Source: Octopus vulgaris
Lineage: Eukaryota
Reading direction: 5' to 3'
Assembly: GCA_951406725.2 (NCBI GenBank)
Contig: OX597814.1
Location: 140,244,001-140,308,000, forward strand
DNA: 64,000 nt
Below, one piece after another: positions 1-64,000 of this stretch. A program made the translations under genes and the position numbers. Every line of letters begins with the position of its first letter. Position 1 is the first letter of the stretch. The notes under the pieces were generated by a model, which was not told where the DNA came from, did not search any database, and saw nothing but the letters and a program-made list of their open reading frames with translations.

Positions 1-898
1 TTCACTTGATCTAACAACTGAAATTCGTGGCTGGAAATCCTGACGTGAGACCCATTACAATGAGACATTATAATGATAATTTAAGTAACCCTTTTAATAC
101 ATCTGAGACCCAAGACGATCTTTAGTAATATGATATATATAGGTGTGTGTGTATATACATATATATCTAAATTAAAACTTATTTTGATAATTAGTGTAAG
201 AGCTCTTTGGTAAGATAATGTTCTGAACACCAGTTTGATATAAAAAGAAATAAAACAGCTAATTGCAGTATGGAAAATTCATGTTAGCCATATTACAAAC
301 AATAAATGTTTAAGTTAACAGCTATTGTATGTTTCTGAACAGCTAACATTTGATCATTTTAGCTTCAACACACTGTTTCAGACCAAAACACACTCCGTGC
401 AAGGACATCTCTGTAACAGTTAATTATTTGACTAAATCTCTCCATTATTTTTATTGTTTTCAAAACAAATTGAAACATTTTTATTAAAAATATGATCATG
501 AAAGTGTTAAAACACTTTCTGCAATAGCGAAAGTTACTTCTCCAGAGTTGTTTATAGCTGAATATTATTGGTTGAAAATAAAGTTACAATAATGTCTAGT
601 ACCATCTCATCTCCATCCCCTTATCCAAAGCATTCCAGCTTTAGCCTCACAAATTAAATAGGAATGGTTTTTCAGATCTTTTATGTAAACAATAACCTTC
701 CCGCTTCTAATGAATATGAGTGATAACATCTAAGCCTTTTTAAGCCTAATTTTCTATATTTATAATTTCACTGAAACTTCTTTGTAGATGGATTGATGTG
801 TGTGCCCCAGTATGGCCACAGTCTAATGACTGAAGCAAGTAAAAGATAAAAGCTATTTGTATATATACACACACACATACATTTGTAACATTTGTATG

Positions 899-943
<45 letters not shown>

Positions 944-1894
944 TTGTATATATGTATGTGTGTGATGATGATGATATGTATATATATTTGTATGTATGCA
1001 TATATGTGTATGTATGTATGAACACTAAATTCAGATATGATACATTGAAATGGATTTGCACTGAATGATCTCTGCATAACATTTACTTTATTTACCATGG
1101 GAAAATGGTAAATGTTTCTTTAGTGAAAACAAAACTAATTTATGATCACTTATTTTTAGTCAAGTATTACGAGATCTGTAGGATATTTTTACAGTTTGAT
1201 CTTGATTTGAAGCTACTGTTCACAGCATTAAAGAATATATTATTCTCCTAATCTTATTATCTTCATTATTTCATCATTGTTTGAGAAAACATGGTTGTTT
1301 GTTTTTTTATGTCCATAATTTATTTTTCATAAAACAATACATTAATACTCCCATGACATTAGTATAGGAATAATTTTCATCTCCAACTTGTTCCTACTAG
1401 TTTCACTGGTGTGTGTATTTTCTTTTTATTCCATTTCCATTTGATTTATAAAATAGTTATTTTAATTGTCACTAAATTACCATAACCCATTGAAATTACG
1501 AAAACTTTCTTATCACAGAGACTTCATCCTTTGGACACTCTGTTAGAGTGTTAAGTCAAATTCGACCCTTTTCTTTCTTTCTTTCTTTCTTCTTATACTC
1601 TTTTAATATCTGGTTATCTTAAATTTGATATAAACAACAACTTCCTGAAATATTGTTGAACATTTATAGAACACTAAAATAAAGGGAAAGTAATTTGTAG
1701 AAACTATGTATCTTAGATTTACAGTCTGATTTGTATATCCTTAAAAAAGCATTTCCAAAACCTCAAGCATGATATATTGGGTTATTTGTGTGCGCAAGTT
1801 CATTTATCCAGATTACAGCACATACTAGGCTAAAGTGTTACCTGGGAGTTTGAAAATCATTAGGGCACAAACGAAATTGTTAAATTCAAGATTT

Positions 1895-2330
1895 ATGAGG
1901 TCTGATCAAAAAAATATCGGGATTGTTATTATGGTAATGGAGCTAAAGTATGCAGAATGAAGCTGCTTGGCACAGATTGACCTTGAACTCTGTCATGCAT
2001 GCACACTGAGTTATAACATTCTTGCTCTTGCTTGGTAGTAAAGTGTGTAGAGCATAATCATCTAAAAAAAAATTATTGGGTTTCAGCAGTGCAGGATCTC
2101 ATTGATTGTATCAAGAAAGACAAAAACTTATTGAAAATAGTCATAATGGGTGATGAGTCATGGGTCTGTGACTAATGACCTTGAAACCAAGGCAAAAATC
2201 AAATCCCACTTGAAAGGAACAAGATTTCAAGACATCAAGGAAATCCAAGAGAATGGAATGAAGTTACTACTCACTATCCCCAAAAAATGAGTTCCAGTAA
2301 TATTTCCAATCCATGGAAATATTATTGGAA
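1895..2330 (+). mobile_element. Degenerate, internally deleted mariner
   Basis: Remnant peptides IMGDESWV..DLETK and LKGTRFQDIKEIQEN; TIR-like start tatgaggtctgatcaaaaa. Confidence 0.65.
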
Positions 2331-2365
2331 CATTACTAAGACCTTTGACAATATACCATGCGTGA

Positions 2366-2592
2366 AAGGCGGTGAGCTGGCAAAAATGTTAGCATGCCGG
2401 GTGAAATGCTTAGCGGTATATAGTCTGTCTTTATGTTCTGAGTTCAAATTCCACCAAGGTCGACTTTGCCTTTCATCCTTTCAGGGGTTGATAAATTAAG
2501 TACCAGTTGCATACTGGGGTCAATACAATCAACTGCCCCCCCCCCCAAAAAAAATGTTGGCCCTTGTGCCAAGAGTAGAAAAGAATATTATA
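2366..2592 (+). mobile_element. Second SINE family copy
   Basis: Matches the 58908 copy. Other + copies at about 21380-21540, 25858-26050, 39190-39400, 56430-56630, 63771-63975. Confidence 0.8.
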
Positions 2593-4769
2593 TTAAGCAG
2601 TAAGTTGGCAGATTTATTAGAGCATTTGATTGAATCTGTTGTGGTAGTAATTCTGACGTGCTGTGCTCTGAGTTCAAATCCTGACAGGTTCAACTTTGCC
2701 TGTCTTCCTTTCAAGCTTGATAGTAAAGTAGGTGTTGCAGTGGCTGTGTGGTAAGAAGCTTGCTTCCCACCACACAGTTCAGTTTCTGTCTATTTAATTC
2801 ACTCAAGGCTTTGGTCATCTCAGGGCTGTAGCAGAAGACTAACTAAGGTGCCACATAATGAGATGGAATCTGATTGAGAATCAAACTTCTTACCACACAG
2901 CCACACCTAATATATTAACAAATATAGAAACCAAAATTTAATAAGCAGCAATGTAAAATTTCATTGTTTTTATAACAATTAGGAGGAATTCATTCCTATG
3001 TAGAAGATGTTGACTTAAAATACATTTATTTACAATAGAACTAAAGGAACAGAATTGTAAGTCTGACACTCATTCTATGAATAATTTATATTAAATTTAA
3101 TAAATTCTAAAAGATCAACAATATGGAAATTGTCTATTGTCAGTTTGTGTAATCCATTATGACTACAACACCTGGGATAGCTCTTCTAGATTTTTCCCTT
3201 CAATTCTTCTTAAATGCATAAGGAATATTGATTAGTGTATTTATTTACAAGCTGCTAACATACTGATTGATGAATCTTATTCAGTATAATGTGAAACTCG
3301 TCTGCTGTTTCTCACATCTGAAAATCTTGGTTTTCTCCTGATTCAGTGGTTCCTCCATGTTGATATTCTCAGACGAGACAAGCAGGAACAAAGATAGCAA
3401 CAAAATACTGGCTGTAGGTATGATTGTTGTTGCATCTTGTATTCTTTGTATTTTTCTTCAACTTCCTTTTGTCAGAAAAGGTCGGTTTCAGTAGTGATAG
3501 AGTTGGAATAGATCTGGCCTTAGTTTCTCACAATTTTGTCTAAATTTTAGCCATTTTGGGGGTTGACCTCAGCTGGTCTTTTTAATGGCAAAGAAGACAT
3601 CATAGAGATCTTTTACTGGTGATTAAATCGCTAGAAAGAATTTGACGAGGAAATCTCTCTTCATTCTAACTACATTCTGACCACCACCACCTCTTCTATA
3701 GCCCAGGTTTCATGGTGGTGGATTCTATGCTTTGGCTGTTGGTTTTTCATATACAGCATTGTTGGTTATGTAACCCTCCCATTTTGATGTTTAAAATTAC
3801 ACAGGGCTTTCCTGGATTGAAATGCTCTAGCTTTTCTTTTATTTTTTTTTTATTTTGATACTCCAACAATGAATTACCCAGTATGAGATTATATGGAAAA
3901 AAAATTTTTTATGCTATCAACTTATAATTAAAAGTTTACTTAGAAGAGAGGTTAATCAATATCTATCCTACAGATTAGTCCCTAATTCAGATAGCGCCCT
4001 CATCTTAGATTGTCTTGCATCTTGTAAGTTTAAAATAATTTTAGAAACATATTTGTACATTAAAGAAACAAAGTCAAAATAGTCCTAAGTTTTGCTTTAA
4101 CCTACCTGCTATGGTTGTAATGGCAATAAAAGAATTTATCTATGCTCTAAAAGTTATTCAGAAACTAAAAGTTTTATTATGATCTCAGTTCTTATTTATT
4201 ACAAAACCAGTCACACCTGGTTTTCTTTTATATTTTGGAGTGTGTGACTCTGCTGCTACATTGTACCATATATGTGGTAATTTTTTTCATTTCTTAAAAT
4301 ACAGTGATTTTCTTTTTAAATTCATTCAAAATTCTTATATTATCATATTAAGTAAGCATAAAGAACCATCATTAATTACCAAAATGCAGATTATAAAACA
4401 AGTAGAAGGAGAGAAAAGAAAAGTGTTGTTGGGAAATTATACATTGCTCTGTCTAGTTGAATAACAATAAGGAATCAATTTAACTCAAAAGAAGTTGCCA
4501 GGTGAAATTCAAGCAAGTGTAACATGTCTTAACTAGCATGAGCACACATTAAAATTATTGTAAATGTGGAGAAAATATTAAGTATTTAGGTGGTTGTATG
4601 TAACAGTGTTATTCACCACAATCTCAGGTTATCTAGAAAAAGACTTCAAATTTATACAAAGGAAGAAGCCGAGGATGTTGCTAAAATATACATTGCTTCT
4701 TATGGATTAAAATCAAAGATGATCAGTAATGCAATATTTATTTTCTGTTTCATATTTTTACTTGTTGTA

Positions 4770-5227
4770 CAGTAACCGCCTGCTATATCGCAGTTCACCT
4801 ATCACACCCTCAGTACATCATGGATTTTTCTGGCCAATATATGTAAATCTATATCGTGGACTCCTCAGTATATTATGAGATTATACGGCCAATAGATATT
4901 TATCTTTTTTTAGATTTTATTTCTGTGGTAAAATAAGCATTTTCACGCCTATAAATTAATAAATCAAAATACAGTACAGTACTGCACTGTATAACACATT
5001 AATTAAAATATATTAAAAGAAAATATGTAGTGTACCATAGATGAGCAAACAAAGAATCGTACATACTGTATAGAAAATGAAACTTGCATTTATAATAAAA
5101 TAAATATATACAAATTAGAAAAACAATAAAAACGATACACAGTACAGTACTGTTTCTATTTGGCAGATTTTCAACTATCACGGGGTGGTTTTGGAACATA
5201 ACACCTGTGATATTCAAGGGATTACTG
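4770..5227. mobile_element. Tigger/pogo-like MITE
   Basis: TA|CAGTAACC...GGATTACTG|TA, imperfect TIRs. Confidence 0.65.
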
Positions 5228-5234
5228 TATAAAT

Positions 5235-5450
5235 CAGGGGTGGGCAAAATACGGCCCGCGGGCCGCATGCGGCCCGCCATAGGTTTTCATGCGGCCCGCC
5301 GAGAGCTTTTATGAATCCCAACTTCTATGCAGATACTTCGTAACTGTACGGTAATTCACAATATTTTCACTTGATTTTTATAAATGAGGCCCGCCAAGGT
5401 TCCAAAGACGCACTGTGCGGCCCGCGATCAAAAAAGTTTGCCCACCCCTG
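5235..5450. mobile_element. hAT (Charlie-like) MITE
   Basis: TIRs CAGGGGTGGGCAAA / TTTGCCCACCCCTG, perfect 8-bp TSD GTATAAAT (5227-5234, 5451-5458), internal GCGGCCCGC motifs. Confidence 0.93.
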
Positions 5451-5822
5451 GTATAAATGAAAGAAAATTTATCTTTGACTGAAATACATATAATTTTGAT
5501 GAAAAGACGTCTTTTCTTTTTGTAAGTAAATGTATTGTAGGTCTATTCAGTTTTAAATAAGCAGGTATTTTTTTCAATGATTAAAATAGCTTATCTGCAA
5601 AATACTATTTTACCTTTCCCTGATTATAAAATTGTGAAAGAAGTGAAACATTAATTAATCTTGATATTCATGTCTGTGTGTGTTTGTGTGTGTACCTAGA
5701 TGTACTGAGTCCACCAAAAAGTGTATACCTTCTTCGAGAAAAGGAGAAATGTAGAAACATTTTAATACTGAATTTTTTCAGACATTACATGATTAATATA
5801 AATTGCCTTAAACCTCTACAAT

Positions 5823-7095
5823 TACAAGAGGTGCTCAAAGTGGTGGCCATTAGCTTTTAGACACTTATTTGCATGGTGAACTGCTGCTTAGGCAATGTTA
5901 ACCAAAGTGTCCAGAGAGATTACTACAAATGTTGTTTCAATTTTCTCCTGGAGAGCAATCAGTGTAGCCAGTTTTCTGTGATATACGACATCCTTTAGTG
6001 TGACTCATAAGTAAAAGTCTACAGGTGTTAAGTCAGGAGAACATGTGGAGAACTCAACCATACTTCTTTGTCCCATCCAGTGTCCTTGCAAATTTTCATC
6101 CAGGTTAATTCACATATCTTGGTAGTAGTCTAGAAGTACACCATCATGAAAGATAAGTTCATCATTTCCATAAGATGTGAATGGACATGCTTAGCATGTC
6201 TAGGTACACTTGACCAGTGACAGTACCTTCAAAGCAAAATGGTCCCATTAAACTTGATGACACTCTACACAATGACTGCTTTGTCCACATACAAACGAGG
6301 ATTTTCTGGTGCTCAGTAAACACAAATATATCAGATCACTGTTCCATTTAGCTTAAATTATGCATCATCAGATCACACAACTGTCCTCACAAACTCTTTT
6401 TCCTCACCTACCATGTGTTGAAATCACTCACAAAACTTGATTCTTTGATCAAGTTCATCGTTGTTAATTGCATGTAATAATCTTGAGGTGTAAGCTTCCC
6501 ACTTAGCTCTTTTAAGAAAGCACCATATGCTTGTACTAGTCTCATGTGCACATAGTATGGTAGACTTCTTTGGCAAATGTTTGAAATATTCCACCCCCAT
6601 AACCAAAGAAGCAGCACTTACTACTCTCCGAAGTCTGAGAGATTTTTCCCTTTTGCACATCTTACACAGTGTCATGTGTTTCAAACTGACCACAAATCTA
6701 TGAAAGTAACAGGTGTGTTAGAGGTTCTGTTCCAAACTCATGCCTCCATTGTTGTTGAATATCAACATCTTTCTCAAATTTGAAATACCACTTTAAAATG
6801 GTCTTACATTCCTTAAACAACAACCATACCTCTACCACCTTGTCACAGTTGCTCACAATAGCATCAAGAAATCATAAGAAAGTTTCTAGCTTTTTTAATC
6901 TTAAAATAATGCCCATTGGCTATTTCATACATCAACAATTGATCGAGTCCAACCTAACTTTCTCGATATCACACCTTACCAGCAGTAAAAATAACAATAT
7001 TTTTAAAATGAAAAATTTTTTCATTAAAATTTAGAAACTTTTTTTTTAATATTCAAAGAGGCTAGAAAAGGCAAAAAAAGTTAAAGGTAACCTGT
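5823..7095 (-). mobile_element. Decayed Tc1/mariner-superfamily transposase
   Basis: Minus-strand remnants WMGQR..SPDLTPVDFYL*VTLKDVVY and C-terminal ANGHHFEHLL*. Boundaries approximate. Confidence 0.65.
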
Positions 7096-8623
7096 ATTAA
7101 TCCCATGATGTGTGAATAGATTTAGTATTAAAATATTTCTACATGTTTTTCTTTCCCTGAAGTGCGTATAAACATTTTCTGGCATATTCTGTACATAAAT
7201 ACAAAAATATACACACGCATACATTTATATAATGCTACTTGATCAATACTGTTGTTCATTCTATTGTTGTTTGGTCTCATATTGAATACCATTTTAATTT
7301 CTACCTTGTGTGTGTGTGTCTGTCTGTCTCTTTGTGGGTATTTTTTTTTTTTCAATATCCATCACTGTTGAAAGAAAACATTAACCACCTCCAAAATTCA
7401 TAAACTCCCAGGCTTAATGTCAGTTATTGGTTCATTTCAGTATCATTATCAATCTAATCTAAATTGTGGAAGCAAGACAAAGTAAACTAGATTTCAAAAG
7501 AAAAAGAACTCTTCATATATTGTCCTTGGATTCATGGATGAATCCCAGAGGATCAAGTGTTAGTTTAGTTAGATCTCAATTTGTTGCATTTTGCATGATT
7601 GGTTCAAAATTGTGTCTGTTAGAAAGTATCTGCTCTGACTTTGGAAATTTTCTGTTTATTTTTGTTTTCCTACCTTTAATGTTCACAACATTGTTCATAT
7701 ATTACTTTGTATCTGTTATCCCCTGTTTCTCTGATATATTTAAACCTCTGTGTGTCTGTATCCCAAAATGTATTATTTCTTTTAAAAAGTCTGTCTTCAT
7801 TTTCCCCCTACACTATGAGCATTCTTCATTATAAATCATACAGGTATTGCCTGCACTTTGGCACATGCTTTATATTTTGTATTTGTACCGCTGTAACGAA
7901 TCACTATTCTCTTGAACAGATGCTGTATAAAATCACACATTTATGAACAGTTTTTCAATTGTTTTGTATGCTTGACTTGAGAGCCAGTATCCAATAATTG
8001 CCACAATCAGACAAAGATGGTTTCTTCAATTAGAGCTATAACATTTCAGTTTGTTTTAAATAATGAATGTGACTCCTAATATATGTTTTTTTATCTATTC
8101 ATTTATTTGTTCATTTAATCAATGTAAATCTATTTGTTTATGAATTACATAAATTATTTATACTACATACATACACATACATATGTGAATCTTCTTATAC
8201 ATTATTGACATTATTGTAAATCATCCTGAGGCGAAGCTCTGACATATATATTAGAAAATATATTGGCAAAATATTGGCAAGATGCAACTATATGTATTAC
8301 TGTTATGGATTAAATATCAACATTTCAATAAATACTAGTTAACCTTCTAATTTTAATAAATATTAATAACCCACAATAAATATTAATACACTTCATACTT
8401 AAGCTCACTACTGCCATCCCTAACAGCAAACTTACTTTCCATTAAAAGCCCATAAGTTGTAACACACTAACTCTATTTACTTCATTAATCATTCTTTCTA
8501 AATTCAAATTGTACATTTTTTTTTTGTTCTCATTGTTGCTATTTCATTTCTTCTCAATTTTCATGCTTTTTTCCATTCATTTATACATTCAATCATTGCT
8601 TCATTACATTAATCTGTATTTAG

Positions 8624-8659
8624 GCGCAAGTCCAGCATATCCAGCCTGGGTGCATCTTT
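8624..8659 (+). CDS. Candidate 36-nt micro-exon of the SLC4 gene (RKSSISSLGAS-L)
   Basis: ctgtatttag|GCGCAAGTCCAGCATATCCAGCCTGGGTGCATCTTT|gtaagta. Phase 2-2, GC-rich island in AT-rich intron, similar to the 21793 exon. Confidence 0.7.
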
Positions 8660-9419
8660 GTAAGTATCTCATGTCTCCTCTCCCTCAATCATTAGCTGAG
8701 AACCCACCTCTTTTTTTGTTTTTTATCAATATATAATGTTAGTATCTTTATCTTTTTAATGTCCTAGTGTAGTACAAGTTATATTAATTATCTTTTGATT
8801 TATGCATTACTGAATGCATTTAGTATACCACATTTTACTTACATAGATATAAGTAATTATATGTGTATGTGTATATAGATAGCTAGATAGATATTCAGGT
8901 ATAGATGTACAACATCTATACACACACACGCACACATACATAATCTGTTTTACAATTTCTCACCAAATAGTCAAACAGAATAATTGGTAGATATTTGGTT
9001 AAGTGGCTGCTTGAATAACTAACGGGAGGGGAAAAGCATGCTAATATGTGGGCCAATCTTCCATGATTGCAATAATGATGTCCAGAGAATGATAATGTCA
9101 GATGATGCCAAAATCACCTTGCATGTTCAAATTGTTTGGATAAGCCATATCCCTGCTGAAACTATGAAATCAGTGTCAATGATGTTATTAAATAATATCA
9201 GACTCTACTTTTGTAATGAGTCTTTCATTCAGTTAAGTTCACATGTTTTTTGTGGGGTTTTTTATCTATTTGCTTCCCAACCTTATGATTCCAGGTTCGG
9301 TCCTGCTGCGTAGCACCTTGGGCAAGTGTCTTTTTCTATAGCCTCAGGCTGACCAAAACTTTGTGAGTGAATTTAGCAGATGGAAGCTGAAAGAAGCTTG
9401 TTGTATACATGTGTGTGTG

Positions 9420-9480
<61 letters not shown>

Positions 9481-9800
9481 TACTGCTTGACAGTAGTGCT
9501 TGTTGTGTTTACATTCCTGTAACTTAATGGTTTGGCAAAGAGACCAATAGAATAAGTAGCAGGCTTTAAAAAAAAGTACTGGAGTTGATATGGTTGACTA
9601 AAAGTTCTTCAAGGCAATACCCCAGCATGGCCACGGTCTAATGACTGACACAAGTAAAAATAAAAGAAATAGATATATAGATAGGTGTGATCCTGTTTAT
9701 TTAAATCTCTTGTGTCATATCCCTTACTAGGTGTATATGTCATCTCTCATGCACATATTCAGCTATTATAATATATTGAAGCATACACAGCATATACATA

Positions 9801-10186
9801 GGCGCAGGAGTGGCTGTGTGGTAAGTAGCTTGTTTACTAACCACATGGTTCCGGGTTCAGTCCCACTGCATGGCACCTTGGGCAAGTGTCTTCTACTATA
9901 GCCTCGTGCCAACCAAAGCCTTGTGAGTGGATTTGGTAGATGGAAACTGAAAGAAGCCCGTTGTATATATGTGTATATATATATATGCGTGTGTGTATTT
10001 GTCCCCCTAGCATTGCTTGACAACCGATGCTGGTGTGTTTATGTCCCCGTTACTTAGCGGTTCGGCAAAAGAGACCGATAGAATAAGTACTGGGTTTACA
10101 AAAGAATAAGTTCTGGGGTTAAGTTGCTCGATTAAAGGCGGTGCTCCAGCATGGCCGCAGTCAAATGACTGAAACAAGTAAAAGAG
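9801..10186 (+). mobile_element. tRNA-derived CORE-type SINE (octopus OK/OR-like), full length
   Basis: A box TGGCTGTGTGG, B box GGTTCAGTCCC, CORE-like CCTTGGGCAAG, tail gactgaaacaagtaaaag. A tandem older copy lies at about 9270-9670. Confidence 0.85.
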
Positions 10187-10465
10187 ATATTCGGATGTAC
10201 ATTCCAACAAACATAGAGTAAAATCTATTAATATTACTATATTTTCTCCTTGGTATGTAAACAAAATTTTTACATGTATATTTAATCACTTATATCACGC
10301 AAACCCTGTTAATCAAAATGATCAAATATTGTCTTAATCTACTTCTGTGTGTATGATATCTACACATTAGAATTATTATACTGAAATTAGAAAACTATCT
10401 TCATATAAGTCAGACATTTACATTGTACAGTGGAAAATATTTTAAAGCAGATGGGTTTTCTCTCA

Positions 10466-10510
<45 letters not shown>

Positions 10511-11574
10511 TCCCTCTCTTAGTTTATTTCATCTTCCCTCCTGTTTTTCTAAAGTCTGGAAATATATGGAATTTACAAACATATATTTATTAATTATTAT
10601 GGATTACAACTCTATAACGTACCATGTCTGAGATGTCTCTTTTGTTCTAGACGTTTTGCTCAGATCAAACTAAGAGAATTACTATCTTATACATTAATAT
10701 ATATTTTTTGTAGATCTTTGGAACATTGTTCCAAAATATTATTGTAGCATCAGGCCACAAACAATAGTTTCCATCATCTTTGAACTTGAACCTATAATAT
10801 TGAGTAATATGGCTTTAAGTTTCTTGTTTTCTAACAGTTGTCTTATAATAAAAATTTTGTTATATACATTTAGAAGTCATATAAATACTGATATCTTTTT
10901 TGTCTTTTTTCCTTCTGTATTTCACATATTTTGACCTTACATATTCTGTCTTTTAATGTTATAAAGCATCTTTGCATAGTATGATGTAAATCTTAAAAAA
11001 AAAAATAATTCATAACATTTTTAGTTTAATTTGATTGGTTATTTGAAGGAATTGGTAATTTCCATTTCATAATTTGTTTCAGTTGACTTTTCAAAGACAG
11101 TGAATGCTATTTTTGAAAAGAAAATCTAGAGAGTTTAATGTATATTTAAAGAATGTTTTATAAAATATTAATACATATTGTGGCTAAAGGACTTCTGGTT
11201 CACAGGAATAATAAAGTTAAATTATTAGGGTTTGTTTCATTTTTTTAAACATTAATTCTGCATACACAATTGGATTTGTTAACATTTGTAATTTATGAAA
11301 CTAGAATTCTCTTTGAAAATATACATGTTATAATTTCTGACGATAAAATACTTTACTTTACCATCAAGCTATTTGAAATACTTTTGAAAGATTTCTGTTG
11401 ATAACTTTCTAGAGAGTTTTTTTTAAATCATATCTAAAGTTTGGAACAATATCAAGTAATGTATAAATCTTGATTAATGGTCATAGTAATTAGTTCATTA
11501 TTTTTATACATCTTCATCATAGTGATTAAATTGGTACTGCTTTATATGTTCTATAGATATATACTTTTATCTAG

Positions 11575-11583
11575 AACAAAAAG
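11575..11583 (+). CDS. Possible 9-nt micro-exon (T-K-R)
   Basis: cttttatctag|AACAAAAAG|gtatgt. Frame-preserving and open in phase 2, but short enough to arise by chance. Confidence 0.25.
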
Positions 11584-12662
11584 GTATGTTATTCCATTTC
11601 TTGTATATTACTGGTCATCTGTTAATATAATTTGCTGGGGTTTTTTTTTCCTTTCTTAGAAGTATTCAATTATTCCTTGTGCTCCAATATTCATTCTCTC
11701 CTCATCTTTGTTTTGAATATGGATCATTTAATTAGATATCAGTTGACTTTCTTTGGTTTCTGCTACAGCATACAATCATAAGATATTTACAGTATATTTG
11801 TTTATAATTGTTTTCCAAAACGTCTTATACAGCTAGACATAGAAAAGGTTTAGCAAGTTTGGTTTTAATTTCATATGTATTATTTGCTATTGCTTCAAGA
11901 ATTATTCCTTGAACAAATCTAATCACTGTTTCTTCTGACATAGCTGAAATGCATTTACTTTTTACCAGTTCCCAAATTTTTGTTTTGTTTTGCTGATTCT
12001 TTGAATTGTAATGTTCTATTGTTGTTGAAGCTCAGGTCAGTCCTACAGAATAAACGTATAATCAAAGGCATTGCAGCCATCTTTCAGGATCATTGAAACA
12101 GGACCACATTATCAATATGCCCTTTTTTTTGTAGGACACCAGAGTATGTGTTGAGAAGAATTTGGCTGCTACATTTAGCAGGCAAAGCAACCATGTAGAG
12201 ATACCCTAACTACCCCTTAAAAAGATATTTGTGAAATTTTTTAAAATACCCTCTCCTCTTTGCTGAAGAGAAGACTAAATAGAGTTTACACCCATAAAAT
12301 TCTTCTTTCTTTACCATAGTGTTGGACAGGTTTAAAAAGTTTAAAACCATCATTGGATTGCCTTTGTTCAGTCCATTGCAGGACAAAGACCTCAGCATGT
12401 TCCCGTCACCAACCAATTTCATGTAGAGGCTATGAATCTGAGCTTGAGATCATACTGGTTTTATGACACTACTCTACCACAGTGGCTCAACATAGCCTGG
12501 CAGAGGGATGTAGTTTTTTATATTCATGACCAGGATTAGTCAAGTTGATTACATCACAATGTTATCAGACATGTCAATATTTCAACCCTGTTTTAATCCT
12601 CACAGCCCTTACAACCAGAAGATCTGTCCTTCCTATGATAAACACTTAGATCTTATATACAT

Positions 12663-12702
<40 letters not shown>

Positions 12703-12704
<2 letters not shown>

Positions 12705-13485
12705 TGGCTTGATTTAATTTAATCAGGTTAGTTTACCATTAAACGGTAGATGAAACGGTGCATCGTCTAAGAAATTACAGGGTAAAAGTTTTTCAATTTT
12801 CTCCTGGTTTACGGTATTAATGTTATTTTGCGGTTAAAGCTTTTGGCTGTTATTTCTAGTGGGTGAATGGCCTATTATGGCCGTTCCTTGATTGTGATGT
12901 TGAACGTAAAAATGGTTTATGACTATTTAATTTTTTCCTACTAGGCCGCTGGTGGCAAAAGAATTCTACAAAATTTTTTTGCCACCCTATATTGATTAAT
13001 TATGAATTTTCTGGTTAGTTCCGTAACGGAATCGGTGGCTTATATTTATTTGCTGCCGATAAATTTGGCGCGAGTGCGACGATTTGAAAATTTTAAGTCA
13101 GATATTGCCGAGGTAGCAAGAGGAATGCCTCGTGAAAAATATCTGTTCCGATTTGGCTATTTCTTACTGATGAGTCTAAGGGCCTATGGTGGATTGGCTT
13201 GATTTAATTTAATCAGGTTAGTTTACCATTAAACGGTAGATGAAACGGTGCATCGTCTAAGAAATTACAGGGTAAAAGTTTTTCAATTTTCTCCTGGTTT
13301 ACGGTATTAATGTTATTTTGCGGTTAAAGCTTTTGGCTGTTATTTCTAGTGGGTGAATGGCCTATTATGGCCGTTCCTTGATTGTGATATTGAACGTAAA
13401 AATGGTATATGACTATTTAATTTTTTCCTACTAGGCCGCTGGTGGCAAAAGAATTCTACAAAATTTTTTTGCCACCCTATATTGA

Positions 13486-13490
<5 letters not shown>
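12703..13490 (+). mobile_element. Non-coding tandem retroelement (retrozyme / Penelope pLTR-like), 490-bp period, about 1.6 copies
   Basis: 12703-13000 is repeated at 13193-13490 with only two substitutions seen. Flanked by (TA)n on both sides and contains a hammerhead core. Confidence 0.8.
13159..13265 (+). ncRNA. Type I hammerhead ribozyme
   Basis: Stem I ATTTCTTA/TAAGAAAT (8 bp), CTGATGA at 13167-13173, stem II GTCTA/TAGAT plus a long G-U-rich hairpin, GAAA at 13242-13245, near-palindromic stem III ACGGTGCATCGT, GTC cleavage triplet ending 13257. Confidence 0.85.
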
Positions 13491-13528
<38 letters not shown>

Positions 13529-13730
13529 ATATGTATGTATGTATATATGTATGTATGTATATATGTATGTATGTATATATGTATGTATATATGTGTGTAT
13601 ATATATATGTGTGTATATATATATATATATACATACACACACACACACACACACGCATATATATATGTATATATGTGTATGTATATCTATGTATGTGTAT
13701 GTTTTATATATATATATATATATATATTAT
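13491..13730. repeat. Compound (TA)/(TATG)/(CA) microsatellite, one of many in the window
   Basis: Directly visible; the source of the YI/YV-rich spurious ORFs. Confidence 0.95.
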
Positions 13731-14199
13731 GGGTTTCAGCCAGAGGCTGTGGCCATGCTGATGCCCTGCCTTTACTACATCCGGGGAGTCCTATATTTCT
13801 ACAGTCAAATCAATATTTTATGCTTCCAAAATATGCCTATCAATTATTGCATACACATAACATTTCAACCAAGCTAAACAGTTTAGAATTCCATGCTAAA
13901 ATATCTCGTAAATCAGTAGCAGTTCCTTCCCAATTCATCTTGTTGTCTAAATGTCTTTACCGCTTGCTGCAAGATGTAACATATTTATCACCTGCTACAT
14001 TATTGATTTACATATATATATATATATATATATATTATTTAGCAACAGTTTGACTTAGCTCCATGCAACTTAGTTTCGTGGGCTTGTTGAATGATCTTAG
14101 GTTGTCAGGAAGTTTGAGATCTCCAAATGTCTGACAAGCCAAGCTCCTATTAACTGTATTGAGTGTCACTTTCTTTCACATGTCCACTTGTACACGTAC

Positions 14200-14552
14200 A
14201 CACACACACACATGTATATATATGGTGGTTGTATACTCCTTTTGAAGAGTTTGACCACCTCCTGTACCTACACCTTAGGACCATCATGGCATCTAACATG
14301 CCTTTTTAAACCAGACAATGTTTTGAAGAGACATCCACATAGATTGCATATTCGATTTGGACCACCAAGAGCTGAAGTTAAGTTCTGATCTTTGTGGATC
14401 TTAAAATGTCTTTTGAGGCCTTCATTAGATTTGCAGACCTTCTGGCATACGTTGCATTGAAAGGTGTGCACTGACATTGGTGAAGGTTCATTTTCCGTGA
14501 GTCCAGCAAAAGAAAGGCATGATTTGTCACAAACTATACACACTAAAAGGTC
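14200..14552 (-). pseudogene. C2H2 zinc-finger fragment (2 intact fingers, 1 broken), probably a LINE 3' end
   Basis: CNVC-x12-H-x3-H and CNLC-x12-H-x3-H with non-TGEKP linkers. Stop is followed by a short tail running into microsatellite. Confidence 0.65.
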
Positions 14553-14617
14553 ATGATGATGATGATGATGATGATGATGATATATATATACATACACATA
14601 CATACATATACACACAT

Positions 14618-14692
<75 letters not shown>

Positions 14693-15396
14693 TATATATA
14701 TACATACTTATATTCTCATACATATATTCTCATACTTTATATATATATTGAAATTTTCCACCCAAGTTAACAAAGGAAAAACTAGATCCATAACTAAAGT
14801 GTAAAATTTGCATTACTAAAAAATTTTTTAAATGATAAATTAAACTGATTAGAACTACCGGTGAAGTCATTCTTTTTCTTTTTTTGAAATATATATACTC
14901 ATATATAGTGATCATTTGTTTCACACCTAGAAAGCGCTTAGCTGTATAGGCAACTTATCACATATACAACTAAGTGCTTTGTAGGTGCAGAACCAATGGT
15001 CACTTTATGATTAGCCATAACATTTAACGTGCTTCTTTTTCAGACATATGAACTACTGGCGATATATTCATATGTTGGCCTATGGCCTCTGTAAAATATG
15101 GAGAAGGAAATGATTTTTCTTTTGCAGTTGAAATGTTCCATATGTAGAACTGGTCAGCTGGTCAGCAATTTGGTGGAGACCATGTGGACACCATGAAAAA
15201 CTCAGGCCAGCTAGCGGAAAAGTTGTTTTCCTCCATATTTTAAAGAGGCCAACAAGTCTTGAGGTCTGGAGATATTTCATAAAGGTACCCTTTATGGAGT
15301 ATCTTCTGTCATTAAAAGACACACCCTACTGTCATTAAAAAGAAACCCAGGGTAACCCTATAAACCAGTTTTCACCAATAATAAATATATATATAT

Positions 15397-17143
15397 CATC
15401 ATCATCATCGTTTAACGTCCGTTTTCCGCGCTAGCACGGGTTGGACGGTTCGACCGGTGTCTGGGAAGCCAGGGGCTGCACCAGGCTCCAGTCTGATCTG
15501 GCAGTGTTTCTACAGCTGGATGCCCTTCCTAATGCCAACCACTCCGCGAGTGTAGTGGGTGCTTTTTACGTGCCAGGGGAGTCTGACATCGGCCACGATT
15601 GGGTGGTGCTTTTAACGTGCCACCGGCACGGAAGCCAGCCAAGGCGCCGCTGGCATCGGCCACTTTTGGATGGTGCTTTTTATGTTCCACCGGCACAGAA
15701 GCCAGTTGAGGTGGCGCTGGCATCGGCCACATTCAGATGGTGCTTTTTATGTGCCAACGGCACAGAAGTCAGTCGAGGCGGCGCTGGCAACGGCCACGTT
15801 CGGTTGGTGCTTTTTATGTGCCACCGGCACAGAAGCCAGTCGAGGCGGCGCTGGCATCGGCCACATTCAGATGGTACTTTTTATGTGCCAACGGCACAGA
15901 AGCCAGTCAAGGCGGCGCTGGCAACGGCCACGTTCGGATGGTGCTTTTATGTGCCACCAGCACAGGTATCACAACTACTATTTCCATTGATATTTGTTTC
16001 GATGTTGATGTACATGCACTTGACTCAACAGGTCTCCTCAAGCGCAGCTCTGGGATCCAAGGTACTTTGAATGGGCAGGGGCTATGTGGAACTGGTGCCG
16101 GAAGCAGCCCAGGTCTTTGCAGTCACAGCACATCTCCAGAGATCTCGGTCCTTCGCCATCACCTCAGTGAGGCCCAACGCTCTGAGGTCATGCTTGACTA
16201 CCTCATCCCATGTCTTCCTGGGTCTACCTCTCCCCCTGATTCCTTCAACTGTTTGGGAGCGGCACTTCTTCACACATCCCCCCTCATCCATCCGCAGTAC
16301 ATGACCATACCATCGCAAGCGTTGCTCTTGCACACCACATCTGATGCTTCTTATGTCCAGCATTTCTCTCAGGGTGCTTACACTCTGTCGTGCATGCACA
16401 CTGATATTACACATCCAGCGGATCATGCTAGCTTCATTTCTTTGAAGTCTACGCATGTCCTCTGCAGTCATGGCCCATGTTTCACTACCGTGAAACATGG
16501 CAGTTCGCACACATGCATCATACAATCTACCTTTCACTCTGAGTGAGAGACCCTTTGTCGCCAGTAGGGGTTGGAGCTTTCTAAACTTTGCCCAGGCTAT
16601 TCGTATTCTAGTGGTGACACTCTCTGAGCATCCACCTCCACTACTAACTTGGTCACCCAGGTAGCAGAAACTATCAACTACTTCTAGTTTCTCCCCCTAG
16701 AGTGTGATGGAATCTGTTTTCTGAGTATTTGTGGTGTCTATTGTCCCTGTGCATCTGCCGTACATGAACGCTATCTTATCAGTTAATTTCCCTTTGATGT
16801 TGCTGCACCTCTTATGCGTCCATAGCTTACACTGGGTGCATCTTATGGAGTTTCTACCTACACCTTTCCTACAGATCAAGCAGGGCCACCTGCCCAATGG
16901 GGTGTGTGCTGAGTTCGCCTTTCTGCTTACTATAACTTTGGTCTTTGCTACATTTACTCTAAGGCCCTTTGATTCTAACCCTTGTTTCCACACCCGAAAT
17001 TTCTTTTCTAGTTCTGGTAGTGATTCTGCTATGAGAGCCAGGTCATCAGCATAGAGGAGCTCCCAGGGGCAACCTGTTTTGAATTCCTCTGTTATTGCCT
17101 GGAGGACTATGATGAATAAAAGGGGACTGAGGGCTGAGCCTTG

Positions 17144-17146
<3 letters not shown>
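15397..17146 (-). mobile_element. 5'-truncated RTE-clade LINE (RT C-terminal half, 3' UTR, (GAT)n tail)
   Basis: HQGSALSPLLF..WELLYADDL..GLRVNVAKTK..FCYLG..HGSETW..RLRWYGHVLR..GRGRPRKTW all in one frame, with a single TAG at 16697-16699. Confidence 0.93.
15590..15965. repeat. 67-bp minisatellite (about 5.5 copies) in the LINE 3' UTR
   Basis: Unit atggtgctttttatgtgccaccggcacagaagccagtcgaggcggcgctggc.. recurs at 15670, 15737, 15804, 15871, 15938. Confidence 0.9.
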
Positions 17147-17185
<39 letters not shown>

Positions 17186-17340
17186 CTATAAATGTATATA
17201 TATATACATATATATCACTGTGACGTCACCGTGACCGACCAGGCTATCAGATGTTGCTACACATCGCTGGTCACAATGCACTTCACATTGTTTTAGCCTT
17301 CAAATGACACCATCCCGCTGGCTAAGTGAGCAGGCCATGG

Positions 17341-17655
17341 CCGTTTGCCAGCTCTGTCTGGCCCCGTGTCGGTGGCACGTAAAAGCACCATCCGTTCGTG
17401 TCCGTTGCCAGCATCGCCTGGCCCCGTGCCGGTGACACGTAAAAGCACCAACCGTTCGTGGCCGTTCGCCAACTCTGTCTGGCACCTGTGCAGGTGGCAC
17501 GTAAAAAACACCCACTACACTTGTGGAGTGGTTGGCGTTAGGAAGGACATCCAGCCGTAGAAACACTGCCAGATCTGACTGGGCCTGACGAAGCCTTCCA
17601 GCTTCACAGACCCCAGTTGACCCGTCCAACCCATGATGATGATGATGATGATGAT
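17341..17655 (+). mobile_element. RTE 3' UTR fragment with 60-bp repeats and (GAT)n tail, inverted relative to the 15397 copy
   Basis: Reverse-complement similarity to 15397-15965; ends ccgtccaacccatgatgatgat. Confidence 0.8.
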
Positions 17656-20600
17656 ATATATATATACACACACACACACATCGTATATATATATGTGCCT
17701 ATATACATATACACATCATATATCTATATATTTGTGTATATATATATGTGTGTGTGTGTCTGTATGTGTATATATGTATGTATATTTTATATTGGTCATC
17801 TTTGTCATGTAACTTACTCTTCATGATGCACCTGACTGAATTTCATTTTGGGATATGTTCTTGTTTTTAGGGAGAGCTTAATACATAAATTACTTCACAA
17901 TCAATATTTTTCAACCCAGCATATTAGACACCACTCAGCCCATCCATTAGTATTCAATCTATTTGGTTGGCCAATATAGAGACTAAATTTAAGATCAACA
18001 CAAGAGCTCTATTTAAGTGTAACTCAATTCAAACAGGAAATTACTAAGTCAAGGCACAAAAATATTTTGATAATGCTTTGAATGATTGAGATTATCATGA
18101 CAATAGATATGTCAATGATAAAGAAGATAACTGCAGCTATAAATATGATGCTTGTGAAGACAATAACACTCTTAATAACTAACAGGAAACAACAACACTA
18201 TGAGGGAGCCTTTACATGGTTGCTCAACCTGTTAGGCTAGAAACAGCAGTCAAACCTCCTTCAAAATACACCTTACTAGCTTAAAGGGGGAAAGAAGTCA
18301 GATTTGATAATGGTGGTCTTAGTTATTCCTAAAGAAGTGTGGGATGATCCTAGTTGGGATGGTTTTTTTCATAGGTCTCAATATGAGGGTAAGCAATAAC
18401 AACACTGACTACAAGTTACATAGGGACCCTTTATGTCATCACTTGATCTATTAGAAAGAGTAGTCAAATATCTCTTAAACCACACCCCACTGTCGTTAAA
18501 AAGTAATAGATGTACTATGTAGTCCTAGATACAGTATATCTGAAATTGACCAAGGGATTATGACTAGATGACTTTTGACTGTAAGTTTGCTTGATCAGAC
18601 CTGACCTGGGGCTAAACAACACTATGATAAAAAATTGAAAATAATAATTATAAGGAAAACAATGTGATAAATAACTGAGAACAGTGATAATGACATTATC
18701 ACTGAGTGAAATATCACAAACAACAGCTTTATCATTATACTAAATATAATAATAATAGGTTACAGTTTGATGTTTATATATATATATATCTAGAATGGAA
18801 AATATATATATGTCTACCAAGCAGTATATACTGTAAATTTGATTATTTGAAATCAGGCCATTACCCTATAATAGGAACTGCTCTAAGAAATAGTTTAAGG
18901 AGACTTCCTGTATTTGATCATCCTGATTATCATAAAATAATTGAATCAGGAACCACATGTAATATTTCAAAACTATGGAATTGAAAGCTGGTATTGAAAA
19001 CTTTTCAAGTGTGAGCAAGAGTTCTGATCACCATTTATCAGGGCAATGTCACAAAAATTAGCATACAGTAATATCTTAGTTAACACTTTTCCATTTAGCA
19101 TAGATTTTCTGTAGCAATCTGTTTTCCAAGAGACTATGTCTTCGGCAGAGCCTGTAGATGCTCCATATTTCATATATTTTCTAACTTTTATTTAGATGCA
19201 TTAATTTATATATAACATTGTTTTATTATATTGAATATTTGTATGATGATGAGCTAAACAATAGATTGAGGTTATTAATAAATAAAAGTAAATCATGCTA
19301 TTGCTGTGTCAGAGGAGAACTAAATCATCTCTGAAATTGCCTTGTTTGGACTTTTCTCAAATTAATCCTCACAGATTAAATTTTTGTGCACTAACATGCA
19401 GATACTGAATAAATCTGTTAGAATTGGTTAAGCATGTGTACTATGTATGAAATGGGGGGAATTCCAGAAAGTAATCTGCTATCAAAAATGTGTTAATTCA
19501 TTTCCCATATCTCAAGTGCACACACAGAGCACTGTGCATACTCAGTTTTCACACAGTTCTCACACAGTAAGGGTTAAGAAATTGCTCTTTATTCATGCTT
19601 TCTCATTGATTCTTTTGTCAGTTCTTCCTCATATCCTGTCTACTGTTCTTCATTCATATTATTTAATAGCTGCTCTCTCTTTCAAAGTTGTCACATATAA
19701 TCTGCTCACTGTTCACCATTCATGAACTTTCTTCATATTTGTTGGCTTTCCCTTTTACACCAAAGGTATCTCATACATTCATATTCAGTTGTGTTGGCTC
19801 TTTTTAGTTGATAGTTTTGTCTTAAACATTCTCTTATAACCTTTGTTCTTTCCTCATCCTTTAACTGTATCATTTCATTCTTCCTGTTGATGTTTCAAGT
19901 CTTCAGTTTTATTCCATATTCTGAAATGAGAATAAACTTTGTTCCAACACTCAGTGCTCTGAGTTCATATCTCACTGAGGTCAGCTTTATCTTTCATTCT
20001 TTTGAGGTAATAAAAATGTATCAATCCAAGGAAATAGATTAGCAGATGTCTTGCATTCTAAGTTCAAATCCTGCCATAGCCTATTTGGGAAGTCGATCTA
20101 ATTGGTCAACTGATTTACCACCACCATTTGGCACTGTGGTTGCCTTTAGCAGAGTCCACTTTGTTGCAACTATTCAGGCCAGGTTTCTGGTTTAAAGATA
20201 GCTTCTCTTTCACCCATCTTGGCAGCCAGGTTATGGGCACTATCTTCATCATCATCATCAACCCATAGACATTACTATGTCAAGTCCTAAGGCTCATAAG
20301 GCTGGTTACTCTGTTTCTGTTGTTTATCAGTGACTAAGATCACAACATTCCCTTCAAACAGGACACCAGTCCATCATAAGGATATTCATTTACAACAGAA
20401 TGGATTGGACCAGCATGAAATGAGGTGTTTTGCTCATGAACACAATATGCTCCTTGGTCTGGGAATTGAAATCATGATCTTGTGGTTGTGAGGGCAACAC
20501 TCTAACCACCAGCCAGACCATGTTTCTTCATTGCCTCCCCTCTTGACTGAAGGATAAAGGAAATATTCTATAACATTAGACCCTATAACTTAATGTCACA

Positions 20601-21695
20601 ATGTATAACATTACATTGTGTGATGTTATTTAAAGTTAAGATTTTGGAGGATGTGAAAGTGAATAACTGAATTTTTCAGCCTTTTGATGATATTTATTAC
20701 TTTCATTTGTGTTCGAATCACTGTTAAAAATAGCCTATCAAGCTTGTATCTCTATGCTATGTTATAATGACCTCGTATAGCACTGTATCTACAAAGCTAT
20801 CCGAGGTATTAATATCCTTGGTATGTGGGAAGTAGTGAGGAAGCACAATATCAAGCAAGTTAAAAGCAACGAATGGAGAGATAGACAGAGAGGAATAAAG
20901 CAAAATTTGATTTTTAGAAATGAGTTACTGTTAGGTGGTAAAAAATTTTATAGAAACTTGTTGAGGAAATAGTTTGTATTAACAACACCTAGTTGCTACA
21001 AGATATTTTTCTTTGAAGATTTTTTTTCCTCAGCATGGCCCAAAAATGTCTTGAGATGCAGATATTAAACAGTTTGATCTTTTCATATTGGAATCACATT
21101 TGCTTCTTATTTAATATTTAATTTAAAATAGAGATTATCTTTTCTACGTTATACGGTATATTGCCACATTATACTTTATATTGTTTTATTTCGTGTATTT
21201 CTATAATGTAAGTGTATTTTCGTAAAATAATACAGAATAACAACACTCTCATAAGTATGCTGTTTTCTTATTAAAATGTGCATTCTATATGAATATGTGA
21301 AACCAAGGAAAATATATTAAGGGTTGACTTAAGGATATTAATGAAAGAGTATAGGTAACACTACATTACATTTAAGTAGTAGATTGGCAGAATCATTAAA
21401 GCATCAGACAAAATTCTTGCAGCATTTAATTACAGCCCTTATGTTCTGAGTTCAGATCGCACAAAGGTCAGTTTTGTCCTTTTATCTTTCTACAGTCAAT
21501 AAAATAAAGTACCAATCAAGTTCTGAGGTTAATTCAATATTCCTGTAATGTATCACAGATGTAAATAGAATTTTAATAAATGGCATTATCTTGATAATTA
21601 AAAAGAAGTTTAAACGTCAAAAAAATTATGGTGGGTACATCTTTTAGAAATAGGATTTTAAAATAAATAATGCAATCTAAGGAATATATTATATA

Positions 21696-21734
<39 letters not shown>

Positions 21735-21792
21735 GATGATTGCTAAATAAGGTACATTTCTTTCACCTGTTCATTGTCCTGCTTGGTTCTAG

Positions 21793-21828
21793 ACGTCGGC
21801 CCAGTATTGCCAGCATTGGTGTTTCATT
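21793..21828 (+). CDS. Candidate 36-nt micro-exon of the SLC4 gene (RRPSIASIGVS-L)
   Basis: cttggttctag|ACGTCGGCCCAGTATTGCCAGCATTGGTGTTTCATT|gtaagta. Phase 2-2, in frame with the phase-2 acceptor at 38285. Confidence 0.72.
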
Positions 21829-22579
21829 GTAAGTACTGCATGTTCTTTCCCCTCTCTCGATATATAGAACTATTACTAACATCAACAACATATTAAATAA
21901 TGTCATCAATAACATTCCCTTCTATTGGTGTTGTTTTTTTATCCTTTCAAATTAGTCTTGGACAAATATTTGTTAGAATTTTTTTTTTTTTTGGTATGGT
22001 TTTCATTTCTATTTTTTGTGTTAGTTATAGATCAGAATAAATTACTACAACCCAAAAAAGAACCCCCATTTTTATTGGACTTTTATATCTAAAGAAAAAA
22101 AAACAACTTTAAATAACAGATATCTGAGATGAATTCTTTATTCTGCTATTACTGCATTTAGTTAACCTCTGACTAGTCTAGACTCTCTCTTTCTCTGCAC
22201 CAACTTTCATTTCTATCACCCTTGCCTTTCACCTGCATGTCATTCATTACAAAAATATATTCATAAACTCACCACCTCCTCTGTCTCATCTATATATATA
22301 CTCTCTTTTCTCATTTCATTTGTTTACATGTGCTTCTGCAGTCATATTTCAATGATTTGTCATTGATTTTTGTTCAATCATGTTTGTTGAGCTGTCTAAA
22401 TTCTTTCATATCATTTTGCACACATTTATCTCCAAACTTTAAAATAAGCAACATTTTTTTTGTGTCTATCTCATTCAGTTTCTTTATTGTTATATAATTA
22501 TAAATTGTGGAATATGTTCATATTACACACACACACATGTATATATACATACAGTTTGTAATATATATATATATTTATA

Positions 22580-22796
22580 TCATGTGTTCATGTGACCAAC
22601 CAGGCTATCAAATGCTGTTACTCATCATTCCTCACAATGCATTGTTTTAGCCTTCAAATGATGCCACCCTGCTGGCTAGGTGAGCAGGCCAACATTCCTC
22701 CCTGATCAGGGGTGTCATTTCAAGGTTAAAACAATGCAAAAGTGCATTGTGACCAGCAGTGAGTAACAACATCTAATAGCCTGATGATCACGTGAT
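22580..22796. mobile_element. Foldback/MITE with long TIRs; single arms also at 17216-17338 and 53677-53794
   Basis: Left roughly 90 bp is an imperfect reverse complement of the right roughly 90 bp; all copies abut (TA)n. Confidence 0.7.
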
Positions 22797-23317
22797 ATAT
22801 AGTGTATATGCATGTGTTGTATGTGAATTATTGATGCACATAGTTTAAAAAGTATCAATTTAATTGATGAATATATTGAAAAAAACTGATGGTTTATATG
22901 CATATATTTTGCATTTGTGATAGATATTTTTGTCATCAGAGAATTCCATATTTACATTTTACCCATTTAGAAAAAATTATTACACCCAGAGATTTTGGTT
23001 TCAGAAGTTGCTTTTAAAAATACACATACATTTTCTTTTTGTTTTGTTTTAAGATTTACACTTTTCAGCAATTATAAAAAAAATTAGAAAGTTCTTTTTT
23101 TCTTCAAGCATTCTACAATATTTTAGAATGTTCAAGAATCTAGTTTGTTTTGAAATTTTTTTTCTTTTCCTGTTTTTAATATAAAAGAGAAATGTGTGTT
23201 AATAATTCAATAATTTCTCTCTGTCAAATGTATCAAAAGAACAAGTAGTCTAAACTAATTACTATTACTCTCCAAAAAAAGAAAATGAAAATTCAAAATC
23301 ACTACTCTAATCTACAG

Positions 23318-23797
23318 AAGAGGTGGGCGACCATTTTAGTACCAGGCACAAATGACAAATGCTTCAGAACCTCTTGGAAATGGGGCAGACATATGTACTG
23401 AGAAAACTAATGAATCTTTCAAGCAAAAATTAACACTGGAAATGTTTTATCCCACACAGAAACTGCAGGAGCTATTCAAAGGTTTTGCAAACTTTTCTAA
23501 ATCTATAGCAGTGTTGGAAACCATTCTGTATCATTAGTAGGTATCTCAGGGTCACAAACATTTTGCCCCTTAGCCTCTACACTTTGCCTGAGTGAGACAG
23601 TGAGGACTGAATTAGTCTACATTTGTGGAAGGGTTCCACTTTAATTGTATCAAATCATAATAAGTATACAACTGAAATTTAATTACTGTTTTGGCCTTAA
23701 AGGTTAAATCAATATTTTTCTTTCTTTTATTGAGTTTTAGAGACTTACATCGGTAGACAGTTTTAAATTTGCATGAATGAAGGTTTCCCCACCCCTG
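23318..23797. mobile_element. Older hAT MITE
   Basis: Ends aagaggtgggcgacc / ggtttccccacccctg; 7-of-8 TSD atctacag/ttctacag. Confidence 0.65.
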
Positions 23798-24899
23798 TTC
23801 TACAGAAACAGAATTTCTTCAACACTTTAAACTGTTTATTCAGAATAAAGAAGAACATGCCCAGACATAATAAAGAGAATTTTTAGATAATGAACTAATG
23901 AGTGAGTCTCTATGCAATCACTCAAACTGCTAAAATTAGCAGATAAATCTTCCTCAAATCTTTATCCTACTGTCTTAAAATAAGAAAGACATTAGGTACA
24001 CTGCATTCTTGCATAGGCATCACTCTCTGGCATGAATGACTTGGTGGCATGTACCATGCTTTCACTTATTGTTTTAAGTGCTTGTGTAGTCACAAATAGA
24101 TATAAACATTCTCTTGGCCCTCCCAGCTTAGATTCAATGTGATTGAATATGTGACAGCTAGAGGGAAAGAGAGTTGCACCAGCATTCAGCTTATACTCAA
24201 TTTTCAGCTGTTGTGAAATGAAGTACCTTGCTCAAAGACACAGGAATCAAACCCACAAGTTCAACATCTTAACCACTAGGTCATGTGCCTTCACATTAGG
24301 CACTCTACATCTTTCAGGGGGATTTTGTTTTTGCAGATAAGATATGTTCTGTCTGTAAAATAAAAAACAAAAAATGATACAGGATGGACATGGCCAAATT
24401 AGCTTAGGCCATGGGTCTGCTTGATTAGAACTAGTTAGGAGTTAAGCAACAATTAAAATACTAGTTGTTTGCCAAGGATTAAAGGAACTGGGTTAGAAGA
24501 TTGTGATGAGTAATTACCAAATCATTGAAGATCTTTAAAATGCAATGTGTATGTCCCAGCAGTTGCTGCTTCATTAATTAGAGACTGATAAAGGGACAGT
24601 GGTATTTAATGAGGACAGTGCTTTTGCAATATATTGAAGGAATGAAAGAGGTACATTGATAAAAGCAACACTATTTTAGTGCTATTCATGAGGGAACATT
24701 TTAAAAGACAATTAATACTAAGAAATCACTAGTATAGAAATATCATTAAGATGTTTTCCTTGCAATGTAAAACAATCAGAATTTAGAACCTTTATGATTA
24801 AGTTTAGTTTTTAAAACATTGATTGATTATTGATTCTTTTTTATTATTATCATTATCATCATCATCACCATCAACATCACCACCAGTACCACCACCATT

Positions 24900-25830
24900 A
24901 TCATGCATGGGTTGGACGTTGTCTTCTCCAGCATGGTGTTTCATCAGTTGTCATAATCACTCTCATCATCCCTTTTGAAGAGGCTCAACAACTTTAGACT
25001 CACTTTCACCACCTCAGCCTTTAACAACTGCCTATCCCAGTTAGTATAAGTCTCTAGGGCTTGTGTATTCACTTGATTAAGTGTCCTTGTTGGTTTTCTA
25101 AATTTAATGTTGTAGTATAGTTAGGTCATTTGTGTCACTGAGCTCCAACAGCCTTGAACCCTCTCCTACTCATTCCTTGTTCCATATCCTTAACTTCCAT
25201 GTACTTTAGTGTTGCCCAGTATGTCCCTTAAAATCATCAGCCTCTAAGAAGTTCTCATAGAAATGGGCTTTTGCTCAGGATATTAATGAAATTATTATTT
25301 GTCAGTCCTGGTGTTATTTTATTGCCCATGATTCAGCTAAGCTTAATTATGCTGTCACATAATCTGGTTACCTCATTTATTTTATCTATCCATTTCTCTG
25401 TCAATAGAATACCTAATCCACCCACCCAAAGGGATTTAGATTTATGTTCCTTGCTTATGAAGCAACTGGCTAAAGCTTCTCCTCTACTACCTTCTAACCT
25501 CATACACATATCCACTCTCCCTACTCCGATACCTTAATATCTCTATACCTACTTTTCATCATAACATTGATGATGGCAGCTCTGAAGTTTTGTATCTGAA
25601 AGAAAGAGATGAGGCTTTCCGCTGCTGGTTGGATTGTTGTTTCATGTGTATGTTCTGCATCTCAAAAAAAATGGGGGTGTTTATGTTCTTTTTGCTCCAA
25701 GCTCTTCCATTGCTAGGAATTCAGTCACTCCAAACCAACCACCAGCACCCCTATGGCTCTTCACCCAGTCATATAAACTCGAACCCACCAGTCTTCTGTG
25801 ATCATCTTTCCTACTTCTCTACCTCCATCC
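24900..25830 (-). mobile_element. Highly decayed LINE (AP-endonuclease region)
   Basis: Remnant GGLGILLTEKWIDKINEVTRLCDSIIKL resembles RTE APE; RTE-type tail near 24900. Boundaries approximate. Confidence 0.5.
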
Positions 25831-26837
25831 ATTTCTTTTGTAATATTTCTATATATTAAGGCAGCGAGCTGGCAGAAACGTTAGCATGCCGGATGAAATG
25901 CTTAGCAGTATTTCATCTGTCTTTATATTCTGAGTTCAAATTCCATCGAGGTCAACTTTACTTTTTATCTTTTATCCTTTCAGGGTTGATAAATTAAGTA
26001 CCAGTTGCAAACTGGGGTCAATCTAATCAACTGGTCTTTGTAGAAAAGAATATTTCTATATAATTTTCAGTATTCCTAGTTTTTACTTTGGTTCCTGCTT
26101 TTCATATCATGAAATGTTTTTAGATTAAAAAGTATAATTTGTGATCTCTATGTTCATAGATATATTCAACATATGAACAAATAATATACATGCAAATCAG
26201 CAATGGTTGGTTTCAATATATTCATCCACCCATTAATGCCTTTTACTCATTTTTAAAGTGACTCCCACATGCACACACACATTTCTCCCTCTGAAACACT
26301 GTATTTCATTTCTTTTGCACACTTTCATCTGTAATGTTTTTTTCATTTCATGTTTTCAAATCATTTGATGATTTTGAAGTTTTTCTATTAATTATTAATA
26401 CATGAACTTTCTCACATATATATAAATGGAACAAAAAATGCAATAGAGGGCATTAAAACATTCGGACAGATAGATGACACAAAGGCAGACAAAGGAAACA
26501 ACAATTAGAAGGACAGGCAAAAAAAGACGGGTCATTCTTGGCTTTCTTTCTTCAGTCAAGTACCAGAAGTCACGACCATTTCGGACAGTTGCACCTGAGA
26601 TGGTTCAATCTGGTTGTTCCCAATAAAGTCTAAGCTAAGAGCATTAGACCCCTTTGTAAGAAAGTTAGTGAATGTATATGGCAGTACATCCACATGTGTG
26701 AGTATAAAATACACCAAAATAATGCAATGGTACCCCTTAAGTAAGTTGGGGTTTTGTTAAAACAATTTATTCAGTTCCACACACTGTGTAAAAAGTTAGA
26801 AATCTTTTCCCCTTTACAATTTATCTTTACACTTTAA

Positions 26838-29800
26838 TCTCTCTATATATAAACGGCAGTTTGTCTGTGCGTGCTTCTGTGTGTCTGTTTTCTCGTACCC
26901 TCACCCTGACCACGGCTTTCAACCGATTCTGATGAAACTTGACACACACATAGCCCAATGTCATAATTCAAAACTAACGCAGCGAAAATTTTGAAAAGTT
27001 CCCCCAGTTCTGAAAAAAATTGATAAATTCGACATGGGGTCGAGAATCATAAACATGAACCACAGACTGTCTAGGGGACGCAACTCGAGAATCTAAGCTT
27101 TTTTTATGCAACGCATTATCTATGGTAGTTTTCACAACTTGCAATCGATTTTCACCAAACTCATGGTGAAGCTTAATGTTACCCTAAGAAACTCAATTCT
27201 GACGTTAGTTTTCCATGCAATACCTTACCATCAGAAACAATCGATAAAATCATGCCATTTTGGGAAATCGCGTTCAAATTCAAGATGACATATTTTCGAC
27301 AATATCTTTCACAAATTGGCAGGAATCTTTTTTTTTTTCACAACGAGCATCATGTCTGCTCCAAGGAGCTATATAGCCCTTTTTATTCCAATAGGATACA
27401 TTATTGGAAAAAATCGGTTAATTTAATCATATGTGGCACACATAGCAAACAAATTTGTGTATTAAACACAAACCAGACTGTCTAGGGGACGCAACTTGAC
27501 CTTTTTAGCTATCGATAATTCGATCCAACCAATTCCTACCAGGAAGAAATTACATTCGAGACTTTACCCCCAACACCGCCACTTCTGCTAATAGCTGCTG
27601 CAGCCGCAAGTTATTCGAATACTTTTTTTGTTTAAACTTTCTTTATAACTACCACCCCAAACGTTTTACCTTCAATTTTTGACGTACCCTAACGGTCCTC
27701 GGACGCTACTTGCAAACTCTTGGTTTATTAGAAACCACTTTTGTCGTGTGCATCAAAAAACTTTTCCTTTCGTTTGTTCAGTTTGATCACTTTTGACTTT
27801 TTCGTTGTTGTCACTCACATTGCTGCCAGCTTTTTGGCCGTTTTTGTACATTTTTATACATTTTCGGATACTTACCCCACGAGCTCCTTTTTATTACACC
27901 TTTACCAAACACATTGCTATCCACCAAAATACTTACCCCACGTGTTCCTTTTTATTACACCTTTGCCAAACACATTGCTATCCACCAAAATGCCACCCAA
28001 GAAGAGAAGGACCCTCCTCAGCCCTCGGACGGCCAAGGCATCGGCTGCTAGGGCTAGAAGGGCACGCGAGACCCACGAGGAAACCGCCTTGCGCCTCTCG
28101 CAAACAGCTTCCCGTTATGCCGCTGCTCAGGCATCTGAAACTACTAGCGACCGTTCTACCCGACTTGCAAGGGTCGCAGCGTACAGATCTTCCCTCCGCT
28201 CGAGGTTGACGAAAGAGCAACAGTCCAGCCAAAACATGCGGGCTTCTTACTGTGCTTCCATCCGCAGAGCTCGCGAGAACCCCGAACAAAGGGCCATTCG
28301 GAATGCGGCCAACGCCACTAGCACCGCCAGGACACGATCTGTCGAAACATCACAGCAGAGGAGAACTCGCCAAGATGCTGACGCCGCAAACAAAGCCATG
28401 GCCAAAGCTGCCGAAACACCTCAACAGAGGAGAGCTCGCCAAGCTGCTAACGCCGCAAACACAGCCAGGGCTCGATCTGCCGAAACTCCACACCAACGGA
28501 CTATTCGGACATCCAGACATGCCATTAACACTGCTTCTGCTAGGGCTTCAGAGGGTGCTGAGGCGAGAGCTGAAAGGCTTTCAAGGGATGCCACTGCTAC
28601 CGCTGTCGCACGTGCATCTGAATCTGCTGAGGCACAGTGCACTCGACTTGAGAGTATCAACAAACGTCGGGATATCATTCGTGGTGTACGTACCCCTGCC
28701 CCCGCTTTCTGGTTGTCACTAGCATTCAATTACGACGCCACAATTAACTTCTCCTTGCGTGACGACATCAAGATAGGGTCAATGACAATTGTATGCCAGT
28801 TTTGCAAAGCCAAGAAATGGCCCGGAGAGCCACCTGGTTTGTGCTGCTCTGGTGGCAAAGTGGACCTGCCACCCCTACGGGAACCACCTCAACCACTGAA
28901 GGATCTCGCGGCGGGTTTAACCCCCGATTCGTCACAATTCCTTGAAATAATTCGAAAGTACAACTGCTCATTCCAAATGACCTCTTTCGGGGCCAAAATT
29001 CCTCCCAGAGAAGGCTGGATGCCTACTTTCAAAGTGCAGGGACAGGTCTACCATCTTATTGGGTCACTTCTGCCAGACGAGATTCAGCAGTCTTCTTTCC
29101 TCCAAATATACTTCATTGCCGACTACAACCACCAGGTTGATGCACGCCTTGGAATAATACCGGGTACAAGCTATGTTCCCCGCAAAGACATTCTTCTCCG
29201 TTTCCAAACCATGCTTCATGATATCAACAGCTACGTCTGCAGCTTCAGATATGCCTTGGACAGTGCTCCATCTTCAAACTTCACCGTTGTCATTGATGCT
29301 GATAAACGACCCCACGGGGAGCACGAACGCTGTTTCAACGCACCTGCGTGCAACGAAATTGCCGCAGTCATACACGGAGAGCAACACAACAGCCGTGACA
29401 TAATCATCTCCTCCCGTGGTAACAACCTACACAGGATCAGCGAGACTCACAGATCTTATGACGCGCTTCAGTATCCATTGCTTTTCCCTTATGGGGAAGA
29501 CGGCTACCACTTCGGAATTCCTTTACGGCAGCCCTCCAATCAAACTACTGCGGCATCAAAGACGGTTTCCTGCAGGGCGTTCTACTCATACCGGTTCATG
29601 GTCAGGGAGGGTGAGTTCAACTTATTGCCCCGTTGTCGTCAGCTATTCAACCAGTTCGCCGTCGACATGGCCGCAAAAATGGAATCGGAAAGGCTGCTAT
29701 ACATTAAACTTAATCAGACCAAACTTCGCTCCGACTCCTACATTCATCTCCGTGACGGTTTGCAACAAGAAAATGACCCTCGCAACATCGGCAAGCCATG

Positions 29801-30061
29801 CATCCTACCCTCCACCTTCACGGGAGGACCGCGATATATGCGTGAAAGGACCCAAGACGCCTTGACCTACGTGCGCATTTACGGCCGGCCGGACCTCTTT
29901 ATCACCTACACGTGCAATCCCAGCTGCGACGAAATCACTCGCGAACTCCTCCCGGGTCAATCTCACACCCATCGACACGACATCGTTGCTAGGGTTTTCC
30001 GTCTGAATTTGGGCAACTAGGGGCTCTTACATACCCGGGCAACGCCGGGCTATGCTGCTAG
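26838..30061 (+). mobile_element. Helitron, internally deleted (non-autonomous), intact termini
   Basis: 5' A|TC(TCTCTATATATAAA). 3' hairpin CCCGG-GCAACG-CCGGG followed by CTAG|T. A/T insertion with no TSD. Encodes the RepHel N-terminal half. Confidence 0.95.
27990..30020 (+). CDS. Truncated Helitron RepHel (676 aa): NLS, 9 STPR-like 23-aa repeats, Zn-finger, Rep N-terminus; no HUH or helicase
   Basis: MPPKKRR start. Motifs CQFCKAKKW..CCSGGKV, YNCSFQMTSFG, FKVQGQVYHLIGSL, YDALQYPLLFPYGEDG, ILPSTFTGGPRYM, GRPDLFITYTCNP. Stops 41 nt before the element end. Confidence 0.9.
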   Translation: MPPKKRRTLLSPRTAKASAARARRARETHEETALRLSQTASRYAAAQASETTSDRSTRLARVAAYRSSLRSRLTKEQQSSQNMRASYCASIRRARENPEQRAIRNAANATSTARTRSVETSQQRRTRQDADAANKAMAKAAETPQQRRARQAANAANTARARSAETPHQRTIRTSRHAINTASARASEGAEARAERLSRDATATAVARASESAEAQCTRLESINKRRDIIRGVRTPAPAFWLSLAFNYDATINFSLRDDIKIGSMTIVCQFCKAKKWPGEPPGLCCSGGKVDLPPLREPPQPLKDLAAGLTPDSSQFLEIIRKYNCSFQMTSFGAKIPPREGWMPTFKVQGQVYHLIGSLLPDEIQQSSFLQIYFIADYNHQVDARLGIIPGTSYVPRKDILLRFQTMLHDINSYVCSFRYALDSAPSSNFTVVIDADKRPHGEHERCFNAPACNEIAAVIHGEQHNSRDIIISSRGNNLHRISETHRSYDALQYPLLFPYGEDGYHFGIPLRQPSNQTTAASKTVSCRAFYSYRFMVREGEFNLLPRCRQLFNQFAVDMAAKMESERLLYIKLNQTKLRSDSYIHLRDGLQQENDPRNIGKPCILPSTFTGGPRYMRERTQDALTYVRIYGRPDLFITYTCNPSCDEITRELLPGQSHTHRHDIVARVFRLNLGN

Positions 30062-31138
30062 TTTTCTATAAAGTACAGACAACTGTGTTTGTTAAAATAA
30101 ACTAAGTTAAAATGGGATCCTTTCTAAGCATTACATTAATTTAACAGTAACCTTTTCTGTCTTTTAATAACTTATTACACTCTTAATAATATTTATCAGT
30201 TTTTTTTTTTTTAGATCAGTTTGACCAAACAAAAACCTAAAATCAAGTTTAGCTTAAGTTACACTATAAGATAAGTACTGTCAATATATGTTTTCATATT
30301 CTAGAACATTGATACCTAATATACAGATACCTATTGAAGGATATTTGGTTCATTGTCAGCTGATAAATGGTAACGTTAGTTATAAATATGATCGTTAGTT
30401 CATAATTAATTTTTAGATGAGATATTTTATGATTAATTAGAGAAACATGAAAATATGTGACAGTTGATTTTTGACGGTTATGTCATCTAGTAGATGATAT
30501 TTTGATAAATGCCTGACATTTCTCTCTTGCATATAACCACAGACTTTGATCATGGTTCACATATGTGTCTATAAAGTATTTAATGCAAAAAGTATTTTAT
30601 GTGTTACAACATTTAGAAACTGTCAACCTTCTTTCAGATTTTATTTTCCCAAGGTTGGAAGAATTTGTTTTTTTTTTCTTCTCTTCTATTTCTTTCTTAT
30701 TTTCATTCTCAGAATGATTTCTCACTGTTTCAGTTTGTCAATGTTTGGAATTTTCAAGTGAATGTGTTTTTTTATGTGTCTTACTTTTGTTGTTTTTTTT
30801 TTTTAATTTTATTTTGATATTTTGTATTTATTTTACTTTTTTACTTTTGTACATCAAAATAATCTTGACACTGATTACAATGTGTTGCATGATATGTAAT
30901 AATTTTACTATTGTTATTTTAGAACTAAGAAATAATTCTTCTTTTTATTATTTTATTACTTTAACAATGTTTCTTCAATCTAGGAAAGATACACCGTAGT
31001 AGAACATTCATACTGAATTAATTTTAATAACTGACCTAATATTAATTGAAAGTAAATCGTTTACTTTGGTGCAAACTCAGTTTAGTACTTAGATTACTTT
31101 TCTTAATTTTTTTCAGAAAAAAAAAATATATATACATA

Positions 31139-31296
31139 GGCGCAGGAGTGGGTGTGTGGTAAGTAGCTTGCTTACCAGCCACATTGTTCCGGGTTCAGTC
31201 CCACTGCGTGGCACCTTAGGCAAGTGTCTTCTACTATAGCCTTGGGCTGACTAAAGCCTTGTGAGTGGATTTGGTAGACAGAAATTGAATCCCCAT

Positions 31297-31382
<86 letters not shown>

Positions 31383-31402
31383 TGTATGTATATATATATA
31401 TG

Positions 31403-31468
<66 letters not shown>

Positions 31469-31537
31469 ATGTATGTATATATATATATATGTATGTATAT
31501 ATATGTATATATGTATGTATATATATATATATGTATG

Positions 31538-31636
<99 letters not shown>

Positions 31637-31902
31637 ATATATATATATATGTATGTATGTATATATATATATATATATGTGTATATATATATGTATATGT
31701 TTGTGCGTCTGTGTTTGTCCCCCCCCCCCAACATCGTTTGATAACCGATGCTGATGTGTTTATGTCTCAATAACTTAATGGTTCAGCAAAAGAGGCCAAT
31801 AGAATAAGTACTAGGCTTACAAAGAATAAGTCCTATGGTCGATTTATTCGGCTAAAGGTGGTGCTCCAGCATGGCCACAGTCAAATGACTGAAACAAGTA
31901 AA

Positions 31903-31905
<3 letters not shown>
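31139..31905 (+). mobile_element. Same SINE family with internal (TA)/(TATG) expansion of about 420 bp
   Basis: Head and tail match 9801-10186; microsatellite at 31278-31700. Confidence 0.85.
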
Positions 31906-31949
<44 letters not shown>

Positions 31950-32300
31950 AAGAAAGTTAGGGGTTGTGGCTCCAACCCACTAAGGGATAATACTTATCCA
32001 ATATACTGTTGGTATAATACCCAATTATTAATACACAAGTGTTTTTAATTGCAATGCAATAAACTTACTTATTGTATTAAATGGATGAAGGTAAAGAAAT
32101 ATTTTACCATTAATTTATATTGCAAATAAGAAAATGGAGAAGCCCATTAGTTAGTTCATCAACTTTAGGACATTAAAATGTTGACTTATTTATTTATCAA
32201 AACAACAACCATAATAACATACATACATATAGTATATTATTCAATGCCTATGAGATAAGAATACAAGCAGTTATTAAAAAACATGAATATAAATTATTAA

Positions 32301-32428
32301 AATCACTTACATCTGTTTCAGCCTATAGATAATAGCAACTCATTGTGCCTATATTAGTCAAGTGTATTGAGGTGATAGGCTGTTGAAAATGAGGTACTTA
32401 TATATATCCCTAGGCCTCTTCAGAGATT
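32301..32428 (-). ncRNA. Degenerate type I hammerhead ribozyme (Penelope-type)
   Basis: Minus strand reads AATCT-CTGAAGA-GGCCTA...TAGGCT-GAAA-CAGATG-TA-AGTGATT. Stem I is imperfect. It lies in a roughly 500-bp unit between (TA)n tracts. Confidence 0.55.
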
Positions 32429-32481
32429 ATAAAGTACAATCATAAAAATATAAATATATATATGAAACAAAATACATGCAC

Positions 32482-32518
<37 letters not shown>

Positions 32519-34481
32519 TAAACATATACATATATGCCCAAAGTGCCATGCGGTAAGATTGAATTAGAAATCACGTGATTGAGAAGGAAAGAACTTCTTA
32601 ACCACACATCCATGCCTGTGCCACTAGAGATTTATAAATATATTTTATGCTTATTGAATATCTTTGTAAGTCATTAATATATCAACTGCAATAAACTTCA
32701 TTCAGATGCACGTTTAATTGACCAAATTTTCATTTAATAAGTGTTGAGTGAAAACCCTTTTCTAAAACAGTTATCCTTACACTGACTACTAGATCACATT
32801 ATATTTTTTTACTGACAGAATTATTTTCAGATATTTCCAATTATCATTATTCATTATATATTCTATCTAAAGTTTAACCATATCCATTTTAGTATGTTAG
32901 ACCTTGAGGTTTAAATATAAATGTATTATTGTATGGGTTATGATTTTCACTCATTGCTCCTTCCCGGACTAAACAAGAAAAGATTTTCATCATTGCTCCA
33001 TGCAATTACTTCATTAGATCTTAATGACTTTCAATTAAGAACACACACAAGTGAAGAAAATTGTTTTTCTTTTACATTTGTTTTTATTTTTTCTAATCAG
33101 AATTTTCCTCTTTCAAGGTAAAATAAAGCTGAAGTTTTATATCTCCTAACTGCCATTAAAAGCTTTCCTTTTAGTTTTTTCTATATTTTCGCAAGATATT
33201 GAAATATAAATAATCAATGTTGATATGTATTAATCGTACCTTGATATTTCTATTTTCCTAATTGCCATTCTTTAGTTTTCAGATAAAGAAACACGTGTGT
33301 TTGCTTAAAAATTTTTCTTTTATTTTATTCATGATTGTAATTTCTTTTTAAAATAGATAAAAAAAATTTTTTAAATAAATTCTTTGTGAAGTAAGTATCT
33401 ACCAACGCAAATTACTCTGCCTCAGTGTATTAATATACACACATATGTGTGTTTGTGTATGTGTATGTATATATATATATTTATATATATATATATATGT
33501 ATGTATTTGTGTGTGTGTGTGTGTGTGTGTAACATTTTACTTTACAGATCTAAAAGAAATGTTTTTAGGCTCTTTTAGTTTTAAGGACATATAATGTTGC
33601 CTATGCAAAATCTACTGTCATGCGTGCATCCATCTTTTTAAATGCATTGTTTAGCTTGAAATACAAGTTTAGTTAAAGTAGTATAATTAGAACCAAGTAG
33701 TGTATTTTGTTTATCAGAATCCTCATCATCTTATACCCTTTCCATTATATTTGTTGTTCCATCTTATCTTATCCATAACACATCTTTCTCATTAGTTTCT
33801 CTTACATCAGACTACTTTATGATACTTGTATATTTAGTTCACCACACAATTTCATCATCAAAATCTCTGTATTGCATGTCTTTTCTCAAAAATAATTTCT
33901 CATGTTTTTAATTACTATTGATCATATCAATTTATCTTCTAAACTCAGACTGTTTCTTGATAGCAGAATTTTTTAATAGTTTTTTTTTTGTCTCTATTTC
34001 TTTGTTGTTGTTTTGTTTTTTGTTTTTGTTTTTTAACACCAGTTGTCTAACAAATGTTTTTACAATAATTCTTTAGATCTTCAGGTTATGTTTACTTGCG
34101 GTCTGCAAAATAGCTAACCACATGACAAAAACTGTCTCTTAACTGATGGCTATCAGACACACTAATAAAGATAATATTAAATTTGCTAAGTATTTTTATT
34201 TCATAGAATAACACTATATAATAATAACAACACTATACTAATAATAAAATACATGGTATACAGGAGTATTGTCAATTAGTATTCAGACACAATTTGATAT
34301 GGTCAAATCATGATCTGATCTGAAGTTATGGCCTCAGAGAACTCTAACTTCAGAAGTTAATTAGATTTTGCTTTTAACTCTGCTAACAAACCATTCCATT
34401 ACTTTGTGGAATTTTTTTTTCAGGATTTAGCTACTATAGAAGTCATATATCTTAATAACTGCACTCTATTTCCTTCTCTCT

Positions 34482-34526
<45 letters not shown>

Positions 34527-34603
34527 TCTCTCTCCATATATATGTGTGTGTATACACATATATATATATGTATGTATATAATACACACACACACACACAC
34601 ACT

Positions 34604-34639
<36 letters not shown>

Positions 34640-35409
34640 TAGAGAGAGAAAGAAATAGATCAATGGACGGACACACATAATTACTATCAGATAACTTACA
34701 AAGCCAGGCAGATAATCTACTGGAGCAGTTAGTGTGGCTTCACCTAGAAAAAAATGAGAAAAACAAAGTTTAATCATTAGAGAAAAAAATACAATCTGAG
34801 ACCTAATGTTTTGTAGTTATTCCCAAGTTTATTACTGATGTTAATGAAGTGAAATACCTTCAACTAGGAATTGGTTTCCTGGGAGGATAAGGAAGATAAA
34901 GCTACAGAAAGATTGATATACACATGGAAGAAGGAAAAACTAGCAGTACTAATAGTAGTAGTATTTCATGTATTCATTCTTTTTACTTCCATTTTTCCAT
35001 GCTGGCATGGGTTGGACAGGTACTTTCTTAAGGTAGTATTTTTTGGCCAGATGCACTTATCTATTGAACAAGGGTCCTTTTTTTTATATTGTATAACACA
35101 AAGCTTCAAAATAGCTGAGCTACAGGATATATTGTTCCTTGGGAATTTAAATATGACATCACTGGCCTTTACTCAGACATGTGAAAAAACTAAAGTGAAT
35201 GCACTCGTACACACAAACGTGTGCAAGCACTTACATATACATGTATGTTTGATGCTGTTTCTATCAGGTAATTGCACCCACAAGTTACTGGTTATCTCTA
35301 ATCTGTAGCTGTTGCTTGTCCTATGTACAACATTGTTGGATTGAACTTGAGACTACATGGTTGTGAAGCAAGCTTCTTAACCATTCAGCCATGCCTGTGC
35401 CCAACAACA

Positions 35410-35990
35410 ATAATAATTATTTGAAATTTTGGCACAAGATTAGTAATTTTGAGGGGAGAGGCGAGTCAATTACATTGACCCCAATACTTGACTGGTACTT
35501 ATTTTGTTGATTCTGAAAGGATGAAGGACAAAATTAACCTTGGCTGTATTTGAACTCAGAATGTGATGGCTCAGAACAAATACTGTGAAACATTTTTCCA
35601 ACACTCTAATGTTTCTACCAGCTCACCATCTTAACACTGAAATTTTGAGGGGAGAGGTTAAGTCAGTTACATTGACCCCAGTACTCAACTGGTACTTAAT
35701 TTATTGATGCCAAAAGGATGAAAGGCAAAATCAATCTCGGTGGAATTTGAACTCAGTACATAGCAATGGGAGAAATACCACTAAGCATTTTGCCCAGCAT
35801 GCTAACGATTCTGCCAGCTCGCTGCCTTAACAACAACAACAATAATAATAATGATAATTCTTTCAATATAGGCACATGGTCTGAAACTTTGTGGGAGGAG
35901 ATTAGTCAATTACAACAACCCTAGTGCTTCACTGATACTTATTTTATTGACCCTGGGTAGATAAAGGACAAAGTCAACCTAGGCAGAATC
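35410..35990 (-). mobile_element. Cluster of second-family SINE copies
   Basis: Three reverse-complement copies or partials. Others at about 42950-43220, 43940-44090, 44460-44670, 46180-46380. Confidence 0.75.
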
Positions 35991-36022
35991 TGAACATAAC
36001 CAGTTGGAACCTTAATAATAAT

Positions 36023-36358
36023 AACAAGAGCACTCAGAGAGCACAAACCTCTGCCAAGGCAACACCAATGTCCTCTCAATGATTAGCCAGAGATGATTTT
36101 TAAAATGAGATTGCTCTCACAATTGAGAATACTAAAAATGAACCTGACAGCTCTCAAAAATTAAGTAAAAAAAAAACAGAAAAAAAATCCTGAATCCTTG
36201 TCTGGTACTGGATCGACCCCAAAATCTAATCAGTTTGTGCCAGTCACGAGGCCAAACATCCCTGAAAGTTTCATCCGAATCCATCCAGTGGTTCTTGAGA
36301 TAAACAAACAAACACAACTGTAAACAATACCGCCACCTTCGCTAAGGCAGAGGTAATA
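36023..36358 (-). mobile_element. Helentron-type non-autonomous element (HINE/DINE-like)
   Basis: Sub-terminal inverted repeat ACCTCTGCC/GGCAGAGGT, terminal hairpin GTGCTCTCTGAGTGC then CTTGTT, (GTTT)n and ATTCGGATGAAACTT motif; sits in T-rich sequence. Confidence 0.7.
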
Positions 36359-37492
36359 ATAATGATAATGATAATAATAATAATGATAATAATAATAATA
36401 ATAATGATAGGCTGGGGATGAAATGCAGTTGCAGTAGCAGCTATAACATCCATTTTGTGTCATTGAAGCATTTTTTTCTTTATTCGGCTAAAGTTGAAAT
36501 AAAATCACTATGAACTAGAGGCTGCAAGTCTGGGAAGACAGCATCTCGTGATGTGTTAATGCTATGATAGACTTAATTCCTTCATAGCAGTTCAAACTGC
36601 TATGAGGTGTAGGTAGCATCTTGTGTAAAAAGACAATTTCTCTCTTACTTAAATACACATAAATTGTCAAACTTGAGGGAGAAGATCCTATGATATCAGC
36701 CCTGGCGAAATCCTTAGGAAACATTATATTAGATTAAAACTCATTAAAATTAAACATTTAGATATACAAAACTATGCCTGTTGAGTACTGACCTTGCTAA
36801 CATTAACCAGATCTTGAGGTGCAAAAGTTAAGAGTACCACCTTTCCTCACAATTAAAATATGATAAAAGTCTGTGCTAATGCACGCAACAGTTATACTAG
36901 CAGTATTAGTAGAAGTAGTTGTAAAAGTACAGATACAGTTGTACTGGCAACTATAATACTGTAACATATTAATTTGCAAAAAAAAAGAAGAAAAATATCC
37001 TTTTTCTCTATCTCTAAGCTTATCAGTGGAATTGGTAAAAGTGAACAATTTTGTTAATCTAGTAGACATTTACATACACGCACACACACACACATATATA
37101 CAAGTCAACCACATTTGTGTATGTATATATATACATACATACCTACATACATACATACGTATAATAATAAGGATCCTTGAGAGAATTGGGTACTTAAATA
37201 ATATGCACCAGGTAGGGTTGGATTAACCTGTGGTTACCACCCATGGTTGATTAAATATCCAGTAGAATGTTCAGGTTGTGCACACACAGAAAACCACTCC
37301 TATGAGTATTTAGTACCTAGGGGCTGGTCCAAAGCACATGTTGCATTGATCATACATTGTTTGGTATACTCTAGGGTGTCCGACATATCATGAATCTCTA
37401 TGGTGTAGTGTAAGTAAATGAATAATAACAGATGATGGATAAAGGTCAATATCCATCGTCTGTTATTCATTTGCTTATATATATATATCTAT

Positions 37493-37538
<46 letters not shown>

Positions 37539-38284
37539 TTATACATACATAAGCTCACTTATTTTATTCTCATTCCCAATGATATTTTACAAAATGTTAG
37601 CATGTTTTTTTTTTCTGTAAAACAATAGTTTTTTTTTGTCTTGTTTTTTTTCCTTGAAAGTTGTTTTGATATTAAAACATCCACTTAATTACAGTTGGAA
37701 TCCAGAAGTATGGCTTCTCTGATCCTGTGAACATATATATATACATTTACATATATATATGTGTGTGTATATATATATATATATGTGTGTGTTTGTATAT
37801 AAACATATATATATATATAATACAAATATATATATGTTTATATTCTGAAATTTTACATTGTCTTTGCATGCTAAACATTGAATTGCATGTTACTTTTAGT
37901 CTTAATTTTGATGTAGCAGAATGAATAGGTCTTGAATTGGAAAATATAGTAGATTCACTAACATCATTTTCAATTATATACCTTATATACATGTGTGTGT
38001 ATGTTCATATATTATGTGTGCATGTGTTTATACACATGTACTTATACATATATACATGTACACATATATACTAAACACACACACATACATACCCATATAT
38101 ACACACATACACACAAACATACTCAAACAAGAACCACGCAATCATATATACATGCATACAAACATGCACACATATCATCATCATCATCATCATCATCATC
38201 GTTTAACGTCCGCTTTCCATGCTAGCATGGGTTGGATATATATAAATGTATTTTGTCTTATTTTTTTCCCTTGTATTCTTTCAG

Positions 38285-38537
38285 ACATGTTACTCGAGAA
38301 AGGTCACTAATGAAAACCTTGTCATCAGCCAGTTTCACATCTGCTAGTTCTGTGACTAATTTAACTCGAGCTGGCCATCGTGGTAGTAATGCTGTACCAA
38401 ATCTTCATGACCAGTCATCACACAATGTCCATACTCCTACAGGACTGACAGACATGAGTGGCTCTAAGCTTCCAGAAACATCTGTTGGGGAATATACAAA
38501 ATTAGAAATGGCCAAAGTCGATATTGATAATAATATG
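38285..38537 (+). CDS. SLC4A2-like: SLC4 anion exchanger exon (disordered loop of the cytoplasmic domain)
   Basis: Pyrimidine tract ending ttctttcag| acceptor (phase 2). Open frame HVTRERSLMKTLSSASF...KVDIDNNM. Donor ATG|gtaaga is phase 0, matching the next exon. Confidence 0.8.
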
Positions 38538-38857
38538 GTAAGAAATATTTTTCTTTATGTATTTGTTATTGTTTAGCACCAGGATTACCTTTGATCCAGC
38601 ATATCTATGATCAAAAATATTTCAGACATATATGTCTTGTGTGTGTGTGTTGTGGCAAGTGTCACTGACACTCCTGGCAGATTGGAGAATAGACTAGCCA
38701 AACTCTTATATAAGAGTAGAGGTTATTAGCAGTCAAGAGAGAACATCTTTGGTAGTCTCATGAAGTATGCCATAATTTATCTATACCAACCTGTGGCAGG
38801 ATATAAAAGTGTGTGTTTCCTACATCATGGATTACCTTGTCCAATATATACACACGT

Positions 38858-39170
38858 GGAGGCACAATGTCTCAGTGGTTAGGGCAGCAACTCGTGGACA
38901 GAGAATCTCGGTTTCGATTCCCAGACCGGGCGTTGTGTGTGTTTATTGAACGAAAACACCTAAAGCTCCACGAGGCTCCGGCAGGGGATGGTGGCGACCC
39001 CTGTTGTTTTCTTTCGCCCCAACTTTCTCTCACTCTTTCTTCCTGTTTCTTGAGTAATGCTGCGAGGGACTGGCATCCCGTCCAGCTGGGGGGAACACAT
39101 ACGCCATAGAAACCGGGAAATCGGGCCCATGAGCCAAGCTAGGCTTGAAAAGGGCGCATAAATAAAAAAA
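38858..39170 (+). mobile_element. tRNA-derived SINE (third family, V-domain-like)
   Basis: A box tctcagtggttagg, B box gtttcgattccc, gactggcatcccgtccag motif, A-rich tail. Confidence 0.7.
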
Positions 39171-39398
39171 ATATATATACGCACACATTGTGGTGAGCTG
39201 GCAGAATTGTTAGCATGCCAGGGAAAATGCTTAGCATTCTTTCATCTATCTTTATGTTCTTGGTTTAAATGCTGCCAAGGTTGACTTTGCCTTTCACCGT
39301 TACAAGGTCAATAAAATAAGTACTAGTTGAGCATTGTTGTCACCTAAACTGACTTAGCCCCTCTCTCAAAATTGCTGACCTTATGTCAAACTTTGAAA

Positions 39399-39433
<35 letters not shown>

Positions 39434-39441
39434 TCACACAG

Positions 39442-39472
<31 letters not shown>

Positions 39473-39844
39473 TGTGTATACAAACGTATGTATGTATCGT
39501 TATCATCATTTTAATATCCATGTCTCTGTAATTACATGGGTCGGACTGAGTTTATTGAAGAAAATTTTCTATGGCCAGGTGTTCGTCCTGTTGCCAGGTG
39601 TTCGTCCTGTTGCCAGGTGTTCGTCCTGTTGCCAGGACGAACACCTGGTCATAGAGATGTTTCCCAGCGAGATAATATTTTCCCATGACCAGATATGTCT
39701 TTCACATAATATTGGAAATAAATGACACTGCTTGTATTTCAATAACACTCATCTACAACTATCACAATGTCACGACAGGGAAATACAAACACACACATTC
39801 TCACACTCATACACTTAAACACACACACACACACACACATACTA

Positions 39845-40425
39845 TGGGTTTCTTTCACTTTCCATTAACCAAATTCATTCACAAGGCTTTGGTCACTGTG
39901 GAAATATAGTAGAAAACACTTGCCTAAAGTGCCAGGCTGTAGAACTGAACCTGAAATTATATAGTTTGATGCAAACTTCTCAACCACATAGTCTGTGTAT
40001 GTACATATATATATATTTACTCTTTTACTTGTTTCAGTCATTTGACTGCAGCCATGCTGGAGCACCACCTTTAATTGAACAAATCAACCCCAGAACTTAT
40101 CCTTTGTAAGCCTAGTACTTATTCCATCAGTCTCTTTTGCCAAACCGCCAGGTTATGGGGGTGTAAGCACACCAACATCTGTTGCCAAGCAATGGTGGGG
40201 GGACAAACACAGACACACAAATACATACATACATGTGTGTGTGTATATATATATATATATATGACAGGATTCTTTCAGTTTCCATCTACCAAATCCACTC
40301 ACAAGGCTTTGGTCAACCCGATACTATAGTAGAAGACACTTCCCCAAGGTGCCATGCAGTGGGACTGAAATTAGAACCATGTGGTTGGAAGCAAGCTTCT
40401 AACCACATAGCCACACCTGTGCCTG
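39845..40425 (-). mobile_element. Same SINE family, one partial and one full copy
   Basis: Reverse complement of 9801-10186. Other minus-strand partials at about 53845-54000 and 62383-62535. Confidence 0.8.
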
Positions 40426-40574
40426 TATGTATGTATATATATATATAGATATAAAATTCTTAATGTCTACTTTAACATGCTTACATGGATCACATTAAAA
40501 TGAGGAGTGGCTATATGGTAAGAAGCTTGCTTCCCAACAATATGGTTTCAGGTTCAGTCCCACTGTGTCTGTGT

Positions 40575-41530
40575 TCTCTATTACACTCACCTTCTTATAC
40601 TTTGAGAGTACATTCTTCTTTCTTCTCTTCTTGTCTTGAGACAGCATTCACCCAGGGTGGGTTGAGCTGGATTCATTCATCCCCAATGCTGCATCTCTCA
40701 CAATCACCGACCAGGCCTGGCGATTTGAGGCTAACGACTGCATGATTTCCAACCACTCTCTATTCCAGCAGCGAACGCCATAGACATGAGGGCCTAGGTT
40801 GGGTTCCAGATCAGCCTTGACCGTCATCAGCCAGGTTTTTCGTTGTCCACCACATCGTTTTCGCCAGCTTTGAAGGGGAGCTGGGGCAATTGCTTCGTAG
40901 ATGAATTCTCCTGGTTGACGACAGAGAGCATGACCCAGCCAATGCTGATGTCTCGTTAGGATGACTTGTTGGTGGGAGGTGATTTTGCAATGGTGTCACA
41001 CCAAATTGTTGGAGACAAAGTGATGCCATCGGACCCGAAGGATGTGGCATAGACAGAGATGATCGAAGGACTCTAGTTGCTTAATATCTTCCACCCTCAT
41101 CGGCCATGACTCTCTGCCATAGAGGAGAATCGTTCGCACTAGTGCTTGGTAGATCCGTACTTTGGTGGTGCGTCGGATCTCAGATCTTGACCAGAGTTGT
41201 GCATTGAGTTGGTTGAAGGCTTGGTGAGCGAGGTCGATTCATGTTTTAATGTCAGCCTCACCTTGACCTGTGGCTGTAATGATGGCACCAAGGTATTTGA
41301 AACTCTCAACCTCTTCAAGAATATTACCATTGAGGACAATAGGTGTTTTGTCTGGTGGGGCGAAGCCGGTTGTGAGGATTTTGGTCTTCGAGGCATTGAC
41401 TTTCATACCAATCTGCGATGCAACACACTGGAGCTCATTGATAGCAAATTGGACGTCAGCAAATGTTTCGCTGTTCACTACATTTACCATACCCCACTGA
41501 CAAATCATTTGCTGAGAGTACACTCTGGCC
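40575..41530 (-). mobile_element. RTE-clade LINE remnant
   Basis: IGMKVNASKTK..LEEVESFKYLG..KVRIYQALVRTILLYGRESW with stops. Confidence 0.85.
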
Positions 41531-43274
41531 CCTCATCACCACCATCTTTGTCTCTCTTTCCAGCTACTCTCACCAACCCTTATATAATGTGTAGTAGCCT
41601 GATCTCCTCTATAAGCAAACACCTCTTCCTCTACCTCTATCATACTTTAGCCTCTCACCACCTGGCATAAATCTACCTCCCTCTCTGTTACACCACCCCC
41701 ACTCAGTTAAGAAGGCTTTTCTGTCTGATTAACTGCTTGGTGACCTCACTACTGCCAATGCCACAAAATAAAAAAACAACCAGTATCCTGTGTAATGTGG
41801 TTGGCATTAGGAAGAGTGGTAAAGATTGTTTGCCAACATAACATGGCAGTCCTGGTTTAGGACGAATGCTGACAAACAATCTTTACTACAAAGTACTGTT
41901 GCTGAATATCTCGTGTTGTAAGATTTAAGAATAGTAATTTTCTAATTAGGAAGAGTATCCAGCTCTTAGAAACCATAGAAACCTTGCCCAAGCAAACATT
42001 GGTGCTCAATGCAACCCTCAGTCCTCTGGTTTGTCAGAGCCTGTTGAACCATCCAACACATGCTTGCAGATGCTAAACACCGTTGGTGGTGATACATGTT
42101 TGTGTATATGTGTAGCTACATACAAACATACATATTTACACAAACACAAACATGCATGCATAAGTATCTATGTACATACATATATGCAGGCATGCACATG
42201 CATACATACACACAATGAATCTAATGTATTCTTCTTCATTTAAAGTAGTAGCATGATTTGAAGGAAATTTGGCTGTTATTTCTAGTAGAGCTAACAACCA
42301 GATTGAGGCTCCTTTGTTAGCTCATGTTTTCTTTGTATTAATTGTTTTAAGAATCTTCATAGTTCTCTCTTTAATGTTTTGTTAATAAGTGCAGATATAA
42401 ACTCTACGGTTATGCAGTTCTGGGGTTTGATCCCACTGTACTGCACCTTGAACAAATATCTTCTGCTGTAGCCTTCTGTTGATCATGCTTTGTGAGCAGA
42501 ATTTGGAAATTGTGTGGAAGCCTGTCATGTATGTGCTTTTGTCTTTGTCTGAATGGGGATCGCTGTATTTGTGTATAAATCTGAAAAAAAACCTCTTTGG
42601 AACTGAGTGTGTCTCTTGACATGGAAAAGTGGTTTAATCATTCAATAGAATAGATTCCAGACTAAAATATGACCTGGGTCAAAATGATTGACTAAAACTT
42701 ATTAAAATAGTACCCCAGTTTGGTCACAGTTGAATGAATGGAGCCAAAATACAAATTTATAACATTGAAGGTTGACTTTGGAATATTTGTTGACCTGTTA
42801 TGATTTTTTTTCTTTCTTTTCCCTTTATCACTAAATCTCACAAGGCTGGTTACCAGATTTCCATGATGCACAAGTGACTGAGATCCTAACATTCCCACTG
42901 AACAGGACACTAGTCACCTGCAGGGTTCAAAGACAGCATTTTTTAGGGGATGGGGCAACTTTATTATTTGATTGGTACTTTATTTTATCAACCCTGAAGG
43001 AATGAAAAGCTTAGATGACTTCAGCAAGATTTGAACTCAGAACGTAAAATACTGGAAATTATTAAATCAACCCTAGTACATGACTAGTACTTTATTTTAT
43101 CATATCCCAAAGGATGAAAGGCAATCCTTGGTGGGATTTGAACTCCGTGTGTAAAGGTTCAGACTATATAACATGAGGCACTTTTTCTGATGCTCTAATG
43201 ATTCTGCCAACTTCCACCCTTTAAAATATTTCTCTTTAATTTATGAACATGACCAAATAATTTTTTTTAAAGGA

Positions 43275-43770
43275 AAGTTACATTGATTGTGCCGACAATG
43301 TTATATGGTGCAGAGACGTAGAGGCTGAGGGAGGCAGAAAGGAGGTGATTAGATGTGTTTGAGATGAGATGTTTGAGGGCTATGGTTGGTGTAACACAGA
43401 TGGACAGGATTAGGAATGAGGTGGGGCAAAGGCAAGCAGGAATGAGAGAAAAACTAACAACCAAAATGGATAGATGAATGTTGAGGTGGTTTGGCCACAT
43501 GAATGAGAAGCAGATGGTAAGGAGGGTGATGAAGGCTGAAGTGGTAAGCAGCAGAACCAGAAGCAGATCTCGGTTTGTGCTGATGGATGGTTGGAGTAAG
43601 GAATGCTTTGGTGGTTATAGGTGTTGAAATGAGAGAGACAAGAGAGTTTATAAATGATAGGAAAGCTTGGAGAGTGTTTGTGGACGGATGAGTGAATTTG
43701 ATGTTGCTCAAAGGGGTACAAAACTAGCATGATGTGACAGGGGTAAACCAACATATGCTGTCGAGCCCTG
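43275..43770 (+). mobile_element. RTE-clade LINE 3' remnant
   Basis: IVPTMLYGAET*..LDVFEMRCLR..DRIRNEV..MLRWFGHM. Confidence 0.8.
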
Positions 43771-46422
43771 CTACTGATATTGGGGGTTGTGTTCTATGCC
43801 TTGACCCAAACATAGAATGGGACTCATCTCTTTGAGTTGGGAAATAAATGGAATGCTTGGTGTGTGTCTTGTGACTACCCCTCCTATAAAAAATGGGGAA
43901 TAGGCCTTGGTATATATGATATGATATAACATTGATTCCAGTATTTGCTGGTATTTCATTTTATTGACCCTAGCAGGCTAAAGACAAAGTTAACATCAGC
44001 GAGATTTGAACTGAGAATATAAAGATCCAGAACAAATACTACTAGACACGTTTTCCGACACTCTAACAATTCTGCCAGCTCACTGCCTTCCATATATGAT
44101 GAGTTTCCAAAAATAATGAGTTTGCCAATATTTTCAATAGCGGGAACATGCTACATCACAGATTTTTTTACCACTAAGCTAAAATTAAGGCTGACTAACT
44201 CTAAGAAATATTGAAATAATCAAACCCACTTTTACATAACTTAAATGTGTATTTAGCAGTCCACTTTTTGTTTCAATTATCAATTAATTTCAGTTCTCTT
44301 TTTCATTCATTTTTATTTATTTATTATGTGCATCCATTCATGCAGGCATTTTGGGTTCAGTCCCACTGCATGGAATCTAATGATGACCAAAACCTTGTGA
44401 GTGGATTTGCTTGACAGAAGCTGAAAGAAGCCAACTGTATATGCAATTAATCACTGTATATAATTGGTTTCAAATTTTGGCACAAAGTGAGCAATTTGTT
44501 GGGAGGAGTAAATCGATTATGTCAACCCTGGTCCTCAATTGGTACTTGTTTTATCAACTCCAAAAGAACGGCAAAGTCAACCTTGGTAGAATTTGAACTC
44601 AGAGCATAAAGATAGATGAAATGCTACTGTGCATTTTGCCCAGCATGCTAACAATTCTGCCAACTCACCACCATATCACTGCATATAATTAATATGTGTT
44701 TTTTGACATTATAAATAAAGGTTAATGTCTTCTGTTGATTATTACATAAACATGTTACTTAAAAGTGAAAGCGGGGAGAGAGAGAACAATGTTAAGACAA
44801 ATAATGTGGAGCTTAAGTTGAATTTTGCTAGTCGTTTTTATAGCTGTTAACCATACTACTAGAATCTTTGACTAGACTTTTGGTGGAGAAATGTCTATTT
44901 CCTTTGAAGTTTTGCCATTTTCACCATAATAAGTCAGCCAGTACTGATCAGTTGTATTCACATTAACATCTTTCATGACTTGGAAAATCTGAAAGCTGTG
45001 GTTCAAATCTTAGCTGGGATTTTGCTACAAGACAAAGGTTCACAGTTACCTCCCCTGCTTGCTTCACTAAATAATACTGGCTACTACTTGGTGGCTATTT
45101 GGCTACTTACTACTTGGTGTTTTGTCAATTGTCTGTATTGAACCTTAGTATCATTATTTCTGATATTGAAGACACTGGAAATCAGCAACCTTTTTTTTTT
45201 TCAAACTAACCTGTGTTTTCTTCACATTTTGGCCTTACATGTTATTTAAGATGTGTATTGAAGTTGGAAGCTTATCAAATTCATTTATTCACCTTAGCAA
45301 AACATTTGATTAATTATAACAATGTTTATGACTGTATTTTAGTAATAAAAAATTAAATAAAGACACATTAAGATATGTTTACATAACAGATACAAGAAAA
45401 TATTGAAAAAAATTTACTAGATTCTCTCGTTCTCCGTTCTAGATTTGTTTTTGGTGATTTTTGTTGTTTTTCGTTTTCTTTTTTTTTTCTCATGTAGAAA
45501 AACATTTGATATATGTTCTGTATACTTACCTCCCTTGCTAACAGGCGTTCAGTTCAGAGTAATCTCCCTTGAGCTTTTCTGTTTCTTTTTGCATTACCGA
45601 AAATTCAATTTGTTATTTATGCTTACGATAACCCTGTCAAACAAACCATAGCTAATGTAAGATCTTCGCCCCGTTCCAGTCGTGAACAGCCCATCATTTT
45701 CCTGTGTGGAACCCGAAGCTACATCCAAAGTGTTCTTTTCTAGGACAACAGGTTATGATTTAAAATAAAATAATAATAATAATGAAATTATTGTATACAG
45801 TGTTCAGGTGCACCACAACTTGTCAAAAGTGCGTATAAAGTATATTTGAGAAGATATAACTGCTATTTCTAGCAATTTTGAGCTACTACATTTAGAATCC
45901 CTTGGAGATTTGTTTTGCATCGAGTACAAAAAGTGAGGATTATTAATTAAATTGTACATACTCTGTCAACTGGGGAAGGATGAAATTGACCTCGACAAGA
46001 TTTCAAATCAAGCAATATGAAGAATAAATAAAATACTCTTTTAGCCATCTCTTCAAAATAATTATAATGATTTCTTTATTTGCCCAAGGGCAACTGAAAA
46101 AGAGATATTATGCAGACAGTTTACTAAAAAAAATGGTTGTTAATGCAAAAATGATTATAGAAAACTGACATGGAGAATAATCCTTTCTGCTAAAAGCACA
46201 AGGCCTGAAATTTGTGGGGACAGATGCAGTCGATTACATCGACCCCAGTGTTTCACCGATACTTCATTTATCAACCCTGAAAGTATGAAAGGTAAAGTCA
46301 ACCTTGGCAGAATTTGAACTCAGAATCTACCAGCAGACGAAATACTGCTAAGCATTTCACCTGGTGTACTACCAATCCGCCATGGAGAATATTAACATAT
46401 GAAATTATAAGGACCAGTAATG

Positions 46423-46745
46423 AAGGTGTGTGGCTTGGTGGTTAGAGTATTCAGCTCTCAATCATAAAGTCATGAGTTCAATTCCCAGTGGTGCATTGTG
46501 TCCTTGAGCAAGACACTTTATTTCACATTACTCCAGTCCACTCGGCTAAAAGAAATGCGTTGTACCTGTAGTTCAAAGGGCTGACCTTCTCACGTTTGAT
46601 GTGTTATTCTGAATCTCCATGGAGATTATGTTAAGTGTATGCATGTTTGCAGAGTGCTCAATAATTTTGCTCGTATATTAACTTCATGAGCAGGCTGTTC
46701 CATTGTTTAAATCAACTGGTACACTTGTTGTAACCAACAGAGTAC
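46423..46745 (+). mobile_element. tRNA-derived CORE SINE (fourth family)
   Basis: tggcttggtggttagag..gagttcaattccc..gtgtccttgagcaagacact. Confidence 0.7.
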
Positions 46746-47479
46746 CAGAGTACCACCTAAAACCCATAGATCCAAGATTATCCCAACCACCAGAGCAAAT
46801 GCCTTATCTATCTGTGTTCTCCAGTCTACTGGTGTAGGCTGATTCACACAGGCCATTGTTGCCATTCTCTCTCACCTTTCATCAAATTACTTGAAGTCGA
46901 TGAGAAAATAATTAAATTAATAACGATGATGATGATGAATTTTGTTTTAGATTGTTTCTGAAACAACAAAATAACTAAATAAAGTCATATAAATACAAAT
47001 AAAGAGAAACAATTTGATGCAAAAGAGGAAGTAAGTGGGATATTTTATACAGACCTAAAAGAGAAGGGGAAAACAAAATAGTTTCAGAGTGAGATGGTTA
47101 AGATACTTACAGCTCTACCTTAAGCTCAACCAGTCCTGCTTATATTTGAAATTGATGAAGTTACCCAATTCAGCCCTATCATACTTACTACACTTGTATA
47201 GGTTTCATAGAATTTTTCTTAGGACATTATTTGCCTGGTATTCTTTTTATTTAAATGATAACATTATTTCAGTCTGCCCTCACATTAGTCCAGGCTGAAT
47301 GAAATGGAGGAAAAAAAATTTAGAAAAATAAAAAACAAAATTGAATGACATGCAATGTATTTTCAGATCTTTTTCTGAATTCAAGAGTCAATTTGATTAT
47401 TTGTTAACATATTATATGACAATTGATTTGATTATATGATAGAATAATAATTTCTCATTTACTTATTTATTGTTTCTAG

Positions 47480-47776
47480 CAGTCTGGTAATGCGCACATT
47501 CCTTTGATATCTCCGGAGTTACAAAAAAGACGAGTTCAGGACATTTTAAAAAGGATACCAATAGGATCTGAAGCTACAACAGTGATGGTTGGATGTGTTG
47601 ACTTCCTTCAAAAACCTGCAATGGCTTTTGTTCGACTTTCAGAAGGTCAAATCATTAAAAACTTTACTGAGGTTCCTTTACCTACTCGTTTTGTATCTGT
47701 GCTACTTGGTCCAGATAATGGAGAGATGGACTACCATGAAGTTGGCCGCTCACTGTCCACTCTTATGTCAAATCAG
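47480..47776 (+). CDS. SLC4A2-like: SLC4 anion exchanger exon (band-3 cytoplasmic domain)
   Basis: Acceptor tttctag|CAG and donor CAG|gtaagg, 297 nt, phase 0-0. Peptide KRIPIGSEATTVMVGCVDFLQKPAMAFVRL...EVPLPTRF..LLGP...MDYHEVGRSLSTLMS is the SLC4/AE signature. Confidence 0.96.
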
Positions 47777-48189
47777 GTAAGGATTAACTTTTTACGAAAG
47801 AAATTATATATGTCTATGTGTAAGTGTATGTGCTAAAAGTGAGGTCTTAAAAGCATTATGCTTATGCCTATACACTCACTGGGCCATGTCTCTGCCAAGC
47901 TTTCCCCACCTCTCATTTTCCTAACACCTATCCCTCCATAACTCTTCTAACTACAGCACTATTCAACTACTGTAATCATATGAGAAGAGAATCTGCGTGT
48001 ATTTCATCTTCTTTTGTGTTACCAGTTATCACTCCCTCTCTTTGAGATCACTTCCTTTTAAAATCCTTCTTTCATTCTCAATATCATCCTTTCCTACTCT
48101 ATTTTCCATTTATCACACCTTTCTCTGTTTCCTGTTATCTCTTCCTTTCTTCTGAGTTACATCTTAGGACTGCCATAATTCATCTTTAA

Positions 48190-48350
48190 CACCCTCTCAT
48201 ATTTTCTATCAACCTCAACACCCTCTTATATCTGCTATCACTCTCAATACCCTCTTATATCTGCTATCACTCTCAATACCCTCTTATATTTGCTATCACT
48301 CTCAACACCTCATATCTGCTATCACTCACAACACCTTATCATATTTGTCA
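48190..48350. repeat. 29-bp minisatellite (about 5 degenerate copies)
   Basis: Unit ctatcactctcaataccctcttatatctg at 48235, 48264, and so on. Confidence 0.8.
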
Positions 48351-48962
48351 CCAATAGCCTCCCCCCTCACCTTTGTTCCCCACTCACTACAACCACCTCT
48401 ATGTACCTCTGACTTTCATCTATGTCACTGTCTATCTTTCCCTCCACTCTCCCATCCCACTTACAATCTCCATGTTTTCTGATCTATCCACTGGCATTAA
48501 TATAATGCTGCTCTCTATCCTTCCTGTGCCTCCTCTATCTCTCTCACCTTATCACCCCAACTGTACTGGTTTGACACAATGCAAACTACAGGGCTGCATC
48601 AACCTCAAGTGTTGCTTTGACATAGTTTCTTTGACTGGATGTCCTTCCTAAAGTCATATTTTGAGGAGAGAAAAGCAGAATATCTTATTAAAAAAAAAAT
48701 CTAATTTTGCACAGATATTTATTATCACTATTTTCTTGCACTGTCCTATCCAGTATGTATCTATTTTTAGATATTTGTATGGTCTGTCTGTGTTAATTTT
48801 TTATAGAAGTTATTAGAAAAATGTGAGGTTTTCCAACACATTGTTCATACTTTCTGTTTTCCCAATAAGTTGTGTTAAATTTTCTCTAATGGTCTTTGGA
48901 TGTATTTCAATGAATATAGAAGTTGTTGATTCTTCATCTTCAACAGTTTATTTCTTATTTAC

Positions 48963-49335
48963 ATTATTTACATTTGACGGTTATTTGTCCTCATCTTGTT
49001 TGTTGTTAAAATGTTTTGGCTGATATACCCTTCAGCCTTCATCAGGTGTCTTGAGGAAATTTCGAACATGGGTTCTCATTCCTAAGATGCCCGTGGGCAT
49101 ATGGCGTAGCACTTAAGAGCATGAGCTACTATCGCCAAGATTCTAAGTTTGATTCCAGGCAGTGACCTGAATAATAATAATAATAATAATAATAACATTG
49201 AAAAATACCTTAGGAATGAGAACCCAGGTTCAAAATTTCCCCAAGACACCTGATGAAGGCTGGAGAGTATATCAGCCAAAACATTTTGTTAACAACAAAC
49301 AAGATGAGGACAAATAACCGTCAAATGTAAATAAT
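48963..49335. mobile_element. Inverted-arm element (Penelope-like ends) with tRNA-like spacer and mutated hammerhead cores
   Basis: Arms 48963-49086 and 49209-49335 are reverse complements. Each carries ACAC-CTGATGA-AGGCTG..CAGCC-AAAAC. The spacer has A/B-box-like sequence and (AAT)n. Confidence 0.65.
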
Positions 49336-50028
49336 ATACATAATTCCACATCTCTTAAAAAAAAAGTTTGTTCCTTGTTTATGCGTAGTACTCAACAGAG
49401 ATTGGAACTGTTACATAGATTATACGAATAAATGAAAGAAAGTAGCACTCAATACATGTAGGTGAGAATATCTGGATTTTCATTGTTTTCATTTAACTAA
49501 TCACCTCTTCACTACTGTAACCTGTGGATCAGAAAGTTATTTCCTTTCCAATGACTGATGATTAATATCAATACCTAATAATTCTAGAAAAATAATAACA
49601 TTCTGTTAGTAATTATTGAAGATGTCTGAGGAAAGTTAATCATACATTTCTTCACTGAAGTTTGTAAAAAAGAAAATGGTCCAAATGTAGTTCAGAAAGA
49701 CTTTAAGATTGAGTATGAAATGGTCTCGGTCAGCAATAGCCTTACACAAATGTTACAGGAAATTGGATTTGAAGAACTTGTTGCAGGTGATATTCAGGAG
49801 TTTTTCATTATGGTGAGACCCTCACCTATGAACACCTTAAAGTGTTACCAGAGCTACAGGTACACAATTCAGAAAACAAAGAAGAGACTCCTCTATAGGT
49901 GGTTTTAACAACAAAGATCTTTTCTAAGGTTTGAGTGAAATAATTCATGCTTTTTCAAAAACCTTCAGAAAATTATCCAAATTTTAAAAGAAGAATAAAA
50001 GTTAAAAGATTTATAATGATGGTATTAA

Positions 50029-50249
50029 CCCATTTGATACCAACCCGGCTGAAACCACCTCTGGCTCTATAGTACAAATGTCTTGTTTTCATAAGTTCTG
50101 GATGAAAATCTTCCACCAAACCTTAGTCACAATTTATGTTCCTAACACTAACTTAATGATAACTAAGTTATTTTAATAAATTCTTTGTTATATTTAAAGT
50201 AATTGAAAGAAACACAGAGCATCTCAAAATAAATACAGTAACGAAAGGG
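50029..50249. mobile_element. piggyBac-like MITE, copy 1
   Basis: TTAA|CCC...GGG|TTAA; near-identical to the 52365 copy. Confidence 0.85.
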
Positions 50250-50399
50250 TTAAACTGTTTATTGGGAAGAATTAGATGTTTGTGAAACAGCAAAGCAGTC
50301 AACATTTGATACAATTTTTTATAAATACAAAAAGAATCTAATGCAATCAGTATTATCATATTTTTTTGGTCTTTGGGACATTTTTCTTGTGGCAAAAAC

Positions 50400-50482
50400 T
50401 AAAGAAAGTTTATACTTTTTTGATTGAATTTATATAATAGAAAATTATATAAATTCAATCAAAAAAGTATAAACTTTCTTTA
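50400..50482. repeat. Perfect 39-bp inverted repeat with 5-nt loop
   Basis: 50400-50438 is the exact reverse complement of 50444-50482. Confidence 0.92.
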
Positions 50483-50857
50483 TGTGTGTGTGTGCATGTT
50501 TTTTTATTGAATTAAATGTAATTTTTTTGTTGAAAGGATTTTTTCTGAAAGTAGGAGCATTGTAGGCCTACAGAAATTAAGTGGATATTTCTTTCAATAA
50601 TTAAAAGATCTTTGTTTTACTTTCTTCTCATGGAGAACTGGTGAAGTAAAGAACTGGAGCATTTAAAATTTTTTAATCAAGGCAGTGTGTGTGTGTGTGT
50701 GTATGTGTGTGTGTGTGTGTGTGTAATATTTTCCCATAGCTAGACATGTTTTCCACTGAAGATTGGAAATAGACAGCTTTACTTGTATAATGATAATGCT
50801 CATTTACAAACATCACATGATGTCAAGACAAATGTGTGTGTATATATATATATATAT

Positions 50858-50941
<84 letters not shown>

Positions 50942-51163
50942 CTACCACTACTACTAGCAAAATTTACATTTGCATTCTATGTTGAACCAATACTCATATA
51001 AAAATTGGATGTAAAATGATAATGTATTATTGCTGCTCTTGATATCCAATTTCTTGTGTGTTTACTTTATTTCCTTACATTTTTGCCTTCTTCTCTCAGT
51101 CTTAATATCACTTCTTCTATGCTAGATAATGGCTTTCACCATTATTTCTTTATTAATTTTTAG

Positions 51164-51356
51164 AACTTCCATGATGTAGCTTACCAAGCTGAAAGTAGGG
51201 AAGAATTTCTACATGCCATCAATGACTTCTTGACGGAATCTATAGTGTTGCCACCTGGTGACTGGGACCATAAAACTCTACTACCCATCATGGATATGGC
51301 TAGGAAACGAGCAAACTTACGATTGCGAAAAAAACAGAAGCAGATGGAAAAAGAGG
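51164..51356 (+). CDS. SLC4A2-like: SLC4 anion exchanger exon (end of cytoplasmic domain)
   Basis: Acceptor tttttag|, donor GAGG|gtacgt (phase 1). Reads NFHDVAYQAESREEFLHAINDFLTESIVLPPGDWDHKTLLP...MEKE, with the SLC4 F-H-x-x-A-Y and VLPPG-W motifs. Missing from the ORF track. Confidence 0.95.
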
Positions 51357-52364
51357 GTACGTACAACTGCTGCAGTTTGGTTAAGGAGTCACGAGCCCGG
51401 TAAGTCTTCTGGAATAATTTGGTGACAACTTGGCTGTCTTTGTCTTGTTACCACTCCAATGAATTCTTACCAAAACTCTTGTAGCTTTTTTCTCAAACTG
51501 CTTGATTTTTTTTGTTGTTTTTTATTTTTTTTTTTTACAACTTCTAGCAATATAAAAGCACTGAGATTTGCTGAAGCTTATTGCTGTTCTGCTGTGGTTT
51601 CTTAAAATTACTTTCTTGTTTACATATTTTTTTTAATTGCACTGAAGTTCATAATTTTCTTTCTCACTGTTATTTTTATAACTTTAAGCCTCTACAGCCT
51701 ATCATCTCAGGAATATAATTGCTACTGCCTTATTTTAAGCTAAGACACTTCTCTAAATTATAAGAAAATTCTTAACAGAATTGACTTTATCTATCATCCA
51801 TCTGTTGGTCAATAAAATAATAGTAACAGGTCAGTAATAGTAATAGGTCAGTTAAATCAACTATACCCCTTTCACTACAAACATTGGTCTTGAACCTAAT
51901 CAAAATCCATACTAGCAGTTCTGAACCCCAATTTTTGCTATGGACCTTTTTTTGAGGTAGGAGACCAAAGAGTAGCCCAAGAACTAAATAGTTCAATAAT
52001 ATCCATAGTCTCAGTTGGCAATACTTGGGGATCCAACAGAAAAATACAATGATGATTGTTTGTGACAGAGCCCTAGGGAGGAGGTGCCTGAGAAAATGGA
52101 TGGATGGATGGTTGGTTGGACATCTTTTGAAGCAAAATCACTTCTTTGTGACCACCCCTTCATAGATACTATTAGTTGGTAAATTTTAATATTTGCAGTG
52201 TCTATGAATTGCAACTCTATCATGTAAAAACAAAGTACTTTTTAGTATCTAATGAAAATAATTATTTCTATGGAGATAAAATTGTGCATTAGCCAACAAA
52301 ATTTTGTAAAGATATGAAGCAAAAAGGACCTCTAGAAATTAACTTCGTTTTCATTGCTTTTTAA

Positions 52365-52565
52365 CCCTCTTGTTACCAACCCGGCTGAATCTGGCTCTGA
52401 GTACAAATATCTTGTTTTCATAAGTTTTGAATTAAAATTTTCCATCAAACCTTAGTCACAATTTATGTTCCTAACACTAGCTGAATGATTACTAAGTTAT
52501 TTGTTATATTTAAAGTAATTGAAAGAAACACAGAGCATCTCAAAATAAATACAGTAACGAAAGGG
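52365..52565. mobile_element. piggyBac-like MITE, copy 2
   Basis: TTAA|CCCTCTTGTTAC...GTAACGAAAGGG|TTAA. Confidence 0.85.
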
Positions 52566-52841
52566 TTAATGTCCACTTTTCCACACTTGCATGAGTCAGG
52601 TGCAATTTGTTGAGGCTAATTTTCTATGCCATAATGTGCTTTCTGTCACCGACTCTCACCTGTTTTTAAGTAAGGTAATATATTTGAATGACCATCATGG
52701 AAGACTGGAAAGGAAGGACCACCACTTGCACAACAGTGGCACTCATTTGCAACTGCTACACAGTGTCGAAATAAGAATACGGTAAAAAACAATAATACAC
52801 ACATGCAAACATATACATGTATGTGTGCGTGTATATACATA

Positions 52842-53256
52842 TTAGGTTGTCAAGAAAGTTCTTGTGGAATTTTAAATTTTAGTTTTAAATTATGTATTTT
52901 CAAATTAATTTTCATTAAATTACAACGCTCGGCCGCACGTCACACAACTGACCCTGCAGAAGTTGAATGAATTGGGCTATGAAACTCTGCCTCATCTGCC
53001 ATACTCACCAGGCCTCTCGCCTACCGATTACCACTTTTTCAAGTATCTCGACAACTTCCTGTGTGAGAAATGCTTCAAAAACCAAGACAATGCCAAACAC
53101 ATCTTCAACAACTTCATCGTCACCAGATCGCAGGATTTTTATGTGCAAATTAATAAATTTTTGTTTATAATTTTGTTAATAAAGTTTTGTTTGAGCCGAG
53201 ATATGTGCATCTGAATTTAAAGGTTAAAAACTGCAAGAACTTTCTTGACAACCTAA
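52842..53256 (+). mobile_element. Internally deleted mariner (Hsmar1/cecropia-like)
   Basis: TA|TTAGGTTGTCAAGAAAGTTCTTG...CAAGAACTTTCTTGACAACCTAA|TA; peptide NARPH..LGYETLPHLPYSPGLSPTDYHFFKYLDNFL. Confidence 0.92.
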
Positions 53257-53265
53257 TATATAAAT

Positions 53266-53662
53266 AGGCGCAGGAGTGGCTGTGTGAATAGGCACAGGAG
53301 CGGTTGTGTGGTAAGTAGCTTCCTTACCAACCATATGGTTCCAGGTTCAGTCCCACTTTGTGGCACCTTGGGCAAGTGTCTTCTACTATAGCCTAAAGAT
53401 GACCAAAGCCTTGTAAGTGAATTTGGTAGATGGAAACTGAAAGAAGCCTGTCATATATCTGTATGTGCTTGTGTGACTGTGTTTGTATCCCCCACCACCA
53501 CCATCACCACCATTGCTTGACAACTGATGTTGGTGTGTTTACAACCCCATAACTTAACGGTTCAGCAAATGAGACCGATAGAATAAGTCCTGGGGTGAAT
53601 TTGTTCGACTAAAGATGGTGCTCCAGTATGGCCACAGTCAAATGACTGAAACAAATAAAAGA
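53266..53662 (+). mobile_element. Same SINE family, duplicated head
   Basis: ggcgcaggagtggctgtgtg repeated; body matches the 9801 copy. Confidence 0.85.
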
Positions 53663-53787
53663 ATATATATATATATTGGCCTGCTCACTTAGCCAGCAGG
53701 GTGGCGTCGTTCAAAGGCTAAAACAATGCAAACGCATTGTGACCAGCGATGTGTAGCAACATCTGATGGTCTGGTCGGTCACGTGAT

Positions 53788-53828
<41 letters not shown>

Positions 53829-54269
53829 GATATACACAATGGACTTTTTTCAGTTTCTGTCTAGCATATCTATTCTCAAGGATTTGGTTGGCCAGAGGCT
53901 ATAGTAAAAGACTAGAAGGCTCTTGCCTAAAGTTCCATGCAGTGAAACTGGACCCAAAACCATGTGGTTGGGAAGCAAACATCTTACCACACAGCCATAC
54001 CTAATGTACATTGAATTTGCCAGAAAAATTCTTAGAAACATAAAATCTTTAGTAATGGCAAAATATTCCTATGGTTGGCACTTTATTCAGCATGAGGCAT
54101 GTAAGTGATGCAAACTTGGAAGTTTTTCAACATCACATTGCTGTTCTTGTCAAACAAGGACCACTTCACCTGACAATATCAAGAAGGTTGTGAGCATTTA
54201 ATAGTAAGTAATAATACAACACTCAGTTCTATTAATTTCAAGGCTAATGAAATGAATACTGAGTTAGAG

Positions 54270-55900
54270 ATACATGAAAGGGTTAAATGTGCAAAAACCT
54301 ACATTTAAGGACTACAAACAAAATATCATTGATAATTTATCTTGTAAGTTAACAAATCTAACCAAAAATGAGTTGAGAATATTGAGTAAAATTATCTTAG
54401 ACACTTTTATTTTTAGAATTAAACAAATGACTGATTTACCATTATGGAATAACAGCATTTACATTATCAATTGATTCAATAATATTAGTAGCAAGCATCT
54501 ATGTAAATTTTTCCAGTTTGAGTCTATAAATAATTGTTTGCTCCAAAAAGCATGATTTTATATTGAGAATTATATTTCGTGATTTTCATATTGAATTAAT
54601 CATGCATGCAAAATCATTGCTTGCTTTCCAAAATGATCTATGGGTGAAAACAAAAATTATGTTAATTCTTTTGATGTAGTCATAGGCAGCCTAGACTCAG
54701 CAGAAATTTGTTAGCTTATGGTGTTTATGCCTTATATTTATTACATATCAAATTTAATCATTTTCAATGTGATATACATCAAGATGATGGGATCACTATT
54801 ATGTGGAATAGAAATGTTAACCTTTAACACACTGCATGTTCTCTAGAATTGTTTCCCCTGCCACTGTCCTGCAACTACAGGGGAGAAAACTCTATGGTGA
54901 CATAATGCGCCTGCAGTGTGATAAAGGTTAAAGACATTCAGAAAAGATCCAGTTAAGCAATTTAAAGACTTACACCTAAAAATTACTAACACAAATTTAC
55001 AAATAGTTAATATTTTTATAAATTACCTTCGGTTCAGAAATAAATATCTTTAGGAAACCAAATAGAAATTGGCAGTGCAATAAATATAATTTCAAACCAT
55101 TCACTTGCCCTTATTAATAATTTGGTGATAATGTTAGAATGGTGTTTGGTGCCCCTGCATGGCTGGTAGTTTAATAACTGAAACCAATAATAATAGTATT
55201 TCATACAGATTGTTGTTTTTCAACAAAGCAGCCCTTTATTATTATGAAGTATTTAAACAATAGTTTTACAGATAAAATTTATTATAAAACTAATATGAAT
55301 ATTAATACTAAGACACTAAGAACAATAGAGAATGTAAAATTGTTTAACTTGATGCTCCAATCAGTTTTAATGTAAAAGTACTTTCCAAAAAAGCTCATAG
55401 ATATTATATGATTTTTAAATGGAAATAAAGTCAAATTAAGTTATAGGTGTACAAGTAATTTTGCTACAGAAATAGCAAACATTTCGAATAGCTTTATACA
55501 TCCAGTTATTCCCGTTACATAGTTGTTTCAAATTCTCATTAAATAATGTATTCCTTTGAACACAATAGTTTATTGAGTGAAAGTATATATAACACAAATT
55601 ATTCAGTTTTTAAGGATTATATTGGGTTGACTGAAAATCATTTTAAACATACTTTCAGAAACCCAGTAACATCTTTGGACACATGTTTGTCAACCTACAT
55701 CTGGTCTTCAAAATATAACTGTATCAAATGCTGCAAAATTATTTGGAAGATATTAGAACATGCCAGACCTAATAATCAGAGTAACTGTGGCTGTAATCTT
55801 TACATTTCAGAGAAATCAAATATATTGCTCCATAGGAATTCTATATAAAACATGTCACTTCAGAGATAATGTCTTTTTGTCAACATGAATCGAAATATCT
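54270..55900 (+). mobile_element. Decayed Penelope-like element (RT + GIY-YIG endonuclease)
   Basis: RT-like FKDYKQN..CKLTNLTKNELRILSKIILD..W, FDVVIGSLDSAEIC, QDDG. GIY-YIG-like YIGLTENHFK..LSTYIW..WKILE..CNL..SEK. Many stops and frameshifts. Confidence 0.8.
54821..54927. mobile_element. Small TTAA-targeting MITE nested in the Penelope-like element
   Basis: TTAA|CCTTTAACACACTGCA...TGCAGTGTGATAAAGG|TTAA. Confidence 0.8.
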
Positions 55901-57339
55901 ATGGAAATATTCTAAAATTCCCAATGGTGCAATTCTTAATAATATTTATACCATATTTATACATGTTCCAAACAAATCAAACCTCTTTTATTGATATGCA
56001 TCCAACAGTCAATATTGTTGTCAAATTTCGATTTTTTGGTTGAAATATTTCAAAATGGCTAACAAAACCAAATCAAAACATTTTCTGTCAATAACATTTA
56101 TAATCAATAGCTTCATTACAAAATTGCTTGAGAACTGGCAAAACATGAAACTTAATTTATGAAGTTTCTGCTTAAAAACACACACACACACACACACACA
56201 TGAAACGTTTAATGAAGGCTGAACATTGTCTTATTCCAGTAATATGTAATACCCTGTTTAATGCTACATTATTTAATACTTATTAGCCAAAGCATGCTTA
56301 ATTCAATAAGACGATAATACATTATGATAATAAGTAGCAAAACTTGTAAAAATTTCACGTTATATAAATTTTCTTACTCTTAGTAAGATGCATAAATTTA
56401 TGTATCTTCATAACATTCTTTCATTTGGAAGAATCGTTACCACGTCAAACAAAATGCTTTGCAACATTTCTGCCAGCTTTACATTCTGAGTTCAAATGTC
56501 ACTGAGGTTGACTTTGCCTTTTGTCCTTTCAGGCTCTATAAAACAAATACCAGTTGAGCACTTGAGTTGATATGATTAACTAGCTCTTTCTCTTCAAAAT
56601 TTCAGGCCTTGTGCTTCTAGTAGAAAGAATTATGTTAATTATTTTTATGATACTTAGCTGGATAACAGATTAAGGTTAAGGGGATAAAAAAAATCACCTT
56701 GTTCATTCAGATGTTGCACTGTAGGAGCACAGAATCATTTCTGATGCCTTCTTTGAATATTTCTCATAATATTACACAACTGTTATACATTCATGTTTTC
56801 TTATCATATTCGGTTCCCCTCTCTGTATTCTCCTCACTGTTCTTTGTTCATATTATTTTATCACACTTCTTTATATATACAATCAGCTCATTGTTTCCAT
56901 CCATGTTCTTTCTGGGTTTCTCTTGGCCTTCTCTTTGACACCTTGACCCATATATATCTCTTTGACATCTTAACCCTGGTTGTGTTTTCGCAATGCAAAA
57001 CCTGCTCCTGCTTGTTTGGACATGATCTCACTGGGAAGCAACTGACTGAGCATATGAAATATTCAATAGGTAGACTCCTGTAGCTAACAGTTGAATATTG
57101 TCCTTTTCTTCCAGATTGTGAAAGCTTACCATAATGTTTAATCTAAATACAGTGAAATTTTAAGACCTCATTGTTTTATGGGCATATTTGTGTTAAGGTA
57201 TCTTACACAATGGTATTCATTCATGCAAACTCTTCTTATTTGTTGGTTTTGTCTTAAACTTTCTCTTGTTTCATATCTTTGTTCTCTTTTCCTTTAGCTG
57301 TATCATCTCATTAAAACAACACCGTAGGCCCAAGATACA

Positions 57340-57650
57340 GTATATATATCTGTTTATGGTTGAGCTGACCATCCTGAAAAGGTATCCTCTAGGACAAGCA
57401 TCAAACAGATATTATTAACTTGAGCATGATCCATATGTATATTAATCCAAGGACCTCACTCCTTGGGTCACAAATGAAGCCTGTTTTTTCGAAAATTCTT
57501 CATCTCTGCATATTTAGCACATTTATGGATGTAGTCTTTGACATCAATGAATAACCAAGGCTATCATGCTTCAAGCTTAAGGCAGTTGCATGTAGCAGCC
57601 AATTGAAAAGCATGCACCAATAATAACATACCAATGACATCTTTACAACA
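57340..57650 (-). mobile_element. Ty3/Gypsy integrase remnant
   Basis: Minus strand DVKDYIHKCAK.. followed by PWINIHMDHA..LVLEDTFSGW. Confidence 0.6.
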
Positions 57651-58907
57651 TATATTCATAGTAACAGTTTCTTACCTTGATATTATACTAATACTTTTAC
57701 AAGGAGTTTATATTATTTCCTGATGTTAACATTATGTTTACCATCTCATTAATACTTTCTCTACCCGACACTCTCTTCTAAGTCCCTGAAATCAGTTTAA
57801 AACATTTTCAACTTTACTCTAGATATTCCAGTCACCTTATGGGTGTTGCTCATCACAAGTCAGGATGCCCCTCTGAAATGATAATTTAAAACAACCTCAC
57901 ATATACACAGCAAACACTCTACCTATCTATCTATCTCTCTACCTATCTATCTATCTATATATATATATATATATATGAATCAAAGTAAATTATAACATTT
58001 GATTGAAAAAAAGCATGAGTGAGTGAGAAAAAAAAAGAAATGCAATTGTTTTAGTAACAGAATTAGAGCTAAAGATTTTGGGCCAAAATTTTAGTAGAAA
58101 GTTATGTTTATATATATATATTCATGGCATTATGCATGCCATACAAAAGTCATATAGGGATGCAAATTGCCCATTTCTGATTATTTCTACCATGTTTTCA
58201 CATAACTACACAATTTTTATGAATGTTCTTGCATAATAAGCATGAATTTCTGTTTTCTAATTTATTTGACTTTCTTTATACAAGTTTACTTTCTTTCTCA
58301 AATTCAATTCACAGCATAGTGCACTTACTCTTGATTTCAATTGTCCATCTTTCAGCCGTAAAATCATTGCTGTTTTCTTTTTTTTTTAAATTGGATTAAT
58401 ACACTAATAAATCTAACTAGTGGTAATTGTGGAAATTCCACAGTTGCTTTGAAAACTATAAGATTGTTAGATGTTTATAGACATCCATGAATCCTGTCAT
58501 TTCTTATGTATTTTGCCTGAAGCGTTGGATTTTTGAGATGATGTAAATCCACATGTAGTACTGAAGGTCCTGACCATGGAAAGAGCATCTTTGAAAACTA
58601 TACTCTTTGTTATACATTTCTCATCTGTTCTGTTTAGAGAGTTACCTTATTATCTTTACATCAGGAAGTGAATGTTCTCTTCAAAGAGCAACACACAGCT
58701 GTCCATGAGGAAATACTGGTTCATTTCTTTTCACCTTTCCTTTGTGATATTGGTATTAAAAATATTGAAAATGTATTGAAAGAATGATATATATATAGCA
58801 AATGCTTTTTGAAGGTTTAATCTATATATAGTATTATTCTGTAATGGTCCAACTACATTGATGGTTTCAATAAGTCTTAATATGTGGAACTATTTTCATA
58901 TCAAAGA

Positions 58908-59305
58908 AGGTGGTGAGCTGGTAGAATCGTTAGCACGCCGGGTGAAATGCTTAGCGGTATTTTGTCTGCCGTTATGTTCTGAGTTCAAATTCTGCCGAGG
59001 TCGACTTTGCCTTTCATCCTTTCGGGGTCGATAAATTAAGTACCAGTTACACACCGGGGTCGATGTAATCGACTTGATCTGTTTGTCTGTCCTTGTTTGT
59101 CCCTTCTGTGTTTAGCTCCTTGTGGGTAGTAAAGAAATAGGTATTTTGTCTGTCTTTATGTTCTGAGTTCAAATTCCACCGAGGTCAACTTTGCCTTTCA
59201 TCCTTTCAGGGTTGATAAATTAAGTGCCAGTTGTGTACTGGGGTTGATCTAATTGACTGGCCTCCCTCCCCCAAAATTTCAGGTCTTGTGCCTAAAGTAG
59301 AAAAA
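58908..59305 (+). mobile_element. Second SINE family (Deu/Nin-domain-like core), internally duplicated
   Basis: ggtgagctggtagaatcgttagc..gagttcaaattc..gactttgcctttcatcctttcggggtcgataaattaagtaccag. Confidence 0.8.
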
Positions 59306-60049
59306 ACTATTTTCATATCAAAGACAATTGAACATGGGGGAGCTTTGGCCTACAGTACCAATTAACAAAGTATACTAGCTGCCCCACTAAACACTGGATT
59401 CTTTTAAAAGAATGAAAATACGAAGGGTGCAGTTATGATGGCAGTCAAATGTGATATATTTTATTTTTCTGTTAGCTGTGGACTGAGTCAGGGAAAGATA
59501 CAAAATTTGTTGAAAAAATCCACTTTTAGCAGAACTTAAATAGACAATTCTTTGCTAATGATCTTGCATAATTGTCATCTTTAGTGGATAGACAGAGGGA
59601 CTCACTGGAATAAATTTAGAGAATTACAAGCTTGCCAGGAACCATTAGAAATTACCTTATTTGATGGCACAGATAAACGTTTTTTTGTTTGTTTTTTTTT
59701 CAAAAAAAAAATGTGTCAGAAAATCACCCTGAGTCCTTAATGCAAAATTTGGCCTCTCATAATCTAATTTTGTCCCTGACACTCGCTACTATTGGCTAAT
59801 TTTAATCCATAACTTAATTCCTTAATTATGATATTTATTATTGTTGTTGTTTTACTACTCAGAGCACTCAGTTTTGTTTGCTCTGGTTGATTCTATGAGA
59901 GCAGACTGCAGCCTGTTGTCAGATGTCTCACAGAGTCTCTTTCTGCACATTATAAGATTTGATATTTGGTTGTTAATTATATTGGAAGACATTCAACATC
60001 GTCGTCGTCATCATCATCATCATCTTTATCATTATTATTATTATTTCAT

Positions 60050-60200
60050 ATACACACAATGAATTAGACTGTTGGAGAAGGAAATTCCTAACTTTGGGCT
60101 ACAACAAGCAGCCTTAGATGCCAAGAACCTTACTAAATATCTTAGCTGTCCCTAGTAATGCTGTTTTCTGGAGCTGCACTAAACTAGGTTTTATGCGCTA
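60050..60200 (-). mobile_element. R4/Dong-like LINE extreme 3' remnant
   Basis: Minus strand LQKTALLGTAKIFSKVLGI*, next to a TAT/CAT tract. Confidence 0.6.
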
Positions 60201-62754
60201 AAAACATTTTTCATGAATATGTGCTGCTGACCCTGGGGTGCATCTAATATGCCCATATGTTTTTTATACTATTAAATGTAGTTTTGGGTTGATGAAGAAG
60301 TGAGATGTCAAGGAAGCTCATTTCTCTTGAGATTGGTGTGGATAGAGTCAAGGTGGCTAGCAGTGACATCAGTGGCAGGCTACAAAAATAAAAAGTGCTT
60401 TCAAGTGACTATAGAGGAAGCAATCAGGAAGGGTAATTAATTACTAAGAAAATGAAACTATTTATTTGAGAAGGGTGAATGAAAATGTATTTATTAAGAA
60501 GGGTGAATCCTCAGAGATCAAAAGAACAAGGAGTGGGTAAAAATAAAATGTTAAAATAACAGAGCGCTAGGCTTGAAGAGATGGGAAGAGGCCTGAAATT
60601 TAGATCATCGTAAATTATCTGTTATATTGCTATAACTCTCCTCTGAGTAAGTTAAACCTGTCATTAAGTAATATCAATTAGTGTTTACAGCACCAATTGC
60701 CATAACAGGGTGCATACCTTCAAAAGTTACTACAATAAGTATTAACCTGGGTTGGTAGGTTGGCAGAACTGCTAAAGGAGCCAGGTAAGATGTTTTGTGA
60801 TATCTATTCCCGCTCTTTATGTTCTGACAGCAATGTTTGCAGGGACACTGGTACTGAGATGTATTAGTCTGAACCCAAACCAAGGGCCATTTCCTAGGAT
60901 AAATATCAGCTGTATGATAAGGGGACACTTGTATATATATATATATGTACAACTGTCGGTCTTCTTCAAAATGTCTTGCATAAGCCTGCACATATATGTG
61001 CAAATATACAGTCAACTTTCACTGACAGAGGTCCCTAACATAATACACTAAGTACCAGAAATATATAGAGGTTAGCAATTTTAAAAGACTCCTCCAGTTT
61101 AATTATAAATTTACTTTGTACTTAAGACCAAAAAATTAGGCTCACCTTTTGTCTTTTAAATTAGTCTTAAGAATCACTTTTGGTGTACTCACTATGTCAT
61201 ATCACTTCTAGACTCCAATTTTCTCACAATATTATGCTATATGAGAATTTATTGCAAGGGTGCCAAATTATAGTATTGTTACAGTTGTGATCGAATGTAC
61301 GTATAGTGTCAATATAGTCTGTAACAGATGAGTTACAAGCATATCAAACTGCAAGTTCTTAAACCAAATAGTCATACAAAGTGAACCCCTAATATTATTG
61401 GTATGAGACATTTCGACACGGCCATTTTGACACCACCTATTTGGTAGTGCTGTTTCGACAATTGACTTATTTGACCTCAGACATTTCAATGTTTCTCTTG
61501 TCCCCTCTCTTTCTCTCTCTCCCCTCCCTCTCTCTCTCTCCCTCCTTCTCTCTCTCTCTAGCTACCCACTTACCTACCTGTCTATCAAACAAGTACCAGA
61601 ACATACTATCATACTGGTTGAATGTCCAGTCAGCCATGTCAAATCATCAGCATCCACATAGCTGCACCCCTAATATTGTTGCTGTAATCATACCGGTTCA
61701 TATTTTCAATTCATTAATTACTAGAGTTTCTGTATTACTATGAAAGGTTTCTCTATAGTTTTTTTTTTTTTTTTCTTAAATTGAAAAAACAAATTATTTC
61801 GGCACATATTCCAGTTTCTATAGTACATTCTGATACAAGTGTTATGTAAATAAAACTTTGAAGAAAGCATTAGTGAAACTATAGTAGAATATATGTAATA
61901 ATTACCAAATATTTTGTAACTCTTTCTCACTCTACTCTGGCTTGCATCACAGCTGAGATATTTTCATTTGTAAAATGGCATTTTGTTTTTTTGTTTTTCC
62001 TTCAAAAATGGAAAAATAGCATGTTACTACAAAAAGACAGTCACATAAATTAGTCATACAGTAATGAAGGCATTCAAAGAACTCAGCATGAATCACATAT
62101 TCTATTCTACAAATAGCTGTTGGCATTAGGGACAATGATCATTATTTAATATCCTCTTTTCCAAGCTTGCATGGATCAGATGGAATTTGTTGAGGTTGAT
62201 TTTCTATGGTCAGATGCCTTTCCTGTTGCCAACCCTCACCTATCTCCAGGCAAGGTAATATTTCCCCATGGCCTTACATGTTTTTGAGGAAGATTGGAAA
62301 TAAGCAACATTGTTTTTACAGCCATACTGTCAAGACAAAGGTACACTCAAACATGCCCCCCCCCACATACACACACAGTGAGCTTCTTTCAGTTTCCATC
62401 TACCATAATCCACTCCCATGGTTTAGGTCGGCTTAGGGCTGTAATAGAAGACACGTGACCAAAGTGCCATGCAGAGGGACCGAACCTGCAACCACTTGAT
62501 TTGAGAGCAAGCTTCTTAACCACAATGCCATGCCTACACTTCACAGCCAAGCCTAATAACAGACAAAATCCGGTATATAGATATAAACTATGAACCAAAT
62601 CTACTAAAACTACCATAATACAAATTCAATTAGTCAATAGATAAGCAATTAATCAACCTTGTTATATATTTCTTAAATTACTTCAAATACTTAACAAAAA
62701 CTCAATATGTTTTTATCTACTTGGTGTCTGACTACGGAATGCTTTCTATTTCAG

Positions 62755-62961
62755 CGCTATTAGAAACCAAGGGAAAAGTTATATTGGATCCACTTTTGAG
62801 GACTGGTCGTCCGTTCGGAGGGCTCATAAATGACATAAAGCGCCGTTATCCATATTACCGAAGTGATATAACAGATTCATTGAATTTACAATGTCTAGCC
62901 GCCTTTGTTTTTATATTCTTTGCATGTTTGTCACCATGTATTGCCTTTGGGGGGTTGTTAG
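62755..62961 (+). CDS. SLC4A2-like: SLC4 anion exchanger exon (start of membrane domain, TM1)
   Basis: Acceptor tatttcag| (phase 1), donor TTAG|gtaagt. [55 protein letters not shown] closely resembles AE2/AE3 from recall. Confidence 0.97.
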
Positions 62962-63186
62962 GTAAGTCTCACTTCTTTATATCTTTTTACGTCCTTCAAT
63001 TTGTCAACATATGTCATAAACAATAATTAGTTTTTGGACAAACAATTCACTATTGTTAAATGTTTCTGGTTCTTTGGTATACTCTATTTTTTTTATACAG
63101 AACTTTTATTACAAAAACTAACTGACACCATTATTTTTGTTATTATTATGCTTGGCTATGTGTGTGCTCATACGTTTATAAGTCTA

Positions 63187-63202
63187 AATAATAATAATAA
63201 TA

Positions 63203-63246
<44 letters not shown>

Positions 63247-63270
63247 TTTTATTATTATTATTATTATTAC

Positions 63271-63312
<42 letters not shown>

Positions 63313-63368
63313 ATTATTATTTATTATTATTATTATTATTATTAATAATATTTATTATTATTATTATT
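63187..63368. repeat. (AAT)/(TAT)n microsatellite
   Basis: Directly visible. Confidence 0.95.
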
Positions 63369-63740
63369 CTATGTTTGACTTTTGCTTTACATTTGTACAA
63401 GTTGGCTCCAAGTCTCACCCAGAGACTCAAGAGACAATAAGTTGGAAGTTCATGTTGGTGTTATGCCTAGGGTGCCATATATTTAGTTTTGTACTTAGTG
63501 TTGTACTAGTGAATGTTTAAGAAACCATAAGAAAATTATGTTTGTTTTAAAACTTGAGATTACATAGAAAGTATTTTGTGTAGGATATGAGCAGTTCCCA
63601 TGGGCACTATCTTTTGAATTTCTGCCATTTTGGGGTTTCCTGGTATCTGAGCTAGGTAGCAATCAGCCCCTTTTGCTATCATTCCCAGGGCACCTATAAC
63701 AACAGGTATTGTTTTAGTCTTCAGGTTCCACATTTTGCTA
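63369..63740 (-). mobile_element. R4/Dong-clade LINE 3' end inserted in (TAA)n
   Basis: Minus strand KMWNLKTKTIPVVIGALGMI..IQKIVPMGTAHILHKILSM* (RLE C-terminus); (TAT)n on both sides. Confidence 0.8.
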
Positions 63741-64000
63741 ATATTATTATTATTATTATTATTATTATTAAGGCAGAGTCATTAGCACACTGAACAAAAT
63801 GCTTAGCAGCATGTCATCCTGCGCTATATTCTGAGTTCAAATTCCACCAAGGTCGACTTTGCCTTTTGGGGTTGATGAAATAAATACCAGTCAAGTATTG
63901 CGTGGGGGAGGGGTCAATGTAATCAACTAGACTCCTCCCAACAAATTCCAGGCCTTTTACCTATAGTAGAAAGGATTATTATTATTATTATTATTATCAT

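Follow-up and report, generated by a model that had tools for sequence, protein, structure and literature searches.

According to PMC12394656, phosphomimetic substitutions in the P-loop of NBCe1 lower transport by about 80%, and an optional cassette, cassette I, lies in that same loop. A study of human airway cells describes an inhibition of AE2 by cAMP that is independent of PKA (PMC5554290). Tandem duplicated exons in disordered regions are usually poorly conserved, one source giving 15.6% of disordered residues (PMC9741552), and fly exons dependent on eMIC are described as having a median length of 31 nt, an extended AG-free zone and a UGC close to the acceptor (PMC8797185). Here we describe two 36-nt blocks, ME1 and ME2, in a 64,000-nt stretch of Octopus vulgaris DNA (the window; Table 1). 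Our preferred reading, to which we assign a probability of about 0.6, is that they are duplicated, tissue-restricted cassette exons through which the loop of an AE2-like exchanger would gain sites for basophilic kinases.

The host gene and the two 36-nt blocks

The first-pass annotation had assigned the gene to SLC4, and this was confirmed by its Band_3_cyto and HCO3_cotransp domains and by a best match to AE2/AE3; judged by these sequence features, the host is the Octopus AE2-like SLC4 chloride-bicarbonate exchanger. The window exons covered by the Octopus vulgaris models P0001 and P0004 are identical to them, and the tandem acceptors of the exon at 47480 result in one Gln more or less. The exon at 62755 is intact in the window and missing from both models. 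The intron that holds ME1 and ME2 is longer than 38 kb and starts before the window, and neither the upstream constitutive exon nor cassettes A and B lie inside the window. The proposed location of ME1 and ME2 within the disordered cytoplasmic-domain loop is supported, and residues 433-498 of human AE2 are unmodelled (PMC10066210).

Table 1. Positions of the candidate exons, their flanking regions and the SLC4 exons in the window
Feature	Position	Strand	Remarks
ME1, candidate cassette exon	8624..8659	+	36 nt, phase 2-2, (K/R)RKSSISSLGASL
ME2, candidate cassette exon	21793..21828	+	36 nt, phase 2-2, (K/R)RRPSIASIGVSL
ME1 acceptor region	8455..8623	+	167-nt AG-free zone, YCAY cluster, TGC motifs
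ME2 and flanks	21750..21845	+	41-nt AG-free zone, TGC at -13, GCATG at +10 past the donor
SLC4 (AE2-like) loop exon	38285..38537	+	253 nt; spliced in 4/4 RNA-like runs examined
SLC4 exon, Band_3_cyto	47480..47776	+	tandem acceptors 47480 and 47483
SLC4 exon, Band_3_cyto end	51164..51356	+	
SLC4 exon, HCO3_cotransp start	62755..62961	+	207 nt

The blocks lie where they had been placed, at 8624-8659 and 21793-21828, 13 kb apart, and each consists of 36 nt ending in TT, with TAG directly before and GTAAGTA directly after. Read from the second base, ME1 gives RKSSISSLGAS(L) and ME2 gives RRPSIASIGVS(L). The phase match noted earlier also holds: the blocks fit the next SLC4 exon because exon 38285-38537 begins in phase 2, and two bases are left over by the constitutive upstream exon and likewise by cassette B, so that phase 2-2 fits the intron. 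With canonical AG and GT signals, and with a reading frame and phase that suit the intron around them, both have the anatomy of cassette exons, and the frame is kept in every combination, double inclusion and double skipping included. In-frame internal acceptors lie at 8636 and 21805. Strictly defined microexons measure 3-27 nt, a range that 36 nt exceeds.

This anatomy also bears on whether ME1 and ME2 could be real exons of another transcript, be it a nested same-strand gene or an isoform from an internal promoter without the upstream SLC4 exons. No read connects them with SLC4 exons in the runs examined on 38205-38630, and the length of the intron and its start before the window would be in keeping with such a transcript. 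However, strand, phase and conserved frame all match the SLC4 intron, the basic, serine-rich peptides suit the loop, and scans of positions 1-38284 found no other convincing plus-strand coding exon; we therefore consider another transcript very unlikely.

As for the acceptors, an AG-free zone as long as that of ME1 occurs at only 0.43% of the 3271 AGs in the window, its 9 YCAY in 150 nt fall within the top 2% of the window background, and TGC is found at -27, -60 and -87. These are features listed for eMIC-dependent short exons, of which ME2 has the TGC only, its AG-free zone being unremarkable (11.6%). An AG-free zone of 109 nt and a TGC at -15 also occur at exon 62755, and exon 38285 has 10 YCAY. 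The neural-exon features are not specific, as these two exons share some of them and ME2 has no long zone. In ME1, the AG-free zone together with the clustered YCAY and the TGC motifs hints weakly at a neural restriction.

Origin of the pair

ME1 and ME2 are identical at 23 of 36 nt (64%) and, with the junction Leu included, at 7 of 12 residues (58%). The first-pass annotation had called them duplicates, and Markov simulation, ranking and permutation support a homology that exceeds chance. A pair as similar arose in none of 200 windows simulated with an order-3 Markov model, and in the real window ME1/ME2 rank 10th of 118 candidate pairs and first among the 57 located outside repeats. The nine higher pairs are borne by interspersed repeats, which cover 11042 of the 64000 window bases, and this would suit a coincidental resemblance, or relics of some ancient dispersed repeat in which splice signals happen to occur. 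Nevertheless, no repeat hit overlaps either block, the window holds two copies, and the likeness is largely limited to exon and donor; the flanks are barely similar, the downstream score being matched by 79 of 2000 shuffles and the upstream score by 176 of 2000. Chance or a repeat has the slimmest prospects of all the alternatives, and we consider it highly likely that ME1 and ME2 arose by exon duplication.

A pattern made from both blocks and allowing up to 3 mismatches retrieved no third copy in the 64,000-nt window. A third candidate at 31117-31158 was dismissed because its 3' part sits in a dispersed repeat. The term array, used for the pair earlier, overstates the two copies present in the window, the upstream part of the intron falling outside it. 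The statement that the two peptides resemble each other more closely than the DNA does stands in part: the raw identities run the other way (58% vs 64%), and what survives is a modest synonymous bias. In the frame that fits the host intron 4 of the 9 changed codons are synonymous, whereas the five alternative frames have 0-2 each (P=0.039, permutation).

Loop cassettes and the search for inclusion

The view that the loop hosts optional cassettes was borne out, such cassettes being present or absent in cephalopod and other mollusc isoforms. Four forms were seen among the 10 loop-spanning cephalopod proteins: four proteins have no cassette, four have A alone, one has B alone, and one combines A, B and RKSLP. 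Isoforms with and without cassette A are also found in six other mollusc genera, and cassette B was also found in an RNA contig. Squid protein P0009 carries a short basic-serine insert at the same junction as ME1 and ME2, and the molluscan AE2-like variants include a two-residue insert in the oyster loop. The window yielded no 15-nt KSLP exon of the squid kind.

Neither ME peptide occurs in any of these 10 cephalopod proteins, and no 6-mer is common to either peptide and any of the 224 proteins compared, the 10 included. When short protein fragments covering the loop were sought, one match came up, which carries neither peptide, and no ME-like loop insert was seen among 150 representatives of a HMMER search, many of which have no regex anchors and all of which were scored by sliding window. 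A metagenome pattern scan for the blocks returned no matches; a second scan returned seven, which were judged to be chance because none has a GT donor at +36 and identity beyond the pattern is at most 7/14.

Run contigs were examined on 38205-38630 for 4 of the 24 listed runs. They cover exon 38285-38537 and join it to other exons, and among the matches listed X1 and X8 have the constitutive exon as its upstream partner, X4 has cassette B and X14 has an AG-ended sequence, with no TT-ended block as partner in any of the four. Run X1 branches at 38285, the upstream partners differing between X1/X8 and X4, and its extra depth is accounted for by two partners, with no third needed. Junctions bypassing both ME1 and ME2 were read in X1, X4 and X8, and both blocks are skipped in the transcripts seen.

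These transcripts also speak to strictly mutually exclusive use, the variant of our preferred reading in which RKSS would be swapped for RRPS; the first-pass annotation had put forward a combinatorial or a mutually exclusive arrangement. Equal length, homology and shared phase are typical of the anatomy of such pairs as described in PMC9741552. However, strict exclusion puts one of the pair in each transcript, and transcripts with neither were observed; the frame would be preserved whether both blocks were included or both skipped. Among shared docking sites the strongest, at 29591, reaches -24.5 kcal/mol, not far from the -18.3 to -23.4 that 6 shuffles gave as a null, and no docking site is clear of that null. 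Steric exclusion would not be expected at an exon spacing of 13 kb. With nothing further in its favour, we regard mutual exclusion as decidedly improbable, and we lean towards independent use of ME1 and ME2.

The same searches could be explained by an old exon duplication that has since decayed into pseudo-exons, unspliced or spliced at noise level: inclusion was found in 0/10 loop-spanning cephalopod proteins and 0/4 RNA-like runs among the matches listed, and the synonymous bias reaches its modest P value at best. On the other hand, length, frame, AG and GTAAGTA have been kept and both blocks are free of stops, despite 13 substitutions in 36 nt and the near disappearance of flank similarity, and the run contigs, whose tissues are unlabelled, lose rare forms. 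We hold decay to be unlikely, though it carries some weight, and inclusion of ME1 and ME2 in some tissue to be somewhat more likely than not.

Candidate kinase sites and comparison with described systems

The PKA consensus is R-R/K-x-S followed by a hydrophobic residue, and the R-R/K-x-S motif also suits other basophilic kinases. RKSSI in ME1 and RRPSI in ME2 both fit it. A [RK][RK]x[ST] site is missing from the recorded octopus loop forms, so that ME1 and ME2 would supply one; squid and cuttlefish-cluster forms carry RRSS. The AE2-clade loop motif R-N-x-S-x-x-S/N-L, presumably ancestral, has Ala for Ser in 3/3 cephalopod forms examined and Ser/Thr in 11/11 others, and the register of the ME peptides fits human AE2 RNISAGSLGSLL. 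Descent of the ME peptides from the conserved AE2 loop motif is retained as a lead only, since composition accounts for most of the profile scores, which are 10 and 5 vs 24-26 for the real cassette A; the fractions are 0.046 and 0.10 with shuffles, and 0.003 and 0.040 with the intron null.

In our preferred reading, ME1 and ME2 would be spliced optionally within one very long AE2-like intron, probably in only some tissues. Their inclusion would lengthen the disordered cytoplasmic-domain loop by one or two basic-serine segments of 12 residues each, and phosphorylation there would probably adjust transport. Provided that ME1 and ME2 are real exons, the chances are roughly even that PKA or another basophilic kinase would phosphorylate them and so damp exchange in the style of the NBCe1 P-loop. 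We also speculate, while regarding it as rather improbable, that following the Ser-to-Ala change in the loop motif and the absence of RRSS, octopus may have rebuilt kinase control of the exchanger as a splice-dosed switch, in which a neural short-exon pair would give zero, one or two PKA-type sites and neuronal pH and chloride would be set per cell type. If spliced in, ME1 and ME2 would be coding exons missing from the annotation of the octopus AE2-like exchanger, the loop with its several optional cassettes would become a combinatorial regulatory module, and it could be tested in a simple way whether the control that phosphorylation of the loop exerts in NBCe1 holds in the AE branch and can be dosed by splicing.

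Like the ME loop, the P-loop of NBCe1 (SLC4A4) is Ser/Thr-rich and disordered, belongs to an SLC4 N-terminal domain and has an optional cassette (PMC12394656). It is placed just ahead of the segment that exon 47480 matches when the NBCe1 A/B numbering offset, which we take to be 44 residues, is applied. NBCe1 differs in belonging to the Na-coupled SLC4 branch and in having a single cassette instead of a homologous pair, and its function has been tested, whereas that of ME1 and ME2 is putative. Molluscan cassettes A and B, squid RKSLP and the oyster insert share gene, loop and frame preservation with ME1 and ME2, but they occur in protein records, whereas ME1 and ME2 occur in none examined and are duplicates of each other. 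ME1 resembles the eMIC/Srrm234 neural exons in its length near 31 nt, its long AG-free zone and the UGC by its acceptor; however, the fly exons have short flanking introns, compared with 13 and 16 kb for the ME blocks, and the long AG-free zone is missing from ME2. Tandem duplicated exon substitutions are likewise homologous, of equal length and phase and located in one gene (PMC9741552), but ME1 and ME2 can both be skipped, and although they would lie in a disordered loop they keep 7 of 12 residues, in contrast to the poor conservation usual in that source. Optional serine-rich SLC4 loop cassettes and duplicated short exons are already known; since the principle is known, the gain is a neat new case and no new type of system, and ME1 and ME2 are plausibly an unannotated example of a known exon type.

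Twin blocks in an SLC4 gene

Inspection of the sequence bore out the positions, AG and GTAAGTA borders and TT ends that the first-pass annotation had claimed for ME1 and ME2, two 36-nt candidate exons that encode RKSSISSLGAS(L) and RRPSIASIGVS(L), respectively, in the frame skipping one base (identity 23/36 nt and 7/12 aa). Synonymous codon changes numbered 4 in the frame fitting the host gene vs 0-2 in the other five (permutation P 0.039). Chance likeness or an old repeat would be a highly improbable source of the pair: 9 of 118 real candidate pairs outscored it, all 9 within dispersed repeats, while it ranked first of the 57 pairs outside repeats, no repeat match overlapped either block, and 0/200 simulated windows gave a pair as similar. 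No third copy was found within the window, and the flanking sequences of the two blocks are weakly similar. A strict scan of 1-38284 for symmetric phase-2 exons of 6-63 nt passed 9 candidates, among which only ME1, ME2 and one repeat-derived stretch had a GTAAG donor. An internal CAG lies in register inside both blocks, and its use would give in-frame 24-nt exons (8636-8659 and 21805-21828) without the kinase motif's basic residues; this CAG may simply reflect serines encoded by AGY.

Coordinates of the exons, candidate blocks and mobile-element remnants
Feature	Position	Strand	Remarks
ME1	8624-8659	+	TAG, 36 nt, GTAAGTA; block ends TT
Open frame, broken mobile element	16085-17185	-	intronic
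ME2	21793-21828	+	TAG, 36 nt, GTAAGTA; block ends TT
GC-rich insertion	about 27800-30000		intronic remnant
SLC4 exon	38285-38537		host gene
Open frame, broken mobile element	40651-41532	-	intronic
SLC4 exon	47480/47483-47776		host gene; two alternative starts
SLC4 exon	51164-51356		host gene
Transposase piece	52909-53211	+	intronic remnant
SLC4 exon	62755-62961		207 nt, intact; encodes start of transmembrane domain

The SLC4 identity proposed for the host holds, as its four exons in the window encode a protein with Band_3_cyto and HCO3_cotransp domains, whose closest solved structures are human AE2 and AE3. Exons 38285, 47480/47483 and 51164 are identical to the O. vulgaris 'anion exchange protein 2-like' models P0001 and P0004, and O. 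bimaculoides P0002 differs from exon 38285 by one residue. Because the upstream host exons fall outside the window, ME1 and ME2 lie within an intron region of >38 kb. The tandem NAGNAG acceptor at 47480/47483 adds or removes one Gln; the upstream AG is used in P0002 and the contigs of sequencing runs X1 and X8, the downstream AG in P0001 and P0004. Exon 62755-62961, present in P0002 and the squid protein, is missing from P0001 and P0004, which is probably an annotation skip; an AG-free zone of 109 nt and a TGC at -15 would also suit true skipping, which may occur in some transcripts. Among the intronic remnants, the two minus-strand frames resemble by eye what we take to be LINE reverse transcriptase, and the transposase piece is presumably mariner-like. 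A short dispersed repeat with many copies produces spurious AG..GT exon candidates.

A modular cytoplasmic loop

The alignment of P0004 with human AE2 runs up to 607/431 and resumes at 734/504, and AE2 433-498 is unmodelled in cryo-EM (PMC10066210); therefore, ME1 and ME2 fall in the cytoplasmic domain's disordered loop, where they had been placed before. Ten loop-spanning cephalopod proteins show four forms: cassette-free (4), with the 27-aa cassette A (4), with the 17-aa cassette B (1), and with A, B and RKSLP (1, squid P0009). Isoforms with and without cassette A occur in Gigantopelta, Mytilus, Bradybaena, Physella, Magallana and Haliotis, and its motif is common to bilaterian AE2-clade proteins. 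One motif residue is Ser or Thr in 11/11 profiled non-cephalopod forms vs Ala in 3/3 cephalopod forms, in a profile omitting three gapped alignment rows, two from insects. The Ala forms are P0003, P0004 and P0009, whose cassette A is encoded upstream of the window; Ser stands at this position in molluscs outside the cephalopods, in amphioxus and sea cucumber, and in the AE2 of vertebrates (S443 in human, by our count). The recorded octopus loop forms contain no [RK][RK]x[ST] site, and squid and cuttlefish-cluster forms contain RRSS. ME1 and ME2 are genuine duplicates of each other, built like exons and located in a known SLC4 splicing and phosphorylation hot spot.

Other short inserts were also observed. 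RKSLP stands at the loop start in squid P0009, directly ahead of the exon-38285 orthologue, and five oyster proteins (P0024, P0040, P0042, P0044, P0045) have a two-residue insert (HR) there; these are possible 15-nt and 6-nt microexons, and no counterpart was found in the window. Pulmonate snails (P0020, P0031, P0034, P0035) have extra optional inserts one intron further downstream, after ...DNNM, and scanning 38538-47479 found no counterpart.

Evidence on splicing and its regulation

Contigs from 4 of 24 listed RNA-like runs (X1, X4, X8, X14), from 4 studies, were compared over 38205-38630. Exon 38285-38537 was covered in 4/4 and the following intron in 0/4, and the X1 and X8 contigs run on into exon 47480. 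Among the matches listed, the upstream partner is a constitutive exon in X1 and X8 and cassette B in X4; the X14 piece reaches two bases into the exon-38285 acceptor, which implies an AG-ended partner and not a TT-ended block. The X1 graph forks at 38285, with depth accounted for by two partners and no third needed. Both blocks are skipped in the transcript forms seen, and inclusion of neither was seen in these contigs over this region, among the matches listed. Such skipping is not proof of absence, because these are contigs only, from unlabelled tissues and listed matches, and the blocks lie outside the compared region. Mutually exclusive use, one of two modes suggested in the earlier annotation, found no support, since some transcripts carry neither block and all combinations are in frame; a docking-site scan for exclusion was close to its null.

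None of 224 collected proteins has a 6-mer in common with either peptide, a protein fragment search brought no instance of either, and no open-access title or abstract start among the matches listed concerns these exons. A preprint including O. bimaculoides leaves SLC4 unmentioned in the portion of its main text consulted, and its supplements may bear on the claim (bioRxiv 10.64898/2026.09.05.749416). Both blocks are missing from every record examined, and their splicing is putative. Pseudo-exons would be missing in the same way, and we consider this reading unlikely beside the exon anatomy; exons of another transcript, set beside the codon changes in the host-fitting frame, are more improbable still.

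The AG-free zone of ME1 spans 167 nt, a length reached at 0.43% of the AGs in the window; ME1 also has TGC at -27 and 9 YCAY in 150 nt, a count within the top 2%. ME2 has TGC at -13, GCATG at +10 and an ordinary 41-nt AG-free zone. YCAY and GCATG are the motifs of Nova/pasilla and Rbfox, respectively. These eMIC-like signs are not specific, because exon 38285 has 10 YCAY and exon 62755 has the zone and TGC noted for it.

Proposed mechanism and known systems

We propose, with a probability of about 0.6, that duplication of a single short exon gave rise to the pair, and that the two copies have been retained as optional, tissue-restricted cassettes. Inclusion would insert (K/R)RKSSI and/or (K/R)RRPSI into the loop, which match the PKA consensus and those of other basophilic kinases. 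A bolder extension, improbable in our view, is that octopus neurons regained a kinase switch whose dose is set by splicing. Any effect on transport would be modelled by analogy on the NBCe1 P-loop, which is part of a large disordered N-terminal-domain loop and contains optional cassette I; its phosphomimics lower transport ~80% and loop length matters (PMC12394656). In human airway AE2, cAMP inhibition was independent of PKA (PMC5554290), which counts against a simple PKA account of ME1 and ME2. Work on eMIC-dependent short exons describes long AG exclusion zones and UGC as their marks, a median of 31 nt in flies, and pasilla as the largest co-regulator (PMC8797185); these fly exons lie in short introns, unlike the setting of ME1 and ME2.
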